Below, piece after piece: positions 1 to 64,000 of a stretch of 64,000 nucleotides of DNA (its first letter is position 1; each line of letters starts with the position of its first letter). Both the position numbers and the translations under genes were made by a program. Below the pieces are notes generated by a model. That model saw only the letters and a list, made by a program, of their open reading frames with translations. It was not told the origin of the DNA and did no database searches. The DNA comes from Candidatus Alloruminococcus vanvlietii (GTDB taxonomy: Bacteria; Bacillota; Clostridia; Oscillospirales; Ruminococcaceae). The DNA is taken from NCBI GenBank assembly GCA_904420505.1, contig CAJFVS010000025.1, forward strand, positions 21,004-85,003, in the 5' to 3' direction.

Positions 1-442
1 CGGGTTCATGCGCGGGCAAAAAGGATAGATAGCTTTGTATCCACGAGGTTTTCAGCCCTGTAAAAATAGCCGGGGTTTTGGCGTTGGAAGCGGACATGGT
101 GAGCAGATGCCGCACGGTGATGCGCTTGGCGCGCTCGCTGGTAAAATCGCTTACATGTTCGGGGAAAATATCCACCAGCCGCTCCTCCAGCGAAAGCTTG
201 TTTTCCTGCACCAGCAGTCCGACAGCCAGCCCGGTAAAGCTTTTGGAGGCCGACTGCAAAATGTGTTTGTCCTGCTTTTCAAACGGCGCCCAATACCCTT
301 GGGCAACCACGGCGCCGTCTTTTACAATCATCAAAGCATCAGGGAAGCGTATGCTTTGCTCCATATCGTTTAGCAAGGCTAAAATATCCTCGCTGCGAAT
401 CCCCACTTCCTCGGGGGGGCGATGTGCGAAAACCATTGACAT
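1..442 (-). CDS. serine hydrolase / beta-lactamase-family protein, N-terminal part (continues past window start)
   Basis: Absent from the ORF track because it has no stop in the window. My minus-strand translation from ATG 442..440 gives MSMVFAHRPPEEVGIRSEDILALLNDME...HILQSASKSFTGLAVGLLVQENKLSLEE. This places an S-x-x-K (SASK) motif where beta-lactamase/esterase-like serine hydrolases have their active site. Confidence 0.6.
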   Translation of the reverse strand, partial: MSMVFAHRPPEEVGIRSEDILALLNDMEQSIRFPDALMIVKDGAVVAQGYWAPFEKQDKHILQSASKSFTGLAVGLLVQENKLSLEERLVDIFPEHVSDFTSERAKRITVRHLLTMSASNAKTPAIFTGLKTSWIQSYLSFLPAHEP

Positions 443-529
443 CCATCCATTCTGTATTCTCATCTGCTGCAACAAAGCCTGCCCAAATGAGCAGGCCTTT
501 TGCACAACGGAAAACCAACCGACCAGCGA

Positions 530-1708
530 TTATTTTCCTGTAAAATTGGTGAATTTGCCGTCTTTGATGACAATCGCCGTCATGGGTTTTTCCGGTTGGC
601 CGCCTACAACGCTGTAGGTGCCAGCAATTCCTTCATAATCTTTGGCATCGCGCAAAAAGCTGTTGATTTTTGCTCTGTCCGGCCCGTAAAGGCGCAAAGC
701 TTCGGCAAACATGTTCATCTGGTCGATGCAATGTGCGGTTTGCGGGTCGATATCGGAGCCCACTTTTTCCATATATTCCTTGCGCAGCGCCTGGAACGAC
801 TCGCTGGGAAGGTCGGGGTTGGTATCGGTCAGCATATAAAAGCCTTCCACGGCATCGCCGCCAACTTTAATAAAATCTTCCAGCATAATGTTGTCCGAAC
901 AGAAAAACGGCACGTTGAATTCCAGCTGGCGCGCCTGGATCATAATCTGCGCAATTTCCGAATATGTCCCCAATACATGCACAGCCTCTGGGTTGGATTC
1001 TTTGATTTTGGAAATCATCGGGGTAAAGTCTACGGTACCGCGGTCGGGCATTTCAATGGCGGTAATGGTGCCGCCCAAAGCTTCGAATTCGCCGGGGAAC
1101 AATTCTACGGTGTTGTTGCCGCCTGCATCGTTAATCATAAGCAGCGCGCAGGTGTGACCCAAATTATCGTAAATAAATTTGGCATACTGTTTTTGCAAAT
1201 ACGCCATGGAGTTAAAACCGGTGATCATATATTCGCCCTGCGTCACATAGTCCGACTGCGAACAGGTAGGGGAAACTTCCGATATGCCGGCCTTTTCAAA
1301 AATGGGGGCCGCGGCCATGCAGTTGGCCGACTGGTAAGGCCCAAAGTTTACCAATACTTCGGGGTCTGCCACTACCTTATTGGCCATGGCAACGGTTTCC
1401 TTGGCGTCGGCTTTGTCGTCGTAATATTCAATTACAATCGGCACGCCGTCAATCCCGCCGTCAGCGTTGATTTTTTCAATTGCAAAGTTCAACGCCGCCT
1501 GGTGCTTCTTGCCGTATTGTTCGGAGTTGCCCGACAACGGCCCTATATAGGTGCACTTGTAATATTCCGGTTTGGATTGCTGCGAACCGGAAGCTATGTC
1601 AGACGTGGCCGGCGTGGAGCTGGAAGGCACAGTGCCGCTTGTGCATGCCGCCATACAGCCGATGATGCATACAAGAGAAAGCATTCCCAAAAAAATGCGC
1701 TTTTTCAT
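530..1708 (-). CDS. ABC transporter substrate-binding lipoprotein, LivJ/branched-chain amino-acid-binding type
   Basis: ORF 530..1711. ATG 1708 lies 6 nt after AAGGAGGA. There is a lipoprotein signal with lipobox Cys (LSLVCIIGCMAAC), and the body resembles type-I periplasmic binding proteins of the Leu/Ile/Val family. No permease or ATPase gene is adjacent. Confidence 0.8.
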   Translation of the reverse strand: MKKRIFLGMLSLVCIIGCMAACTSGTVPSSSTPATSDIASGSQQSKPEYYKCTYIGPLSGNSEQYGKKHQAALNFAIEKINADGGIDGVPIVIEYYDDKADAKETVAMANKVVADPEVLVNFGPYQSANCMAAAPIFEKAGISEVSPTCSQSDYVTQGEYMITGFNSMAYLQKQYAKFIYDNLGHTCALLMINDAGGNNTVELFPGEFEALGGTITAIEMPDRGTVDFTPMISKIKESNPEAVHVLGTYSEIAQIMIQARQLEFNVPFFCSDNIMLEDFIKVGGDAVEGFYMLTDTNPDLPSESFQALRKEYMEKVGSDIDPQTAHCIDQMNMFAEALRLYGPDRAKINSFLRDAKDYEGIAGTYSVVGGQPEKPMTAIVIKDGKFTNFTGK

Positions 1709-2331
1709 CAAATATCCTCCTTGTTCTGCAAAAGCATTTGTGACATATGCCGGTACCGAAGCTTGCCACCTTTTTGTTTATTTTTATTTTTACATCTTCT
1801 TCTTTGTTTTGCAAGATACAACCGCCGCCGAAAAGCAACTTCGTAGGAAAGCCCAATTTGCCATTTTAAAATCTGTGGAATTCTCTTTGAAAAAAGGCGC
1901 TGTTTTGGCCATTTGTAACTTTTTGTTCATATTTTTATTGCCATACACGGGTATAAAGGAAACCTGCGTTTTTTATTGCTCCAACCATATTAAAACATTT
2001 TTAAATGAGCATTTTCATTTTTGTAAACTTACGCAAAAATTTTTGATATAGACTTTATATTGCTCTGAGATTGCACCGGCCTTTTTATACCGCATGCCTT
2101 GGCTTCACAAAAAGTTCATCAAAAAAAGGCACTGCGGTTTGTGCGCAATGCCAAAATAATCGGAAAATCGCGTAAAGCAATTGTTTGAGTATTTAATTTA
2201 TGCTAAAATAAAGGCGTGCAAGCCGAATAAATTCGCTTTAATAAACGGTTTATCCGCATTTTTGCCCGCTTTATGTACAGGCAATGCATACCATACTTAA
2301 TTGTTTTAACCATTTACAGGAGGTCTACAAG

Positions 2332-3465
2332 ATGAAAAAGCCAAGCGAAATGAAAATTGCCATCCTGGGTTTCGGCTATCTGGCCGGATACATCCGCCCC
2401 TGCTATGAAGGCATTTTGGGCGAAAACATGAAAACCCAAATGATTGCCACCAAGGGAACCGACCGCGGTTTGGCCGAAAAACAAAAAGAATTCGGCTTTC
2501 CTATTTTGGTAGGGGATTCCATGGGCGCTTTAAAACAGCTGGAACCCGATTTGATTTTGGTTTCCACAAAGCCCAACCAAGTGCCCGCTTTGGTACAGGA
2601 TGTGTTAAAGCCCTACTACCAGTCCCTGCGTGAAAACGGCAAACCCCTGCCGGATATGTATTCCTTTGCGCCCGACCCTGCCGTTACCGTTTTGCAGGAT
2701 GAAATCGGTTTGGATGTCAACATCTGCAACGTGCTGCCCAACATGGTCGACCGCATCCAGGGTTTGTACGTAGCGCCTATCGCCTATTCTTTCCTGACAT
2801 TTGACCCCAGGCGCCAATGGCCGGAAGAAAACAAACAGTTTGTCAGCGATTTTCTGGCTCCTATCGGCCAGGTGGTGTTCACTACGCCCGAAACCGCTAT
2901 CCCGGTTTTGGCCAGCAAAATTGCCTGCCACAATGTGTATGAATTAAACTTTGTTATCTCGGATGTGCTCAATTCGCGCGGCATGCCTATAACCGTTAAC
3001 CAAACCGCATCGGCTATGCGTGCGTTCCACCGTTCGCGGTTTGATACTTTCGCCCCCGACCGCTACCACTGCTCGATGGGCGATGTGGACAAAAACATCC
3101 TGGAATTCATCAAGCTGTGCAACCAGAACTGGTACGACGGCATCATCGACCACTGCAACGACAAAGGCGTGGACAGCTACGTTTCCAAACGCTTTGTGCG
3201 CGGCACCATGGAAATGCACCTGTTAACCGTGCAGATGGAATCGCGCGAAGCGCTTGACCACAACAACTCGGTGCATGCCACCAAAGGCGGCGTGCTGGAA
3301 AAAGCGGTTACCACCTTTAAAGCCGAATGCTGGCAGCCTTTGGCAGACGCCTTTAACCGCTATTTAGACGGCAACCTCGAGCCCGAATTCTGGAGCAAAT
3401 GGCGCCAGATGGCATACGACCTTACCGCGGTGGTATGCGCGCACGGGTCCCGCTTGTCCAAATAA
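2332..3465 (+). CDS. NAD(P)-binding pyrroline-5-carboxylate-reductase-like protein, paralogue 1 (function unknown)
   Basis: ATG 2332 lies 8 nt after AGGAGG within ORF 2284..3465. The N-terminus has a Rossmann motif (MKIAILGFGYLAGY). STKPNQV resembles the ProC 'KPQ' segment and HATKGGVLE resembles the ProC C-terminal substrate loop. It is about 100 aa longer than canonical ProC. Confidence 0.65.
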   Translation: MKKPSEMKIAILGFGYLAGYIRPCYEGILGENMKTQMIATKGTDRGLAEKQKEFGFPILVGDSMGALKQLEPDLILVSTKPNQVPALVQDVLKPYYQSLRENGKPLPDMYSFAPDPAVTVLQDEIGLDVNICNVLPNMVDRIQGLYVAPIAYSFLTFDPRRQWPEENKQFVSDFLAPIGQVVFTTPETAIPVLASKIACHNVYELNFVISDVLNSRGMPITVNQTASAMRAFHRSRFDTFAPDRYHCSMGDVDKNILEFIKLCNQNWYDGIIDHCNDKGVDSYVSKRFVRGTMEMHLLTVQMESREALDHNNSVHATKGGVLEKAVTTFKAECWQPLADAFNRYLDGNLEPEFWSKWRQMAYDLTAVVCAHGSRLSK

Positions 3466-3573
3466 AAAACATTTTCAAAGGGCATAAAATATGGTATCAT
3501 AAAACTACTAAAAAATGGTTTTATGGTGCCATTTTTTATTCAAAAAAAGAAATATACACAGGGGGATTTGCAA

Positions 3574-4710
3574 ATGAGGCTGGATAAGAATATGAAAATC
3601 ACCATCATCGGCCTGGGCAACCTGGCCGAGTACATGCGCCCATGTTACGAAGGCATTTTGGGCGAAAACATGAAAACCAATGTCATCGCCATCAAAGCCA
3701 CCGAACGCAATTTGGAAGAAAAACGCCGTGCGTTTGGATTCGAAATCTCGGTGGGCAACACGCTGGAAGTGTTAAAACGCCAGCAGCCGGATATGATTTT
3801 CCTATCCCCGCCGCCCAAGGAAGTGCCGCCGACCACGCAAAACGTGCTGGTGCCTTACTATGCCTTTTTGCGCGAGCAGGGAAAAGAACTGCCCATGCTG
3901 TTAAACTTTGCGCCCGACCCGCCGGCCGCTTATTTTTACGATACCCTGGGGCAGGATATCCTGGAAGTAAACATTCTGCCCAACATGTTAAACAAAATCG
4001 AGGACATCGACTGTTCGGGCATTGGCTTAAACTATGTCACCTTTGATGCGCGCCACAAATGGCAGGGTGAACCGCTGGAATTTTTAAAACGCTTTTTGGC
4101 CCCAGTTGGCGGCTTTTTGGATTCCCCGCAGGAAATGGTGCAGGAGCTTTTGTCCACCAAGGTGGTGGGCAACCCGGTGTTTGACATGTGCTGCCAGATT
4201 GCCGATATTTTAAAAGAGCGCGGGGTAATCTTGCCCGAAAGCCGTATTGCTTCCTGCATGCGCGCCGCCCACCGCGCCCAGTTTGACGATTTAAGCCCCG
4301 ACCCGTACCATTGCTCTACGCAGGACGTGCCGGAGGAATACCGCCCCTTTGTAGAGCAGGCCATTTTATCGTGGTACGGCGGGCTGCTGGATTATGCGCG
4401 TTCGGTAGGGGTACAGCCCCCGGTGGACAAACAGGCGACCCGCTTTAAAATTGAATTGCAGCTGCTGGCCGTGCAATTGCAGCCGCGCGCAGCCATTGAA
4501 CACACCCATTCCACCCATGCCACCAAAGGCGGCGTGCTGGAACACGGCACCATTTTGTACAATACCCTTTGCAAAGAGAAATTTGACAATGCCTTTAAAG
4601 CCTATTTGGATACCCATACGCTGGACGAAAATTTCTTTGCTTGCTGGCGCGAGCAGGCCAAGCAAAACGCTGCAAGCGTAACGGCGCACTGCCGCAAGTT
4701 GTCCAAATAA
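3574..4710 (+). CDS. NAD(P)-binding pyrroline-5-carboxylate-reductase-like protein, paralogue 2 (function unknown)
   Basis: ATG 3574 follows a GGGGGA SD within ORF 3523..4710. It is collinear with paralogue 1 along its whole length (MKITIIGLGNLAEYMRPCYEGILGENMKT..., HATKGGVLE, C-terminal ...KLSK versus ...RLSK). Confidence 0.65.
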   Translation: MRLDKNMKITIIGLGNLAEYMRPCYEGILGENMKTNVIAIKATERNLEEKRRAFGFEISVGNTLEVLKRQQPDMIFLSPPPKEVPPTTQNVLVPYYAFLREQGKELPMLLNFAPDPPAAYFYDTLGQDILEVNILPNMLNKIEDIDCSGIGLNYVTFDARHKWQGEPLEFLKRFLAPVGGFLDSPQEMVQELLSTKVVGNPVFDMCCQIADILKERGVILPESRIASCMRAAHRAQFDDLSPDPYHCSTQDVPEEYRPFVEQAILSWYGGLLDYARSVGVQPPVDKQATRFKIELQLLAVQLQPRAAIEHTHSTHATKGGVLEHGTILYNTLCKEKFDNAFKAYLDTHTLDENFFACWREQAKQNAASVTAHCRKLSK

Positions 4711-4751
4711 CATCCGCCGTGCGCACAGCGTAAGCGGAAAGGAGAACCCTT

Positions 4752-5156
4752 ATGAAAAAAATGGTCTGCGGTATTCTGGCAGAAATTGCCGCGCTGGGCG
4801 CTTTGGCATGTATGTTGTTTGGCAACGGCATTGCCATGGTGTTTGCTTCTTCCCCCACCCAGCGCGTTACCCGTTACTACAATTATTTAAGCCCTGTGGT
4901 GTTTGGGTACGGCAACTGGTTTGCCCCAATTGCCGCTATTTTAACCATTGCCTGCTGTATACTGCTGCTGTTTTTTCTGCTGGGCAAAGCGCCCTTAAAA
5001 CTCGCTGTCATCTTTCAATGGATGGCGTTTGCATTTTCGGCGCTGGCAGTGGTGGCGTTCTCTTCTTTCACCGTTGCCGGCGTACTGGCCGCTGTATTAC
5101 TGGGGCTGGGGTTGTTGTTCTTATACCTTGGCCGCCAAATCAACAAGGAGGTTTAA
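4752..5156 (+). CDS. small polytopic membrane protein (about 4 hydrophobic helices), unknown function
   Basis: 134-aa ORF with SD GGAAAGGAG upstream, strongly hydrophobic throughout, 41 nt after the preceding gene. I recognise no family. Confidence 0.6.
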   Translation: MKKMVCGILAEIAALGALACMLFGNGIAMVFASSPTQRVTRYYNYLSPVVFGYGNWFAPIAAILTIACCILLLFFLLGKAPLKLAVIFQWMAFAFSALAVVAFSSFTVAGVLAAVLLGLGLLFLYLGRQINKEV

Positions 5157-5159
5157 GCC

Positions 5160-5630
5160 ATGCGCAGAAAAGACCGCGAAGTTTCTTATGAACTGGCCTA
5201 CCAATGGCTTTGCGAATGCGAATACGCCACCATGAGCATGGTAGCGCCGGACAATACCCCCTACGCCGTACCGGTTTCCCCGGCGGTGGTGGAAAACGCG
5301 GTGTATATCCATTGCGCGCTGGAAGGCACCAAACTGGATATCCTGCGGCAAAACCCGCAGGTGGTGTTAAGCTGCGTGGGGCAAACCCAGCTGCAGCCCG
5401 AAGAATACACCACGGCGTTTGCCTCTGCCATTGCGTTTGGGCATGCGCAAATCATCACCGATGAAAAAGAAAAAATAGAAGCTTTGCGCGCTATCTGCCT
5501 AAAATATGCAAGCGCGTATATGCACCGGTTTGATGAGGCGATTGCGCGCTCTTTGCACCGCACGGGGATTATCAAAATCACTTTGGAAAGGATATACGGC
5601 AAGCAAAAACCACTCAAAACCTCTAAATAA
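5160..5630 (+). CDS. pyridoxamine 5'-phosphate oxidase-related FMN-binding protein (PNPOx-like / NimA-like split barrel)
   Basis: 156 aa. The MRRKDREV... N-terminus and overall pattern are typical of the Pyridox_ox_2-type family. It starts 3 nt after the previous stop. Confidence 0.75.
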   Translation: MRRKDREVSYELAYQWLCECEYATMSMVAPDNTPYAVPVSPAVVENAVYIHCALEGTKLDILRQNPQVVLSCVGQTQLQPEEYTTAFASAIAFGHAQIITDEKEKIEALRAICLKYASAYMHRFDEAIARSLHRTGIIKITLERIYGKQKPLKTSK

Positions 5631-5648
5631 AAAAGGGGGGGAAGCGTT

Positions 5649-6413
5649 ATGAAAAAACGGGTTTTAAGCGTTTTATCGGTGGTTTTGTTGGCTAGCTGCC
5701 TGTTTGGCTGCCAACAAACGCGTACCATCCCCCTTGATGCAGGTTTGCCTGAAACCTGCGCCCGGCAGGGGCTGCTGCCCTGGGTGTGGAACCGCCCGCC
5801 TTTGTTTGCCCCTGTTTTTAAAAGCAGCGGGCAAACGCCTATCGAGGTTGCACAGGACGCTATAAAGTTGTATTTTGCCTACCGCAAAAGCCTTGCCATG
5901 TCCCCCATGCAGCGCTGTGCCACTACCGAGCTGGAAAACATCTGGTGGCATGCGGGGGATATGGACGAATTCATGGTTTCGTTTCAAAGCGCTGCCACCG
6001 GCGTTTATCCCGAAAATTTCCTCTACGGGGCCAACGGCGAGTGCGACACAGACTTTCGATGGCACGGCGTTTACTTAGAAATGCGCATTGTGCGCCGCGA
6101 AGACGGAACGTATGCGGTTTTGGGCGTGGGCACTGGTGGATACGCCCATGACCTAAAACAAGTGCAGCCAAATGCAGACGCCCTGAACAAGCAGGCGCTT
6201 TTAAAAGATTACCTTTTGCGCACGGTAGACCTTGGGCAGTATGAACCATATTTTGCGCTGGATTTTTCCGGCTATTTGTGGATGCAAAACAAGCTGTTTT
6301 ATGTGTTTTACCCCAATGTGAACATACAGGTGCCGGGCATGGAGCCTTTTTACGGCATTAGCACGGACGGGCAGTATGTTTCCCATGTGTATGAAGTCCA
6401 TCCTATCCAATAA
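5649..6413 (+). CDS. lipoprotein, unknown function
   Basis: 254 aa with a G-rich SD. The signal peptide has a lipobox (VVLLASCLFGCQQ). Confidence 0.7.
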   Translation: MKKRVLSVLSVVLLASCLFGCQQTRTIPLDAGLPETCARQGLLPWVWNRPPLFAPVFKSSGQTPIEVAQDAIKLYFAYRKSLAMSPMQRCATTELENIWWHAGDMDEFMVSFQSAATGVYPENFLYGANGECDTDFRWHGVYLEMRIVRREDGTYAVLGVGTGGYAHDLKQVQPNADALNKQALLKDYLLRTVDLGQYEPYFALDFSGYLWMQNKLFYVFYPNVNIQVPGMEPFYGISTDGQYVSHVYEVHPIQ

Positions 6414-6420
6414 AACCCAT

Positions 6421-6458
6421 AAAAAAGGCCCCCTGTTGAACAGGGGGCCTTGCTTTTT
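6421..6458. terminator. bidirectional intrinsic terminator
   Basis: Stem GGCCCCCTG / CAGGGGGCC with loop TTGAA, an A-run on the 5' side and a T-run on the 3' side. It sits between convergent genes. Confidence 0.8.
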
Positions 6459-6461
6459 GGT

Positions 6462-7607
6462 TTATTCAATAATCACAATGTTGGCATTTTGGTATTCTTC
6501 ACAGGATAAAAACCGGAAGGTGCCGTTTTCCAGCTTTTTCAGTTCAAATGCATAGCTTTCGCCTTTGTTTAGCTGCAAGTAATCCCGGTAGGTTTGCACC
6601 ACTACGCGGTATTTGCCGTTTTCCTTTTGCTCACAGCGGGAAATAACATACGGCGATCTGCTGCGCCGCGCGCCCAATGTGCGGAACTTGTGCTGGTCTT
6701 TTACATAATAATAGCTGTTTTCATAGTCCACCGCTACGCCCAGGTTGTTCATAAGCACCTGGTCCACCAACTGCTGGTCAATAAAAGCCGAACCGGTTTC
6801 ATAACTGCCGTCCTTTTGGCCGATATCCTTTGCCAGCACAACGGCAAGCTGTACAAGCTGCTCGCTGGATAAATCCCCAGGGGTGTCAAAGCTGCGCGGT
6901 TCTATATACTGCATCATCAAATCCACATAATAAGCCGCGGGGGTGTTCTGCACTTCTTCTTCGCTCATAACCGTATCGTTTTTGTTGCGGATATAATAGA
7001 TGCACAGCCCGGGCGAATCCTCGTACTTGCGCCCTACCAGCACTTCCCAGCGGGTAACGCCCTCTACAAAGGGGCTGTCGCCTTCGTTTTTGGCGGTATC
7101 CACCACCAGTTCGTACAAATACTGCTCGCCGCTGGAAATAAGCTTATACGTCACCGAATTGGTTTCGCGGCCATCCCAAAAACCAACGTTTACCATGCCG
7201 CGGTTTTTGCTCAGCTTGTCCACAGCGCTGGGCAACCCTGCTTTAATCGCCCGCACCAGTTTATCCATAATGGCGTTGTAATCTTCTTCTGTTTCCTTTT
7301 CGTCAATGGTGACAATGCCGTTGCCCCATTCTTCCCCTGCGCTGCTGGTGCTGCTTGCGGGAGGCTGTGAAGAAGCCGCAGACGCCGCAGAAGAAGGCGG
7401 GATCTGCGAAGGCGCACTGCTGGAAACCTCCGGTGCCGTATTCGCCTCGCTGGAGAGGGGCATTTCCGGTTGCTGCAAAGGGATGTCCACCTCGCCCTCT
7501 ATATTGCCCGCAGGCAAAGAAGCGTCCCCTTCGCTTTGGCAGGCAGCCAAACTGAACAGCACAAGCAGGCATGCCAAAACGCCTGCCAGAATTTTATGAA
7601 TCCGCAT
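6462..7607 (-). CDS. lipoprotein with Ser/Pro-rich linker, unknown function
   Basis: ORF 6462..7631. ATG 7607 (MRIHKILAGVLACLLVLFSLAACQSE) lies 9 nt after GGAGGA. It has a lipobox Cys and a low-complexity S/A/P linker followed by a globular domain. Confidence 0.7.
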   Translation of the reverse strand: MRIHKILAGVLACLLVLFSLAACQSEGDASLPAGNIEGEVDIPLQQPEMPLSSEANTAPEVSSSAPSQIPPSSAASAASSQPPASSTSSAGEEWGNGIVTIDEKETEEDYNAIMDKLVRAIKAGLPSAVDKLSKNRGMVNVGFWDGRETNSVTYKLISSGEQYLYELVVDTAKNEGDSPFVEGVTRWEVLVGRKYEDSPGLCIYYIRNKNDTVMSEEEVQNTPAAYYVDLMMQYIEPRSFDTPGDLSSEQLVQLAVVLAKDIGQKDGSYETGSAFIDQQLVDQVLMNNLGVAVDYENSYYYVKDQHKFRTLGARRSRSPYVISRCEQKENGKYRVVVQTYRDYLQLNKGESYAFELKKLENGTFRFLSCEEYQNANIVIIE

Positions 7608-7857
7608 ATGGTTTTGTCCTCCATCCTCCAAAGATGATTCCTATTGGTACAACGCAGCATGGGCGCACTGTATTGGCGCAAACGCCGGTTTTGCAAACCT
7701 TTTTGGGTTGGCTTTTGCAGGGTTTTCGCTATCTAGTATACCATATTTTTCCACTGTTTTGTGAATGCTTTGTGAATTTGCGCCGTTTCCCTTCCCTGCG
7801 CACGAAAACCACCAAATCCTGTTGCCGGGCCATAGCCGATTTTAGCGAATTTTTTAC

Positions 7858-7886
7858 TTGACGCATGCCCTTTGAGCGATTACAAT
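7858..7886 (+). promoter_or_regulatory. sigma-70-type promoter for the met leader
   Basis: TTGACG (7858..7863), 17-nt spacer, TACAAT (7881..7886), about 35 nt upstream of the riboswitch. Confidence 0.55.
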
Positions 7887-7920
7887 AAAAATAATCATTC
7901 TTTTTTGTATATTTTCTGAA

Positions 7921-8027
7921 ATCTTATCGCGAGTGGCTGAGGGACTGGCCCTATGACGCCCGGCAACAGCCTGTTTTTACAGGCCATGTGCTAATTCCTG
8001 CAGGGGGAAACCCCTGAAAGATAAGAG
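7921..8027 (+). promoter_or_regulatory. SAM-I (S-box) riboswitch aptamer
   Basis: Hallmark elements are present in order: CTTATC...GAGGGACTGGCCC...GACGCCCGGCAACC...GTGCTAATTCC...AGATAAG. The P1 halves CTTATC (7923..7928) and GATAAG (8020..8025) pair. It lies upstream of methionine-synthesis genes. Confidence 0.9.
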
Positions 8028-8050
8028 AGATTTTTGCTTGAATCAAGCAC

Positions 8051-8078
8051 GCCGTCTCTCATATGAGACGGCTTTTTT
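8051..8078 (+). terminator. riboswitch expression-platform terminator
   Basis: GCCGTCTC-tcatat-GAGACGGC followed by TTTTTT, 33 nt before the metY start. Confidence 0.85.
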
Positions 8079-8111
8079 GATACAAATTTTTACGAAAGAA
8101 GGTTTTTTAAC

Positions 8112-9395
8112 ATGGACAAGACTTTCAATCTTGAAACCCTGTGTGTACACGGCGCATACCACGCAAAAGACGGTGAGCCGCAGGTGATGCCGCTGGTGCA
8201 AAGCACCACCTACCGTTTCCAGGACCCGCAGGACGTGGCCGATTTGTTTGATTTAAAAAGCTTGGGCAGCTTTTATGCGCGCATCGGCAGCCCTACTGTG
8301 GATAATTTTGAAAAGAAAATGGCCCTTTTGGAAGGCGGCACCGCAGCGGTTGCCACCTCGTCCGGGCAGGCAGCTACCCTTATTACGCTGTTAAACCTGT
8401 GCCAAAGCGGCGACCATATCATCTCTTCGGCCAAAATTTACGGGGGCACCACCAACCTGTTCACCGTTACGCTCAAAAAGCTGGGCATCCAAACCACATT
8501 GATTGACCCCGACTGCTCGTTGGAGGAAATTTTGGCGTCTGCACAGCCCACCACCAAATTGATTTTTGCCGAATCGCTGGGCAACCCGGCTTTGAATGTT
8601 CTGGACATTGAAAAATTTGCAAACGCCGCCAAACAGCTTGGCGTGCCGCTGGTGGTGGATAACACCATCGCCTCCTCTTATCTATGCCAGCCCATCCAAC
8701 ACGGGGCCAATATCGTCATCCACTCCACCACCAAATACTGCGACGGCCATGCCACCAGCGTGGGCGGCGTAATTGTAGACGGCGGCAATTTTGATTGGGC
8801 CAACGGCAAATTCCCGGAATTTACCCAGCCGGATGAAAGCTACCACGGCACCGTTTACACCCGTGATTTTGGCAACATGGCGTTTGCCACCAAAGCCCGC
8901 GTGCAGATGCTGAGGGATTTGGGCTGCACCATGAGCCCCATGAACGCCTTTTTAACCAACCTGGGGCTGGAAACCTTGCACCTGCGCATGCGCTGCCACA
9001 GCGAAAACGCCTTAAAGCTGGCCCAGCATCTGGAGGCCTCGCCCTATGTGGATTGGGTAAACTACCCGGGGTTAAACAGCTCCCCTTATAACCAGTTGGC
9101 GCAAAAATACCTGCCTAAGGGCGCTTCGGGCGTTTTAACCTTTGGGGTAAAGGGCGGCAGGGAAGCCGGCGACCGCTTTATCCGCAACATTGATTTGACC
9201 TCTTTGGTGGTGCATGTGGGCGACCTTCGCACAAGCGTTTTGCACCCGGCCTCTACCACCCACCGCCAGTTAAGCGAACAAGACCAAATCAAGTCCGGCA
9301 TCCGCCCGGAGCTTATCCGCGTGTCGGTTGGTTTGGAAAATATCGACGATATCATCAAGGACTTTGACCAGGCTTTGCAAAAGGCCTGCCAGTAA
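8112..9395 (+). CDS. metY: O-acetylhomoserine sulfhydrylase (aminocarboxypropyltransferase), PLP-dependent
   Basis: 427 aa of the Cys/Met-metabolism PLP family, with the lysine motif HSTTKYCDGH. Its position behind a SAM riboswitch and next to metA supports the call. Confidence 0.9.
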   Translation: MDKTFNLETLCVHGAYHAKDGEPQVMPLVQSTTYRFQDPQDVADLFDLKSLGSFYARIGSPTVDNFEKKMALLEGGTAAVATSSGQAATLITLLNLCQSGDHIISSAKIYGGTTNLFTVTLKKLGIQTTLIDPDCSLEEILASAQPTTKLIFAESLGNPALNVLDIEKFANAAKQLGVPLVVDNTIASSYLCQPIQHGANIVIHSTTKYCDGHATSVGGVIVDGGNFDWANGKFPEFTQPDESYHGTVYTRDFGNMAFATKARVQMLRDLGCTMSPMNAFLTNLGLETLHLRMRCHSENALKLAQHLEASPYVDWVNYPGLNSSPYNQLAQKYLPKGASGVLTFGVKGGREAGDRFIRNIDLTSLVVHVGDLRTSVLHPASTTHRQLSEQDQIKSGIRPELIRVSVGLENIDDIIKDFDQALQKACQ

Positions 9396-9419
9396 GCCGT
9401 TTTACAAGGAGTATCCACT

Positions 9420-10334
9420 ATGCCGCTTATCATCCCCAAAAACCTGCCCGCCTACAAAGCGCTTCAGCAGGAAAACGTGTTTGTCATGCACAAGGCCCGC
9501 GCCCAGCGCCAGGACATCCGCCCGCTGCGCATTTTGATTGTGAATTTGATGCCAACCAAAATCGCCACCGAAACCCAGCTTGCGCGGGTGCTGGCAAACT
9601 CGCCTTTGCAGGTGCAGCTGGAATTTCTGCATATGGGCACCCATGTGTCCAAAAACACTTCCACCGACCATTTGGCGGCGTTTTACAAAACCTATGAAGA
9701 AATCCGCGACAAGCGCTTTGACGGTATGATTATCACCGGGGCGCCGGTGGAAAACCTGCCCTTTGAAGAGGTGGATTATTGGCCGGAGCTTTGCACGATC
9801 ATGGAATACTCCAAAACCAATGTTTACAGCACGTTGCACATCTGTTGGGGCAGCCAGGCGGCGCTGTATTACCATTACGGCATCCCCAAATACCCCACGG
9901 AGCATAAAGTGTTCGGGGTATTCCCCCACAGGGTGCTGGAACCTACCTTCCCCCTTGTGCGCGGGTTTGACGAAGTGTTTTACGCGCCCCATTCGCGCCA
10001 CACGCAGGTGCGCCGGGAGGACATCGACCGCGTGCCCAACCTGCATGTGCTGGCCCAGTCCGACGAAGCAGGCCCCCACATCATCGCCACAAACGATGCG
10101 CGGCAAATCTTTTTGTGCGGCCACCAGGAATACGACAAGGAAACCTTGCAAAACGAATACGAGCGCGATATTTCCCGCGGGCTGGATATCGATGTGCCCA
10201 AGCACTATTTTGTGGACGACGACCCGCAAAAGGGCATTCTTTTCCGCTGGAGAAGCCATGCAAACCTGTTGTTTTCCAATTGGCTGAATTATTATGTCTA
10301 CCAGCTCACCCCATACGATTTAAACAAACTGTAA
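9420..10334 (+). CDS. metA: homoserine O-acyltransferase (MetA family)
   Basis: 304 aa. The N-terminus [23 protein letters not shown] and overall collinearity are typical of MetA homoserine O-succinyl/acetyltransferases. Confidence 0.9.
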
Positions 10335-10343
10335 CCATACAAA

Positions 10344-10369
10344 AAGCCGGTTTTTGCACCGGCTTTTTT
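10344..10369 (+). terminator. intrinsic terminator after metA
   Basis: AAGCCGGT-ttttgc-ACCGGCTT followed by a T-run. Confidence 0.8.
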
Positions 10370-10480
10370 GTTTTATGATGTTTAGGTAAAGAAAATAAAC
10401 TTTTGCTTTTTAAACAGCGAAGGGGATCCTTCGTAAAAGCGAAAGCCCATATGCCCAAAATCCACAGCATAAACGCCGGT

Positions 10481-10861
10481 TTACACCTCCACTGTAAAAC
10501 CCGCGTTTTCCAGCGCCACCACTGCGCGGATAATATCCCCCTGGGGGATGAGCACATGGTCGGTTAAATAAGAAGATACCGCCAGAAGCGGGATGTTTTC
10601 CTCCTCCAGCGCATGCGCCATGCGGTTTAACAGCCCGGTAAAGGGTTCGCCTTCCACCTGGCACACCGAAACGCGCACAAACCCGTCCTGCACCTGCACC
10701 CCACGGGGAACCGCATCCTGTTCGCATACGACCGAAAGCTCCCTACCGGTTTTTACCACGCAGATAAAATCGCCTTTAATCCAATTGGGAAGAGGTGCGC
10801 CCGCGCGCAGCGAACAGATGCTTAAAGGGGTATCGAACACTTTTAGCACAGCCTTTGCCAT
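10481..10861 (-). CDS. ACT-domain protein (ACT_7-like small regulatory protein)
   Basis: ORF 10481..10867. ATG 10861 lies 6 nt after AGGAGGA. About 126 aa, resembling stand-alone ACT-domain proteins. Confidence 0.6.
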   Translation of the reverse strand: MAKAVLKVFDTPLSICSLRAGAPLPNWIKGDFICVVKTGRELSVVCEQDAVPRGVQVQDGFVRVSVCQVEGEPFTGLLNRMAHALEEENIPLLAVSSYLTDHVLIPQGDIIRAVVALENAGFTVEV

Positions 10862-10952
10862 AGCCACTCCTCCTTGCGATGGTTATAGTTTTAGCATAGC
10901 ATACTTTTGTAAACAATCCTATCCATGGGCATAAGTTTGGCAAAACCCCACA

Positions 10953-10987
10953 GAAAAAAGCGGATGAATCTGTGCGATTCATCCGCT
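10953..10987 (-). terminator. intrinsic terminator after the dehydratase gene
   Basis: Minus-strand stem AGCGGATGAATC / GATTCATCCGCT followed by TTTTTT, 34 nt past the stop. Confidence 0.8.
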
Positions 10988-11021
10988 TTCAAAAGGCTTT
11001 TGGATGGCTTTTCAACCAAAA

Positions 11022-12737
11022 TTAGTCCATATAGCCGCCCTTCATGGGCGAAACCGCATGCTCGGAAAACAGTTTGAGCACGCCGCTTTTGTATTTTTTC
11101 TCTTTGGGGCGCCAGGCTTTTTTGCGCTCGGCCAGCACTTTTTCCACTTCTTCAGGCGGCATTTGCACCCCGTTGATGCCCACAATGGCCAAAATGCGCT
11201 GTTCAATGTCGATTTGGATCAGGTCGTTTTCTTCCACCAACGCAATGGGGCCGCCCTCAGCGGCTTCGGGGGAAACATGGCCGATAACCGGGCCGCGCGA
11301 AGCGCCGGAGAAACGCCCGTCGGTGATTAAGGCGATGGAGCGGCCCAATTCTTCATCCGACGCAATGGCTTCCGAGGTGTAGAACATTTCGGGCATGCCC
11401 GAGCCTTTTGGCCCTTCGTAGCGGATAAACACCGCGTCGCCCGGGCGGATGACGTGTTTTAAAATGGCGTCGATGGCTTCTTCCTCGCTGTCATACGGGC
11501 GGGCACGCAAAATGGCCTTGCTCATCTCTTTGGGGGCGGCCGAATGCTTAATCACCGCGCCGCCGGGGGCCAAATTGCCGCGCAGAATGGAGATGGTGCC
11601 GTTTTTGCCGATGGGGTTTTCAAAGGTGCGGATGACGTCCTCTCGCTTGAGCCCCACCTTGTGCATGTATTCGTCGCATTTTTCATAGAACCCGGTTTTC
11701 TTCAAATCCTCCAGGTTTTCGCCCAATGTTTTGCCGGTTACGGTCATCACATCCAAATGCAGCTTGTCTTTGATTTCCTCCATAATGGTGGGCACACCGC
11801 CAGCATAATAAAAATACTGTGCAGGCCAGCGCCCCGCCGGGCGGATATCCAACAGATAATGCGCATTCCTGTGCATTTTATCAAACGTATCGCCGTCAAT
11901 TTCCAGGCCAAATTCTTTGGCGGCCGCCGGCAGGTGCAAAAGCGAGTTGGTAGACCCCGAAATGGCCGCATGCACCATAATGGCGTTTTCAAACGATTTG
12001 TAGGTGACCATATCGCGCGGTTTTAGCCCCATGTATGCCAGCTTTACCGCCTGTTCGCCCGCTTTTTTGGCAATTTCCTGCAAATCTTCACAGGTGGCGG
12101 GCATAAGCGCGCTGCCGGGCAGCATAAGCCCTAAGGCCTCGGCCATAATCTGCATGGTAGAGGCCGTACCCATAAACGAGCACGCCCCGCAGGACGGGCA
12201 GGCGTGGTGTTTGTAATATGTCAGCTTTTCCAGCGAGATTTCCCCACGCTCATACATGGCGTTGTACATGCCAATCTGCTCTAAGGTAAGCAAATCCGGG
12301 CCCGCGTCCATCACGCCGCCGGTTACAATAATGGAAGGGATGTTCACCCTGCCAATGCCCATCAAATGGGCGGGAACGGCTTTGTCGCAGCTGGCGATGA
12401 ACACGCCTGCGTCAAACGGGGTAGCGTTTACATGGATTTCAATCATGTTGCAAATCATATCGCGCGAGGCCAGCGAATAGTTGATGCCGTCGTGCCCCTG
12501 GCTCATCCCGTCGCAGATGTCGGTGGCAAAATAGCGCGCGGCCTTGCCCCCGTGCGTGTTAATGCCTTTTACCGCCTGCTCCACCAGCCCCAGCAAATGC
12601 GCGCTGCCCGGGTGGCTGTCGCCAAAGGTGCTTTCTACGATAATTTGGGGTTTTTCCAAATCCTCTACCGTCCACCCCATGCCCATGCGCAAAGGGTCGA
12701 TTTCCGGTGCTACTTTCCGTACTTCCTGGCTAATCAT
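11022..12737 (-). CDS. IlvD/Edd-family dehydratase (dihydroxy-acid dehydratase or a related sugar-acid dehydratase)
   Basis: 571 aa. The family signature region is ...CDGMSQGHDGINYSLASRD... with cluster Cys SCDKAVPAH. I cannot separate a true IlvD from the aldonate-dehydratase subfamily by eye, so no symbol is given. Confidence 0.8.
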   Translation of the reverse strand: MISQEVRKVAPEIDPLRMGMGWTVEDLEKPQIIVESTFGDSHPGSAHLLGLVEQAVKGINTHGGKAARYFATDICDGMSQGHDGINYSLASRDMICNMIEIHVNATPFDAGVFIASCDKAVPAHLMGIGRVNIPSIIVTGGVMDAGPDLLTLEQIGMYNAMYERGEISLEKLTYYKHHACPSCGACSFMGTASTMQIMAEALGLMLPGSALMPATCEDLQEIAKKAGEQAVKLAYMGLKPRDMVTYKSFENAIMVHAAISGSTNSLLHLPAAAKEFGLEIDGDTFDKMHRNAHYLLDIRPAGRWPAQYFYYAGGVPTIMEEIKDKLHLDVMTVTGKTLGENLEDLKKTGFYEKCDEYMHKVGLKREDVIRTFENPIGKNGTISILRGNLAPGGAVIKHSAAPKEMSKAILRARPYDSEEEAIDAILKHVIRPGDAVFIRYEGPKGSGMPEMFYTSEAIASDEELGRSIALITDGRFSGASRGPVIGHVSPEAAEGGPIALVEENDLIQIDIEQRILAIVGINGVQMPPEEVEKVLAERKKAWRPKEKKYKSGVLKLFSEHAVSPMKGGYMD

Positions 12738-12774
12738 TCTTGCTCCTCCTTTAAGGGTTCTCTGTCTATTTGCT

Positions 12775-12803
12775 ATTGTAGCAAACCGCTTTCTTTTTTA
12801 CAA
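12775..12803 (-). promoter_or_regulatory. sigma-70-type promoter for the dehydratase gene
   Basis: On the minus strand: TTGTAA, 17 nt, TACAAT with an upstream TG (extended -10). It lies about 40 nt before the SD. Confidence 0.5.
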
Positions 12804-13007
12804 CGAATTGGCATGTATTTATTGTGTACAAGCGGTTGTATTTGCGTTCTTTTGCCATTTTATAAAAACGGCGCAAATCTTAGGGGTTGGCAGCGTTTTC
12901 GCAGGTATTGGGAATTCTTTTGCGGCGGGAAAAGCCGGCCTTTTTTCAAAGGAATTCCCCATTGCCACAGGGTTTTGTGCGCAACGGCAGGCCGCGCATT
13001 TGGGGGC

Positions 13008-13044
13008 AAAAAAACTCCCCGGATGGTACAACCCACCCGGGGAG
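13008..13044 (-). terminator. intrinsic terminator downstream of thrS
   Basis: Minus-strand stem CTCCCCGG / CCGGGGAG followed by TTTTTTT. It lies 170 nt beyond the thrS stop. Confidence 0.7.
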
Positions 13045-13214
13045 CTGCCTATGCGGCATTTATGAAAATATTGCGCTTAATAGGCCGGCAAACAGCCAAC
13101 GGTTTTTCCAATGCGCCCTGCCATATGCAAAGCACGCCGCCGGTATTGCCTGCGCACCCTAGCCGTCAAGCGTACCTGGGTTGCTACTTTGTCCAACAGG
13201 CGCTGCATGCGTGT

Positions 13215-15125
13215 TTATTCGCCTTTGCCTTTGGTGGCGATATCCTTTTGGATGGCCGCAATCACATCCGCAATGCCCATGGAAGCGTTCTCACCGGTAT
13301 CGCGCGAGCGCACCGAAACGGTGCGGTTTTCTTCTTCCTGCGCGCCCACAACCAGCATATAAGGCACTTTTTCCAGCTGGGCTTCGCGGATTTTATACCC
13401 GATTTTCTCCGCCCTTTCATCCAGTTCGCAGCGGATGCCCGCATCCTTCAGCGCCTGGGTCAGCTCCTTGGCGTAAGCGATGTTTTTATCCGAAATGGGC
13501 AGCACTTTTGCCTGCACCGGCGCCAGCCAGGTGGGGAAACGCCCGGCGAAGTGCTCAATCAAAATGCCGATAAAGCGTTCAATCGAGCCAAACACCACGC
13601 GGTGGATCATAATCGGGCGGTGTTTTTCGTTGTCGGCGCCCACATAGCTAATGTCAAACCGCTGGGGCAGCTGGAAGTCCAGCTGAATGGTACCGCACTG
13701 CCAGGTTCTTCCCAAAGAATCTTCCAGATGGAAGTCAATCTTCGGGCCGTAAAACGCGCCATCGCCTTCGTTTACCACATAGGGCAGGTTCATCTCTTCC
13801 AACGCCTTGCGCAGGCCGTTGGTGGCCAGCTCCCAATCCTCGTCCGAGCCCATGCTGTCCTCCGGGCGGGTGGAAAGCTCCACATGGTATTTAAACCCAA
13901 ACAAAGAGTACACTTCGTCAATCAAACGCACAACGCCTTTGATTTCATCGGTGATTTGTTCCGGCGTCATAAAGATGTGCGCATCGTCCTGGGTAAAGCA
14001 TCTTACGCGCATAAGGCCATGCAAAGCGCCGGATTTTTCATGCCTGTGCACAACCCCCAGCTCGCCCATGCGCACCGGCAAATCGCGGTAGGAATGCGGT
14101 GTGGATTTGTACACCAGCACGCCGCCCGGGCAGTTCATGGGTTTTACACAGAAGGTGGTGTCATCGATGATGGTGGTGTACATGTTGTCCTTGTAATGGT
14201 CCCAGTGGCCGGAAGTTTCCCAAAGCTGGCGGTTGAGCATCATGGGGGTGGAAATTTCCACATAGTTTTCGCGGGTGTGGATTTGGCGCCAGTAGTCGAT
14301 AAGGGTGTTTTTCAGCACCATGCCCTTGGGCAAAAAGAACGGGAAGCCCGGGCCTTCCTCGGTCATCATAAACAGTCCCAATTCGCGCCCCAGTTTGCGG
14401 TGGTCGCGTTTTTTGGCTTCTTCAATGCGGGCCAGATACTCCTCCAAATCCGCATTTTTGGTAAAGGCGGTGCCGTAAATGCGGGTGAGCATCTTGTTTT
14501 TCTCATCCCCGTGCCAGTAAGCGCCCGCAACCGAGGTAAGCTTGATGGCTTTTAAGGGCTTGGTGCTCATCAAGTGGGGGCCGGCGCAAAGGTCTACAAA
14601 ATCGCCCTGTTCGTAAAACGAGATTTCTTCCCCCTCCGGCAGCGCTTCGATGAGCTCTACCTTGTAGGGCTCTTCGCGTTTTTGCATCAATGCAATGGCT
14701 TCGTCCCTGGGCAGTGTAAAACGGGAAATGGCAAGGTCCTCCTTGACGATTTTTTTCATTTCCGCTTCCAGCTTTTCCAGCTCTTCGGCGGTAAAGGGGG
14801 TATCGCGGTCAAAATCGTAGTAAAAGCCGTCGGCAATGGCGGGGCCAATGGCCAGTTTTACCTCCGGGTACAGGCGTTTTACCGCCTGGGCCAGCACGTG
14901 CGAGGCGCTGTGGCGGAAAGCATGGCGGCCTTCTTCATCCTCAAAGGTGCAGATTTCCAGGCTGCAGTCCTTGTCCACCATATGGCGCAAATCCACCATT
15001 TCGCCGTTTACTTTGCCCGCGCAGGCCACCCTTTGCAGCCCGGCGCTGATTTTCCCTGCGATTTCATACACCGACATCGGCGCGTCAATCTGCATGATTT
15101 CGCCGTTTTTAAGCGTGATATTCAT
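13215..15125 (-). CDS. thrS: threonine--tRNA ligase
   Basis: ORF 13215..15194. ATG 15125 (MNITLKNGEIMQ...) follows AGGAGAGA. It has a TGS-like N-terminus, a class II core and a C-terminal anticodon-binding domain, and is collinear with bacterial ThrRS. Confidence 0.95.
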   Translation of the reverse strand: MNITLKNGEIMQIDAPMSVYEIAGKISAGLQRVACAGKVNGEMVDLRHMVDKDCSLEICTFEDEEGRHAFRHSASHVLAQAVKRLYPEVKLAIGPAIADGFYYDFDRDTPFTAEELEKLEAEMKKIVKEDLAISRFTLPRDEAIALMQKREEPYKVELIEALPEGEEISFYEQGDFVDLCAGPHLMSTKPLKAIKLTSVAGAYWHGDEKNKMLTRIYGTAFTKNADLEEYLARIEEAKKRDHRKLGRELGLFMMTEEGPGFPFFLPKGMVLKNTLIDYWRQIHTRENYVEISTPMMLNRQLWETSGHWDHYKDNMYTTIIDDTTFCVKPMNCPGGVLVYKSTPHSYRDLPVRMGELGVVHRHEKSGALHGLMRVRCFTQDDAHIFMTPEQITDEIKGVVRLIDEVYSLFGFKYHVELSTRPEDSMGSDEDWELATNGLRKALEEMNLPYVVNEGDGAFYGPKIDFHLEDSLGRTWQCGTIQLDFQLPQRFDISYVGADNEKHRPIMIHRVVFGSIERFIGILIEHFAGRFPTWLAPVQAKVLPISDKNIAYAKELTQALKDAGIRCELDERAEKIGYKIREAQLEKVPYMLVVGAQEEENRTVSVRSRDTGENASMGIADVIAAIQKDIATKGKGE

Positions 15126-15139
15126 AGCATTCTCTCCTA

Positions 15140-15400
15140 ACTTCAAATTTCCATACGAAAAAACACCCCTGCGCCAAGCCAATGCTTGACACAAGGGTGT
15201 ATTGCATACACGGTTCCACCTTGTTTTTTGCTTTAGGCCCTGTAAGGCCCGTTGCCCTTAACGCGGGATTTCGGCGCGGCTCGTCGCCGGCAGCTCGGGA
15301 GTGGTTTTCGCCGCTTGGCCTACAGGAAAACTTGCAGCTTGTGTTTTCCCTCTCTGGGTAAGTACAATGCGGGTACTCGTTCCGTCAAAGCTTTTGCTTT
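15140..15400 (-). promoter_or_regulatory. T-box leader (Thr specifier) controlling thrS
   Basis: On the minus strand there is a conserved T-box core AAGGTGGAACCGTG (15209..15223). A terminator follows, ACACCCTTGTG...CAGGGGTGT plus TTTTTT (15157..15200). The upstream stem has AGAGAG and a candidate specifier loop GAAA-ACC-AC, with ACC (Thr) at 15303..15305. Confidence 0.85.
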
Positions 15401-15468
15401 TTTCTTATTGTGCACCCAAACGTGCAAAAAGTCAACCCCGGCGGGGCATTTTCTTTTGGTTTAACCGC

Positions 15469-15852
15469 CTAGCCTTCTTCCTGCACAAATACCATCCATT
15501 TGCCGTCAATCCATACCTCGATGGTATTTTCATCCGGCCCGTACTGGTAGCCGTAGCCTGTGCCAAAATTGGAGGCATTGTCCTGCTGTGGCACTTGGTA
15601 AGGTTCCACACAGGATAAAATCTCGCCATCCATCACCCCGCAGCGCGCTGTGATTTCGCTTTCGCGCCCGGTGTCCAAATACAGCTTGCCGTCTATTCGC
15701 ACCATGGGGCGCAAATCATCCAGCGGGGCGGATTCTTCCGCTGTATTTGTTTTGGAAGGCAGCGTTTGGTTTTGGGGCGCCTTTGGCGCGCTGCAGCAGG
15801 CCAGAACAACCGCCAGCAAAACGGCTGTGATAACCACCGCACATTTTTTCAT
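15469..15852 (-). CDS. small lipoprotein, unknown function
   Basis: ORF 15469..15867. ATG 15852 follows GGGAGGAAG. The signal MKKCAVVITAVLLAVVLACCSAP carries a lipobox. Confidence 0.65.
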   Translation of the reverse strand: MKKCAVVITAVLLAVVLACCSAPKAPQNQTLPSKTNTAEESAPLDDLRPMVRIDGKLYLDTGRESEITARCGVMDGEILSCVEPYQVPQQDNASNFGTGYGYQYGPDENTIEVWIDGKWMVFVQEEG

Positions 15853-15868
15853 GCTACTTCCTCCCAAC

Positions 15869-16300
15869 CTATTCTACGGTAAAATACACCCCGGCGTTTA
15901 TTTGCCCCTGCGGCAGGTAAAACGATTTGACCAGCCGGTATTCGCCCTTGGGCAGGGGCTGCTCCCACGAATAGGTGTAAGCGGTTTCCTCCCCGGCGGG
16001 CAGCAAAATGCCGATGGCGTCTATGCTGCGTTGGTCCTGCATGGTGTACCATACGCCGTCCTGCTTGCGTTCCAGCGCGCAGACTTTGTCAAAGCTTGCT
16101 TCCTCCGCGCTGTTGTTTTGGATCACAAGCTCTACGGTTTTGTTTTCCAAATCCAGCGTTTGCACCCGCATTTGCACGGCCCCGTCCTCCTGCACCTTCA
16201 AAAAGGCGCTCTCCTGCTCGAAGGCGGCGTACTGGGTGCAGCTTGCAAACAGCACAAGGCACAATGCCAGGCAGGTAAAAACCCATGCTGCGCGTTTCAT
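15869..16300 (-). CDS. small lipoprotein / secreted beta-rich protein, unknown function
   Basis: 143 aa with signal MKRAAWVFTCLALCLVLFASCTQ. Its ATG overlaps the stop of the upstream gene (ATGA at 16297..16300). Confidence 0.65.
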   Translation of the reverse strand: MKRAAWVFTCLALCLVLFASCTQYAAFEQESAFLKVQEDGAVQMRVQTLDLENKTVELVIQNNSAEEASFDKVCALERKQDGVWYTMQDQRSIDAIGILLPAGEETAYTYSWEQPLPKGEYRLVKSFYLPQGQINAGVYFTVE

Positions 16301-17247
16301 GGGGTACCCCCTTTGTCAGAGCCGGAAGCCGCAGGCGGCAAAGGCGTCTGGGGGGCTTGTTTTTTGCGTTTGCGGCGCCGTTTGATGAGCAGGATGATGA
16401 CAACCACCGCCGCGATGATCACAAGATACGGCAGCGCCCATACAAGGCCCAGGAACACATTTTGCATGGCAGTGCCAAACTGCGAAAGCGAATCTTTTAC
16501 CGTGCTTACCAGCTTATCCCAAAAGCCCTGCTGTTGTACTTCCTGGTATTGGCGCACTTCCCGGACCGAAATGTTTATAGTGGAAAGGTCGACTTTGTCG
16601 TCGATGGAATTGAGCGTGCCTGTGATGGAATCCATCTCATACTGCACATCGGCCAGTTTGTCTTCAATCTGCAAAACCTGTTCCAAATCTTCGGCCTGGC
16701 TCAGCAGCTCGTTTAAGCGGTCATACTGGGTGCGCAGGGTGTTTAAGCGCAGCTCGTAATCGGTGTACTGGGCGGTTACGTCATCGGCGGTCTGTTCGGT
16801 ATACAGCACGTTGCCAATGCCCGAAAGCGCCTGCAAAAATTCGTTTAACTTGCCGCTGGGGATGCGCACGCAGAAATTGGCGCTGCGGCTGTTATAGCGG
16901 CCGGCGTTGATGCTGCTGCCCGATTGGCTGGAAGTTTGCACAAACCCGCCGAAAGATTCGATTTCCTGCTGCAGGTTTTCCAGCATGGCATCAAATTCCA
17001 GCGTTTCCATTTCCACTGTAACGGTTTTGATGATTTTTTCGCCGTTTTCAGCGGTATTCTCGGCCGGAATCATCACCCCGTTGCTCATGTCTTGCGCGGC
17101 GCTATTTACGGTTTCATGGCTGGTTTGTCCGGTGGAATAAGACGCCGAGTACGACGCCGTGTTGTCTTGCGCGGCCGAACAGCCGGCGAACGCCAATGCC
17201 AAAACCAGGGCTAAAACCAGCGCCAAAGCCTTTTTGGATGTTCTCAT
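16297..17247 (-). CDS. DUF4349-like lipoprotein (coiled-coil ectodomain plus C-terminal TM anchor)
   Basis: ORF 16297..17286, ATG 17247. It has a lipobox (LALAFAGCSAAQ), a long heptad-like segment (...RLNTLRTQYDRLNELLSQAEDLEQVLQIEDKLADVQYEMD...), then a TM helix and a KRRRKRKK tail. This architecture matches DUF4349 proteins. Confidence 0.7.
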   Translation of the reverse strand: MRTSKKALALVLALVLALAFAGCSAAQDNTASYSASYSTGQTSHETVNSAAQDMSNGVMIPAENTAENGEKIIKTVTVEMETLEFDAMLENLQQEIESFGGFVQTSSQSGSSINAGRYNSRSANFCVRIPSGKLNEFLQALSGIGNVLYTEQTADDVTAQYTDYELRLNTLRTQYDRLNELLSQAEDLEQVLQIEDKLADVQYEMDSITGTLNSIDDKVDLSTINISVREVRQYQEVQQQGFWDKLVSTVKDSLSQFGTAMQNVFLGLVWALPYLVIIAAVVVIILLIKRRRKRKKQAPQTPLPPAASGSDKGGTP

Positions 17248-17352
17248 AGTTCTCCCCCTTTCAAAACTTTTGCACAGATGTTCCAATAACCTGGAAACGT
17301 GGGGCGTTACAAAAATATTGGAAAATGTGAAAAAACTTTGTTTGGCGCCTGA

Positions 17353-17964
17353 CTATTCCAACTCGTCGAGTGTCAAACTATAACTGGGTAAAAATTCTTC
17401 CAAAAACACGCTTACGGCGGGCAGGTCAAACGCTTTTACCGCTTTTAGCAGGCTTTGGCGGGCGCTTGCAAATTCCCGGTTGCCCAGTTTTTCCTCTTCT
17501 AAGCATTTGATAAGCGCCGAAAGTTTATCCGCCGCTTTTACATAGGGGCGCAGCGCTTGGTCTTCTTGGCCAATTTGCAAAATGCCCGCGTATACGTTTT
17601 GCAAATCCTGTGGCAGCTGGTTTAAAAGCTTTTGGTTGGAAACCTGTTCAACCAGCTTATATGCATGGGAGATTTCGGGGTTAAAATATTTTACCGGGGT
17701 GGGCATATCGCCTGTGTAAATTTCCGAAACATCGTGGTAAACCCCCAGCAAACAGGCCCGTTCGCTGTTTAAATGTTCGCCAAAACGCTGGTTGGCAATT
17801 TCGCACAAAGCATGGGCCAGTATGGCCACTTCCAACGAATGCTCCATAATGTTTTCCTGGCGGGTGTTGCGCATCAACCCCCAGCGGTTGATGTATTTCA
17901 TACGGGAAATCGTTGCAAAAAAATGGCTGTTCAAAATGTTGTCCCCCTTCCGTGTTGCAAGCAA
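17353..17964 (-). CDS. HD-domain 5'-deoxynucleotidase (YfbR-like)
   Basis: SHFFATISRMKYINRWGLMRNTRQENIMEHSLEVAILAHAL closely parallels the E. coli YfbR N-terminus. The real start may be TTG 17934, which is preceded by GGGGGA. Confidence 0.85.
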   Translation of the reverse strand: MLATRKGDNILNSHFFATISRMKYINRWGLMRNTRQENIMEHSLEVAILAHALCEIANQRFGEHLNSERACLLGVYHDVSEIYTGDMPTPVKYFNPEISHAYKLVEQVSNQKLLNQLPQDLQNVYAGILQIGQEDQALRPYVKAADKLSALIKCLEEEKLGNREFASARQSLLKAVKAFDLPAVSVFLEEFLPSYSLTLDELE

Positions 17965-18128
17965 TGCCTGCAGATGATTGTATTATAAGCGACATGGATG
18001 AAAAAATCAAAAATAGTGTACCGCCCGCGGGGTTTTATGGTATAATTCTTTTTATAGCATGTCCCTATAGGCAAAACCTGCCTGGCGCTTGCAAAATCGG
18101 GCGGGCATAAACAACAGGAGGAAATGCT

Positions 18129-19391
18129 GTGTTTTCATTGCGGTTATCCCAAAAAAGAATATGGTCCATTCTTTTTTGTGTTTTGATATTCGGGTTTGTT
18201 TTGCGCATCCTGTGCGGGTATTCTTATCTGCATTATTTTGATTTGTCGTATTATGTGGAATGGTCCAGCGGGCTCCAGCAGGATTTTTTTGGTGCTTACA
18301 CCAATATTTCCAGCTTAGATTACCCGCCCATTTTATTGTTCCCTTTGTATTTTATCGGCAAGCTTATGCAGCACCCCGATGTGGCGCAAAGCCAGGCATA
18401 TACCATTTTGTGCTTAAAGCTCACCCAGATTGTGTTTGACATGCTGGTGGCCATTCTTTTGTATATCGTCGTTCGTAAAAAATCGCAGGTGGCGGCGCTT
18501 ATGGCAAGCGTGGTGTGGTGTTTAAACCCGGCCGCCTTTTACAACTGCGCTTTTTGGGGACAAACCGATTCGATGATGATTTTCTTTTTGCTGCTTACCT
18601 TTGCTTTGCTGGAAAACGGGCATTTTATCGGCGGCAGCATTGTATACGCCATCGCGGTGCTGGCAAAGTTCCAGTGTTTGTATTTTGCGCCAGTATATTT
18701 TTTATATGTGGTGTACCGCGTGGGATGGAAAAAATGCATCGTGCCCTTTTTTAGCTGTATTGCCACCTTTTTTGCGGTGTTTTTCCCCTTTATGTTAAAA
18801 AGCGGCTGGTTTTTGCCGTTTAAGCTGTATTTGGGCGGGCTTGATAAATACGGCTATGCCACCTACAACGCCTGCAACATCTACGGGCTTTTGCGCTTAA
18901 ACACCTTTGCCGATTCCACCCCTTACATCGGCAATTTTACGCTGTACAATTTAAGCATGCTGCTGCTTGTGCTTATCGGCATTGGGTTAATTGTGGTGTT
19001 TATCACCGCCACCAACAAATGCGTGTGGCTGTGTTCGTTTATCACCATGTACAGCATTTTTATGTTTACCACCCGCATGCACGAGCGGTACCAGATTCCC
19101 GTTTTGCTGTTTTTATTGATGGCCAGCATCAAATACAAAAGCCATGGGATGCTCAATCTGTTCACCCTGCATTCGTTGATGATATTTTTCAACCAGTTTA
19201 TTGTTTTGTGTTCCTACACATTTAATTGGGACGCCAAGTGGATCCACTACTACGACCAGATTTTTGTGTTTTTATCGGGTATGAATTTGGTTTTATACGT
19301 CGTTTCGATGTATATGGCTTTCCGCCTTTTGTATGCCAAAGAACCCACGGTTCATACCGCTACCTATTTAAAACCTCAGCTGCAGCTGTAA
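18129..19391 (+). CDS. GT-C-fold-like polytopic membrane glycosyltransferase (PMT_2/DUF2029-like)
   Basis: 420 aa with a GTG start 9 nt after AGGAGGA and about 11 hydrophobic helices. The first extracytoplasmic loop (...SSLDYPPILLFPLYF...) is typical of ArnT/PMT-like GT-C enzymes. Confidence 0.65.
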   Translation: MFSLRLSQKRIWSILFCVLIFGFVLRILCGYSYLHYFDLSYYVEWSSGLQQDFFGAYTNISSLDYPPILLFPLYFIGKLMQHPDVAQSQAYTILCLKLTQIVFDMLVAILLYIVVRKKSQVAALMASVVWCLNPAAFYNCAFWGQTDSMMIFFLLLTFALLENGHFIGGSIVYAIAVLAKFQCLYFAPVYFLYVVYRVGWKKCIVPFFSCIATFFAVFFPFMLKSGWFLPFKLYLGGLDKYGYATYNACNIYGLLRLNTFADSTPYIGNFTLYNLSMLLLVLIGIGLIVVFITATNKCVWLCSFITMYSIFMFTTRMHERYQIPVLLFLLMASIKYKSHGMLNLFTLHSLMIFFNQFIVLCSYTFNWDAKWIHYYDQIFVFLSGMNLVLYVVSMYMAFRLLYAKEPTVHTATYLKPQLQL

Positions 19392-19403
19392 ACCTTACCG
19401 GAG

Positions 19404-21944
19404 GTGTCGATTTTGACGTTAGCATTACAACAAGAGACCACCAAAAGGCAAGCCATGTTCAAGGCGTTTTTGATTGCTTTGATAACGTCGTTTGCATTTT
19501 TCCTGCCCTTTATCATCTATGACCACGGGTACTTTTTATTTGTGGGCGACTTTAACGTGCAGCAAATCCCCTTTTACTCGCTTGCGCATGACGCGGTGAA
19601 ATCCGGCAACATTTTTTGGAGCTTCACCACCGACTTAGGCGCCAATTTTATAGGCTCTTACAGCTTTTATTTGCTGTTTTCGCCCTTTTTCTGGTTAACG
19701 CTGCCCTTCCCCAACTGGGTAGTGCCCTACTTAATGGCCCCGCTGCTTATGTTAAAATTTGCAGTTTCCGCCATGACAGCTACCGCCTTTATCGGCCGGT
19801 TTTGCAAAAACCAAAACTATGCGGTTTTGGGCGGGCTTTTGTATTCGTTTTCCGGCTTTTCGGTTTACAACATCTTTTTTAACCATTTTAACGACGTCAT
19901 CGCCTTTTTCCCGCTTATGCTTATCGCTTTGGAAGAGCTTATGGTGAACAACCGCCGCGGCTATTTTTGCTTTATGGTGGCGTTTATGGCGGCGCTCAAC
20001 TACTTTTTCTTTGTGGGGCAAGTGGTGTTTGTCATCTTGTATTTTGTGGTGCGCACCCTCTCAGGCGACTGGGACATGACCCTGAAAAAATTCTTATGGC
20101 TGTGTTTTGAAGCGGTTTTGGGCGTGCTGCTGGCCGCAGCGGCGCTGCTTCCATCGGTGCTGGCGATTATTAACAACCCGCGCACCAGCAGCTCGCTAAC
20201 CGGCTGGAACATGCTGCTTTACAACAATGTGCAGCGGTATTTTGCCATTATCCAAAGCTTTTTCTTCCCGCCGGAACTGCCTTACCAGCCCAACTTCTTC
20301 CCCGATTACAACGCCAAATGGTCTTCGATGGCAGGCTTTTTGCCGCTTGTCAGCATGTCGGGTGTTATTGCCTATTTGCAAAGCAAAAAAGAAAGCTGGC
20401 TCAAACGCATCATCTGGATTTGCATCGTTTTTGCTTTGGTGCCGGTGCTCAACAGCCTGTTCTTTGCGCTCAACAGCTCCTATTACGCCAGATGGTTCTA
20501 CATGCCCATCTTGATGATGGCCCTTGCAACGGTTATTTCGCTGGAAGACCACAAAATCGATATGTACCGCGGCATGAAATGGACGTTTTTCATCACCCTG
20601 GGCTTTATGTGCATCGGCATCATCCCCAATGTGGTGGACGGCGAAGTTACCATCGGCTTGGAAGGCCAGCCGTTTAAATTCTGGGTAAACAGCGCCATTG
20701 CGCTTATCTCGCTGGCGGGCACTTTCTTAATTGTCAACTATTTCCGCAACAAAAACCGCAAGGACCAACAAATCTTTATCCGCGCGCTTACCATAGGCGT
20801 TTGCGTGATAACGGTGGCGTATTCCTGCTTTTACATCGGCACGGGCAAAAACAACAGCGAATACAACATGTGGATTATCAACACCGGCATCAACGGCCGG
20901 CAGAACATTGACCTAAACGACGATGAATTTTTCCGCGTGGACGTATTCGAAGGGCTGGACAACCAGGCGATGTTCTGGAAGATGCCCACCATCCAAGCGT
21001 TCCATTCCATTGTGCCCGCTTCCATTATGGAATTTTACCCGGAAGTAGGCGTAACGCGCGACGTTGGTTCGCGCCCAAGCGCGGATTTATACGCTTTGCG
21101 CTCGCTGTTAAGCGTAAAGTACCTGTTCTCGCAGGATGAAAAGGAAACCCAGCCGGCCATGCCGGGCTTTAGCTATTACACCAACCAAAACGGCTTTAAC
21201 ATTTACAAAAACGATAACTTCATCCCCATGGGCTTTACCTACGACTATTATTTAACCCAAAGCATGTTCGATTCCACTACCACCTCCTATCGCGGCAACC
21301 TGCTGCTAAAAGGCATTTTGCTTTCGGATATGCAAATTCTCAAGCATTCAGATATCTTAAAGATGTATCCTGATATTGAATACCCCGATTATTCCGATGA
21401 AGCGTTGGCCAACGACTGCGCCAACCGCCGCGCGGAATCGAGCTATTATTTTGCATACGATAACTACGGCTTTACCTCCAAAATCAACCTTTCCACCGAA
21501 AACCTGGTGTTTTTCTCGGTGCCGTGGGATGAGGGCTGGTCGGCTACGGTAGACGGCGAGCCTGTGGAGATTGAAAAAGTCAACATCGGCTTTATGGCGG
21601 TGCGCGTGCCCGAGGGCGACCATGAAATCCGCTTTACCTATAAAACCCCGGGGCTGAAAACCGGTTTGATAATCACCGGCGGGGCGCTGCTTATCTTTAT
21701 CCCCTACACGGTGGTGTATTTCATCTTAAACCGCAAAAAGAAACGCGTTGCCATTACCCAACAGCTGCTCACTTCGCCTGTGGAAGACGATTTTGACGAT
21801 ATCTGGGGCGACGGGCAGATTGAAGGCCAGATGGATTTGGAAAGCGTTATCAACGGGGAAACATCCCAAGAGCCATTAAAGGAGGAACCGCTCAATGACA
21901 GCGAACAGCCAACCCAGCATGACGGCAAACACCCCAAGCACTAA
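19404..21944 (+). CDS. yfhO: YfhO-family membrane protein (GT-C-type glycan transferase)
   Basis: 846 aa. The N-terminus (...FLLPFIIYDHGYFLFVGDFNVQQIPFY...), many TM helices, a large C-terminal ectodomain and a final TM match the YfhO architecture. The start is uncertain: GTG 19404, TTG 19413 or ATG 19455. Confidence 0.85.
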   Translation: MSILTLALQQETTKRQAMFKAFLIALITSFAFFLPFIIYDHGYFLFVGDFNVQQIPFYSLAHDAVKSGNIFWSFTTDLGANFIGSYSFYLLFSPFFWLTLPFPNWVVPYLMAPLLMLKFAVSAMTATAFIGRFCKNQNYAVLGGLLYSFSGFSVYNIFFNHFNDVIAFFPLMLIALEELMVNNRRGYFCFMVAFMAALNYFFFVGQVVFVILYFVVRTLSGDWDMTLKKFLWLCFEAVLGVLLAAAALLPSVLAIINNPRTSSSLTGWNMLLYNNVQRYFAIIQSFFFPPELPYQPNFFPDYNAKWSSMAGFLPLVSMSGVIAYLQSKKESWLKRIIWICIVFALVPVLNSLFFALNSSYYARWFYMPILMMALATVISLEDHKIDMYRGMKWTFFITLGFMCIGIIPNVVDGEVTIGLEGQPFKFWVNSAIALISLAGTFLIVNYFRNKNRKDQQIFIRALTIGVCVITVAYSCFYIGTGKNNSEYNMWIINTGINGRQNIDLNDDEFFRVDVFEGLDNQAMFWKMPTIQAFHSIVPASIMEFYPEVGVTRDVGSRPSADLYALRSLLSVKYLFSQDEKETQPAMPGFSYYTNQNGFNIYKNDNFIPMGFTYDYYLTQSMFDSTTTSYRGNLLLKGILLSDMQILKHSDILKMYPDIEYPDYSDEALANDCANRRAESSYYFAYDNYGFTSKINLSTENLVFFSVPWDEGWSATVDGEPVEIEKVNIGFMAVRVPEGDHEIRFTYKTPGLKTGLIITGGALLIFIPYTVVYFILNRKKKRVAITQQLLTSPVEDDFDDIWGDGQIEGQMDLESVINGETSQEPLKEEPLNDSEQPTQHDGKHPKH

Positions 21945-22890
21945 ATGCTCAACCGTTTACATTGTAGTGCCTTGCTATAACGAGCAGGAGGTCCTTCCGG
22001 AGACCTCCAAACGGTTGAAGGAAAAGGTTAACCAGTTAATTTCACAGGGCAAATTAACCAATAAAAGCCGCATTGTGTTTGTAGACGATGGCAGCCGCGA
22101 CAACACCTGGAACATGATTGCCGCCCTGCATGAGGAGGACCCCTTGTTCTCCGGGCTAAAGCTTTCGCGCAACCGCGGCCACCAAAACGCGGTGCTGGCC
22201 GGGCTTTTAACCTGCAAGGAATATGCCGATGCGGTGATTAGCATGGATGCGGATTTGCAGGATGACATCAACGCCATCGACGCGTTTATCGATGAGTTTC
22301 ATTCCGGGCATGACATTGTCTACGGCGTGCGCTCCAAACGCGAAACCGACACCGCTTTCAAGCGCTTAACCGCCGAGGGCTTTTACAAAATCATGCAGAA
22401 ATTCGGGGTGGATATCATCGACAACCACGCCGATTACCGGCTTATGAGCCGCCGCGCACTGGACGCTTTGGCCGAATACAAAGAAGTCAACCTGTTTTTG
22501 CGCGGCATCGTGCCGCTTATCGGTTACCCGTACGCCATTGTCAAATACGAGCGCGCCGAACGCTTTGCGGGTGAAAGCAAATACCCCTTGAAAAAAATGC
22601 TGGCCCTGGCGTTTGACGGCATTACTTCTTTTAGCGTAAAGCCTATTAAAATGGTCACTGCGCTGGGGGTTACCATCACGGTTTTAAGCGTGCTGGCCCT
22701 GCTGTATTGTTTGGTAGCGGCGTTTATCCCGGCCATTGGGGTGCCCAATTTGGTGATTGTGGGCTGTATTTTCTTAAGCTGCGGGCTTATTATAAGCTCG
22801 CTGGGGCTTATCGGCTCCTACATCGGCAAAATTTACGGCGAAGTAAAGGCGCGCCCCCGCTTTTTTGTAGAAGACCTTTTGCTAAAATAA
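21895..22890 (+). CDS. GT2 polyprenyl-phosphate glycosyltransferase (CsbB/GtrB-like)
   Basis: 331 aa. ATG 21895 lies 8 nt after AAAGGAGGA. It has VVPCYNEQEVL...FVDDGSRDNT...DADLQDD motifs and two C-terminal TM helices. It overlaps the yfhO 3' end by 50 nt. Confidence 0.9.
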   Translation: MTANSQPSMTANTPSTKCSTVYIVVPCYNEQEVLPETSKRLKEKVNQLISQGKLTNKSRIVFVDDGSRDNTWNMIAALHEEDPLFSGLKLSRNRGHQNAVLAGLLTCKEYADAVISMDADLQDDINAIDAFIDEFHSGHDIVYGVRSKRETDTAFKRLTAEGFYKIMQKFGVDIIDNHADYRLMSRRALDALAEYKEVNLFLRGIVPLIGYPYAIVKYERAERFAGESKYPLKKMLALAFDGITSFSVKPIKMVTALGVTITVLSVLALLYCLVAAFIPAIGVPNLVIVGCIFLSCGLIISSLGLIGSYIGKIYGEVKARPRFFVEDLLLK

Positions 22891-23123
22891 AGCCGTTGTA
22901 CGGCGCACCAAGCGTTTGGCTTTTGCTTGCCCGCTTTCTGCATTGGCCGCACTTTTCCTGTTTTTAAAGCAAACGGCGTGTGTTTGCTGCCGGATGGGGC
23001 GGCAGGCTGGATGCTAAAAAATCGGCCGCCAAGGGCCTGCTGGCAGGCTATGTTGGCCTGGCAGGCGGCACTTTCCCCGCGGCAAGCCGGATATTGTTCA
23101 CGGCCTTTTGTATTGGTTAGTGC

Positions 23124-23168
23124 TCCCGCGCAAAAATCCCAAATAGGGTTTCTGCGCGGGATTTTTTT
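23124..23168 (+). terminator. strong intrinsic terminator 233 nt downstream of the GT2 gene
   Basis: TCCCGCGCA (23124..23132) pairs with TGCGCGGGA (23153..23161), with further inner pairing, followed by 7 T. Confidence 0.75.
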
Positions 23169-23323
23169 GCCTAAAGTAACCCGCAAATGCATAAACATTC
23201 CACAGCGGCTTTCGCACCCTGCTGGCAAAACGTACGCTTTGGTGCTGCCCGGGCGCCCTTGCCCCAGCAGGCAAAATATCGCGCCCCATTCCGGCCGGGC
23301 AGGTTGTTTCTTTGGGATACGGG

Positions 23324-23352
23324 TTGCCAGAGGCGTTTGGCTGTGTTATAAT
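23324..23352 (+). promoter_or_regulatory. sigma-70-type promoter for the aldo/keto reductase gene
   Basis: TTGCCA (23324..23329), 17 nt, TATAAT (23347..23352). Confidence 0.55.
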
Positions 23353-23386
23353 AATTTCACAAGATTAATTAATTGGAGGCGGCATT

Positions 23387-24385
23387 ATGAAATACCAAAA
23401 ACTTGGAAAAACTGATTTGCAAGCATCGGTTATCTCGTTTGGAACCTGGGGCATCGGCGGCGGCTCGGTTTGGTCGGATATGTCGGTGGGCGTAAAAGAA
23501 GTGGAAAACCTTTTGGACGCTGCTTCAAACCTGGGTATCAATTACATTGATACCGCCCCTGTATACGGCACCGGTGCCAGTGAAGAACTTTTGGGCAATG
23601 CGCTGCAAGGCGGGCGCCGGCAAAAATTTTTGCTGCAGACCAAATGCTCGCTGAACTGGCGCAACGACGGCGGGAACTTCCACTACGAGCGCGACGGCTA
23701 CACCGTCAACAACGACACCAGCGCAAAAGCTGTGCGCCAGGACGTAGAGGATTCCTTAAAACGCTTAAAAACCGATTATATCGATATCCTGGTGGTGCAT
23801 TATGTGTGCAAAAGCTGGCCGGTGGAAGAAACCATGGGTGCTTTGCAGGATATGATAAAAGAAGGCAAAATCCGTGCGGTGGGCCTTTCCAACTCCAAAC
23901 CGGCCGATTTGGATGAATATGAAAAATACGGCACCGTAGCGCTGGTACAGGAACAATACAGCCTGCTTGCCCCTTACCACGGCAGCGAATATTTCCCCGC
24001 CTGCCAGGCGCACGACACCGTATTCCAGGTGTACGGCGCTTTGGAAGAGGGCTTTTTGACCGCACCGGATTATGTAGACCGCACCTTCCCCAAAGGCGAT
24101 GTGCGCGGCAAGCTGCCCTGGATTCATGAACCCATCAAAGGGGCTATCCACCGCCTGTTTGATGTGATGAAGCCCTTGTGCGAAAAATACAACTGCAGCT
24201 ATTCCAACCTGGTGCAGGCATGGACCTTAAAACAATTCCCCAACATCAACCTGCTTACCGGTTTCCGGCGTGTGGAAACGATGGAAAACTCCTGCCAATC
24301 GCTCGACCTTGTGCTTTCGGACGAAGACGTTGCACTGTTAAGCGAAACGGCAAAACCCGCGCAGGTAAAAGAGCTGGATAAATAA
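23387..24385 (+). CDS. aldo/keto reductase
   Basis: 332 aa. MKYQKLGKTDLQASVISFGTWGIGG...IDTAPVYG... is a typical AKR N-terminus with catalytic residues in place. Confidence 0.9.
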   Translation: MKYQKLGKTDLQASVISFGTWGIGGGSVWSDMSVGVKEVENLLDAASNLGINYIDTAPVYGTGASEELLGNALQGGRRQKFLLQTKCSLNWRNDGGNFHYERDGYTVNNDTSAKAVRQDVEDSLKRLKTDYIDILVVHYVCKSWPVEETMGALQDMIKEGKIRAVGLSNSKPADLDEYEKYGTVALVQEQYSLLAPYHGSEYFPACQAHDTVFQVYGALEEGFLTAPDYVDRTFPKGDVRGKLPWIHEPIKGAIHRLFDVMKPLCEKYNCSYSNLVQAWTLKQFPNINLLTGFRRVETMENSCQSLDLVLSDEDVALLSETAKPAQVKELDK

Positions 24386-24565
24386 GCAGCGCCATTGGCA
24401 GGGCCATTATGCCTTTGGCAAGCGGTTTTGCCCATAAAACGGCAAACCCAGGGATTGGTACGCAGGTATTGCGGGTTTGGCATAAAAAAACGCATAGAAT
24501 GCCAAAAAGGCATATTTCCCAATACACGATAGGTATTCGACAGATAAAGCCATTGGTTTTATAAT

Positions 24566-24600
24566 AAAGGTGTTCCCAATGTGGAACGCCTTTATTTTTT
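24566..24600 (+). terminator. intrinsic terminator 180 nt downstream of the AKR gene
   Basis: AAAGGTGTTCC-caatgt-GGAACGCCTTT (one G-U pair) followed by ATTTTTT. Confidence 0.75.
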
Positions 24601-24747
24601 GCACCCCAACCCATGCGAATACGGCAAAATTTGCCTATTTTGCCCATGGGCTATTTGGTTTTGCTGCCAATTGGCAATAACTACCGCCAGGAAAAGTGCC
24701 CTGCGGTTTGCAAAACATAGAAGAATAAAAGAAAGGGATTTTGTGCT

Positions 24748-25182
24748 ATGAAAGTGATGGATGCAAAACAGTTTGAACAAATCAATGTTTTTGGAACAGG
24801 CAGCCCAAACGATGCCTTTGCGCAGTATTTTATCGGAAAATCGTTTTTAAACCCTTTAACCAACCCGCAGCAAACCTCGCTTTTTTTGGCAAATGTAACC
24901 TTTGAGCCGGGCTGCCGCAACAATTGGCATATTCATCACGCCAAAAGCGGCGGCGGGCAGCTTCTCATCTGCACGGCCGGGGAAGGCTGGTACCAGGAAG
25001 AAAACAAAGCCCCTGTTTCCCTCACGCCCGGTGTGGTTATCACCATCCCCGCCAATGTAAAGCACTGGCACGGCGCCAAGCGGGATAGCTGGTTTAGCCA
25101 TATTGCCATAGAAGTTCCGGGGGAAGAAACCTCCAACGAATGGCTCGAACCCGTAAACGACGAAGCCTATAACGCGCTGTAA
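24748..25182 (+). CDS. cupin-domain protein
   Basis: 144 aa. ...NVTFEPGCRNNWHIHHAKSGGGQLLICTAGEGWYQEE... carries the cupin metal motifs. Confidence 0.8.
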   Translation: MKVMDAKQFEQINVFGTGSPNDAFAQYFIGKSFLNPLTNPQQTSLFLANVTFEPGCRNNWHIHHAKSGGGQLLICTAGEGWYQEENKAPVSLTPGVVITIPANVKHWHGAKRDSWFSHIAIEVPGEETSNEWLEPVNDEAYNAL

Positions 25183-25482
25183 AGGCGTTTGGCTAAAAGC
25201 GCAGGCCGGCATTTTTAGCGCCCCGGCGGATACTTTTGCGTTTGCCCGGTTATAAGGCTTTTGCGGCATACAGGCTTTGCCAAAACAAGCGCCCTACCCA
25301 AGCATTTTGCTTTTTTCAATATGCAAAGGGCCGTTTTATGCGGGCTTTCGCCGCCTAGCGCCAAAGCGCAAATTTGGCTTTGGGGCATTTTGCCCTGTGC
25401 GCACAGCAGGATGCTGGCGTATAGCCGTGTAAAAAGCGGGCTTGGCCGGCGGCAATCCAAAATAAGGAAAGGAAATGCGGAT

Positions 25483-26169
25483 ATGAATTTACAGAAAACC
25501 GACCCGGAATTTGCACAACGCTTTGCCCATTTTGCGTTTGATGAAGTGGTAAACGATGAAACCCAGCAATTGGAAGCGCCTACCCGCTATCTGGCGATTT
25601 TAGCGGCTTTGATGGGCTCCCAGGGGCTGGATGCTTACCGGGAAATTCTGCCCCTTGCATTGGATAACGGGCTGACCCCCGTTATGGTAAAAGAGGTGGT
25701 TTACCAGGCAACCGATTATTTGGGCTATGCCAGGATGCTTGCATTTTTAAACGCCACCAATGATATATTTACCCAGCGCGGCATTTCCCTTCCGCTTGCA
25801 GGGCAGGCAACCACCACCCTGGAAAACCGGTTGGAAAAAGGCATAGAGGTACAGGCGCAAATGTTTGGCGAACAGATGAAAGAGGCGTGGAAAGCCTCGA
25901 CCATTAACCGCTGGCTGGCGGCCAACTGCTTTGGCGACTATTATACCCGCACAGGCCTTAGCCTGGCCCAGCGGGAAATGATTACCTTTTGTTTTCTTAT
26001 GGCGCAGGGCGGCTGTGAACCGCAGCTTACCGCCCACGCAAAAGGCAACATGAACATGGGCAACGACCAAGCCTTTTTAACCAAAGTGGTTTTGCAGTGC
26101 GTGCCTTATATTGGGTATCCCCGCAGTTTGAACGCCCTTACCTGCATACAAAAGGCGGTGGAACCATGA
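25483..26169 (+). CDS. carboxymuconolactone decarboxylase (CMD/AhpD-like) family protein
   Basis: ATG 25483 follows AAGGAAAGGAAA within ORF 25261..26169. MNLQKTDPEFAQRFAHFAFDEVV... and a tandem CMD-like layout. Confidence 0.7.
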   Translation: MNLQKTDPEFAQRFAHFAFDEVVNDETQQLEAPTRYLAILAALMGSQGLDAYREILPLALDNGLTPVMVKEVVYQATDYLGYARMLAFLNATNDIFTQRGISLPLAGQATTTLENRLEKGIEVQAQMFGEQMKEAWKASTINRWLAANCFGDYYTRTGLSLAQREMITFCFLMAQGGCEPQLTAHAKGNMNMGNDQAFLTKVVLQCVPYIGYPRSLNALTCIQKAVEP

Positions 26170-26858
26170 AGCCGAAAACCGCTGTAAAGCTTTTGGCGGA
26201 TGTTTTCATGACCCTTGCGCTGCTGTTTTTGATGGGCTATCAATTCTGGGGGGAAATGGCCCACGAATGGGTAGGCGCCGGGATGTTTGTGTTGTTTATC
26301 GCCCACCATCTGCTCAACGGCAATTGGCATAAAAACCTGTTGAAAGGCCGTTATACCCCCATGCGCATTCTAACATTGTGCCTGGATATCTTGGTGTTGG
26401 CGTCCATGCTTGCCCAAATGGTCAGCGGCATTATCCTTTCGCGCTATGTGTTTGATTTTCTGCCTATAAGCGGCGGTATGGCGTTTGCAAGGCGCCTGCA
26501 TATCTTAGGTGCATATTGGGGATTCTTGCTTATAAGCCTGCATTTAGGGCTGCATTGGAGTATGATTTTGGGCATGCTGAAAAAGCTCTTTCCTATCCAG
26601 CATACCAACAAAGCCCTATCGGCGGTTGTTTCGGCAGCAGGCTGGCTGATTGCCGGATATGGCGTTTGGGCATTTGTAAAACGGGATTTTTTCACCTACC
26701 TGTTTTTAAGAAGCGAATTTGTTTTTTTGGATTACAGCGAGGCAAAAATCCTATTTTATCTGGATTACCTGGCGTTGATGGGCCTTTGCATTTTGCTTGC
26801 CCATTATGGCGCCAAGCTTTGCAGGCATTTGGGCAAAAAAGCGCCTAGCCAGCCCTAA
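26166..26858 (+). CDS. DUF4405-like membrane protein
   Basis: The ATG overlaps the previous stop (ATGA at 26166..26169). About 6 hydrophobic helices with conserved His (…AHEWVGAGMFVLFIAHHLLNGNW…), as in DUF4405 proteins. Confidence 0.6.
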   Translation: MKPKTAVKLLADVFMTLALLFLMGYQFWGEMAHEWVGAGMFVLFIAHHLLNGNWHKNLLKGRYTPMRILTLCLDILVLASMLAQMVSGIILSRYVFDFLPISGGMAFARRLHILGAYWGFLLISLHLGLHWSMILGMLKKLFPIQHTNKALSAVVSAAGWLIAGYGVWAFVKRDFFTYLFLRSEFVFLDYSEAKILFYLDYLALMGLCILLAHYGAKLCRHLGKKAPSQP

Positions 26859-26928
26859 CCGTGCTTCATCTTAGCGTGGGTAAACAGCAAGTTTGCCCTG
26901 TTAAAAATAAAAACGCCAATTTTGGCAC

Positions 26929-26966
26929 AAAAAAGCCGGCCCTTTTTATAAGGGCCGGCTTTTTTA
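26929..26966. terminator. bidirectional intrinsic terminator
   Basis: AGCCGGCCCT-ttttata-AGGGCCGGCT, flanked by an A-run and a T-run, between convergent genes. Confidence 0.8.
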
Positions 26967-26976
26967 TATGCCAAAC

Positions 26977-27897
26977 CTATTCTTTTGCCAAATCATCCGC
27001 CACAATGTCCAGGTATTCGGCCATTTGTAGGGTCATTCTCTCAAACGACGCCGCATTGATTTTATACGCGTGGCCGTTTGTCACCGCTTTTACGGTGGTA
27101 TAATACTGGTTGGCCTCCAGCTCTTCCAACGTCATCTCATCCGAGAACAGTATCACATCCGGATCCAGCTCCAGCAGTTTGTCGCTGGCAAATTTCCATT
27201 CACCGTATTCCTTTGCCGCATTGGAAAACCCTACGTATTCCAGCACTTCACCAATCAAAGTGTCCCCCGTGGCCATCACGTCGGGCAGCATAACAATATA
27301 GCAGATTTCCAGCGGTTCGCCGCCGTTTAAGGCGTTTACCTTGGCTTTTACCCCGTCAAGCTTTTCCATAAGCGTTTGGTAGGCCGCCTGGCCCGCGGCC
27401 GCGCCGTCTTCCTTGCCGCCCAATGCGCTGCCCAGGGTGGTGTAAAAGTTTTCCCAATCTTCCATATGCGCAACCGGGGAAACCGTCAATACACGGATAT
27501 CCGCCTGTTCCAGCTTCATGCGCTCGTCATAAGGGATATCCGACTGGGTGAGCACATACTGCGCTTTGGAATCGATAATCTTTTGGGTATCCGGCTCCAG
27601 CATGGTGCCCATGGCCTCTAAGCTTTGAGCCTGCGAGGGCGCATCGCAATTGTTCGAACGGCCGACCAAACAATCGCCGTAACCCAGCTCGTACACCACT
27701 TCGGTTAATGCAGGGGAAAGCGATACCACGCGGGTGGGTTTTTCCACAATGTTGACCCCATATACTTCAATGGGGTAGTTGGCGCTGTCCGCCGAAACGC
27801 TCGGCTGCGAACTGTTGGGCTGCTCTTCGCTGGAACACGCGCCCAATACCAATGTAAATGCCGCCAAAAGCAGCAAAATGCTCAAAATTCGTTTCAT
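26977..27897 (-). CDS. ABC transporter substrate-binding lipoprotein, iron-siderophore/cobalamin (FecB/BtuF-like) class
   Basis: 306 aa with a lipobox (FTLVLGACSSE). ...PTRVVSLSPALTEVVYELGYGDCLVGRS... is typical of cluster-A periplasmic binding proteins. No permease or ATPase gene is adjacent. Confidence 0.8.
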   Translation of the reverse strand: MKRILSILLLLAAFTLVLGACSSEEQPNSSQPSVSADSANYPIEVYGVNIVEKPTRVVSLSPALTEVVYELGYGDCLVGRSNNCDAPSQAQSLEAMGTMLEPDTQKIIDSKAQYVLTQSDIPYDERMKLEQADIRVLTVSPVAHMEDWENFYTTLGSALGGKEDGAAAGQAAYQTLMEKLDGVKAKVNALNGGEPLEICYIVMLPDVMATGDTLIGEVLEYVGFSNAAKEYGEWKFASDKLLELDPDVILFSDEMTLEELEANQYYTTVKAVTNGHAYKINAASFERMTLQMAEYLDIVADDLAKE

Positions 27898-28017
27898 GCT
27901 GTAAAATTCCTCTCCCTGCGGCTTTCAACAACTGCCAAACCCATGCTGTTAATGGCCGCAAACTAAAAATATTGTACCCCTTTCCCCATGGCTTGTCAAC
28001 CAAATGCACCCGTGCGG

Positions 28018-28047
28018 TTGACGAAACCTTTGGCGCGGGATTATAAT
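28018..28047 (+). promoter_or_regulatory. sigma-70-type promoter for ilvBN
   Basis: TTGACG (28018..28023), 18-nt spacer, TATAAT (28042..28047). A divergent TTGACA-17-TACAAT promoter for the SBP gene lies just upstream on the other strand. Confidence 0.55.
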
Positions 28048-28082
28048 AAAAAGCAATATCCAAACCAGAGGGGGAACTGCTT

Positions 28083-29702
28083 ATGATAACCGGTGCACAG
28101 GCCTTGGTGCAGGCGCTGGAACGCGAAGGCTGCGAAGTGATTTTTGGCTACCCAGGGGTTGCCATCTGCCCGTTTTACGATGCGCTTACCGCTTCGCCTA
28201 TCCGGCATATCCTGGTGCGCCAGGAGCAAAACGCCGGCCATGCCGCCAGCGGCTATGCGCGTATCCGCCATAAAGCGGGGGTATGCTGCGCTACATCCGG
28301 GCCGGGGGCTACCAATTTAATCACCGCCCTTGCCACCGCTTATATGGATTCCATTCCCCTTGTGGCCATTACCGGGCAGGTAAGCCGCGATATGCTGGGA
28401 CGGGATGTGTTCCAGGAAGTGGACATCACCGGCGCCACCGAGCCGTTTACCAAGCACAGCTATCTTATCAAGGATGCAAACGATATCCCCCGCGTGGTGC
28501 AGGAGGCCTTTTACATCGCCCAGACCGGCCGGCCGGGTCCTGTTTTAATCGACGTGCCGGTGGATGTGCAGATGGAAGAATGCCAAACCCCCGAGCCCCC
28601 CAAGCATGTGCACATCCGCGGGTATAAGCCCACCGTTACCGGGCATGCCGCCCAGGTAAAGCGCACGCTGGAAGCCATAAGCGAAGCCGAACGGCCGCTT
28701 ATCTGCGCCGGCGGCGGGGTGCTTTTGGCAAACGCCCAGCCAGAGCTTGTAGAATTTGCCGAAAAAACCCAGATACCGGTGGTCACCACCATGATGGGCA
28801 TTGGCGCCATAGCGCCCAACCACCCACTTGCGCTGGGCATGATTGGCAACTACGGCAGCACCCGTGCAAACGAGGTGCTTTTAAAAGCCGATTTGCTTAT
28901 TTTAATCGGTGCGCGCGTGGGCGACCGCGCGGTGCGCAACCCCGATGTGCTGTATCAAAAGGCAAAAATCGTCCACATCGACGTAGACCCGGCCGAAATC
29001 GGCAAAAATATGGGCACGCATATCCCCATTGTGGGCGATATCCACACCGTGTTAAACCAGCTTTTGTCGCTAACCGAGCCGCTTACCCACACGCAATGGT
29101 TAGAGGAAATTGCCTCTATCCCCAAGCCGTACCCGCCTGCGCTTTGCCACAAGGACGGCTTTTTAAACCCCAAGGCCCTGCTGCCCCAAATTTTTGCACG
29201 CCTTGCGCCAAACGCCATTGTGGTAGCGGATGTCGGCCAAAACCAGATTTGGGCTGCCAACGCCTATAATTTGGCGCAGGGGCGCTTTTTAACCTCTGGG
29301 GGGCTGGGCACTATGGGCTATAGCCTGCCTGCGGCCATGGGCGCCAAAGCGGCTGCGCCCAAACGCCAGGTGGTGTGCATCTGCGGGGACGGCTCGTTCC
29401 AGATGATGCTCAACGAACTGGCGACCGCCCGGCAAAACGATTTGGATATCAAAATCATTGTGATGCGAAACGATTGCCTAGGCCTAGTGCGCGAATATCA
29501 AAAACGCTTTTACGCCGGCAATTTTACAGCGGTGCACCTGCATGCATTGCCCCATATCCAAACCATTGGCCTGGCTTATGGCATTCCGGCCTTTTTGTTA
29601 AGCGAACAGGAACAGGTAGAACCTGTTTTGGAAAAATTTTTGCAAACAACAGGCTCTGCCATATTGGAAATCATCATCCGCCCGGATGAATCGTCGCGTT
29701 AG
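28083..29702 (+). CDS. ilvB: acetolactate synthase large (catalytic) subunit, ThDP-dependent
   Basis: 539 aa. MITGAQALVQALEREGCEVIFGYPG..., the ThDP motif GLGTMGYSLPAAMGA...GDGSFQM, and an ilvN gene immediately after. Confidence 0.9.
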   Translation: MITGAQALVQALEREGCEVIFGYPGVAICPFYDALTASPIRHILVRQEQNAGHAASGYARIRHKAGVCCATSGPGATNLITALATAYMDSIPLVAITGQVSRDMLGRDVFQEVDITGATEPFTKHSYLIKDANDIPRVVQEAFYIAQTGRPGPVLIDVPVDVQMEECQTPEPPKHVHIRGYKPTVTGHAAQVKRTLEAISEAERPLICAGGGVLLANAQPELVEFAEKTQIPVVTTMMGIGAIAPNHPLALGMIGNYGSTRANEVLLKADLLILIGARVGDRAVRNPDVLYQKAKIVHIDVDPAEIGKNMGTHIPIVGDIHTVLNQLLSLTEPLTHTQWLEEIASIPKPYPPALCHKDGFLNPKALLPQIFARLAPNAIVVADVGQNQIWAANAYNLAQGRFLTSGGLGTMGYSLPAAMGAKAAAPKRQVVCICGDGSFQMMLNELATARQNDLDIKIIVMRNDCLGLVREYQKRFYAGNFTAVHLHALPHIQTIGLAYGIPAFLLSEQEQVEPVLEKFLQTTGSAILEIIIRPDESSR

Positions 29703-29713
29703 GAGGGATTTTG

Positions 29714-30202
29714 ATGAAACACACGCTTTCTGTGCTGGTAGAAAACCAGTCCGGTGTGCTTTCGCGCATTGCGGGGCTGTTTTCCCGGCGCGGTTACAAC
29801 ATCGAAAGCTTAAACGTAGGCGCCACCGAAGACCCGACCATCTCGCGCATGACCATTGTGGTAAACGGCGACGACGCCATTATAGAACAGGTGGAAAAGC
29901 AGTTAAACAAGCTCATCAATGTCATCAAAGTCAAATCCATCGCGCCTGCAGAGCTTATTAACCGGGAGTTAATATTGGTAAAAGTGTCCGCCGGCCACAA
30001 GGAGCGCGGGGAAATTTCCAACATCACCCAAATTATGGGCGCGCATATCATCGACATTTCGCGCGCAACCCTGACGGTGGAATTTTGCAATACCCCCGAG
30101 CAAATTGCCATTTTGTTAAGTTTGCTGCGCCCGTACAACATCCGCGAAACCATCCGCACCGGAACGGTCGCCATTGAACAGGGCAGCACCACGATAAAAT
30201 AA
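29714..30202 (+). CDS. ilvN: acetolactate synthase small (regulatory) subunit
   Basis: MKHTLSVLVENQSGVLSRIAGLFSRRGYNIESL is the canonical ACT-domain N-terminus of IlvH/IlvN. ATG 29714 lies 6 nt after AGGAGGGA. Confidence 0.9.
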   Translation: MKHTLSVLVENQSGVLSRIAGLFSRRGYNIESLNVGATEDPTISRMTIVVNGDDAIIEQVEKQLNKLINVIKVKSIAPAELINRELILVKVSAGHKERGEISNITQIMGAHIIDISRATLTVEFCNTPEQIAILLSLLRPYNIRETIRTGTVAIEQGSTTIK

Positions 30203-30273
30203 CGCCGGATTCTTACGCTTTATTGGCAAATAAAAAAACGCGTGTACCGTTTGTAGGTACGCGCGTTTTGTTT

Positions 30274-31497
30274 TTAGCCAACCAGCAAAAACTGGTAAAG
30301 GTAAAACAGCAAGTAGGAACCAACCGCCACAAACGGCATAGCCTTTAGATGTTCCTTGTAAACCTCCCAGTTTTTGCAGCCCATGTATTTTACCGTTAAC
30401 AGCTGGCACAAGTGCAAAGGCGAATAATAATACCCCAAAAAGCCCCACACAAACACAAAAAAGGTGTAGATAAGCTTCATTTCCCCCGCTATGGGCAGCG
30501 CCCCAATAAGCGGCAAAATGACCCCTAAAGGCACCATGATATGCCCTGTGGTGGCCCCAAACAGGATGGACGCCAGCGAAATGACCAGCAAAATGCTAAA
30601 GCCCGAGGAAATGCTGAACAAATGCACAACCGTCGCGGTTACATCGTTTAGCCGGGTGATGATATGCTGCAAAAAGTAAATGCCAACCATCATAAGGGGG
30701 GTGCTAAACCCCAGGCCCCTGCACGCCTGGCGGAAAAAATCCTTGCGGCAGCCAATGGCAAAACAAAGCCCTATGCACACAAAACCGCCCAGAAACAACG
30801 GCAGCCCAAACAGGTTGAGCACCACCATCATATACACCGGCGAAAGGTCGCACACCAGCGCCCACAATGCGCGCGCACGCCCCGGGCTTTTGGGCGCTTT
30901 GATTTTGGGGGCCTTAAACAGGTAAATAAAATAGCTGATGACCTGCATCAAAATCACAAACCCGATGTTTAGCAAAATGAGCATGTAGATGTTCACTTCG
31001 GGTACCACAGTTGGGATAAAAATCATGGTGCCGGTATAGGGCAGAATAAACATGGCAATGTGCCGAAAAGACAAATTCACCACCGCGCGCTTGGCGCTGG
31101 AAAGGCCCAGTTCCTTGCCAATCGAATCGGCAAACGGGGCGGACAAATACGCCCCGCCGGGCACCGAAAGCAGGCCCATCACCGCGGGCAGCACCATCAT
31201 AATCACCTTGCTGCTTGCAAATACCCGCTTTAAGTTTTCCACAATGCGGTCCAAAATGCCGTATTGCTTTAACAAATACCCCAGCACGCCCACCTGCGCC
31301 ACTACAATAATGGTTTCCAAGGCTGACCAGCTTAGGAAAACCTCTTCAAAGGCTGTCCAGATATGGATAGGCGCCAAACCCGCAATAAGCCCCAATATGG
31401 CCCCGCACAGCAAAAGCGCCGGGCCAAAACCCAGTTTTTTCTTGGGTATAAAGGGCAACAAACAAAATGCAATCAAAATAGCCACAAACTGCCGCAT
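30274..31497 (-). CDS. polytopic membrane protein, DUF401-like / ion-transporter-superfamily candidate
   Basis: 407 aa with about 11 hydrophobic segments. The family assignment is from memory of DUF401-like sequences and is tentative. Confidence 0.5.
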   Translation of the reverse strand: MRQFVAILIAFCLLPFIPKKKLGFGPALLLCGAILGLIAGLAPIHIWTAFEEVFLSWSALETIIVVAQVGVLGYLLKQYGILDRIVENLKRVFASSKVIMMVLPAVMGLLSVPGGAYLSAPFADSIGKELGLSSAKRAVVNLSFRHIAMFILPYTGTMIFIPTVVPEVNIYMLILLNIGFVILMQVISYFIYLFKAPKIKAPKSPGRARALWALVCDLSPVYMMVVLNLFGLPLFLGGFVCIGLCFAIGCRKDFFRQACRGLGFSTPLMMVGIYFLQHIITRLNDVTATVVHLFSISSGFSILLVISLASILFGATTGHIMVPLGVILPLIGALPIAGEMKLIYTFFVFVWGFLGYYYSPLHLCQLLTVKYMGCKNWEVYKEHLKAMPFVAVGSYLLFYLYQFLLVG

Positions 31498-31645
31498 AGG
31501 CTTTCCCCCTCAATGCTATTGGTATTATTATACAAAAAGTTTGGGGTTGTGCCTAGCGTGATTTGTGATAAAAAACCTCAGGTATTTTCTACACCCATGC
31601 AAAAACGCCCCGCAACGGCTTTGCGGGGCGTTTGGCTATATGGTT

Positions 31646-32572
31646 TTATTTTACCACATGCATCATTTCCTGGTTGTTTAAATAGCAGTTTAAATTGTGC
31701 GCGCACAGCTTGTATACGCGTTTTAAGCGGAATTCGCACAAACCGGCGTGATGAGGGGTAATAATCAAATTTTTGGCATCCCACAGCGGCGAATCGCTTG
31801 GCAGCGGCTCGGGGGTGGTTACATCCACCGCAGCGCCGGCAATTACCCCTTCGTTTAAGGCTTTTATCAAATCGTTTTGGTTGGTAACGCCGCCGCGCGC
31901 CATGTTGATGTAATACGCGGATTTTTTCATCTGTTCAAATGCCGCCAGGTTCATCATCTCATGGCTTTCCTTGCTGTAAGGCACCAGCATTACCACAAAA
32001 TCGCTTTTGTTCAAAAAGGCTTTCAGCCCGTCGGGCCCGGCATATACCGCATCAAAAAATTCCGGCTTCACCCCGCTGCGGCTGTAACCGATTACCTGCA
32101 TGTCAAAAGCCAGCTTGCATTTTTTAGCAAGTTCTTTGCCAATCATGCCAACGCCCAAAACGCCCAGCACCTTGCCTTCAAACTCAAAGTTTAAGGGCAG
32201 GCGGTCCCATTTGTGCTCACGCTGGCAATCGATATAATGCTTGGTGTTTTTGGCCAAAGCAAACATTTTGGCAATGGCGTCTTCGGCCACCGGTACGCTG
32301 TTGATGGAATTGGCAGTGGTCAGAACAATCCCCTTTTGGCGGATATATTCCATATCCACACAGTCATACCCCGAAGCGGCCAATTGCAGCCATTTCAGGT
32401 TTTTGAGCTTTTTTACCGTATCCATCTTCAATTTGGATGGAACGCTAATCAAAACCTCGGCTTCGTCGGGGTTTTGGATTTCGTCAAAATCGCCGTTAAA
32501 AAGGGTAAATTCCACCTGCGGAAATTGGTCCATTGTGGCCTGGTCCAGTTCAACAGTCGTCAATACTCTCAT
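31646..32572 (-). CDS. D-isomer-specific 2-hydroxyacid dehydrogenase, NAD-binding
   Basis: ORF 31646..32638. ATG 32572 follows AAAGGAGAGA. It has the GVLGVGMIGKELA Rossmann motif and the catalytic R...E...H layout. Confidence 0.85.
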   Translation of the reverse strand: MRVLTTVELDQATMDQFPQVEFTLFNGDFDEIQNPDEAEVLISVPSKLKMDTVKKLKNLKWLQLAASGYDCVDMEYIRQKGIVLTTANSINSVPVAEDAIAKMFALAKNTKHYIDCQREHKWDRLPLNFEFEGKVLGVLGVGMIGKELAKKCKLAFDMQVIGYSRSGVKPEFFDAVYAGPDGLKAFLNKSDFVVMLVPYSKESHEMMNLAAFEQMKKSAYYINMARGGVTNQNDLIKALNEGVIAGAAVDVTTPEPLPSDSPLWDAKNLIITPHHAGLCEFRLKRVYKLCAHNLNCYLNNQEMMHVVK

Positions 32573-32683
32573 GCTAGTCTCTCCTTTATCGCGAGCTTTT
32601 CTTGACACTATTGTAACACCGCCAACGCATGCAAACAATGTTTATTTGGCATACAACCGGAGCCGGGAAGATACCATTGGTTT

Positions 32684-32857
32684 TTACAGGTCGTCGGCAT
32701 CCTGCACAGGGGTTTCATAATCCTCCAGCGGGCGCCCGGTATAGCTGCCCAACGGGTCGGAATAGGAAATCATTTCCCCTTGCAGGTGCGCAATGGTATT
32801 TTGCACTTTTTCTTTGGGGGATATTTCTTTTTTGTCCTTTTTGGGTTTTTTCTCCAT
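32684..32857 (-). CDS. small charged hypothetical protein (57 aa)
   Basis: ATG 32857 lies 8 nt after GGAGGTGA. Lys-rich N-terminus and acidic C-terminus. I recognise no family. Confidence 0.4.
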   Translation of the reverse strand: MEKKPKKDKKEISPKEKVQNTIAHLQGEMISYSDPLGSYTGRPLEDYETPVQDADDL

Positions 32858-33030
32858 TTGCTTCACCTCCTGCAAATAGTGTTTCCGCAAAGGATGGGTT
32901 TATGTTATAATGGTTTTATGATAGCGGCTGTAAAAAGCCCGCATGCTTTTACCCGCATTTTGCCATAAAAAACTTTGCCATCCGGTTTGGCGCCGCTGTG
33001 GCGCTTTTATACCTTTTAAGGAGGAAACAT

Positions 33031-33618
33031 ATGGATTACCAACAGGAATTTATCCGCATTTATACCGAAAACATCCAGCGGGAAGGCTCCCAACCGCTGT
33101 TGGAATGGCTTAAGAAAACCGACTTTTTTACAGCGCCTGCCAGTTCCAAATTCCACTGCGCATGCGAAGGCGGTTTGGTGCAGCATTCGGTAAATGTATT
33201 TAAAACCCTGGTAGAACGCTATTTTGAGCCGGAAGTGGACAACATGGAAAGCTTTGCTTTATGCGCGCTGCTGCACGATTTGTGCAAAGCTCAGTTTTAT
33301 AAGGTAAGCACCCGCAACGTAAAAAACGAAACCACCGGCCAATGGGAAAAGGTGCCCTACTATTCGGTGGAGGATTCTTTTCCCTTTGGGCACGGGGAAA
33401 AATCGGTGTTTTTGATTGAACGCTTTGTGCGCTTAAAGCCCGCAGAGGCCATGGCTATCCGCTGGCATATGGGCGGGTTCGATGAAAGCGTAAAGGGCGG
33501 CTCGTTTGCGCTTTCGCATGCGTTTGAAAAATATCCCCTGGCGGTAAAGCTGCATCTGGCGGATTTGGAATCGACCTACCTGCGCGAGCGCGGCACTTCC
33601 AGCGTAAACAAAAAATAA
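33031..33618 (+). CDS. HD-domain phosphohydrolase
   Basis: ATG 33031 lies 6 nt after AAGGAGGAAA. H...HD motif (…FHCACEGGLVQHS…ALLHDLCK…). Confidence 0.75.
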   Translation: MDYQQEFIRIYTENIQREGSQPLLEWLKKTDFFTAPASSKFHCACEGGLVQHSVNVFKTLVERYFEPEVDNMESFALCALLHDLCKAQFYKVSTRNVKNETTGQWEKVPYYSVEDSFPFGHGEKSVFLIERFVRLKPAEAMAIRWHMGGFDESVKGGSFALSHAFEKYPLAVKLHLADLESTYLRERGTSSVNKK

Positions 33619-33623
33619 AATGC

Positions 33624-33660
33624 AAAAAAGCAGATGGATTCTCCATCTGCTTTTGTTTTT
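33624..33660. terminator. bidirectional intrinsic terminator
   Basis: GCAGATGGA-ttct-CCATCTGC, flanked by an A-run and a T-run. Confidence 0.75.
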
Positions 33661-33664
33661 GCTT

Positions 33665-34939
33665 TTATTCATAGCGCAGTGCTTCAATAGGGTCCATTTT
33701 GGCGGCTTTGCTGGCTGGATAATAGCCAAAAAACACGCCGATGGTCATGCTAAAAGCCACCGCAAACAAACATACCACCAAAGACGGTTTGGAGGCGTAC
33801 CCCAACAAGTTCGCACCTAAGGTGCCCAGCCCAATGCCCGCCAAAATACCCAGCATCCCGCCGATTAAACAGATAACCACCGATTCGACGATGAACTGGA
33901 ACCGTATCACGTTTTCTGAAGCGCCTAATGCTTTTCGCGTGCCGATTTCCCGTGTGCGCTCGGTAATGGAAACCAACATGATGTTCATTACCCCAATGCC
34001 GCCTACCAGCAAACTAATGGCTGCAATGGCCGAAATGGCCAGCGTTATGGTGCCAAGCATTTCGGTCATGGTTTCCACCATGCTTTCCATGCTGCTGGCA
34101 TTTACGGTATAACTGGGGTTACGGGTGTAAAAACTTTGAAAAAACTGCTTGGTTTTGCTTAAAAACTCGCTGCTATTTGTGTCGGTTGTGGTGACAACCG
34201 TAAAGCTCTAGTATCCATCGTTGCTGTAATTGAGCTTTTTTGCCAGTGTGATAGGAATATACATGGTTGTGGTGGTCGTAGAATTTTCCAGCGAAACGGT
34301 TTGGTCTTCATCGTATTCATAAATGCCCGCAATATAAAACGAAACCGCTGAATTGTTTACCGTGATATCCACCGTTTGGCCAACCACATTGCGGGTGGTG
34401 CCAAAAATTTCCTGCGCCAAGTAATCGGATACCACGCATACCTTTTTTTGCCCATCCAAATCCTCTTGGTTTAAAAAACGCCCGCTTATAATTGCAAGCT
34501 CCTCGCTTGTCTGTACGTCCACATTTACCCCTGTTACATTCACCGAGGAGGTTTCGGTGCCGTTTTTGGCGGTGTTTTGCCCCATGCTTTCGGTTAGAGC
34601 AATGGCGCTAATATTGGCGCCATAGGCCGTTCGGTATTCCTCAATCATTGCATCGCTTATCAAATCTTCCTCCGAGGGGCTGCTGGGGCCAAACAGCAAG
34701 CGCGCCCCACCCTGTTCGCTGTCGGTGTCCGTGCTTTTTTGGGTAAGCGAAACCGTGATGTTGTTGATTCCAAAAGAGGACATCGAATCGGTGATGGAAC
34801 CAGTAAGCGAATCGCCTACGGTAACAATGCCAATAACCGCCCCAATGCCGATGATAATGCCCAGCATGGTTAAAATCGCTCGCATTTTATTGGACTTTAA
34901 ACTGGAAAGTGCAAGCAAAATATTATCCCATATCTGCAT
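33665..34939 (-). pseudogene. MacB/FtsX-type ABC efflux permease interrupted by an in-frame TAG
   Basis: ORF 34208..34939 gives TM1 plus the MacB periplasmic domain (MQIWDNILLALSSLKSNKMRAILTMLGIIIG...). ORF 33665..34090 gives the FtsX 3-TM C-terminal domain. Both are in the same frame. Reading through TAG 34208..34210 gives ...[51 protein letters not shown]... Confidence 0.8.
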
Positions 34940-35642
34940 ACCACGCCCCCCTTTGCACGTCTACAATGCGCCCATCCTTTAACGTGATGATGCGCTGGGC
35001 TTCTTTCGCCAGTTCTTGGCTGTGGGTGATGAGAACGACTGTCATGCCATGGTTTTTATGCAAATTGTGGAAAATATCCATTACCGTACGGCTTGTAGCA
35101 GAATCCAACGCGCCGGTGGGTTCGTCGGCCAGCAACAAAGCGGGGGAGTTGCTCATGGCACGGGCGATAGCCACCCTTTGGCGCTGCCCGCCGGAAAGCT
35201 CATTGGGCTGGTGCTTCATACGCTCCTGCATACCCACCAAAGTCAGCAGGCTTTTGGCCCTGGCTATGCGTTCCCGTTTGGGAAGCCCCGCGTACAGCAT
35301 AGGCAGTTCCACATTTTTTAAGGCGGAAGTACGCCCAATCAGGTTAAATGTTTGGAATACAAAACCTATTTTCTGGTTACGGATTTTCGCCAGTTGTTTG
35401 GGGCGGGCTTTTAAAATATCCAGCCCATCCAACACATAACTGCCTTCGGTGGGACGGTCCAGCGCGCCAATAATATTCATAAGCGTGGATTTGCCCGAAC
35501 CGGATTCGCCCACAATGGCAATAAATTCGCCTTTATACACCGTAAGGTCGATGCCGTGCAAAATTTCCAGTTCATTGGGCTGGCCAATGTAATAGCGTTT
35601 GACGATATGTTGCATCTGGATAATAGGGGTTTGCTGCATCAC
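34923..35642 (-). CDS. ABC transporter ATP-binding protein (MacB/LolD-type)
   Basis: 239 aa and intact. Walker A GESGSGKST, signature LSGGQRQR, Walker B LLLADEPT. Confidence 0.9.
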   Translation of the reverse strand: MMQQTPIIQMQHIVKRYYIGQPNELEILHGIDLTVYKGEFIAIVGESGSGKSTLMNIIGALDRPTEGSYVLDGLDILKARPKQLAKIRNQKIGFVFQTFNLIGRTSALKNVELPMLYAGLPKRERIARAKSLLTLVGMQERMKHQPNELSGGQRQRVAIARAMSNSPALLLADEPTGALDSATSRTVMDIFHNLHKNHGMTVVLITHSQELAKEAQRIITLKDGRIVDVQRGAWYADMG

Positions 35643-37037
35643 GGACGGCCACCACCGCCCTGCATGCCGCCGCCCATTTGCCCGCCGCCTGGGCCCATGT
35701 TGCCGCCATCGGGCATGGCAATATTCATATCTCCGCCCGGGAAGCCTTCCTGGGCCGCCTGGGTATCCGTGTCGGTGGCTTCTTCTTCGTTGGCGCTGGC
35801 ACGCACAACCATACCGTCTTCCAAGGTATCGCCGGAAATTTCAATATAATAATCGTTTTCTTCCCCTACCGTGACGATAACGGGTTCAAATTCCTGGGTT
35901 TGGGTGTTTTGCACGTAAATAACTTTATTTCCATTTTCATCCTCGCCCACCGCGTCGTAAGGGACCGTATAAACATCTTCAATAGAAGAAACGATGATCT
36001 CCACTTTTGCATTCATGCCAATAAGCAGGTTTTCGTCCGGGTCAGTGATTTCCACTTCAGCCGAAAAAGTGCTTGACGACGAACCCATGCCCTGGGTGGA
36101 AGCCACTGGGGAAATTTGGGTGACGGTGCCGTGCATTTCCACATCGGTGGCGTCGCTGGTGATGATGGCGTCCATGCCGACTTCAACACTTTGCATGTCG
36201 TATTCTTCAATAGAGATAGCAACCTTTAAGGTGTTGGTGTTTTGAATAGTTGCAACCGTTTCGCTGGGCCGGCTGCCCACAGTGGCGTTTACGGCGGTCA
36301 CCGTACCGGCCGATTCGGCACGTAGGGTGCATTTTTCAATCTCTTCGTTGATGTCGGTCGATATCATCGCTTTCACTGGCATTTTGATAGTTTTCATAAG
36401 CGGTAGCCAGGGTTTCTTGGGCACGTTCCAGGGTGGTCTGCGCACTGGTATATGCGTTATAAGCGCTATTATATTCGTTTTGCGCTGTGGTATATTCACT
36501 GTAATGGGTATCGTAGTTGGACTGTTTTTTTTGCCGTATCCAGCGCATCTTTAGCCGAATTGGTCGCTTCTTCGCAGGATTGATATGTCTCGCTGGCCTG
36601 GCTGTAATTTTTTTCGGCCTGCTCATATGCCTGGTCGATGCTCTCCTGCAGGGTTTCCTGCGCTTTTTGCAAGCGTGTAGTCAATTCCGAAGTATCTAAC
36701 ATGCAAATGATATCCCCGGCGGCTACTTCATCGCCCACTTGTACTTCCACGCTTTTTACCGAGTAGGTCAGCGAAGTGGTTACAGTGGAAACTTCATTGC
36801 TTTCCACTGTTCCGGTGGCAGATACGGTTTCTTCCAATGCCCCTTTGGACAAAACCACTGTGCGCACATAGGCGCTGTCTTCCTGCTGCATAGCCGGCGA
36901 TAAGGCTGCTTGTTTCCACGGCTGCCAAATAAGCACCCCAACGCCTGCCACCAGCACAACGGCCGCAAAATGCACATTTTGATATGGCGGCGCAAAAAAC
37001 TTCCTATTTTGGCAAAAAAACGTTTGAACGCTTGCAT
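35639..37037 (-). pseudogene. HlyD/MacA-type periplasmic adaptor gene split over four reading frames
   Basis: ATG 37037 has a strong SD (AAGGAGA) and encodes MQAFKRFFAKIGSFLRRHIK. The TM helix and lipoyl-like part continue in frame 36975..36496. The coiled coil (QSNYDTHYSEYTTAQNEYNSAYNAYTSAQTTLERAQETL...) is in the frame of ORF 36336..36626. The beta-barrel and Gly-rich tail are in ORF 35639..36499. The second switch coincides with an A8 run (36525..36532). Confidence 0.75.
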
Positions 37038-37165
37038 GTTTATCCTGTCTCCTTATTTGTTAAAACTGGGACTATTTTCCATCCAGCTCGTGCAAACAAT
37101 GTGATACAGTCATGAACAAACCGTGATGTTTCCATAAATTTTGTGTTTCGTGTGGGCAAATAGTA

Positions 37166-37196
37166 ACAAAAAAGCCCCTCTTACAGAGGAGCTTTT
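37166..37196 (-). terminator. intrinsic terminator after the DUF1015 gene
   Basis: Minus-strand stem AGCTCCTCT-gtaa-GAGGGGCT (one mismatch) followed by TTTTTT. Confidence 0.6.
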
Positions 37197-37219
37197 TATT
37201 GTTTTTATAAGCGCAGATT

Positions 37220-38488
37220 TTAGCGGATTTTGCGTGCTTCCAAATAAAAGCGTTTGTCGCAGGCGTGGCCCATGGAAAAGGTTTTGCGGGGCAGCACGCC
37301 GTCTACAATCACGGTTTTAAACAGTTCCTCTTTGGGGATGCAGGGCAGCAAAAAGCCCATGCAGCCCTTTTGCGCGCCCAGCTGGCGGGTTACGTCTTCA
37401 CCGTGTATGTAGTCCACCCGGCCGCCGTGGCGGGCGATGTAATCGTCGATAAAATACTGCAAGGAGCCCACTGTCAGGTTGGATTTGGGGTTTTTGATGG
37501 TAATCATGCCGCTAATGTTGTGGCTGACATACTCAAACGTCTGCCCGCCTTCGCTTTGCATGTAATCCACCGTGTAAAATTCGCTTAATTCCTCCAGCAT
37601 TTCATCCGGGTCAATGTCAAACACCACGCGGTGGATCGGCTCAAAGCACAGGGCTTTGTCGTGCAGGTTCACCACCTCCACCAGCGCATAGCGCGCGGGG
37701 TGGTTTTCCCACTGGCTTTGGGGCATGGTTTTTTTCAGCCTTTCAAAGCATTCCTTGGCGCATGCCAGCGAATGGTTGCCGTCGCCCACGGCAAACAGCA
37801 AAACGCCTTTATTGTCCACATTGTATTTTTTTTCAAAGGCGGCTTCGTCGCACAAATTGCCCAGCGCGCGCTGTACCTGGCCGGCGCTTTCTTCATCAAG
37901 GGCAAAGCCTTCTACATGCCCGCTTTGCTGCATCAAATCAAACGAATACAGCTTTTGCATGTTTTCGCATTTGTGCTCCAGCGGTTCTATCACCGTATGT
38001 TCGCGGTCGTCGATAAGCAACATCACATGGGGCAGTTCCAACGAGGCGTTTTCGCGCACGCGCACCCGCGGGGGAATGCGCTCGAGCACGGTGCCCTCGG
38101 TGGCGCGGATGAAACTTTGCGAACCCTTTTGGTAATTGTATTGCTCCAAATCCACCATGCCGATAAGCCCATGGCGCACAAGCCCGTTTTGCAGCGTGCG
38201 GCGCACATACACAAACTTGTTGTGGAAGGTTTCAAAAACGCCGTTTTGCAGGTAATTTTGCATGCTTTGGTTGATATTTTGAATGCGTTTGTCCACATCC
38301 GGCTCTTCCAGATAAATTTCCGGCAACACCATATGCAGGGTAGAGGGTGCTTGCCCTACCAGCTCTTCCACCTGCCGCCAGTACTGTGGTTCAGACGTAT
38401 ACTGGTCGCAGGCAACAACGCTCCATTTTTGCATATCGCAGTTTTTGGGCAGTAAAATATCGGCAGCATGAAAACAAAGGTTTTCCAT
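37220..38488 (-). CDS. DUF1015-family protein
   Basis: 422 aa. ...AADILLPKNCDMQKWSVVACDQYTSEPQYW... and overall collinearity with DUF1015 proteins. Confidence 0.75.
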   Translation of the reverse strand: MENLCFHAADILLPKNCDMQKWSVVACDQYTSEPQYWRQVEELVGQAPSTLHMVLPEIYLEEPDVDKRIQNINQSMQNYLQNGVFETFHNKFVYVRRTLQNGLVRHGLIGMVDLEQYNYQKGSQSFIRATEGTVLERIPPRVRVRENASLELPHVMLLIDDREHTVIEPLEHKCENMQKLYSFDLMQQSGHVEGFALDEESAGQVQRALGNLCDEAAFEKKYNVDNKGVLLFAVGDGNHSLACAKECFERLKKTMPQSQWENHPARYALVEVVNLHDKALCFEPIHRVVFDIDPDEMLEELSEFYTVDYMQSEGGQTFEYVSHNISGMITIKNPKSNLTVGSLQYFIDDYIARHGGRVDYIHGEDVTRQLGAQKGCMGFLLPCIPKEELFKTVIVDGVLPRKTFSMGHACDKRFYLEARKIR

Positions 38489-38519
38489 ATCGTTCCCTTT
38501 CCAAAAAACACAAACGCTG

Positions 38520-40337
38520 TTAGGCTTTTTTCAAATTGCGCATCCTCTGGGCGTGGTCCAGTTCCCGTTTGCGGATGCGGATGCTTTTGGGGGTTACTTC
38601 CAGCAGCTCGTCCTCGGCCAAAAATTCCAGAGACTGCTCTAAGCTCATTCTATTCGGCGGGATTAAGCGCAATGCCTCATCGGAGCCAGAAGCGCGCATG
38701 TTGGTAACATGTTTTTTCTTGCACACGTTTACCACAATGTCCTCTCCTTTGGGGGAGGAGCCTACCACCATGCCCGCGTACACCGGCTCGCCGGGGCCGA
38801 TAAACAAGCTGCCGCGCTCCTGGGCGTTAAACAGCCCGTAGGTCACGGCCTCGCCCTGTTCAAACGCGATTAAAGAGCCCACCGCGCGTTTGGCGATTTC
38901 ACCTTTGTATTCGCCGTAGCCTTCAAACACGGCGTTTAATATGCCTTCGCCGCGGGTATCGGTTAAAAATTCGTTGCGGTAACCAAACAGCCCGCGCGAG
39001 GGGATAATGAATTCCATTTTCATGCGGGAGCCCACCGGGTGCATGCTTTGCAGCTCGCCCTTGCGTGCGCCCATTTTTTCCATCACCGAGCCCATCCATT
39101 CTTCCGGCACATCAATAACCAGGCGTTCATACGGTTCCATTCTCACGCCGTTTTCCACTTTAAACAGCACGTGCGGGGTGCTCACCTGGAATTCGTACCC
39201 TTCGCGGCGCATATTTTCAATTAAGATGGACAGGTGCATTTCCCCGCGGCCCAGCACGCGGAACGAATCGGCCGAATCGGTTTCCTCTACCCGCAAAGAA
39301 ACATCGCGCAGAAGCTCTCTAAACAAACGGTCGCGCAGCTGGCGGGAGGTGACAAACTTGCCTTCGCGCCCGGCAAAGGGGCTGTCGTTTACCGAGAAGG
39401 TCATCTCCACCGTCGGCTCGGAAATTTTCACAAATTCAATCGGCTCTACGGCGCTGGGGTCGCATACGGTGTTGCCGATGTTGACGTTTTCAATGCCCGA
39501 AAAACACACGATATCCCCTACCGTAGCGCTTTGCACCTGGGTGCGTTTGAGCCCGTCGAATTGATAAATGGCGGTGATTTTTGCCTTTTGGCTCACACGG
39601 GGGTCATGGTAATCGCACACGGCGACCTCCTGGTTGACGTTCATGGTGCCTTTGTCAATGCGGCCGATAGCAATACGGCCCACATAATCGTTGTAGTCGA
39701 TGGAGGAAACCAGCACCCCCAAAGGCGCGGTTTCATCCCCCTCGGGCGCGGGGATATAATCCAAAATGGTATCCAGCAAGGGCTTCAAATCCGTCCCTTC
39801 CTGTTCGGGGCTGTAAGAGGCGGTGCCGTTGCGCCCGGAGCAGAACACCATGGGGCTGTCCAGCTGTTCGTTGGTGGCGCCCAAATCTAAAAGCAGCTCC
39901 AGCACTTCGTCCACCACCTCGTGGATGCGTGCGTCAGGCTTGTCGATTTTATTCACCACCACAATCACCGCATGGTTTAACTGCAAGGCTTTTTCCAGCA
40001 CAAACCGGGTTTGGGGCATAGGGCCTTCGGCGGCGTCTACCAGCAGCAAAACGCCGTTTACCATCTTCAGCACACGCTCTACCTCGCCGCCAAAATCGGC
40101 ATGCCCGGGGGTGTCCACAATGTTGATTTTCACCCCGTTGTATTCAGCCGAGGCATTTTTGGCCAAAATGGTGATGCCGCGTTCACGTTCAATGTCGTTG
40201 GAATCCATCACGCGTTCGGCCACGTTTTGGTTTTCGCGGAACGTACCGCTTTGCTTAAGCATTTCGTCCACCAGGGTGGTTTTGCCGTGGTCAACGTGGG
40301 CGATAATGGCAATATTGCGTAAATCTTCGCGTTTCAA
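38520..40337 (-). CDS. typA: translational GTPase TypA/BipA
   Basis: ORF 38520..40361. The likely start is TTG 40337, 6 nt after GGGAGGAA, giving MKREDLRNIAIIAHVDHGKTTL, the canonical BipA N-terminus. G1-G4 motifs and EF-G-like domains are present. Confidence 0.93.
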   Translation of the reverse strand: MKREDLRNIAIIAHVDHGKTTLVDEMLKQSGTFRENQNVAERVMDSNDIERERGITILAKNASAEYNGVKINIVDTPGHADFGGEVERVLKMVNGVLLLVDAAEGPMPQTRFVLEKALQLNHAVIVVVNKIDKPDARIHEVVDEVLELLLDLGATNEQLDSPMVFCSGRNGTASYSPEQEGTDLKPLLDTILDYIPAPEGDETAPLGVLVSSIDYNDYVGRIAIGRIDKGTMNVNQEVAVCDYHDPRVSQKAKITAIYQFDGLKRTQVQSATVGDIVCFSGIENVNIGNTVCDPSAVEPIEFVKISEPTVEMTFSVNDSPFAGREGKFVTSRQLRDRLFRELLRDVSLRVEETDSADSFRVLGRGEMHLSILIENMRREGYEFQVSTPHVLFKVENGVRMEPYERLVIDVPEEWMGSVMEKMGARKGELQSMHPVGSRMKMEFIIPSRGLFGYRNEFLTDTRGEGILNAVFEGYGEYKGEIAKRAVGSLIAFEQGEAVTYGLFNAQERGSLFIGPGEPVYAGMVVGSSPKGEDIVVNVCKKKHVTNMRASGSDEALRLIPPNRMSLEQSLEFLAEDELLEVTPKSIRIRKRELDHAQRMRNLKKA

Positions 40338-40361
40338 GTAATGTTCCTCCCAAAATTTCAT

Positions 40362-41183
40362 TTACAGTTTTTCAAATGTATACAGTTCAAACTCCACCGT
40401 TGTGTGAAGTTTTTGCAATCCCAGCAATTTTTGCGCCGCCTGCGGTGCGGTTTTATACGCATAGGGTGTCATGGAAAACAAAGCGGCAATTTGTTCGCTT
40501 GGCTGCACGTCTATCTCATAGCGCACGCTTTGCCGGTTTATCTTTGCAAATCCGGGCAGGTCCGGCAGGGTTTCGTCGTTTTCATAAGGGTGCTCGTACA
40601 AAACCTGTTTTAGCCCCCACAGATGGCGCTTGCCAGCTACCCCCAGCACCAAATATCCGCCGGGTTGGATAACCCTTGCAAATTCAGCCGGGCTAATGGG
40701 TGCAAACACGCTTAGCAAAACATCCGCGCAAGCGTCCAAAACCGGCAAATCAAACGCGCTGGCAGTGGCAAAATGCGCGCTTTTTACCCGTTTGGCCGCC
40801 GCCTGGCAAGCGTATTTGGAAATATCCACCCCTGCAAGCGTGCATTCTTTGCCCGCTTCTAAAAAAGCATCTGCCACCAAACCGGTATAATAGCCCTCGC
40901 CGCAGCCGGCATCCAAAACCAGGGGAAGCCGCTTTTTTTGCGTCAAAGCCAGCACCTGGCTGGCAAGCGCCCTTCCAAACAGGGCGTAGGCGCCGGTGTT
41001 TAAAAAAAGCGTGCGGGCGTGTACCATCTGCTTGTTGTCCCCCGGCACGGCGGAATGCTTTTTATTGGCCAGCAAAAGGTTGACATACCCCGACGAAGCT
41101 TTGTCAAAGCTGTGGCCGTTTTGGCAGCAAAAGCGCGTGCCTTGCTCATCAAGCGCCTGTTTGCAAACCGGACAGGCCCACAT
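40362..41183 (-). CDS. rlmA: 23S rRNA (guanine-N1)-methyltransferase RlmA-like
   Basis: ORF 40362..41231, ATG 41183. N-terminal zinc ribbon MWACPVCKQALDE...CQNGHSFD, then a SAM-binding motif VLDAGCGEGYY. Confidence 0.85.
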   Translation of the reverse strand: MWACPVCKQALDEQGTRFCCQNGHSFDKASSGYVNLLLANKKHSAVPGDNKQMVHARTLFLNTGAYALFGRALASQVLALTQKKRLPLVLDAGCGEGYYTGLVADAFLEAGKECTLAGVDISKYACQAAAKRVKSAHFATASAFDLPVLDACADVLLSVFAPISPAEFARVIQPGGYLVLGVAGKRHLWGLKQVLYEHPYENDETLPDLPGFAKINRQSVRYEIDVQPSEQIAALFSMTPYAYKTAPQAAQKLLGLQKLHTTVEFELYTFEKL

Positions 41184-41354
41184 ATTCCTCTTCCTTTCCC
41201 AGCAAACCCGCTTATCATCATACCTTAGCATATTATAATCATTTTTGTGGGATTCTACAAGAAATTTTGCGATATTTTTGGCATATTCCCCGTGTTTTAT
41301 GAAAATTCACCGTTTTTGCTGGCAAAAGGCAGCGGCTTTGGGCGAAAAATACGC

Positions 41355-41384
41355 AAAAAAGCAGGCAGCCAAGGGGCCGCCTGC
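41355..41384 (-). terminator. intrinsic terminator after the M56 gene
   Basis: Minus-strand stem GCAGGCGGCC-cctt-GGCTGCCTGC followed by TTTTTT, 9 nt past the stop. Confidence 0.8.
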
Positions 41385-41393
41385 ATAAGGGCT

Positions 41394-44300
41394 TTATTGC
41401 TCGCGGGAATAGTAATCCCAGTAGTTGTAGCTGGTTATCTTAAGCGAAAGGTAAGCAAATGAACCGTCGTCGTAATCCTGTATGGTAAACTCCTTGATAA
41501 ATTTGAGCACCCAGAACGTCTCCGATTCGTATTCGCGCAGCGTGATGTGCAAAATATCCCCCTCGCGCGTGTACTCAAGCCTAAACAAAGGCGCATAGCC
41601 GCCCCCGCCGTAGCCGCCCTGGAAGGAATAGGTGTTGGTGGCAGGGTCGTATTCCTCGCCGGCAGCCGCCTGAATATCCTCACGGGTCAGGCAGGGGAAA
41701 TAATGCAAAATGGGGTCTTCCATAAAGGAAGCGTCCAGCGGTTGGCCGTTCATCATGGCTTCGTCTATTTGGTCGCTGTCCCCCAAAATAGAATAGCCCA
41801 GGCAATTGCGCAGCAGGTAGGGGTCTTTTATTTTCAAGGGGTTTTCCTCGTCAAAATCTTCTACAAAGGGGCTGAACATACTCTCCTCCATTTGCAGGTA
41901 TTTGTCAAACACCGCCTGCGCGTCTTCATCCATTTCGGGGCGTACGGCGTCTGCAAAATAGCTGTCGTCAATTAGCCAGCGCCCTTCGATTTTGACAATG
42001 CGGATGTACCGTTTTTGGCTTTCTTGGGCCATGGGCAGCTCCAGCGTGCACTCCACCGTGATGGTATCGGGCATCTTTTCCACCACCCGCATGCCCTCCA
42101 GCGAATAGTACCGCCCGGGCCCACCAAAATTGTAGCTCATCCACTGGGCGTTGTACAGCTTGCCGTCAAACAGCCGGTAGGTGTTGCGGAAGTCGGCTGC
42201 GTCCAGGCGCCAATCGAGCACCTTGGGCACAAAGGTGTTGTCAAAGTCGTAATACACATCCTCGGGGGTCTTGTATTTTTCAATCCAATCGTACAGATAA
42301 TAGATGGTGCCGTCCGCCTGCCGGGCGAATTGTTCCTCGCCCGTTCTACCGGCAGTCCAGTTTTCGGACAGCCACTCGGCGCGCTCCATCAATTGGACAG
42401 CGATGGACAAAGCGTCTTCATCGGAGGATTTGTAGTAAACATCATCGGTGATGGGATCGAATGCGGCAGTGGTAAGCGACACCGGTTGCCTGCTGTCTCC
42501 CCCATACCAGGTAACGGCGCTGTCGTTCGAGTAGAAATCGACATCGTAGGTGCCGTCGCGGTTGGTGGCGCGCACCGTAATGTTCAGGGAGAAAGGCTCC
42601 GTTCTGCCCGGCTCTTCAGGCAGTATCACGCGGTTGGACAGATACTCCCGCTCGTTTGCCAAAGCAATATCGCATTTTTGCCAGTAAAGGGGATTATCCT
42701 CATAAGGTGAATTTTCCGGCAGGCTGTCGCTGCCCCAGCGTTCGGGCGCCCAGATGCCGCGGTAGAGATATACCTGGTAGCCGGCGGGTCCGCTTTCGGC
42801 TTCGCACCCCAGCAGCCATACGCCCTGCACCACACCATGGGCATCCCCCGGCGTGTAATAACGCAGCTGGCTTATCTTTACAAAGGAGGGCACCGGCAGC
42901 GCAGAGGTAAGGGTATAGCTTTCCCCTCCGTTTTGGGTGGCAAGGCACAGCGCATCGGTGTTCTCGGGGTAGTCCTGCTGGAACACCACATAGCCGTTGT
43001 TTGGGTCGGCAAACGAAACCAGCACCCGGCTAATCTCGTCAAGGGCGTATGCAAACGCCGGCATCCCCGATATCTCAACAGGGCGCTGCTCCCACGTCTG
43101 GCCGCAGTCCTGGGTGGAATACAGCGTATACCCCTGCCCGTTTTGGTTTTTTACCACCGCTTTAGCAAAGGTTTGCCCCACGCTTACATCCCACTGGGTA
43201 TGGTATGTTTCTTCCAAAATCCCCTCCGCCGGGACTTTCACACTGTCATACCCGGGGAAGTACACATACAGCCCGTCCTCCTTGATTTCATGCCCCTGCG
43301 CAGGGTAGCTTTTGCTTAAAACGCTGGAAACATAGCGGAAGCTTTCTTCAAACGCTTCGGTGGTAAGGATGTAACCGGCAAGCGGCCGGCCGGTGCCATA
43401 GTCAAGCTGGTCAAACGAGATGCGCAGGATATCGCCGTCCTGTTCGTAGCCGGTTATGCGCACCATCGCTTTTTCCAAACGGTTTTCCTCGGGGAAATAC
43501 ACCGTGTTGTCGCCGGCATTGTAGGCGTCCAAATCGCTTATGTCAATGCCGGCTGTATCTATGTGCTGTGCTTTCAGCGCCTGTTCAACGGCGTCTGCCG
43601 GCCAGTTGTCGCCATAGGTTTGCCACAGCTCGCCGTTGTTGTAATCGCCTGCAATGCGCAGGATTTCTTCCCCCGAGCGCTCCATCCAGTAGTATTCCTG
43701 GGCCGCCAGCGAGCTGCGCACCGGTTTAAGATAGGTCTCATACAGCGCATAATATTCGCTGGCGCTGGTTTCGCTTATCTGCACAACCGGCAAAGCCACC
43801 GGCTTGTCTGTACGGTTTTGGCCAAAGCTTAAAAAGCCGTAATCGGTAAGGGAAAAGTACCCGTTCTGTTGGGTTTGTATGTCTAAGGCCTTGTCCTGCC
43901 CTACATCGGCAAGGGCGGCATAAGTTTCATGGGTCTGCTGCATGGCCTGTGCGGTGCCCGCAAAGCGGTAAACTTCATAGCTTGTGTCATCCAGCACATA
44001 TACGCAGATATTCTGCGTTTGCCCTTGTTTGAGTTTTTCCCATTTGTCCAAAATGCGCGCGCTGGTGGTAAAAGGGGTATCGCCGTACACAATGGCATCC
44101 GCCTGCTGCATCGCCTGCTGGTAAGCGGGGCTTTCTTCCACCTGCCGGGGCAGCTGCATGCCCTCTATCATGCTAAGCGACGGGGTATCGCTGCCTGCGC
44201 GGTTGGTTAAGAAAAACACGCATACCGCCGCCAGCAATATGAGCAGCACAATGCCCCATATCACCTTGGGCTTTTTAAAGCGCGCCAAATGTTCAATGCG

Positions 44301-45311
44301 TTTGACAATTTCCTTTTTGCCGTTTTGCAGGCTGGTGGTCATGGGGATAAACTGGTTTTTTTCCAAGGCTGTTTCCAGCAGCACCTGCGCATACAGCTTT
44401 TTGTTGCCCCCTGCCTGCACCACATGGTAATCGCACAGCAGTTCGGTATCCTTTTTAAAGGTGGAATAACACAGCCATATCACCGGGTTGTACCAAAACA
44501 AACACAATATGGCCGTTGCTAAAAAGCCAATGAGCACATCGTGGTGGCGCAGATGGCACAGCTCGTGGATGAGCACCTGCTCAAGCGGTTGTTCCTCATA
44601 TTGGCGCGGCAGCAAAATCACCGGCGAAAACACCCCTTTGAGCATTGGGGTATTGCCGTAAAGGCGCAGGTGCACCCTGCGTTTGACGCCTACTTTTTTC
44701 TTGCATTTTTGCAGCAAAGGGCCGTAGCCTGCACTGTAAATGCGGGCGTAGCGCTTTACCCGGTAAGAAAACACCGCGTACACCGCCACAAAATAGCCGC
44801 CCAGCAAAACCGCGCCCCCAAGCCACACCCATAGCACGGCGCGCATCACCCAATCCTGCAGCGAAAGCGTGGTTTGGGTATCGCGTATGGGGTTTTGCAC
44901 CACCACCTGACGGATATACAGCTTCTCTTCCTCGTTTTGGGCGCCTTGAAAAGGCTGCTGCGCACCGGTTTGCGCGCTTTGCGGCCGGGAAGTTTTTTCC
45001 TCTTCTGAATAGGCGGCATCCGCCCCCTGCTGCGCCCCTTGGGAAAGATTTCCCTGCACCGGGCTGCTTACCGGGGACTGGCTGGCGGTATCCGGGGCCG
45101 GCTGTATGGTCACCTGCTGCACGCTGGGGGTGTAATTAAACACGCTAAGCGGGCTTTGGGGCAGCACCGGCACCAGGATGCGGATAAGCAGCACCAGCCA
45201 TATGTAATACTGCCATTTGGCCGACATTTTTTTGGAAAACAGCGTTTTGATAAGCAAAATTGCCAAAGCGGTGACGGTGGTGGTAATGGTTATCTGGATG
45301 AGAAACTCCAT
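41394..45311 (-). CDS. M56/BlaR1-family membrane metalloprotease with ~930-aa uncharacterised extracellular C-terminal region
   Basis: ORF 41394..45338. ATG 45311 lies 1 nt after the blaI-like stop and 12 nt after GGAGGA. It has N-terminal TM helices, the HELCH zinc motif (44553..44567), a last TM (VIWGIVLLILLAAVCVFFL), then about 930 aa containing an Asp-box-like STQDCGQTW (43092..43118). Confidence 0.85.
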   Translation of the reverse strand: MEFLIQITITTTVTALAILLIKTLFSKKMSAKWQYYIWLVLLIRILVPVLPQSPLSVFNYTPSVQQVTIQPAPDTASQSPVSSPVQGNLSQGAQQGADAAYSEEEKTSRPQSAQTGAQQPFQGAQNEEEKLYIRQVVVQNPIRDTQTTLSLQDWVMRAVLWVWLGGAVLLGGYFVAVYAVFSYRVKRYARIYSAGYGPLLQKCKKKVGVKRRVHLRLYGNTPMLKGVFSPVILLPRQYEEQPLEQVLIHELCHLRHHDVLIGFLATAILCLFWYNPVIWLCYSTFKKDTELLCDYHVVQAGGNKKLYAQVLLETALEKNQFIPMTTSLQNGKKEIVKRIEHLARFKKPKVIWGIVLLILLAAVCVFFLTNRAGSDTPSLSMIEGMQLPRQVEESPAYQQAMQQADAIVYGDTPFTTSARILDKWEKLKQGQTQNICVYVLDDTSYEVYRFAGTAQAMQQTHETYAALADVGQDKALDIQTQQNGYFSLTDYGFLSFGQNRTDKPVALPVVQISETSASEYYALYETYLKPVRSSLAAQEYYWMERSGEEILRIAGDYNNGELWQTYGDNWPADAVEQALKAQHIDTAGIDISDLDAYNAGDNTVYFPEENRLEKAMVRITGYEQDGDILRISFDQLDYGTGRPLAGYILTTEAFEESFRYVSSVLSKSYPAQGHEIKEDGLYVYFPGYDSVKVPAEGILEETYHTQWDVSVGQTFAKAVVKNQNGQGYTLYSTQDCGQTWEQRPVEISGMPAFAYALDEISRVLVSFADPNNGYVVFQQDYPENTDALCLATQNGGESYTLTSALPVPSFVKISQLRYYTPGDAHGVVQGVWLLGCEAESGPAGYQVYLYRGIWAPERWGSDSLPENSPYEDNPLYWQKCDIALANEREYLSNRVILPEEPGRTEPFSLNITVRATNRDGTYDVDFYSNDSAVTWYGGDSRQPVSLTTAAFDPITDDVYYKSSDEDALSIAVQLMERAEWLSENWTAGRTGEEQFARQADGTIYYLYDWIEKYKTPEDVYYDFDNTFVPKVLDWRLDAADFRNTYRLFDGKLYNAQWMSYNFGGPGRYYSLEGMRVVEKMPDTITVECTLELPMAQESQKRYIRIVKIEGRWLIDDSYFADAVRPEMDEDAQAVFDKYLQMEESMFSPFVEDFDEENPLKIKDPYLLRNCLGYSILGDSDQIDEAMMNGQPLDASFMEDPILHYFPCLTREDIQAAAGEEYDPATNTYSFQGGYGGGGYAPLFRLEYTREGDILHITLREYESETFWVLKFIKEFTIQDYDDGSFAYLSLKITSYNYWDYYSREQ

Positions 45312-45312
45312 T

Positions 45313-45690
45313 TCATTCACCGTCCTCCATTTGCTCAATCATTTGCAAAAGCGCTTCTTTGTCCTGCTTGGAAAGCCCTTTTTCCCTGGTCAGGGTGGAC
45401 ACCAGCATGGAAACCGAACCGCCGAACACCCGCGATAAAAAATGCTCGGCCTCCTGGCACTGGCATTCCTGCTGGCTTACACAGGCCTGGTAAACATACG
45501 GCTTGCCGTTTGTTTTGTCCACCGTTACATAGGCTTTTTCCACCAGGCGGCGCAACAGCGTTTTGATGGTCGACTCGCTCCAGCCGCTGGCGCTGAGTTC
45601 TTCCAGCAGCTGCGCCCAGGTACAGGCTTTTTGCCGCCACAGCACCTGCATCACTTTCCATTCGGCTTCGGATATCGAATAGGCTTTCAT
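45313..45690 (-). CDS. BlaI/MecI/CopY-family transcriptional repressor
   Basis: 125 aa. MKAYSISEAEWKVMQVLW...WSESTIKTLLRRLVEKAYV is a winged-helix penicillinase-repressor-type domain. It is coupled to the M56 gene. Confidence 0.9.
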   Translation of the reverse strand: MKAYSISEAEWKVMQVLWRQKACTWAQLLEELSASGWSESTIKTLLRRLVEKAYVTVDKTNGKPYVYQACVSQQECQCQEAEHFLSRVFGGSVSMLVSTLTREKGLSKQDKEALLQMIEQMEDGE

Positions 45691-45705
45691 ATTTTCCCCT
45701 CCAAA

Positions 45706-45745
45706 GTTTACGTTTGTAACTTTAATTTCAGTTTACAATTGTAAC
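45706..45745. promoter_or_regulatory. two BlaI-type operator dyads (TTACA-N2-TGTAA type)
   Basis: GTTTACGTTTGTAAC (45706..45720) and GTTTACAATTGTAAC (45731..45745). The second contains the perfect palindrome TTACAATTGTAA. Centres are 25 bp apart and the dyads overlap the predicted promoter. Confidence 0.7.
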
Positions 45746-45758
45746 CATTGCTTGTCAA
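45730..45758 (-). promoter_or_regulatory. sigma-70-type promoter of the blaI-like operon
   Basis: On the minus strand: TTGACA (45758..45753), 17 nt, TAAACT (45735..45730). Confidence 0.55.
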
Positions 45759-45779
45759 GCCTTTTTTCATCTTTTGCAC

Positions 45780-45812
45780 AAAAAACAGCAGAGGGCGTCC
45801 TGTCCTCTGCTG
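45780..45812 (-). terminator. intrinsic terminator 190 nt downstream of glnS
   Basis: Minus-strand stem CAGCAGAGG-acaggacgc-CCTCTGCTG followed by TTTTTT, immediately upstream of the blaI-like promoter. Confidence 0.75.
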
Positions 45813-46002
45813 TCTGTCCTGTTCTTTGGCTGCCGCCCAGTAGGGCGCCCGGCACATTTTTGCAATGCTTTACGCCAGCCGCTCATCGCCAGATGGGCAA
45901 AGCCTGCGCACGGCCGTCGTGGCCGTTTTTGCGCGGGAAAGTGGCAAAACGCTTGCGCTACGCAAACCAAATCTGCCTGTGCAGATACGGCCTTGTGCCG
46001 CA

Positions 46003-47655
46003 TTATTTTACCGGGTAGCTGTCTTTTAATGTGACAATGCGGTTGTAGGTGTTTTCGTATTTGCTGTCCTTGCAGAAATAGCCGTTGCGCACAAACTGGA
46101 ACCGCTCGCCCACGCTTACATCTTTCATGCACGCTTCCAGCTTGCAGTTTTTGTACACCTGCACCGAGTCAAGGTTTAAATAATCCTTGTAGCTTTTGCC
46201 CTCTTCCATGTCGGCCACGTTTTTGATGGTAAAGAGCTGGTCGAACACCCGCACGTCGGCCTCTTCGCAGTGGGAAGCCGAAACCCAGTGAATGGTGCCT
46301 TTGATTTTGCGCCCGTCCGGGGGGTTTTTGCCGCCGGTTTCCAAATCGGCCGTGCAGCGGATTTCTACAATCTCTCCCACTTCGTTTTTGAGGATTTCGT
46401 TGCATTTTACCACGTATGCGCCCATTAAGCGCACTTCGCCGTCGGGTTTTAAACGCTGGTATTTGGGCGGGGGCACCTCGGCAAAGTCGGCCCGTTCGAT
46501 GTACAGCTCGTTTGTAAAGGCAACACGGCGCTTGCCGGCGGATTCGTCGTTGGGGTTGTTGGGCACGTCAAAGTATTCCACCTTGTCGGAAGGGTAGTTG
46601 GTGATGGTCACCTTTACAGGATCCAGCACCACCATGCGCCGCGGCGCGCTGAAGTTCAATTCGTCGCGGATGCAGTGTTCAAGCAGGCCGATGTCCACCA
46701 GCGAGTTTGCTTTGGCAACGCCTGCGCGTTTGACAAATTCAAAAATGGACGAAGGGGTGTACCCGCGCCGGCGCAAAGCGCACAGGGTGGGCATTCTGGG
46801 GTCGTCCCAGCCGTCTACCAAATGGGTCTCCACCAATTCGCGCAGGTAACGCTTGCTCATCACCGTGTGGGTGACGTTTAAGCGCGCAAATTCATACTGG
46901 TGGGGTTTCTTTTCAAAGCCGATGTTGTCGATCACCCAGTCGTACAGCGGGCGGTGGTTTTCAAATTCAATGGAACACAGCGAATGGGTAATGCCTTCCA
47001 GCGCGTCCTGGATGGGGTGTGCATAGTCGTACAGCGGGTAAATGCACCATTTGTCGCCCTGGCGGTGGTGCGAGGTATGCACAATACGGTAAATGGCCGG
47101 GTCGCGCAGGTTCATGTTGGGCGAGGCCATATCGATTTTGGCGCGCAGGGTGTGGCTTCCGTCGGGGAACTCCCCGTTTTTCATGCGCTCAAACAGCTCT
47201 AAGTTTTCCTCCACCGAGCGGTCGCGGTAGGGGCTGTTTTTGCCCGGCTCGGTCAAGGTGCCGCGGTACTCGCGCATCTGTTCGGGCGAAAGGTCGCACA
47301 CATAGGCTTTGCCGTCTTTGATAAGCTTTACTGCAAATGCATAGCACTGGTCAAAATAGTCCGAGCCGTAAAAAATCCCGCCGTTGGGAACAGCGCCCAG
47401 CCAGTTTAAGTCCTCCAAAATCGCGTTGACATATTCGTCATCCTCTTTAACGGGGTTGGTGTCGTCAAAGCGCAGGTTGAATTTGCCGCCGTATTTTTGC
47501 GCGGTGGAAAAGTTAATCCAAATGGCTTTGGCGCTGCCGATGTGCAGATAACCGTTTGGCTCGGGCGGAAAACGGGTGTGAATCTCCTGCACCCGGCCTT
47601 TTTTCAAGTCCTCGTCGATAATGTCGTGAATAAAATTGGAAATCACTTCTTCCAT
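46003..47655 (-). CDS. glnS: glutamine--tRNA ligase
   Basis: ORF 46003..47742, ATG 47655. It has a class I HIGH-type motif (PNGYLHIGSAK), the KMSKS variant VMSKR, and a GlnRS-type C-terminal beta-barrel region. Confidence 0.93.
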   Translation of the reverse strand: MEEVISNFIHDIIDEDLKKGRVQEIHTRFPPEPNGYLHIGSAKAIWINFSTAQKYGGKFNLRFDDTNPVKEDDEYVNAILEDLNWLGAVPNGGIFYGSDYFDQCYAFAVKLIKDGKAYVCDLSPEQMREYRGTLTEPGKNSPYRDRSVEENLELFERMKNGEFPDGSHTLRAKIDMASPNMNLRDPAIYRIVHTSHHRQGDKWCIYPLYDYAHPIQDALEGITHSLCSIEFENHRPLYDWVIDNIGFEKKPHQYEFARLNVTHTVMSKRYLRELVETHLVDGWDDPRMPTLCALRRRGYTPSSIFEFVKRAGVAKANSLVDIGLLEHCIRDELNFSAPRRMVVLDPVKVTITNYPSDKVEYFDVPNNPNDESAGKRRVAFTNELYIERADFAEVPPPKYQRLKPDGEVRLMGAYVVKCNEILKNEVGEIVEIRCTADLETGGKNPPDGRKIKGTIHWVSASHCEEADVRVFDQLFTIKNVADMEEGKSYKDYLNLDSVQVYKNCKLEACMKDVSVGERFQFVRNGYFCKDSKYENTYNRIVTLKDSYPVK

Positions 47656-47981
47656 AAGTTGCCCTCTCTTCCCCAAAATCATTTGTCCAAAAAGCTGTTT
47701 TGCCAAAACAGCCGGCATTTCATAAAATCCAATTATATACAAGTGAATTGATTATAGCATATCCACATTCTTTTTTCAAATCCCTGCAAAGGCTTTGATA
47801 AAGCGGTTTTCTTCATGCAAAATGGACAAAAACCTATCCCCAAAGCCCATACAATCGGCGGAATCGGAAAACTTGCGGATTTTTCTTTACATGTCCTTTC
47901 AAAGTGCTATAATAAACCATATTCACACTTTGCCAAAGCAAAGTGCTAAAAATATCAAAAATAAAAAAAGGAGGAACAGAT

Positions 47982-48530
47982 ATGAACGAACACGTTGTAC
48001 AAATTGTCTCGCGCATCAAAGAGCTCAGAGAAATTTTAGACCTCTCTGTAGAAGAAATGGCTAAAAAGGTGGGCGTATCGGTCGTCGAATACCAAGACTA
48101 CGAGAATTTGAAAAACGAACTGCCCATTAGCCTGCTGTACAAAATTGCAGCGGTATTAAACGTAGACGCTACCGTGCTCTTAACCGGCGAAGCCCCCAGG
48201 ATGAACGCATACACCATTGTCAGAAAAGGGACCGGCGTATCTGTCGAACGCTACCCTGGGTATGCGTTTTCCTCTTTGGCGTTTAATTACCAAAACCGCG
48301 ATATGGAGCCCCTTTTGGTATCGCTTGACAGCAAGGACGAACCCGCCGAGCTGGTAAGCCATGGCGGCCAGGAATTCAACTACGTTTTGGAAGGGAAAGT
48401 ATGCGTGGTATACGGCAAGCATGAGTTTATCCTCAACGCCGGCGACTGCATTTACTTTGACCCCACCATGCCCCACGGGCAAAAAGCCGTAGACGGGCCT
48501 GCTCAATTTATCACCATCATCAACGAATAA
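47982..48530 (+). CDS. XRE-family HTH regulator with C-terminal cupin domain
   Basis: ATG 47982 lies 7 nt after AGGAGGAA. HTH (…LSVEEMAKKVGVSVVEYQDYEN…) plus a cupin (…HGGQEFNYVLEGKV…). Confidence 0.85.
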   Translation: MNEHVVQIVSRIKELREILDLSVEEMAKKVGVSVVEYQDYENLKNELPISLLYKIAAVLNVDATVLLTGEAPRMNAYTIVRKGTGVSVERYPGYAFSSLAFNYQNRDMEPLLVSLDSKDEPAELVSHGGQEFNYVLEGKVCVVYGKHEFILNAGDCIYFDPTMPHGQKAVDGPAQFITIINE

Positions 48531-48542
48531 GAGGGAATCCAT

Positions 48543-50204
48543 ATGATTGAAAAATTTTTAAAACGCACCGAATTTACAAGCTACGAGGATTTTAAAGAAA
48601 ACTATAAAATTGAAATACCCGACCATTTTAACTTTGCCTTTGACGTGGTGGACGAATGGGCCCGGCAAGACCCCTTAAAGCCCGCTTTGGTATGGGTAAA
48701 CGACAACGATGAAGAAGCGCGTTACACGTTTCGGGACATGATGGAAATGTCCAACCGGGCGGCCAACTTTCTGCGCGCCAAGGGCATTCAAAAAGGCGAT
48801 GCGGTTTTGCTTATGCTCAAACAGCGGGTGGAGGCCTGGGTGTGCTTTTTGGCGCTGCACAAAATCGGGGCCATCTGCATCCCGGCTACTTTCCAGCTAA
48901 AAGCGCACGACATCGAATACCGCTGCAACGCTGCATCGGTAAAAATGATTATTGTGGTAGACGATGAAGGAATGCTTGCAAGCATTGAACAGGCGCGCCC
49001 CAAATGCAAAACACTGCAAAAGGTGTGCGTGGTGGGCGAACATGTAAAAGAAGGCTACATCGATTTTCGCAAGGAAGTAAAAATCTTCCCCATCACCTAT
49101 CCGCGCCCCACGGGGGAGGAACGCAACGAAAACACCGACCCCATGCTCATGTATTTTTCTTCCGGCACCACCGGCATGCCCAAGATGATTTTGCACAATT
49201 ACCTGTATCCTTTGGGGCATATCACCACCGCCAAGTACTGGCAGCAGGTGGAAGACGGCGGGCTGCACCTGACCATGTCCGATTCGGGCTGGGCAAAATT
49301 TGGCTGGGGCAAAATTTACGGCCAGTGGATTTGCGGTGCGGTGATTGTGGCCTATGACACCGAAAAGTTTAACCCCCACCATCTGCTTACCACCATGAAC
49401 CGGCTGCGCTTAACCACCTTCTGCGCGCCGCCGACCATTTACCGCTTTTTGATTAAAGAGGATTTATCCATCTGCGATTTTTCCTCCATCAAGCATTGTT
49501 CCATCGCGGGCGAGCCGTTAAACCCCGCCGTGTTCGACGCCTTTTACAAAGCCACCGGCTTAAAAGTAACCGAAGGCTTTGGTCAAACCGAAACCACCGT
49601 AATTTTGGCAAATTACCCGTGGTTTCCCATTAAACCCGGTTCCACCGGCAAACCCTCGCCCTTGTATGATATCGATTTGGTGGACGAAAACGGCAACTCC
49701 TGCGAGGACGGCATTGTGGGCACCATTGTGGTGCGCAATCTCTCCAAGCATTATCCGCCGGGGCTGTTCCAAACCTATTACCACGACGACGAAGCCAACG
49801 CGCGCTCTTTTCAGCACGACTATTACTCCACCGGCGACACCGCCTGGCGCGACAGCGACGGCTACTACTGGTTTGTGGGGCGCAACGACGACGTTATCAA
49901 ATGCTCAGGCTACCGCATCGGCCCCTTTGAGGTGGAAAGCGCGTTATTGACCCACCCCAGCGTGCTGGAATGCGCTGTAACCGCCGCGCCCGACCCGATT
50001 CGCGGGCAGGTGGTAAAGGCAACGGTGGTTTTGGCGCGCGGCTATACCCCCAGCGAAGAGCTGAAAAAAGAGCTGCAAAACCATGTAAAAGCCGAAACCG
50101 CCCCTTACAAATACCCGCGCATTTTGGAATTTGTGGACGAGCTTCCCAAAACCATTAGCGGCAAAATCAAACGTGCGCAAATCCGCCAGAACGACCATGC
50201 ATAA
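48543..50204 (+). CDS. AMP-forming acyl-CoA synthetase (medium-chain type)
   Basis: 553 aa. AMP-binding motif YFSSGTTGMPK, ...YSTGD..., and a C-terminal ...GKIKR motif. Confidence 0.9.
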   Translation: MIEKFLKRTEFTSYEDFKENYKIEIPDHFNFAFDVVDEWARQDPLKPALVWVNDNDEEARYTFRDMMEMSNRAANFLRAKGIQKGDAVLLMLKQRVEAWVCFLALHKIGAICIPATFQLKAHDIEYRCNAASVKMIIVVDDEGMLASIEQARPKCKTLQKVCVVGEHVKEGYIDFRKEVKIFPITYPRPTGEERNENTDPMLMYFSSGTTGMPKMILHNYLYPLGHITTAKYWQQVEDGGLHLTMSDSGWAKFGWGKIYGQWICGAVIVAYDTEKFNPHHLLTTMNRLRLTTFCAPPTIYRFLIKEDLSICDFSSIKHCSIAGEPLNPAVFDAFYKATGLKVTEGFGQTETTVILANYPWFPIKPGSTGKPSPLYDIDLVDENGNSCEDGIVGTIVVRNLSKHYPPGLFQTYYHDDEANARSFQHDYYSTGDTAWRDSDGYYWFVGRNDDVIKCSGYRIGPFEVESALLTHPSVLECAVTAAPDPIRGQVVKATVVLARGYTPSEELKKELQNHVKAETAPYKYPRILEFVDELPKTISGKIKRAQIRQNDHA

Positions 50205-50209
50205 AACCC

Positions 50210-50240
50210 ATCCCCCGGTTTATAGCCGGGGGATTTTTGT
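50210..50240 (+). terminator. intrinsic terminator
   Basis: TCCCCCGG-tttatag-CCGGGGGA followed by TTTTTG. Confidence 0.8.
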
Positions 50241-50400
50241 TGTTTGTTTTTGCTTTCTTCACAGCTTGTTCGCATATGCGCGCTAAAATAAAACCATCGT
50301 TTTGCTGCTATTGGGCAACCGTTGCAAACCGTTATGCGATATTGTATACTATATCTTATAATTTTAAATGCCGCATTTTGCAGAGAAGGAGGTTTTTTCT

Positions 50401-51267
50401 ATGCCAAAAGTCAAAATCATCACCGATTCCAGCTGCGATTTTTCCAAAGAATACGCCGAATCCTTAGGGATAGCCCTGGTGGATTTGCCGGTGTTTTTCG
50501 GCACCCGCAATTTTGAAGAAGAACCCGACCGTTCCACTTCGCATTTTTGGGGGATGGTGCGCACCAGCCATGCATTCCCAACCGCCTTGCAGCCCAGCCC
50601 GCAGGATTTTTTACGCACTTTTTTGCAGTTTGAAGATTTTGACGATATCCTCTGCATTACCGTCAGCTCCAAATCCTCCCAAACTTTTCACAGCGCCTGT
50701 TTGGCGCGCCAAATGCTCATCGAACGGGGAGGCTTTGCCCCCCATATCCATGTGGTGGACTCGCAAAACGCATCCATCGGCCTTGGCTTGATGGCGCGCC
50801 AAGCGGCCAATTTGGCACAGCAAGGGCAAAGCGCGCCGGAAATTATGCGCCGTTTGGAATTTATGCGCACGCGCCTTTCGCTGTATTTTGTACTGGATTC
50901 CCTGGAATATGTGCACCACGCCGGGCGCGTGGGCGCCCTGAAAGCCTTTTTGGGCCAAACGCTGAAAATCAAGCCCGTGCTTACCCTTTTAAAGGGCGTT
51001 CCGGTGGAGGTTTCCAAAACCCTTGGGATAAGCCAGGCAATGCAAAATGTCATCGACCGTTTTGCATCCCTTGCCGCCAGCCACAGCGAAGTGGCCATTG
51101 TTCATGCGCATGCATCCTCCCTGGCCGACGCCCTGGCCAAAAAGCTAAAAGCGCTTTATCAAAACATCAAAATCGAACGCTTTGAAGCAGGCCCCGCCAT
51201 TGCTTCGCTTACCGGGCCGGGCGGCATTGGGCTGGCATTTTTGGAAAAATCCGCGCGATTTGCATAA
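50401..51267 (+). CDS. DegV-family fatty-acid-binding protein
   Basis: ATG 50401 follows GAAGGAGG. MPKVKIITDSSCDFSKEYAESLGI... is a typical DegV N-terminus. Confidence 0.85.
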   Translation: MPKVKIITDSSCDFSKEYAESLGIALVDLPVFFGTRNFEEEPDRSTSHFWGMVRTSHAFPTALQPSPQDFLRTFLQFEDFDDILCITVSSKSSQTFHSACLARQMLIERGGFAPHIHVVDSQNASIGLGLMARQAANLAQQGQSAPEIMRRLEFMRTRLSLYFVLDSLEYVHHAGRVGALKAFLGQTLKIKPVLTLLKGVPVEVSKTLGISQAMQNVIDRFASLAASHSEVAIVHAHASSLADALAKKLKALYQNIKIERFEAGPAIASLTGPGGIGLAFLEKSARFA

Positions 51268-51367
51268 AACCACCGCAAATGGGGATATGCCGCACCGGCA
51301 TGTCCCTTTTTTTATGCAAAAATTTGTGCTAAAATAATACAAACAAGTGTTGAAAGGAGCTTTTGCT

Positions 51368-52366
51368 ATGATAAAACGCTTACTATGTGTGTCCCTTGCA
51401 GCGTGTTTGCTGGCGCTTTCGCTGGCTGCATGCACCAAAAGCGGGCCTACACAGCAGCTTGGGTTTGACCCTGACAACCCGCCTTCGTCCTCCTCTGCAT
51501 CCTCTTCGCCTGCAAGCGAATCTTCCCAATCGCAGCAAACGTCCTCGCAAAGCAGCACCATCACCCTGCCCAGCGACCCTGTGCAAAACGAAACCCACCG
51601 CGCTGTAGCCGAGCGCTTTGTCAACGCTTTGTGTTCGCATGATATCGCAACCATCAACGAGCTGACCAGCGCCAACGAAGGAATTTACAACCAACTGGAA
51701 AACGTGACTTTCAGCAATGTGGTATTGGGGGTAACATCCGAAAACGCCGACCCCAACCTTTACAGCGAATACACCCTTTCCTTTCACACCAACGAAGGGC
51801 AGACCGTCCTGCCAAGCGGCGATTATTCCTACCAGTTTGCCGTAGGCATGGCCCCTTATTCGGAAAAAGTGGGCATTCTGGATTTTGAAAGCACCACCAC
51901 CCAAAACCCCGATAACCTGCCCTACCAAAACGAAGCGGCCGCCCTTGCTTCTTTGTATATCGGCTTTTTCGGCACCACCGAATTTGCTACCCCCAGCGAT
52001 TTGAGCAGCCACGATATTTTGGAATTTGCCTTAATTTATATGATGAGCTTTTCCCCCGATACGGAAACCACGGTGGAAAATGTGCACAATGTCATAAGCC
52101 AGCTGTTTGGCATAACCGGCTTTGACGGGCGCGACAGCGTGATGTACGACGCCGAAACCGACAGCTACGTCCTGCTTGGGCGCGGCGGGCTTTCGATGAA
52201 TTACCACGTTTCCCAAAGCTATATTGACCCTGCCTCCGGGCAGTATGTTGTGGTTGCTTCGTTTTACAACGACCCTTTGCAGCTGTTTGCCCAATCGCAG
52301 ATGCGCTTTACTTTCCAGAAAAATGACGACGGCACCTTCCGGTTTGTGTCCGGCGTAAAACAATAG
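51368..52366 (+). CDS. lipoprotein with Ser-rich linker, unknown function
   Basis: ATG 51368 follows GAAAGGAG. Lipobox LALSLAACTKS. Confidence 0.65.
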   Translation: MIKRLLCVSLAACLLALSLAACTKSGPTQQLGFDPDNPPSSSSASSSPASESSQSQQTSSQSSTITLPSDPVQNETHRAVAERFVNALCSHDIATINELTSANEGIYNQLENVTFSNVVLGVTSENADPNLYSEYTLSFHTNEGQTVLPSGDYSYQFAVGMAPYSEKVGILDFESTTTQNPDNLPYQNEAAALASLYIGFFGTTEFATPSDLSSHDILEFALIYMMSFSPDTETTVENVHNVISQLFGITGFDGRDSVMYDAETDSYVLLGRGGLSMNYHVSQSYIDPASGQYVVVASFYNDPLQLFAQSQMRFTFQKNDDGTFRFVSGVKQ

Positions 52367-52380
52367 CTTATCCAAATCCA

Positions 52381-52411
52381 AACGCCGGCAGAAGGCTCTG
52401 CCGGCGTTTTT
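52381..52411 (+). terminator. intrinsic terminator
   Basis: AACGCCGGCAG-aaggct-CTGCCGGCGTT followed by TTT. Confidence 0.75.
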
Positions 52412-52510
52412 ATGCGCAGGGGCCGCCTTTGCCCCTTTTCCTATCGCGTTTATTTGCCCCCATGTAGTGCAAATGCCCAAAATATCCGCTGCGCACAGGG
52501 GCAGGCATAT

Positions 52511-52542
52511 AAAAAAACGGACGAAAATTTCGTCCGTTTTTT
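52511..52542. terminator. bidirectional intrinsic terminator
   Basis: ACGGACG-aaaattt-CGTCCGT, flanked by A7 and T6, 4 nt from the MBL gene stop. Confidence 0.75.
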
Positions 52543-52545
52543 AGG

Positions 52546-53349
52546 TTACAGGGTTAAAATTTCGCCGTCGTCGGGCACAAACAAATTGCCGCCAAAATAC
52601 GCCTTGCCTTCGGCGGTGTACAAAGCCTTGCGCTCGCTTATATGGGTGTCCTCGGTGTGCCATAGCACCAGGTTTTCTACGTTTAACGCGCTGGCCAGTT
52701 CACAGGCGTCCTTTACGGTGCTGTGGTGTTTTTCATAGGGCTTAAAGGTTTCCCGTTCGCCATACAGGCAAAATGCCTCGCTTAACAGCCAGCCGCTGTT
52801 TTTCACGTATTCTTCGCAGGTGGGCGAATACGGCTCGTCGCCCATGCAGGTAAACCGCTTACCGTTTTGCAAACGGGTGGTAAAGCCAAACTGGGGGGCT
52901 TTGGTGGAGTGGATATCAAAAAACGTGACCGGGTAGTGCAAAATCTGCCTGGTTTCCCCATCCTGCACCGGTACAAACACAATGCGCTCATCAAACAGGC
53001 GGGTCACTTTTTTTTGCAGCGTCAATTCACAGATGGTGCGAATCGTGCCCACAAGCCCGCTGTGGCAATAGATGTACAAATTCCCCTCGTATTTGCTTGC
53101 AAGCATCATGGTGCCGATTTTGCGGATCATCCACGGCATGCCCAGAATATGGTCGGTGTGCTCGTGGGTGACAAAAATGTGGTGGATTTTTTTAGGGTCT
53201 ATCTGCATATCCTGTAAAATGCGCAAAATCCCGTTGCCGCCGCCGGCGTCTACCATAAAGTATTCCTCGCCGTCGTACAAGGCAAAACAGGTGTTATAGC
53301 AGCGGGTCACCATAGCGTTGCCGGTGCCCAAAACGTATAATTTTTCCAT
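52546..53349 (-). CDS. MBL-fold metallo-hydrolase
   Basis: ORF 52546..53427, ATG 53349. HxHxDH motif (THEHTDHILG). Confidence 0.85.
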   Translation of the reverse strand: MEKLYVLGTGNAMVTRCYNTCFALYDGEEYFMVDAGGGNGILRILQDMQIDPKKIHHIFVTHEHTDHILGMPWMIRKIGTMMLASKYEGNLYIYCHSGLVGTIRTICELTLQKKVTRLFDERIVFVPVQDGETRQILHYPVTFFDIHSTKAPQFGFTTRLQNGKRFTCMGDEPYSPTCEEYVKNSGWLLSEAFCLYGERETFKPYEKHHSTVKDACELASALNVENLVLWHTEDTHISERKALYTAEGKAYFGGNLFVPDDGEILTL

Positions 53350-53505
53350 ATTGTATCCCGCTTTCTGCAAGGTTTTTTGCTTTTTTATTATCGCATACAC
53401 GCCCCATGAAAGCAAGGCAAAATCCAAATGGGGCCGTAAAATCTTGACAGAACCGGCCCAATTTGGATAGAATGAATTATAAACTGTTGCAAAGGAGCCG
53501 CTGCC

Positions 53506-54771
53506 ATGCCCTTACACAAACCCACCCAATCCATCCGACAAAACCCCATGCTGGCGGTGATGGCGGTGCTTGACCTCAGCTTGTTTGTTTTTGCTTTTCT
53601 GTTGCAGCCGCCTTTGCAGGTTTTGCAGGGCTTTGTGCAGATTGTGCTGGCGCCTTGCGGGTTAATCACCGACTATTTCGCTTTAGCGGGCGCGGGCGCT
53701 GCGTTTTTCAATGCCGGGGTGGTAATGCTTATCGGCATTGTGATTACGCTTATATTAAAACTGCATTACACCGGCGCTACCGTTTCCAGCTTAAGCTTGA
53801 TGGCCGGGTTTGCGCTGTTTGGCAAAAATGCGCTGAACATCCTGCCGATACTGCTGGGCGTTTATTTGTATTCGCTTTACCAGCGGGAGAGTTTTTCCAA
53901 ATATGTGTACATGGCGTTTTTTGGCACCTGTTTGGGGCCGGTTGTCAGCGAATTTGCCGCATATCTGCCGTTTGCGCTGCCGGTGCGTTTGGGGCTTGCC
54001 ATCCTGGCCGGGGTGCTTATTGGGTTTATTTTGCCGCCCATTGGCTCTTATACATTGCGCATCCACCAGGGGTATAATTTGTATAACATGGGCTTTGCCG
54101 CAGGCCTTGTAGGGCTTTTGGTCATGGCGTTTACCAAATCCATGGGCTATGTGCCCGATACCCCCACTGTCTGGGGAACCGGTTACAACCTGCCCATGGC
54201 GGTATATTTGTTTGTTTTGTTTTTTGCAATGGTTTTGCTGGGGTTTGTATTAAACGGCTGTACCTTCCGCGACCTTCTGCGCATTACCCGCCATACCGGG
54301 CGTTCGGTGGCCGATTTTGTCACAATGGACGGCTTCCCGGTAACGCTTATGAATATGGGGCTGGTAGGCGCGGCTGCCACTTTGTATATCCTGCTCATCG
54401 GCGGGGACTTAAACGGCCCGACCATTGGCGGCATTTTTACCGTGATGGGCTTTGGCGCATTTGGCAAGCATTTAAAAAACATCCTGCCAATTATGCTGGG
54501 GGTCGTGCTCGGTTCGTTTATCAAAATCTGGAGTTTGACCGACCCTTCCATTCAAATTGCCTCTTTGTTTTGCACCGCGCTTGCCCCTATTGCCGGGCAG
54601 TTTGGGTTTTTCTGGGGCGTTTTGGCGGGGTTGATGCATTCCTCCATTGTGCTGTGCACCGGCGTGCTGCACGGGGGGTTAAACCTTTACAACAACGGGT
54701 TTGCCGCCGGGATGGTGTGCATTATCCTCATCCCCTTAATTGAAGTGTTTAAAAAGGAGAAAGAATTATGA
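53506..54771 (+). CDS. polytopic membrane protein, possibly DUF1576 family (two internal repeats)
   Basis: 421 aa with an AAAGGAG SD and about 12 hydrophobic helices. The DUF1576 assignment is from memory and is tentative. Confidence 0.5.
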   Translation: MPLHKPTQSIRQNPMLAVMAVLDLSLFVFAFLLQPPLQVLQGFVQIVLAPCGLITDYFALAGAGAAFFNAGVVMLIGIVITLILKLHYTGATVSSLSLMAGFALFGKNALNILPILLGVYLYSLYQRESFSKYVYMAFFGTCLGPVVSEFAAYLPFALPVRLGLAILAGVLIGFILPPIGSYTLRIHQGYNLYNMGFAAGLVGLLVMAFTKSMGYVPDTPTVWGTGYNLPMAVYLFVLFFAMVLLGFVLNGCTFRDLLRITRHTGRSVADFVTMDGFPVTLMNMGLVGAAATLYILLIGGDLNGPTIGGIFTVMGFGAFGKHLKNILPIMLGVVLGSFIKIWSLTDPSIQIASLFCTALAPIAGQFGFFWGVLAGLMHSSIVLCTGVLHGGLNLYNNGFAAGMVCIILIPLIEVFKKEKEL

Positions 54772-55118
54772 AGCATATCAAAAAACGGATATCCAAAACC
54801 ATTGACGAGATGATGCTGTTTTTCTTTTCCATCGGCTGCCAGAATATCAACATCCAGTTTGATAAAGTAGAAAACGGCTACCGCATTACCTTAAAAGGGC
54901 CGTTTGACCCCCAAAAAAGCGAAAGCATTAAAACGCTAGACAAGTACCTCAACGCCCCCAAAGACGCCTCTATTTTGGAATGTTTTTGGGAACTGGCCGG
55001 CGAAAGCGACATGAACACGGACAGCGAGCTGTATCTGGTGGGGCAGATGATCGACAGCGCGGACATCCAAACACAGGGCAATTATTTAACCGTTGTGCTC
55101 AACAAACAGTTTGATTAA
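54768..55118 (+). CDS. small cytoplasmic hypothetical protein, translationally coupled to the preceding membrane protein
   Basis: 116 aa. The ATG overlaps the upstream stop (ATGA). I recognise no family. Confidence 0.5.
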   Translation: MKHIKKRISKTIDEMMLFFFSIGCQNINIQFDKVENGYRITLKGPFDPQKSESIKTLDKYLNAPKDASILECFWELAGESDMNTDSELYLVGQMIDSADIQTQGNYLTVVLNKQFD

Positions 55119-55123
55119 ATGGC

Positions 55124-55150
55124 AAGCCGGCGAAAAACGCCGGCTTTTTG
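55124..55150 (+). terminator. intrinsic terminator
   Basis: AAGCCGGCG-aaaaa-CGCCGGCTT followed by TTTG. Confidence 0.8.
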
Positions 55151-55167
55151 TTTGCATGCTTTTGGCA

Positions 55168-55196
55168 TTGACAGATTGGCCGGCAGGTGGTATGCT
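55168..55196 (+). promoter_or_regulatory. sigma-70-type promoter of the ZIP transporter gene
   Basis: TTGACA (55168..55173), 17 nt, TATGCT (55191..55196). Confidence 0.5.
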
Positions 55197-55264
55197 GTAT
55201 ACATATTGGTTAGCTATTGCTAACTGTTTGCTGCTAGAAACATTCTTTGAAAGAGGGGGATTTT

Positions 55265-56056
55265 ATGCACGCGGTATTCTGGGCAAGCGTAGGCACGCTG
55301 TTCCCGTTTTTGATGACCGCCTTAGGCGCGGCGGTGGTGTTTTTGTTTGCAGGCAAATCGTCGGCCAGGTTTCAAAAAATGTCGCTGGGGTTTGCCGCAG
55401 GGGTGATGATTGCCGCATCGGTCTGGTCGCTGCTGCTTCCGGCGATTGCACAGGCGGAAGAACAGGGCAGCCCCGGCTGGCTGGTAGCTGGCGGAGGCTT
55501 TTTGCTGGGGGTTGTTTTTTTGCTTTTGCTGGATACGTTGATGCCCCATCTGCATGCGCAGGCTTCTTCCCCCGAGGGGATACACACCCACCTGGGCAAA
55601 AACACCCTATTATTTTTGGCGGTAACGCTGCACAACATCCCCGAGGGTATGGCCGTAGGGCTTGCCTTTGCATTGGGCGCCCAACAAGGCAGCGATTACA
55701 CCGCTTTTGCCAGCGCTTTGGCGCTGTGCATCGGCATGGGGGTTCAAAATTTCCCCGAGGGCGCCGCGATTTCCCTGCCGCTGAAGCAAGAAGGCATGAG
55801 CGCAAAAAAGGCGTTTGGTTTCGGCGCGCTTTCGGGCGTTGTAGAACCTGTTTTTGGCATCCTTACGGTGTTGGTAGCCGGTACGGTAAGCACGGCAATG
55901 CCATGGCTGCTTTCGTTTGCGGCGGGCGCCATGATGTATGTGGTGGTGGAAGAACTCATCCCCCAGGCGCATTTGGGGGAACACTCCAACGCCGGCACCA
56001 TAAGCGTAATGGCAGGCTTTGTTTTGATGATGATATTGGATATCGCTATGGGGTAA
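55265..56056 (+). CDS. zupT: ZIP-family divalent-metal transporter (ZupT-like)
   Basis: ATG 55265 follows AGAGGGGGA. HNIPEGMAVG and QNFPEGAAIS motifs, 8 TM helices. Confidence 0.85.
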   Translation: MHAVFWASVGTLFPFLMTALGAAVVFLFAGKSSARFQKMSLGFAAGVMIAASVWSLLLPAIAQAEEQGSPGWLVAGGGFLLGVVFLLLLDTLMPHLHAQASSPEGIHTHLGKNTLLFLAVTLHNIPEGMAVGLAFALGAQQGSDYTAFASALALCIGMGVQNFPEGAAISLPLKQEGMSAKKAFGFGALSGVVEPVFGILTVLVAGTVSTAMPWLLSFAAGAMMYVVVEELIPQAHLGEHSNAGTISVMAGFVLMMILDIAMG

Positions 56057-56076
56057 GCCTTTTAAAAAGGCAAAAC

Positions 56077-56110
56077 AAAAACCGCCCGGAATTTACCGGA
56101 CGGTTTTTTC
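56077..56110. terminator. bidirectional intrinsic terminator
   Basis: ACCGCCCGG-aattta-CCGGACGGT (one mismatch), flanked by an A-run and a T-run. Confidence 0.65.
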
Positions 56111-56121
56111 ACATGCAAAAT

Positions 56122-56754
56122 TTATTCTTTTTTGGTGCCGCATTCCTGGCAAAACGGCATATTGTTTACCTTACCGCAATGGGGGCATACCCAGGTTTCC
56201 CCTGCTGCGGCCTGTTGCACAGGCGGCTGGGCAGGCTGTGGCTGCTGTGCGGGCGCCTGTTGGGGTGCCTGCGGCTGTACCGGCTGCTGCGGCACCTGCT
56301 GCGGCTGGGAATATGTAGGCTGCACGTATTGTTTGATGGTCTGGATGCCCAGGGTTTTATCCGCCAAAGCAGATGCCAGCGGAATCCCTGCATCTTTGCC
56401 CATTGCCAGGCGGATAGCGCCATAGATAACCAACACCACAAACGCTACCTGAATAATGGTTACAATAATGTCCTCGGGTTTTACAAAGGCGCTAACCAGC
56501 GCAGCGGAGAGATTGAACATGGAGAAAAAGCTAATGAAAAAGCCGAATACGGCCTCTACCGCCCAAATAATCACTTTGCACAGAAGCAGCAAATACAGCC
56601 CCTGCAGGCACTGTTTGGTCAGCCATTCGTTTTTCTCGCACAAAACGGCGAATGCCAGCACCGCCACTACCAAGGTAGTCATACCAAAGCCGGCAAACAC
56701 AAATGCCAGCACCGCTACCATGGAAAGGCACAATCCATACTTTCCTTTTGTCAT
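56122..56754 (-). CDS. membrane protein with P/Q-rich linker and C-terminal zinc ribbon
   Basis: 210 aa. About 4 TM helices, then QPQQVPQQPVQPQAPQQAPAQQPQPAQPP, then CPHCGKVNNMPFCQECG. Confidence 0.65.
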   Translation of the reverse strand: MTKGKYGLCLSMVAVLAFVFAGFGMTTLVVAVLAFAVLCEKNEWLTKQCLQGLYLLLLCKVIIWAVEAVFGFFISFFSMFNLSAALVSAFVKPEDIIVTIIQVAFVVLVIYGAIRLAMGKDAGIPLASALADKTLGIQTIKQYVQPTYSQPQQVPQQPVQPQAPQQAPAQQPQPAQPPVQQAAAGETWVCPHCGKVNNMPFCQECGTKKE

Positions 56755-56997
56755 CCAAAAAGCCTCCTAACCGTTGTTATTGTATGCTTTGGGCGCTGTG
56801 CACACGGTTATCCATTCCCATAACAAACGCCCAAGCAACCCCATAAAGGAAATCCCCCTATGGAAGATCTTTCCTTTCTTTGATTATACAAAAGGATGGG
56901 CAAAATTACAAGCAAAGGCCGGGCAAAACTTTGAAAATCGGTTGTAAATACACAAATGTATGATAAAATATGGGTAAAATCTGTGAGGTGATCGCCT

Positions 56998-57927
56998 ATG
57001 CCGTATTCTGTCTGTATCGATATTGGCGGCAGCAAAATTGCATTTGCCGCCGTTGTCGGGCAAACCATCCTGGCGCGCACCGCCCTGCCCACCCCGCAAA
57101 AGGATGCTTTTGCTTTTTTGCAGAGCCTGCATACAGGCGTGCAAACCCTTTTGGCAAACAGCGCTTTGCCGGGCGAAAAACCCTGTAAAATCGGCATTGG
57201 CTTTCCCGGTTTTTGCGCGCAGGGCGTGGTGGTACACGCCAGCAACCTGCACCATCTGCAGGGGGTGGATTTGGCCACCCCGCTGCAACAGGCATTCGGC
57301 TGCCCCGTGCACCTGGAAAACGACGCCAACTGCGCCGCTTTGGGCGAATACCACTGCGGGGCTTTGCAAAACGCGCGCGTAGGGCTTATGCTCACCTTGG
57401 GCACCGGCGTCGGCGGCGGGGTGGTAGCAGAAGGCCGGTTGCTTTCGGGCGCGCAGGGCTGCGCGGGGGAAATTGGCCATACCACCCTGGTGGCCGGTGG
57501 CCTTCCCTGTGGCTGCGGGCGCAAAGGCTGTTTGGAGCAGTATTCTTCCACCACCGCGCTTTTGCGCATGGCACGCGCACAGGCCCAAAAACACCCCAAC
57601 AGCCTGCTGCACACCGTTTGCGGCACGCTAGGGGCGTTAAACGGCAAAGGCTTTTTTAACGCCCTGCACGCCGGCGATACGGCGGCCGGCGAAGCATTTG
57701 CCCAGTTTTTGTATTACTTAGGCGAAGGGCTTGTAAGCCTGTGCAATGCCTTTAACCCCGATATGGTTGCCATTGGCGGGGGCATTAGCGCCGAGCACGC
57801 CCTTATATGCCCGCCTTTGCAGGCGCATGTGCGGCAGTATGCTTTTCCGCCCGGGCATAACCGCACCCGTGTGGTGCCCGCCCAATTGTTAAACGACGCG
57901 GGGCTTTTGGGTGCAAGCTTTTTATAA
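56998..57927 (+). CDS. ROK-family sugar kinase (glucokinase-like)
   Basis: 309 aa. N-terminal ATP motif CIDIGGSKIAFA and ROK zinc motif GHTTLVAGGLPCGCGRKGCLE. Confidence 0.85.
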   Translation: MPYSVCIDIGGSKIAFAAVVGQTILARTALPTPQKDAFAFLQSLHTGVQTLLANSALPGEKPCKIGIGFPGFCAQGVVVHASNLHHLQGVDLATPLQQAFGCPVHLENDANCAALGEYHCGALQNARVGLMLTLGTGVGGGVVAEGRLLSGAQGCAGEIGHTTLVAGGLPCGCGRKGCLEQYSSTTALLRMARAQAQKHPNSLLHTVCGTLGALNGKGFFNALHAGDTAAGEAFAQFLYYLGEGLVSLCNAFNPDMVAIGGGISAEHALICPPLQAHVRQYAFPPGHNRTRVVPAQLLNDAGLLGASFL

Positions 57928-57951
57928 AATGTTAAAGGAGCTTTTTAAAAC

Positions 57952-58944
57952 ATGAAAATTGCCGTTTTAACCGCCCAAAAGCGGGTGGAAAAATACTACG
58001 ACCTTTCCACCCTGCCAAAGGATTTCTCCCTGGTTTATCTGCCGCTTGGCGCCACCAACGAACAGGTGCTGCAAAAAGCCCGCGATGCAGAGGTGATTTT
58101 TGCCGACGCCATCGCCCCGGTGGATGCACAGTTGATTGCGAATATGCCCCATTTAAAGCTTATCCACTCCGAAGGGGTGGCTTACAACGCCATTGACCTG
58201 AAAGCGGCCGATGCGCGCGGCATTTATGTGTGCAACAATGCTGGGGCCAACGCCTGTTCGGTGGCCGAACACACCCTGTTGCTAATGTTAAGCGTTCTGC
58301 GCCGCCTGTGCGAAGGCGACCAAATGGTGCGCTGCGGCCGGCAGATAGAAGCCAAGCAGGGCTTTATTCTCCAGGGCATCCACGAGCTTTCCTCCTGCAA
58401 AGTAGGGCTTATCGGTTTTGGGGCCATTGCCAAAGAAACCGCCCGGCTTTTGCATGCGTTTGGGGCGCAGGTGTTTTATTTTTCGCGCACCAGGGCGCAA
58501 AGCCAAACCGAGCAGGCTTTTGGGGTGCAATACCTGCCGCTGGAACATCTGCTGAAAACCTGCAACATCATAAGCCTGCATTTGCCGGTAACCGCGCAAA
58601 CCACCCACATGGCAAACGCTGCGTTTTTTGCCGCCATGCAAAAGGGGAGTATCCTCATCAACACCGCGCGCGGCGAAATTGTAGACCAGCAGGCGCTGTG
58701 TCAGGCTTTGGAAAGCGGCCATTTGGCGGGTGCGGGGCTGGACACGCTCTCCCCCGAGCCGGTAACGCAGGACAACCCTTTGTTAAACCTTTCGCCGCAG
58801 GCAAGTTTGCGCGTTACCTTTTCGCCGCATATCGGCGGCACTACCGACGACGCTTTCCGGCGCATGCACGCCATGGTATGGCAAAATATCCTGCGCTTGC
58901 AAAATGGGCAAACGCCCCAAAATGTGGTCAACCACCCCAGGTAA
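57952..58944 (+). CDS. D-isomer-specific 2-hydroxyacid dehydrogenase
   Basis: 330 aa. GLIGFGAIAKETA Rossmann motif and a catalytic R/E/H layout. Confidence 0.85.
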   Translation: MKIAVLTAQKRVEKYYDLSTLPKDFSLVYLPLGATNEQVLQKARDAEVIFADAIAPVDAQLIANMPHLKLIHSEGVAYNAIDLKAADARGIYVCNNAGANACSVAEHTLLLMLSVLRRLCEGDQMVRCGRQIEAKQGFILQGIHELSSCKVGLIGFGAIAKETARLLHAFGAQVFYFSRTRAQSQTEQAFGVQYLPLEHLLKTCNIISLHLPVTAQTTHMANAAFFAAMQKGSILINTARGEIVDQQALCQALESGHLAGAGLDTLSPEPVTQDNPLLNLSPQASLRVTFSPHIGGTTDDAFRRMHAMVWQNILRLQNGQTPQNVVNHPR

Positions 58945-59170
58945 AAACGCTTTCGGGCAAAGGCTTGCCGCTGTGCGCCCCAGGAAAGGAAGATCGGCAT
59001 GCCGGATGTTGTCCTCAATATATTGGGGGATATTGCAAATTTTTGCAAACTGGTATATTGAGAAAACCACCGCGCGAAAGAAAAAACGCCAGCCGATGGA
59101 TGCAAACGCCTTTTTACCGCTTAACTGTACAGCCGCTTTTGGGCGCATTTGGAAAACCAAGCCAGCATCC

Positions 59171-59220
59171 AAAAAATAAAGAGCCGGCAGCTCCTTGCCG
59201 GCTCTTTTGTATTTGTTTTT
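59171..59220. terminator. bidirectional intrinsic terminator
   Basis: AGAGCCGGCA-gctcct-TGCCGGCTCT, flanked by an A-run and T-runs. It lies 8 nt from the DUF368 stop and about 235 nt from the dehydrogenase stop. Confidence 0.75.
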
Positions 59221-59227
59221 TTCCGTT

Positions 59228-60043
59228 TTACTCTTTGCGGATAATTTCCAGCGAAAACCAAAAGGCAATGGCGGCGGCAATTACCATGGACACCACCGAC
59301 CATACCCCGGTCATATCCAGCGAAAACCCGGGGTATAACCCTACCAGAGAGCCCACCACCAGGCCGGAAATGCCCGCATAGGTCTGCACTTCGCAGGTTC
59401 TAAACAGTTTATCCATAATTTTGGCGCACACAAATATGCCCACAATGCAGCCCAGCCCCACCGGGATTAAGGTGAGGATGTCCAGGGAGGCCACAGCGGA
59501 AATCACCGTTTGGTAGCAGCCCAGCAGCAACAGGATAAACGACCCGCTAATACCCGGCACCACCATCGCCGCAGCCGCCACAACGGAACACAAAAACAGC
59601 CGTACAAAGCCGCCGATTTCGCGCGCGTTGATAACTGCGGAGGAATCGGCCACATGCGCAAAGGAAAGCACAAGCATAACCGCAAGCCCCGCTAAAAACG
59701 CAATCACCGAAGAAACCCGCAGTTTTCCCCGCACCGATTTTTTATACAGCATCGGCAAGCTGCCCAAAATAAGCCCGATAAAAAAGTAGGTGGTAATCAT
59801 CTCATAATTGGCAAGGGCAAATTCGATCAATTTGCTAAACAGCAAAATGCCCGCCACTGCGCCAATGCCGATGAACACCAAAAATTTCATGCTGTTTAAA
59901 AATTCACGCCGCAGCCGCGAAATGGACCCTACCAAACGGTCGTACACGCCCAGCAGCACGGCCATGGTGCCGCCGCTGACGCCCGGAATCACATTGGCCA
60001 CGCCGATAATCACGCCATATAAAACCCATTTTAGTTGTTCCAT
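59228..60043 (-). CDS. DUF368-family membrane protein (candidate undecaprenyl-phosphate translocase, PopT-like)
   Basis: 271 aa. ...GVANVIPGVSGGTMAVLLGVYDRL... and the repeated PGISGS motif are DUF368 signatures. The ATG lies 3 nt after the galE stop. Confidence 0.8.
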   Translation of the reverse strand: MEQLKWVLYGVIIGVANVIPGVSGGTMAVLLGVYDRLVGSISRLRREFLNSMKFLVFIGIGAVAGILLFSKLIEFALANYEMITTYFFIGLILGSLPMLYKKSVRGKLRVSSVIAFLAGLAVMLVLSFAHVADSSAVINAREIGGFVRLFLCSVVAAAAMVVPGISGSFILLLLGCYQTVISAVASLDILTLIPVGLGCIVGIFVCAKIMDKLFRTCEVQTYAGISGLVVGSLVGLYPGFSLDMTGVWSVVSMVIAAAIAFWFSLEIIRKE

Positions 60044-60046
60044 AGC

Positions 60047-61063
60047 TCAGTCCTCTGTATATCCCTGTGGATTTTTTTGCTGCCAGTTCCATACGTCCTG
60101 GCACATTTCCAAAAGCCCGCGCTGGGCTTTCCAGCCAAGTTCCTGTTCGGCCTTTTGGGTATCGGCATAGCAGATGGCAATGTCGCCCGCACGGCGCGGC
60201 GCAATTTTATACGGCACCTTTTGCCCGCTGGCCTGTTCAAAGGTTTTCACCATTTCCAGCACGCTAAAACCGCGCCCGGTGCCCAGGTTCCAGATGTGCA
60301 GCCCGGGGTCTTTTTGGATTTTTTCCAGCGCCTTGATATGCCCCACCGCCAAATCCACCACATGAATATAGTCGCGCACGCCGGTGCCGTCGGGCGTAGG
60401 GTAATCGTTGCCAAAAACGCTCAGTTCGGGCAGCTGGCCCAACGCCACCTTGGCGATATACGGCACCAGGTTGTTGGGGATGCCGTTGGGGTTTTCGCCA
60501 ATGAGCCCGCTTTTGTGCGCGCCAACCGGGTTAAAATAACGCAAAAGGGCGATGTTCCAGCTGTTATCGGCCTTAAAAATATCTTTTAACATGTTTTCAA
60601 TCATCAATTTGGTGGCCCCGTAAGGGTTGGTGGTGGAAAGGGGGAAATCTTCCTTGATGGGCACGGTATGCGGGTCGCCGTATACGGTGGCCGACGAGCT
60701 GAACACGATGGTTTTTACATTGTGCTCCTGCATCACTTCGCACAGGCGCAGCGTGCCGATTAAGTTGTTGCTGTAATACAAAAGCGGTTTCTGGCAGGAT
60801 TCCCCTACCGCTTTGAGCCCCGCAAAATGGATGATCGATTCAATTTTTTCCTGCGCAAAAATGCTTTGCAGCGCCGCTTTGTCGCAGATATCTTCTTTAT
60901 AAAACGTAACGCTTTTGCCGGTAATTTCTTCAATGCGCTTAACCGCTTGGCGCTTGCTGTTGCACAAATTGTCTACAATCACCACATCCATCCCTGCGTT
61001 TAGCAATTCCACGCAGGTATGGCTGCCAATGTAGCCCGCGCCGCCTGTTACCAATACCGCCAT
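60047..61063 (-). CDS. galE: UDP-glucose 4-epimerase
   Basis: ORF 60047..61072. ATG 61063 lies 10 nt after [19 protein letters not shown] and the Y-x-x-x-K motif (YGATK). Confidence 0.93.
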
Positions 61064-61433
61064 GTCCTTCACATCCTTTGTTGTAGTTTGCCGGCCCTTG
61101 CTTATGCCGGCGCTTTTGGGGTTGAAAGAAAGGGGTTCTTTTTAAAACACACCCACTTTATGGATATTATATCCTATCCCAAAGCCCTTATCAATAAAAG
61201 GTTTGCGCTTTGCAAATTATTGGAAAAAACCACAAATACGGCCCAATCCCTGCCCTTTTGCATTCCAAACTGTATTTGCATGGGTTTGGGGGGCGTTTTT
61301 TTCAACTTGCAATGGCCGCCAAGTGCAAAATCCTGCGGAGTTTGTAAAAACAGCCAAATTTTGGGAATTTTTTTGGGCAAGTTCATCGTACGCGTTTTAC
61401 AGAAAAAACACTGGTATGTTTTATTTAAAAGCC

Positions 61434-61462
61434 TTGACACGGCTTTCGGGATTGATTATTAT
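61434..61462 (+). promoter_or_regulatory. sigma-70-type promoter of the GntR gene
   Basis: TTGACA (61434..61439), 17 nt, TATTAT (61457..61462). Confidence 0.5.
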
Positions 61463-61525
61463 TATATAATAACATTATACCAAAGAACGGTTTTTCGACC
61501 TATTTTTACAGAAAGGCGGTAAACG

Positions 61526-62269
61526 ATGAATTTTTCCAATCAAATCATTGATAAGTCTACACCCATTCCCATGTACTTTCAATTGAAGCAGATTATTTTG
61601 GACCGTATTACCGCTGGTGAGCTGAAACCCGGGGATATGATTCCCACCGAGTTGGAATTTATCGAGCTGTTTGACGTCAGCCGCACAACGGTCCGCCAGG
61701 CCATTATCGAGCTGGTAAAGGAAGGTTATCTTTACCGCACCAAAGGCAAGGGCACCTTTGTGGCAAAACCCAAAATCAAGCAGGACTTTATGCAAAAGCT
61801 GGAAGGCTTTGCCGCCCAGATGCGCAGGCTGAACCTCACCCCGCGCACCGAAGTGCTCAGCATGGAAGTGATTCCGGCGCCTGAATGGGTTGCCATTGGG
61901 CTGAATATCTATGAGGGCGACCAGGTGATTAAAATGACCCGCCTGCGCTATGCCGATGAAGAGCCGGTGGTCATTGTCGATACCTATCTGACCGAAAACT
62001 GCAAATTCATCACCGAATCGGATTTGGAAAAATTCAGCCTGTACTCCCTGCTTTCGCGCACGCCTGAAACCCGTGTGGTGATGGTAGAGCGCCAGGTAGA
62101 GGCTGTGCTGCCCACCGAGGAGGATATTAAAATTTTGCGCATGCCCGCGGGCGAAGCGATCCAGCTGGTAACCACCACCGGTTACAACGAAGAAGGCACT
62201 CCGGTGGAGTATTCCATCTCCCATTACCGGGGCGATAAAAACCAGTTTATTGTAAAACTAAGGGTATAA
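61526..62269 (+). CDS. GntR-family (HutC subfamily, UTRA domain) transcriptional regulator
   Basis: 247 aa. N-terminal wHTH (...PIPMYFQLKQIILDRITAGELKPGDMIPTELEFIELFDVSRTTVRQAI...) and a UTRA-like C-terminus. Confidence 0.9.
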   Translation: MNFSNQIIDKSTPIPMYFQLKQIILDRITAGELKPGDMIPTELEFIELFDVSRTTVRQAIIELVKEGYLYRTKGKGTFVAKPKIKQDFMQKLEGFAAQMRRLNLTPRTEVLSMEVIPAPEWVAIGLNIYEGDQVIKMTRLRYADEEPVVIVDTYLTENCKFITESDLEKFSLYSLLSRTPETRVVMVERQVEAVLPTEEDIKILRMPAGEAIQLVTTTGYNEEGTPVEYSISHYRGDKNQFIVKLRV

Positions 62270-62283
62270 CTTTAAAATATGAA

Positions 62284-62360
62284 ACAACAAGGGCCGTTTT
62301 AAACAAACGGCCCTTGTTGTTTTGCCATAAAAAGCCCCTGTGCAAACACAGGGGCTTTTG
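62284..62360. terminator. two back-to-back intrinsic terminators
   Basis: AACAAGGGCCGTTT-taaac-AAACGGCCCTTGTT plus a T-run (for the GntR gene). AAAGCCCCTGTG-caaa-CACAGGGGCTTT follows (for the convergent isomerase gene). Confidence 0.8.
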
Positions 62361-62365
62361 TGAAT

Positions 62366-63172
62366 TTATAAGTTTTTTGCAGATTGATACGGGGCAAACA
62401 CCTTTACAAAGCGCGCGATATCTTCGGCTGGGGACTGCGAGAACGCTTCTACGCTCATACAAAGGGTATCCAAACGCTCGCCGAACACATCCAAAAACGC
62501 ACGGTATTCCTCCAACCGTTCGGCGGGGTATGTGCGCTGGGGCGGCATGCCAAAATGCAGGTGGTATACCTGGTCTTTTGCGCTGCGCAGGGTGGCAAGC
62601 GTTTCGTTTTGCATGCGGAAATGGTAATAATCCACCACCAGCTTGATGTTGTCCGACCCTGCCGCCTGCATGAGATGAAGCGCCTGGCCGATGGTTTGCA
62701 TAATGTTGCATTCGGTGTGGTTAAGCGGTTCCAACAGCAGCAGCATGCCGTTTTGGCGGGCATATTGCTCCATCATCTGCACTGCCTGCAGCAATTGTTT
62801 TTGCGCCTGCTGGTGCGAAAACCCTTCTGGCACATTGCGCGCGCCGGGGCTTCCCAAGCCCACCATCTGCACGCCCAGGCGTTTCATGCGGGCAAACGCT
62901 GCGGACAAATACACATCCAACTGCTGTGGGTTTGCCTGCGGCCCGGTGATTTTTAAACCCGCCGGTAAAAAATTGTTGCAGCGGATGCAGCAAACCCCAT
63001 TTTGCTGCAAAGTATTTTGCAAAAAGGCAAACCCTTGGTCGTCCAGCCGCATCAAATCGGCAACGGACAGCTCTATATAATCGTAACCGCACAAAGGCAG
63101 CAAGGGGATATACTGTGCCCCCAGGCTGTCGGGCGGGGTGCCGATCATGTTTGTACAGCAACCCAGTTTCAT
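62366..63172 (-). CDS. sugar phosphate isomerase/epimerase (xylose-isomerase-like TIM barrel)
   Basis: 268 aa with an AGGGAGGAAG SD. MKLGCCTNMIG...GYDYIELSVADL... is typical of this family. Confidence 0.8.
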   Translation of the reverse strand: MKLGCCTNMIGTPPDSLGAQYIPLLPLCGYDYIELSVADLMRLDDQGFAFLQNTLQQNGVCCIRCNNFLPAGLKITGPQANPQQLDVYLSAAFARMKRLGVQMVGLGSPGARNVPEGFSHQQAQKQLLQAVQMMEQYARQNGMLLLLEPLNHTECNIMQTIGQALHLMQAAGSDNIKLVVDYYHFRMQNETLATLRSAKDQVYHLHFGMPPQRTYPAERLEEYRAFLDVFGERLDTLCMSVEAFSQSPAEDIARFVKVFAPYQSAKNL

Positions 63173-63351
63173 AAAGCTTCCTCCCTTTGGGTAGACATTC
63201 TTTGTTTATCATACCGTTTGCACAAATGCCTGTAAAGGGTTTGGGAAAGCATTTTTGTTCCTATTTGAAACGATGTTAAAAATTTATCATTCTTTATAAA
63301 AAAATTGCCAAAACCGCATCCAAAAACGTTGCAAAATACAACATCCCAAGC

Positions 63352-63744
63352 TTAGGTTTTGGTAATAAACTGGGTTTTGCATTTTTGGCAGGTCACACGG
63401 ATTTTCCCCCTGCCGCGGGGTGCGCGCAGCTGCAGCTTGCATTGCGGGCAGCGGAAATATTTGTAGATTTTGCGCTGGGCAAAACGCGTTTTGCGTGTGA
63501 TGAAAAAATTTTTCACCTTATACACCGCCGCCATTAGCTTGGCGTTTTCTCTTTGGCGCTTGTAAATGTTTTTGGAAAACATCCTCCAAATGCAAATAAC
63601 CATCGGCACATAGGCCAGCAGCATAAGCCACCACCAACGGCCAATCTGTCCGATAAGCGAAAGCACCAGCCCCACTACCAGCAGCACAACGCCCAGCATA
63701 TCCGCGCCATAGCGGCCATACATCATTCGCCTCAACCACTGCAT
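63352..63744 (-). CDS. small membrane protein with C-terminal zinc ribbon
   Basis: ORF 63352..63942. ATG 63744 lies 9 nt after GGAGA. Two TM helices, then CPQCKLQLRAPRGRGKIRVTCQKCK. Confidence 0.55.
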   Translation of the reverse strand: MQWLRRMMYGRYGADMLGVVLLVVGLVLSLIGQIGRWWWLMLLAYVPMVICIWRMFSKNIYKRQRENAKLMAAVYKVKNFFITRKTRFAQRKIYKYFRCPQCKLQLRAPRGRGKIRVTCQKCKTQFITKT

Positions 63745-64000
63745 ATTCTTCATTCTCCTTTTTGCTTCATAAACAGTATCATATCGTATGGATTGTGATA
63801 CTGTATAACCAGAGTTTGAATATTTTGTGAATATATGCCATTGCCATAGCGCCCGATATCTTTGCAGGCCTTTCTTTTGGCGCCTTGCCGCCTTGCGTTG
63901 GTTTCCATGCAAAACGTGTGAAAACAAACGCCCAAAATCCAATAAAAAAGGCGCCCCTTAGGGCGCCACCGCGGCCAGCCTTCCAAACTGCATCATCCAG

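Follow-up and report, generated by a model that had tools for sequence, protein, structure and literature searches.

Which cue could a BlaI/BlaR1-type repressor-protease pair perceive if the part of the protease beyond its last transmembrane helix is not a beta-lactam-binding domain? This question is raised by two adjacent genes in a stretch of 64,000 nucleotides from Candidatus Alloruminococcus vanvlietii, hereafter referred to as the window. We consider it probable that they encode an autoregulated clostridial BlaI/BlaR1 (M56) signaling pair, in which an outer region with DUF6070 modules replaces the beta-lactam-binding domain.

Operon organization and regulatory signals

The original prediction described a BlaI/M56 repressor-protease pair in a two-gene unit with its own promoter, operators and terminator, and with no beta-lactamase or PBP2a-type gene alongside. 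The repressor frame was recovered where it had been placed, and the identity of the pair was confirmed by matches to the Pfam families Penicillinase_R (3.5e-31, 108 bits, cut-off 22.6) and Peptidase_M56 (residues 121-341, 1.2e-52, 179 bits, cut-off 31) and by NCBIfam. The TGA of the repressor gene (45315..45313) is followed, after a gap of 1 nt, by the ATG of the protease gene (45311), from which 1305 codons lead to a TAA at 41396..41394. The automatic list of open reading frames places the protease start at a TTG at 45338; the alignments with the homologs P0004 and P0005 begin at the ATG at 45311.

The scan for promoters, operators and terminators also agreed with a separate transcription unit, as far as can be judged from sequence signals (Table 1). 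The promoter was predicted solely by its consensus matches (10/12). Operator box 1, the core of which fits what we take to be the family consensus of BlaI/MecI-type boxes (TTACA-NN-TGTAA), was the sole match to TTACANNTGTAA with 0 mismatches in the 64-kb window; no further copies at this level were found elsewhere in the window, where only the autoregulatory boxes were seen. The terminator scan reports loops of 3-8 nt only, and the hairpin at 45780..45812 was therefore not listed. It is likely to be the terminator of glnS, in which case it would shield the blaI promoter from upstream transcription. The neighbors of the pair are glnS, an rlmA-like methyltransferase gene, typA and a DUF1015 gene, and none of them is a beta-lactamase or PBP gene, in line with the original prediction.

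Table 1. Features of the repressor-protease locus, in window coordinates; regulatory signals are predictions.
Feature	Coordinates	Strand	Residues	Remarks
M56 (BlaR1-type) membrane metalloprotease-sensor gene	41394..45311	-	1-1305	1305 aa, single unbroken frame
Transmembrane and cytoplasmic gluzincin module	44187..45311	-	1-375	
TM2-TM3 extracellular loop	44847..45155	-	53-155	Q/S/P-rich; ~50 residues longer than in nearest relatives
HELCH zinc motif	44553..44567	-	249-253	
Outer region	41397..44198	-	372-1305	934 residues
Module A, complete DUF6070-like domain	43320..44186	-	376-664	
Middle region	41967..43319	-	665-1115	no family
Asp-box-like motif STQDCGQTW	43092..43118	-	732-740	
Weaker Asp-box-like motif TQNGGESY	42915..42938	-	792-799	
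Module D, DUF6070 C-terminal-half copy	41424..41966	-	1116-1296	
blaI/mecI-type winged-helix repressor gene	45313..45690	-	1-125	125 aa; Pfam Penicillinase_R
Ribosome-binding site of repressor gene	45702..45696	-		GGAGGGG
Operator box 2	45706..45720	-		GTTACAAACGTAAAC; 1 mismatch to palindrome; between promoter and ribosome-binding site
Sigma-70-type promoter of the operon	45730..45758	-		-35 TTGACA 45758..45753, 17-nt spacer, -10 TAAACT 45735..45730
Operator box 1	45731..45745	-		GTTACAATTGTAAAC; perfect palindromic core TTACAATTGTAA; overlaps promoter spacer and -10 hexamer
Intrinsic terminator of the operon	41361..41384	-		10-bp stem, 8 GC pairs, then TTTTTTGCGT; begins 10 nt past stop codon
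Hairpin, probable glnS terminator	45780..45812	-		CAGCAGAGG-N9-CCTCTGCTG, then TTTTTT; 9-nt loop; read from sequence

The repressor and the protease module

The repressor was aligned over its full length to MecI (6e-17) and BlaI (3e-12) in the PDB. Its residues Thr99-Leu100 align to the scissile pair Asn-Phe of S. aureus BlaI/MecI, so that any cleavage site would differ.

Hydrophobic segments of the protease are located at approximately residues 4-25, 36-52, 158-181, 259-283 and 349-371, and these five segments together with the basic TM1-TM2 loop predict that residues 372-1305 lie outside the cell. In the protease module, E290 corresponds in the alignment to E242 of BlaR1, a zinc ligand, and D294 to D246; a conserved NGKK (residues 330-333) comes after the place at which BlaR1 cleaves itself (residue roles taken from PMC9834060). 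From its position, the TM2-TM3 loop may be the equivalent of the EL1 loop, which has a signaling role in BlaR1 (PMC9834060). The nearest M56 relatives, with 37-41% identity, carry DUF4825 outer domains.

Composition of the outer region

The original prediction recognized no acyl-enzyme PBP-type domain in the outer part of about 930 residues. The analysis agrees that this part is neither a penicillin-binding domain nor one resembling a class D beta-lactamase, as the outer region gave no match in searches against Pfam, NCBIfam and the PDB sequences, and neither PF00905 nor a class D beta-lactamase domain was found in the protein by the Pfam search. The region is not wholly beyond recognition: an exhaustive homology search of the outer region yielded 38 hits, in separate modules, and residues 376-664 and 1116-1296 match DUF6070. 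Judged by these sequence matches, the recognizable parts are one full and one half copy of DUF6070, arranged as a complete DUF6070-like domain (module A), about 450 residues assigned to no family, and a second DUF6070 C-terminal half (module D).

The relatives of both modules carry PF19546, with E-values down to 2.4e-13 for module A in the exhaustive search, and hhalign matched module D to the A4 alignment with a probability of 99.1% (E 8e-19) and to the A2 alignment with one of 96.6%. Confident AlphaFold2 models were obtained with a pLDDT of 82.4 and a pTM of 0.78 for module A, and with a pLDDT of 83-96 for module D. In the alignment, FPEENRLEK stands in module A at the place of the conserved YEGGRGG loop of the family; module D retains a glycine loop (FQGGYGGGG) and the closing motif DDGSFAYLS. 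Elsewhere, DUF6070 (PF19546) constitutes a family of clostridial lipoproteins of about 340 aa, and is also found as the outer domain of M56 proteins of about 700 aa adjoining a blaI gene. A divergent copy of the lipoprotein is also encoded in the window, at 51369..52366. A literature search found no mention of DUF6070, and a structure search with its fold gave no significant PDB match; the weak best Foldseek matches, which include the S1C-NTF2 structure of RsgI9 and tandem NTF2/VirB8-like structures, had E > 1e-3 and TM-scores <= 0.2.

For the middle region, no family, profile or confident model was obtained by profile search, exhaustive search or AlphaFold2 (pLDDT < 50, almost without regular structure). 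The sole relative found is one metagenomic sequence in two short, error-laden contigs (L015, L016), which resembles the protein from residue 786 onward and covers residues 786-1236 without interruption, including the boundary with module D. The middle stretch is almost unique to the source organism.

Proposed mechanism and alternative explanations

At rest, a repressor dimer would occupy the two boxes of TTACA-NN-TGTAA type, one overlapping the operon's own promoter and the other downstream of it. An extracellular or cell-envelope cue may bind, or reposition, the DUF6070 modules, and because there is no PBP-like domain this cue would not be a beta-lactam acting via acylation. By analogy with S. 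aureus BlaR1, the last transmembrane helix could relay the change to the HExxH...E zinc site in the cytoplasm, perhaps with the enlarged TM2-TM3 loop as a second route, and the protease would then cut the repressor in the linker before the dimerization helix. Cleavage would derepress the operon, together with whichever other genes of the genome carry operators.

That the pair is instead a canonical beta-lactam sensor (BlaR1/MecR1) or a copper switch (CopY-type) is extremely improbable, even though the NCBIfam model best matched by the protease was blaR1_generic, and that best matched by the repressor CopY_TcrY. The blaR1_generic match (135 bits, cut-off 400) covers model positions 84-320 of 585 and is confined to the protease half, and the CopY_TcrY match reached 90 bits (cut-off 122). 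Neither protease nor repressor reaches the curated cut-off of any BlaR1, MecR1, BlaI or MecI model, and the repressor also scores below that of the CopY equivalog model; these scores and the lack of a PF00905 or class D domain contradict a canonical identity. CopY-type repressors have a C-terminal CxCx4CxC motif, which is absent from the repressor end found here (...QMEDGE), and copA/copZ, beta-lactamase and PBP genes are absent from the neighborhood. A gene for an MBL-fold hydrolase is situated about 7 kb away (52546..53427) and could hint at beta-lactams, but its match is to the general superfamily and there is no operator near it. It is also very improbable that an assembly or annotation artefact has joined separate genes into the 1305-codon frame. 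The exact protein was seen on one contig only, no full-length ortholog was found in 185,579 species-representative genomes or JGI metagenomes, and the junction of module A and the middle region (~43320) is known from this contig alone. However, frame-0 codon-usage log-odds and GC3 are uniform over all 1305 codons, with no stop or frame change, and neither module A nor module D has its own start or signal peptide, in contrast to the free-standing lipoprotein homologs. Moreover, the junction of M56 and DUF6070 is independently present in the proteins P0081, P0108 and P0111, and that of the middle region and module D in the independent organism represented by L015 and L016.

The Asp-box or beta-propeller-like modules of the original prediction were not upheld, and we regard it as quite improbable that the outer region forms a beta-propeller of the Asp-box (BNR) type that acts as a glycan-binding sensor. 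The idea draws on two Asp-box-like octapeptides 59 residues apart, on a third look-alike (SNDSAVTW, residues 928-935) and on a faint match to PSII_BNR (E 0.19, residues 725-759), the sole profile trace of this type. Two loose matches occurred in 0.04% of composition shuffles, for a pattern that was picked after the motifs had been seen. Against this, the BNR, sialidase and Vps10 profiles gave no significant match, residues 665-1115 were modeled with hardly any regular structure, and the second and third motifs are not conserved in the sole relative, the reads of which carry indel errors. Asp-boxes also occur outside beta-propellers. Another possibility, which we consider unlikely, is that the outer region serves as a surface scaffold, an adhesin or an enzyme, while the protease degrades the repressor either constitutively or upon a cue from the membrane or the cytoplasm. 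Most DUF6070 relatives are free lipoproteins, encoded in housekeeping neighborhoods without any sign of signaling, S. aureus BlaR1 undergoes spontaneous autocleavage (PMC9834060), and the CenIR study reports that no inducing condition was found (PMC13492132). Yet the M56 family places diverse outer domains after the last transmembrane helix, which is their position here (PMC13492132), and outer domains have been swapped among related M56 modules (DUF4825 at 37-41% identity, DUF6070 fusions at 28-30%), a pattern expected of an input module.

Comparison with known systems

The signaling pair proposed here shares with BlaR1/BlaI of S. aureus and B. licheniformis and with MecR1/MecI the M56 transmembrane gluzincin with HExxH...E, the winged-helix Penicillinase_R repressor, the TTACA-NN-TGTAA-type operators over its own promoter, and the predicted topology with the sensor past the last transmembrane helix (PMC9834060). 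The differences are that these systems have a penicillin-binding (class D beta-lactamase-like) domain and a beta-lactamase or PBP2a neighbor, both of which are absent here, and that the outer region comprises 934 residues as compared to ~260, the TM2-TM3 loop 103 residues as compared to ~40, with Thr-Leu in place of the Asn-Phe cleavage pair of S. aureus BlaI/MecI.

Only ~6% of M56 proteins contain a beta-lactam-binding (transpeptidase) domain, 96% of M56 genes have a blaI-like gene no more than five genes away, and non-beta-lactam BlaIR systems have been published as a widespread class (PMC13492132, 2026, on CenIR). The novelty of a switch that senses something other than beta-lactams had thus been overstated: there is indeed no PBP domain, but the class is published and M56-DUF6070 proteins beside blaI occur elsewhere. 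CenIR of C. difficile and other non-canonical BlaIR systems resemble the pair in the order blaI-then-blaR and in an M56 protease without a transpeptidase domain or linked beta-lactamase (PMC13492132; bioRxiv 10.64898/2026.08.03.742534). Further members are the BlaIR systems of M. tuberculosis and M. abscessus, PvmSR of P. aeruginosa and PetRP of Synechocystis, the last being the subject of a preprint. CenR and its C. difficile paralogs have short, mostly unstructured C-terminal tails (PMC13492132), in contrast to the very large, folded, multi-module outer region described here.

Also similar in architecture are the M56-DUF6070 fusions P0081/P0111 (~705 aa) and P0108 (677 aa), which likewise consist of M56, a linker and an outer DUF6070, with a Penicillinase_R gene immediately upstream; P0111, a member of the P0081 cluster, directly follows such a gene in three contigs. 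In P0081 and P0108, M56 is joined to a region homologous to module A, and the Pfam DUF6070 model matches P0108, but not P0081. In the M56 module these fusions share only 28-30% identity with the protease studied here, and they end after one DUF6070 with an intact YEGGRGG loop, whereas here a degenerate first copy is followed by an insert of ~450 residues and a second half-copy. The clostridial DUF6070 (PF19546) and Big_14/DUF6070-C lipoproteins (P0076, P0088 and others) are 25-37% identical to modules A and D and have the closing motif ...GDxL.I....Y......LT....DGSF.YLS in common with them, but are free, secreted proteins of 250-520 residues with their own lipobox and no protease attached. The RsgI anti-sigma factors of C. 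thermocellum (RsgI9, S1C-NTF2) offer an analogy of design only, in that an exchangeable outer domain on a single- or few-pass membrane regulator sets the input; their output is an anti-sigma factor, while here it would be repressor proteolysis by M56. The pair is an unusual member of the already described class of non-beta-lactam BlaIR systems.

The repressor and the M56 protease

The two genes lie where the original prediction had placed them, with the ATG of the M56 protease gene one base past the TGA of the repressor gene, and its reading of the pair as a BlaI/BlaR1-type switch responding to something other than beta-lactams was right, in that both families were matched and a penicillin-binding domain is absent. 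The repressor matched Penicillinase_R (PF03965) in Pfam with an E-value of 3.5e-31 (108.4 bits, gathering score 22.6) over the full length of the profile (positions 1-115 of 115, aligned to residues 6-120), in agreement with the predicted BlaI/MecI/CopY winged-helix identity, and the PDB sequences of the solved MecI and BlaI structures aligned with it from end to end. An identity as a CopY/TcrY copper repressor was rejected, because the score against the CopY/TcrY model TIGR02698 was 90.2 bits (cut-off 121.95) and the CxCx4CxC motif, which we take to be the C-terminal metal site of these repressors, is missing; the C-terminus (...LLQMIEQMEDGE) contains no cysteine. BlaI of S. aureus is cut at Asn101-Phe102 (PMC9834060). 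This Asn-Phe scissile bond of S. aureus BlaI and MecI is not kept in the repressor, in which the aligned pair is Thr99-Leu100, and the position is variable among relatives (SF, TL, NL), so that the specificity for the cleavage site must differ. Where its dimerisation region begins, the repressor has a cluster of three cysteines (C70, C76 and C78), which may have a redox or metal function. Only C76 recurs in the BlaI-like proteins encoded at L001 and L002, the two loci with the closest M56 relatives among species-representative genomes.

The M56 gene is a single frame of 1305 codons. A mechanical ORF list offered an upstream TTG start, and the ATG was kept because the alignments of the nearest homologues begin there. 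Peptidase_M56 (PF05569) matched residues 121-341 (Pfam, 1.2e-52, 179.4 bits, cut-off 31), a segment that includes the gluzincin motif HELCH (H249-E250-L-C-H253). When the protein is aligned with BlaR1 of S. aureus, E290 and D294 stand opposite E242 and D246, with E290 at the position of the zinc ligand E242, and NGKK, which comes after the autocleavage site in BlaR1, is conserved. The roles of H201, H205 and the zinc ligand E242 in BlaR1 and its autocleavage at Ser283-Phe284 have been described (PMC9834060). A hydropathy scan alone gave hydrophobic segments at residues ~4-25, 36-52, 158-181, 259-283 and 349-371 and a basic TM1-TM2 loop, which is consistent with the topology of BlaR1 and predicts that residues 372-1305, referred to here as the outer region, are located outside the cell. 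The loop between segments 2 and 3 (residues 53-155) is rich in Q, S and P and exceeds its counterpart in relatives by about 50 residues; it is predicted to occupy the position of the EL1 signalling loop of BlaR1 (EL1: PMC9834060).

Control region and neighbouring genes

The promoter, operators and terminator that the pair was claimed to have of its own were all found at the sequence level. Operator box 1 holds a perfect TTACA-NN-TGTAA palindrome, presumably the BlaI/MecI-type operator box, which is the sole perfect match in the 64 kb window, and its palindromic TACA/TGTA core within the pair's own promoter is the predicted operator. Relaxed operator searches of the window gave no convincing second target, and extra sites were at chance level. 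The latter holds for a one-mismatch BlaI-type box in the gap of an apparently split gene for a MacB-like ABC permease, in which an ORF with the MacB_PCD domain ends at a TAG stop and is followed after a short gap by a second ORF; this gene may be a pseudogene or contain a sequencing frameshift. An Rfam search produced no match in the locus. Elsewhere in the window, a SAM riboswitch (S-box leader, RF00162; 90.5 bits, E 2.8e-20) was identified 5' of a 427-aa ORF.

The neighbours of the pair are housekeeping genes (glnS, an rlmA-like methyltransferase gene, typA and a DUF1015 gene) and, as predicted, no gene for a beta-lactamase or a PBP (PBP2a) adjoins it. A hydrolase with a metallo-beta-lactamase fold (Lactamase_B_2, 3.7e-14) is encoded ~7 kb from the pair; its sequence matches the general superfamily only, its surroundings contain no operator, and it does not count as evidence for a link to beta-lactams.

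Features of the repressor-protease pair and other features in the window
Feature	Position (nt)	Strand	Residues	Remark
Repressor gene (blaI)	45313..45690	-		125 aa
M56 protease gene	ATG 45311, TAA 41396..41394			1305 codons
Alternative TTG start	45338			upstream of the ATG
HELCH motif	44567..44553		249-253	gluzincin motif
Promoter	45758..45730			TTGACA-17-TAAACT, 5' of blaI
Operator box 1	45731-45745			15 nt, GTTACAATTGTAAAC, overlaps the -10 hexamer
Palindromic core	45733-45744			TTACAATTGTAA
Operator box 2	45706-45720			15 nt, GTTACAAACGTAAAC, one mismatch, just 5' of the ribosome-binding site
Terminator	41384..41361			strong, 3' of the M56 gene
Hairpin and T-run	45812..45780			between promoter and glnS, read from the sequence
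Repressor cysteine cluster	45457..45483	-	70-78	ACVSQQECQCQE
MacB-like permease gene, split	33665..34939	-		
MacB_PCD ORF	34208..34939			TAG stop
ORF behind MacB_PCD ORF	33665..34090			141 aa
One-mismatch BlaI-type box	34119-34130			TTACACCCGTAA
Lactamase_B_2 hydrolase gene	52546..53427	-		
SAM riboswitch	7921..8027	+		
ORF 3' of riboswitch	8112..9395			427 aa
DUF6070-like lipoprotein gene	51369..52366	+		start MIKRLLCVSLAAC...
Big_14/DUF4349 gene pair	15875..17286	-		
Small Big_14 Ig-like protein	15875..16315			
DUF4349 protein	16297..17286			

DUF6070-type modules in the outer region

Searches with residues 372-1305 recovered nothing from Pfam, NCBIfam or the PDB sequences, with neither PF00905 nor any other family giving a hit there, in line with the original prediction, which had recognised no PBP-type domain in the outer region. 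The match to BlaR1 in PDB was limited to residues 230-366. A bona fide BlaR1/MecR1 beta-lactam sensor was rejected on the grounds that there is no penicillin-binding domain and no linked beta-lactamase or PBP2a gene, and that the NCBIfam scores were below the cut-offs (134.9 versus 400 for blaR1_generic, 49.6 versus 1200 for MecR1 and 13.9 versus 1200 for BlaR1). The cue cannot be the beta-lactam acylation of a PBP-like domain.

The outer region had been considered unrecognisable, which remains true of the family-less middle region (residues 665-1115) but not of module A (residues 376-664) and module D (residues 1116-1296), which are of the DUF6070 type. The M56 protein did not match DUF6070 (PF19546) directly in Pfam, not even with the threshold relaxed to E 10, and Pfam searches at the same level with seven sub-segments produced noise only. 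No contig matched the full protein in an exact-sequence look-up. In a word-indexed homologue search, the 934-aa outer region matched only itself, and a similar search with the alignment of DUF6070 proteins to module A returned a single protein, already a member of that alignment. The word index is insensitive for the outer region, and the modules came to light when 1.84 billion representatives were searched exhaustively with HMMER, which gave 38 weak hits that group in separate modules. When all 38 were aligned globally with MAFFT, the DUF6070 proteins were spread over the full length of the query, and this alignment was discarded.

Module A aligns with entire proteins of ~340 residues at 25-31% identity (phmmer E 2.4e-13 to about 1e-4 against PF19546-carrying proteins); all of them are lipoproteins that have a lipobox, and PF19546 is present in most of the ones that were scanned. 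The confident AlphaFold2 model of module A, built from the DUF6070 alignment (pLDDT 82.4, pTM 0.78), predicts an alpha/beta subdomain at the N-terminus, a helical part and a final sheet of four strands. Module D (AlphaFold2 pLDDT 83-96) matches the C-terminal half of DUF6070 at profile positions of about 161-337 (hhalign 99.1%, E 8e-19; 96.6% against the module A profile), and a similar half-domain occurs in lipoproteins after an N-terminal domain and a Big_14 Ig-like domain. Of the two family motifs, a YEGGRGG glycine loop and a closing EDGSFRYLSN, module D retains both (as FQGGYGGGG and DDGSFAYLS). Module A has kept the closing motif (EESFRYVSS) and has lost the glycine loop, in place of which it has FPEENRLEK. 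The phmmer and hhalign homologies thus suggest that modules A and D belong to DUF6070 as divergent members or, at the least, are homologous to the family. Foldseek searches with both models against PDB gave nothing at E 1e-3 or better; the recurring weak partial matches (NTF2-like, cystatin-like, tandem VirB8/TcpC-like cones and the RsgI9 S1C-NTF2 sensor) hint at a fold class and assign none.

A free-standing gene for a divergent DUF6070-like lipoprotein with a lipobox is located 5.7 kb from blaI. It was recovered with the module A profile (hmmsearch E 2.5e-6; hhalign 96.8%, E 2e-10), has no DUF6070 match in Pfam itself, and no BlaI-type box was seen upstream. The window also encodes a small Big_14 Ig-like protein beside a DUF4349 protein, Big_14 being the domain ahead of the half-domain in the module D-type lipoproteins. 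The genes around free DUF6070 lipoprotein genes have housekeeping functions or belong to mobile elements and offered no hint of function, and our literature search found no mention of DUF6070.

The middle region and the integrity of the reading frame

AlphaFold2 applied to residues 665-1305 gave a usable model for residues 1124-1296 only, and a search of JGI metagenome contigs with residues 665-1305 found no relative. The sole relative of the middle region is a sequence on two Logan contigs, L015 (1195 bp) and L016 (1009 bp), from runs SRR31481493 and SRR31481497. The overlap of the contigs contains 0 mismatches, with 6 single-base indels as the only differences; they represent the same sequence, which argues that the frameshifts are read errors and the gene calls P0072, P0085 and P0110 fragments of a gene that is itself probably intact and extends further. 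Together, L015 and L016 cover residues 786-1236 without a break, at an identity of 33% over residues 786-1023 and 60-68% over residues 984-1236, and the junction between the middle region and module D is thus spanned in an independent relative. The junction between the M56 module and DUF6070 was found independently in other proteins, and only the junction near residue 665 is without independent support. With codon usage trained on other genes in the window, the log-odds were positive for frame 0 and negative for the other frames over all 1305 codons, and GC3 is steady along the ORF.

An Asp-box (BNR) beta-propeller had been suggested for the outer region on the basis of the motifs STQDCGQTW (residues 732-740) and TQNGGESY (residues 792-799), a pair that occurs in 0.04% of composition shuffles, with the pattern fixed post hoc, and a third look-alike, SNDSAVTW (residues 928-935), was seen by eye. 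However, no BNR, sialidase or Vps10 profile was matched (best PSII_BNR, E 0.19), a self-BLAST revealed no internal repeat, and no propeller was seen in the model, in which pLDDT is below 50 throughout residues 665-1115. Motifs 2 and 3 are also not conserved in L015/L016, which is one relative with error-prone reads. The propeller is therefore unsupported and unlikely, and DUF6070-type modules around a family-less middle region is the reading that we retain.

Outer domains of related M56 proteases

The nearest M56 modules are 37-55% identical to the one studied here and belong to proteins of 244-588 residues, some with DUF4825. A scan of species-representative genomes, a set without the organism's own genome, with the full protein gave 11 loci in which only the M56 module was matched. 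The nearest, L001 (902 aa) and L002 (792 aa), both follow a blaI gene and have a C-terminal DUF4825. Each (L001 at 4365..7073, L002 at 7950..10328) has ~300 unassigned outer residues ahead of DUF4825, and their length and layout indicate that long multi-module outer regions recur in M56 proteins of uncultured Clostridia. Homology to the nearest M56 relatives ends at the last transmembrane helix, and hhalign detected no relation between the DUF6070 alignment and the outer region of L001. The M56 modules of the other DUF6070 fusions (P0081, P0111 and P0108) are only 28-30% identical to the module here; P0111 is encoded directly behind a Penicillinase_R gene in three independent contigs. The presence of DUF4825 in the nearest M56 proteins and of DUF6070 in distant fusions shows that M56 scaffolds have swapped their outer domains, a behaviour that would be expected of input modules.

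Proposed mechanism and comparison with known systems

Both protein families are matched, the zinc-site motif is intact, the operators are located in the pair's own promoter and the outer region is of the DUF6070 type. By homology to BlaR1/BlaI, a cue would act on the outer modules and be relayed across the membrane, upon which the cytoplasmic gluzincin would be activated and would cut the repressor in the linker ahead of the dimerisation helix, leading to derepression of the operon and of any operator-bearing genes elsewhere. We consider it rather unlikely, but worth stating, that the DUF6070 modules, perhaps with the middle region, represent a previously unrecognised type of ligand-binding sensor in gut or anaerobe Clostridia, in which tandem NTF2/VirB8-like cones would recognise a particular molecule from the envelope, the host or the diet. 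In this reading, free DUF6070 lipoproteins, including the one encoded in the window, would share that ligand with the sensor or attach to it, and the proteolytic repressor switch would receive its input from a receptor together with a binding protein.

The locus has no bearing on beta-lactam resistance, and by itself it opens no long-standing question, in an organism that is uncultured or barely sampled. The repeated use of DUF6070 as an outer domain of M56 proteases places this family of clostridial lipoproteins in a functional context for the first time, namely that of signal input, and the swap between DUF4825 in the nearest relatives and DUF6070 here supports a plug-in sensor design.

The original prediction overstated the novelty of the pair. 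About 15,000 M56 proteins with 254 architectures were retrieved in the CenIR paper, of which the commonest is M56 with a C-terminal region without identifiable domain, the true, transpeptidase-bearing BlaR accounts for only ~6% of the M56 total, and a blaI-like gene is found within five genes, usually upstream, for 96% of the M56 proteins (PMC13492132). Non-canonical BlaIR systems have been studied in C. difficile and mycobacteria (PMC13492132), in P. aeruginosa (bioRxiv 10.64898/2026.08.03.742534) and in Synechocystis. BlaI/BlaR1-type switches are now seen as a broad family for one-step proteolytic signalling with mostly unknown inputs, in which the pair described here is noteworthy for its size, its one and a half DUF6070 copies and a near-unique insert of ~450 residues; with 934 outer residues, it is an extreme case that shows how far the outer region of an M56 protein can grow.
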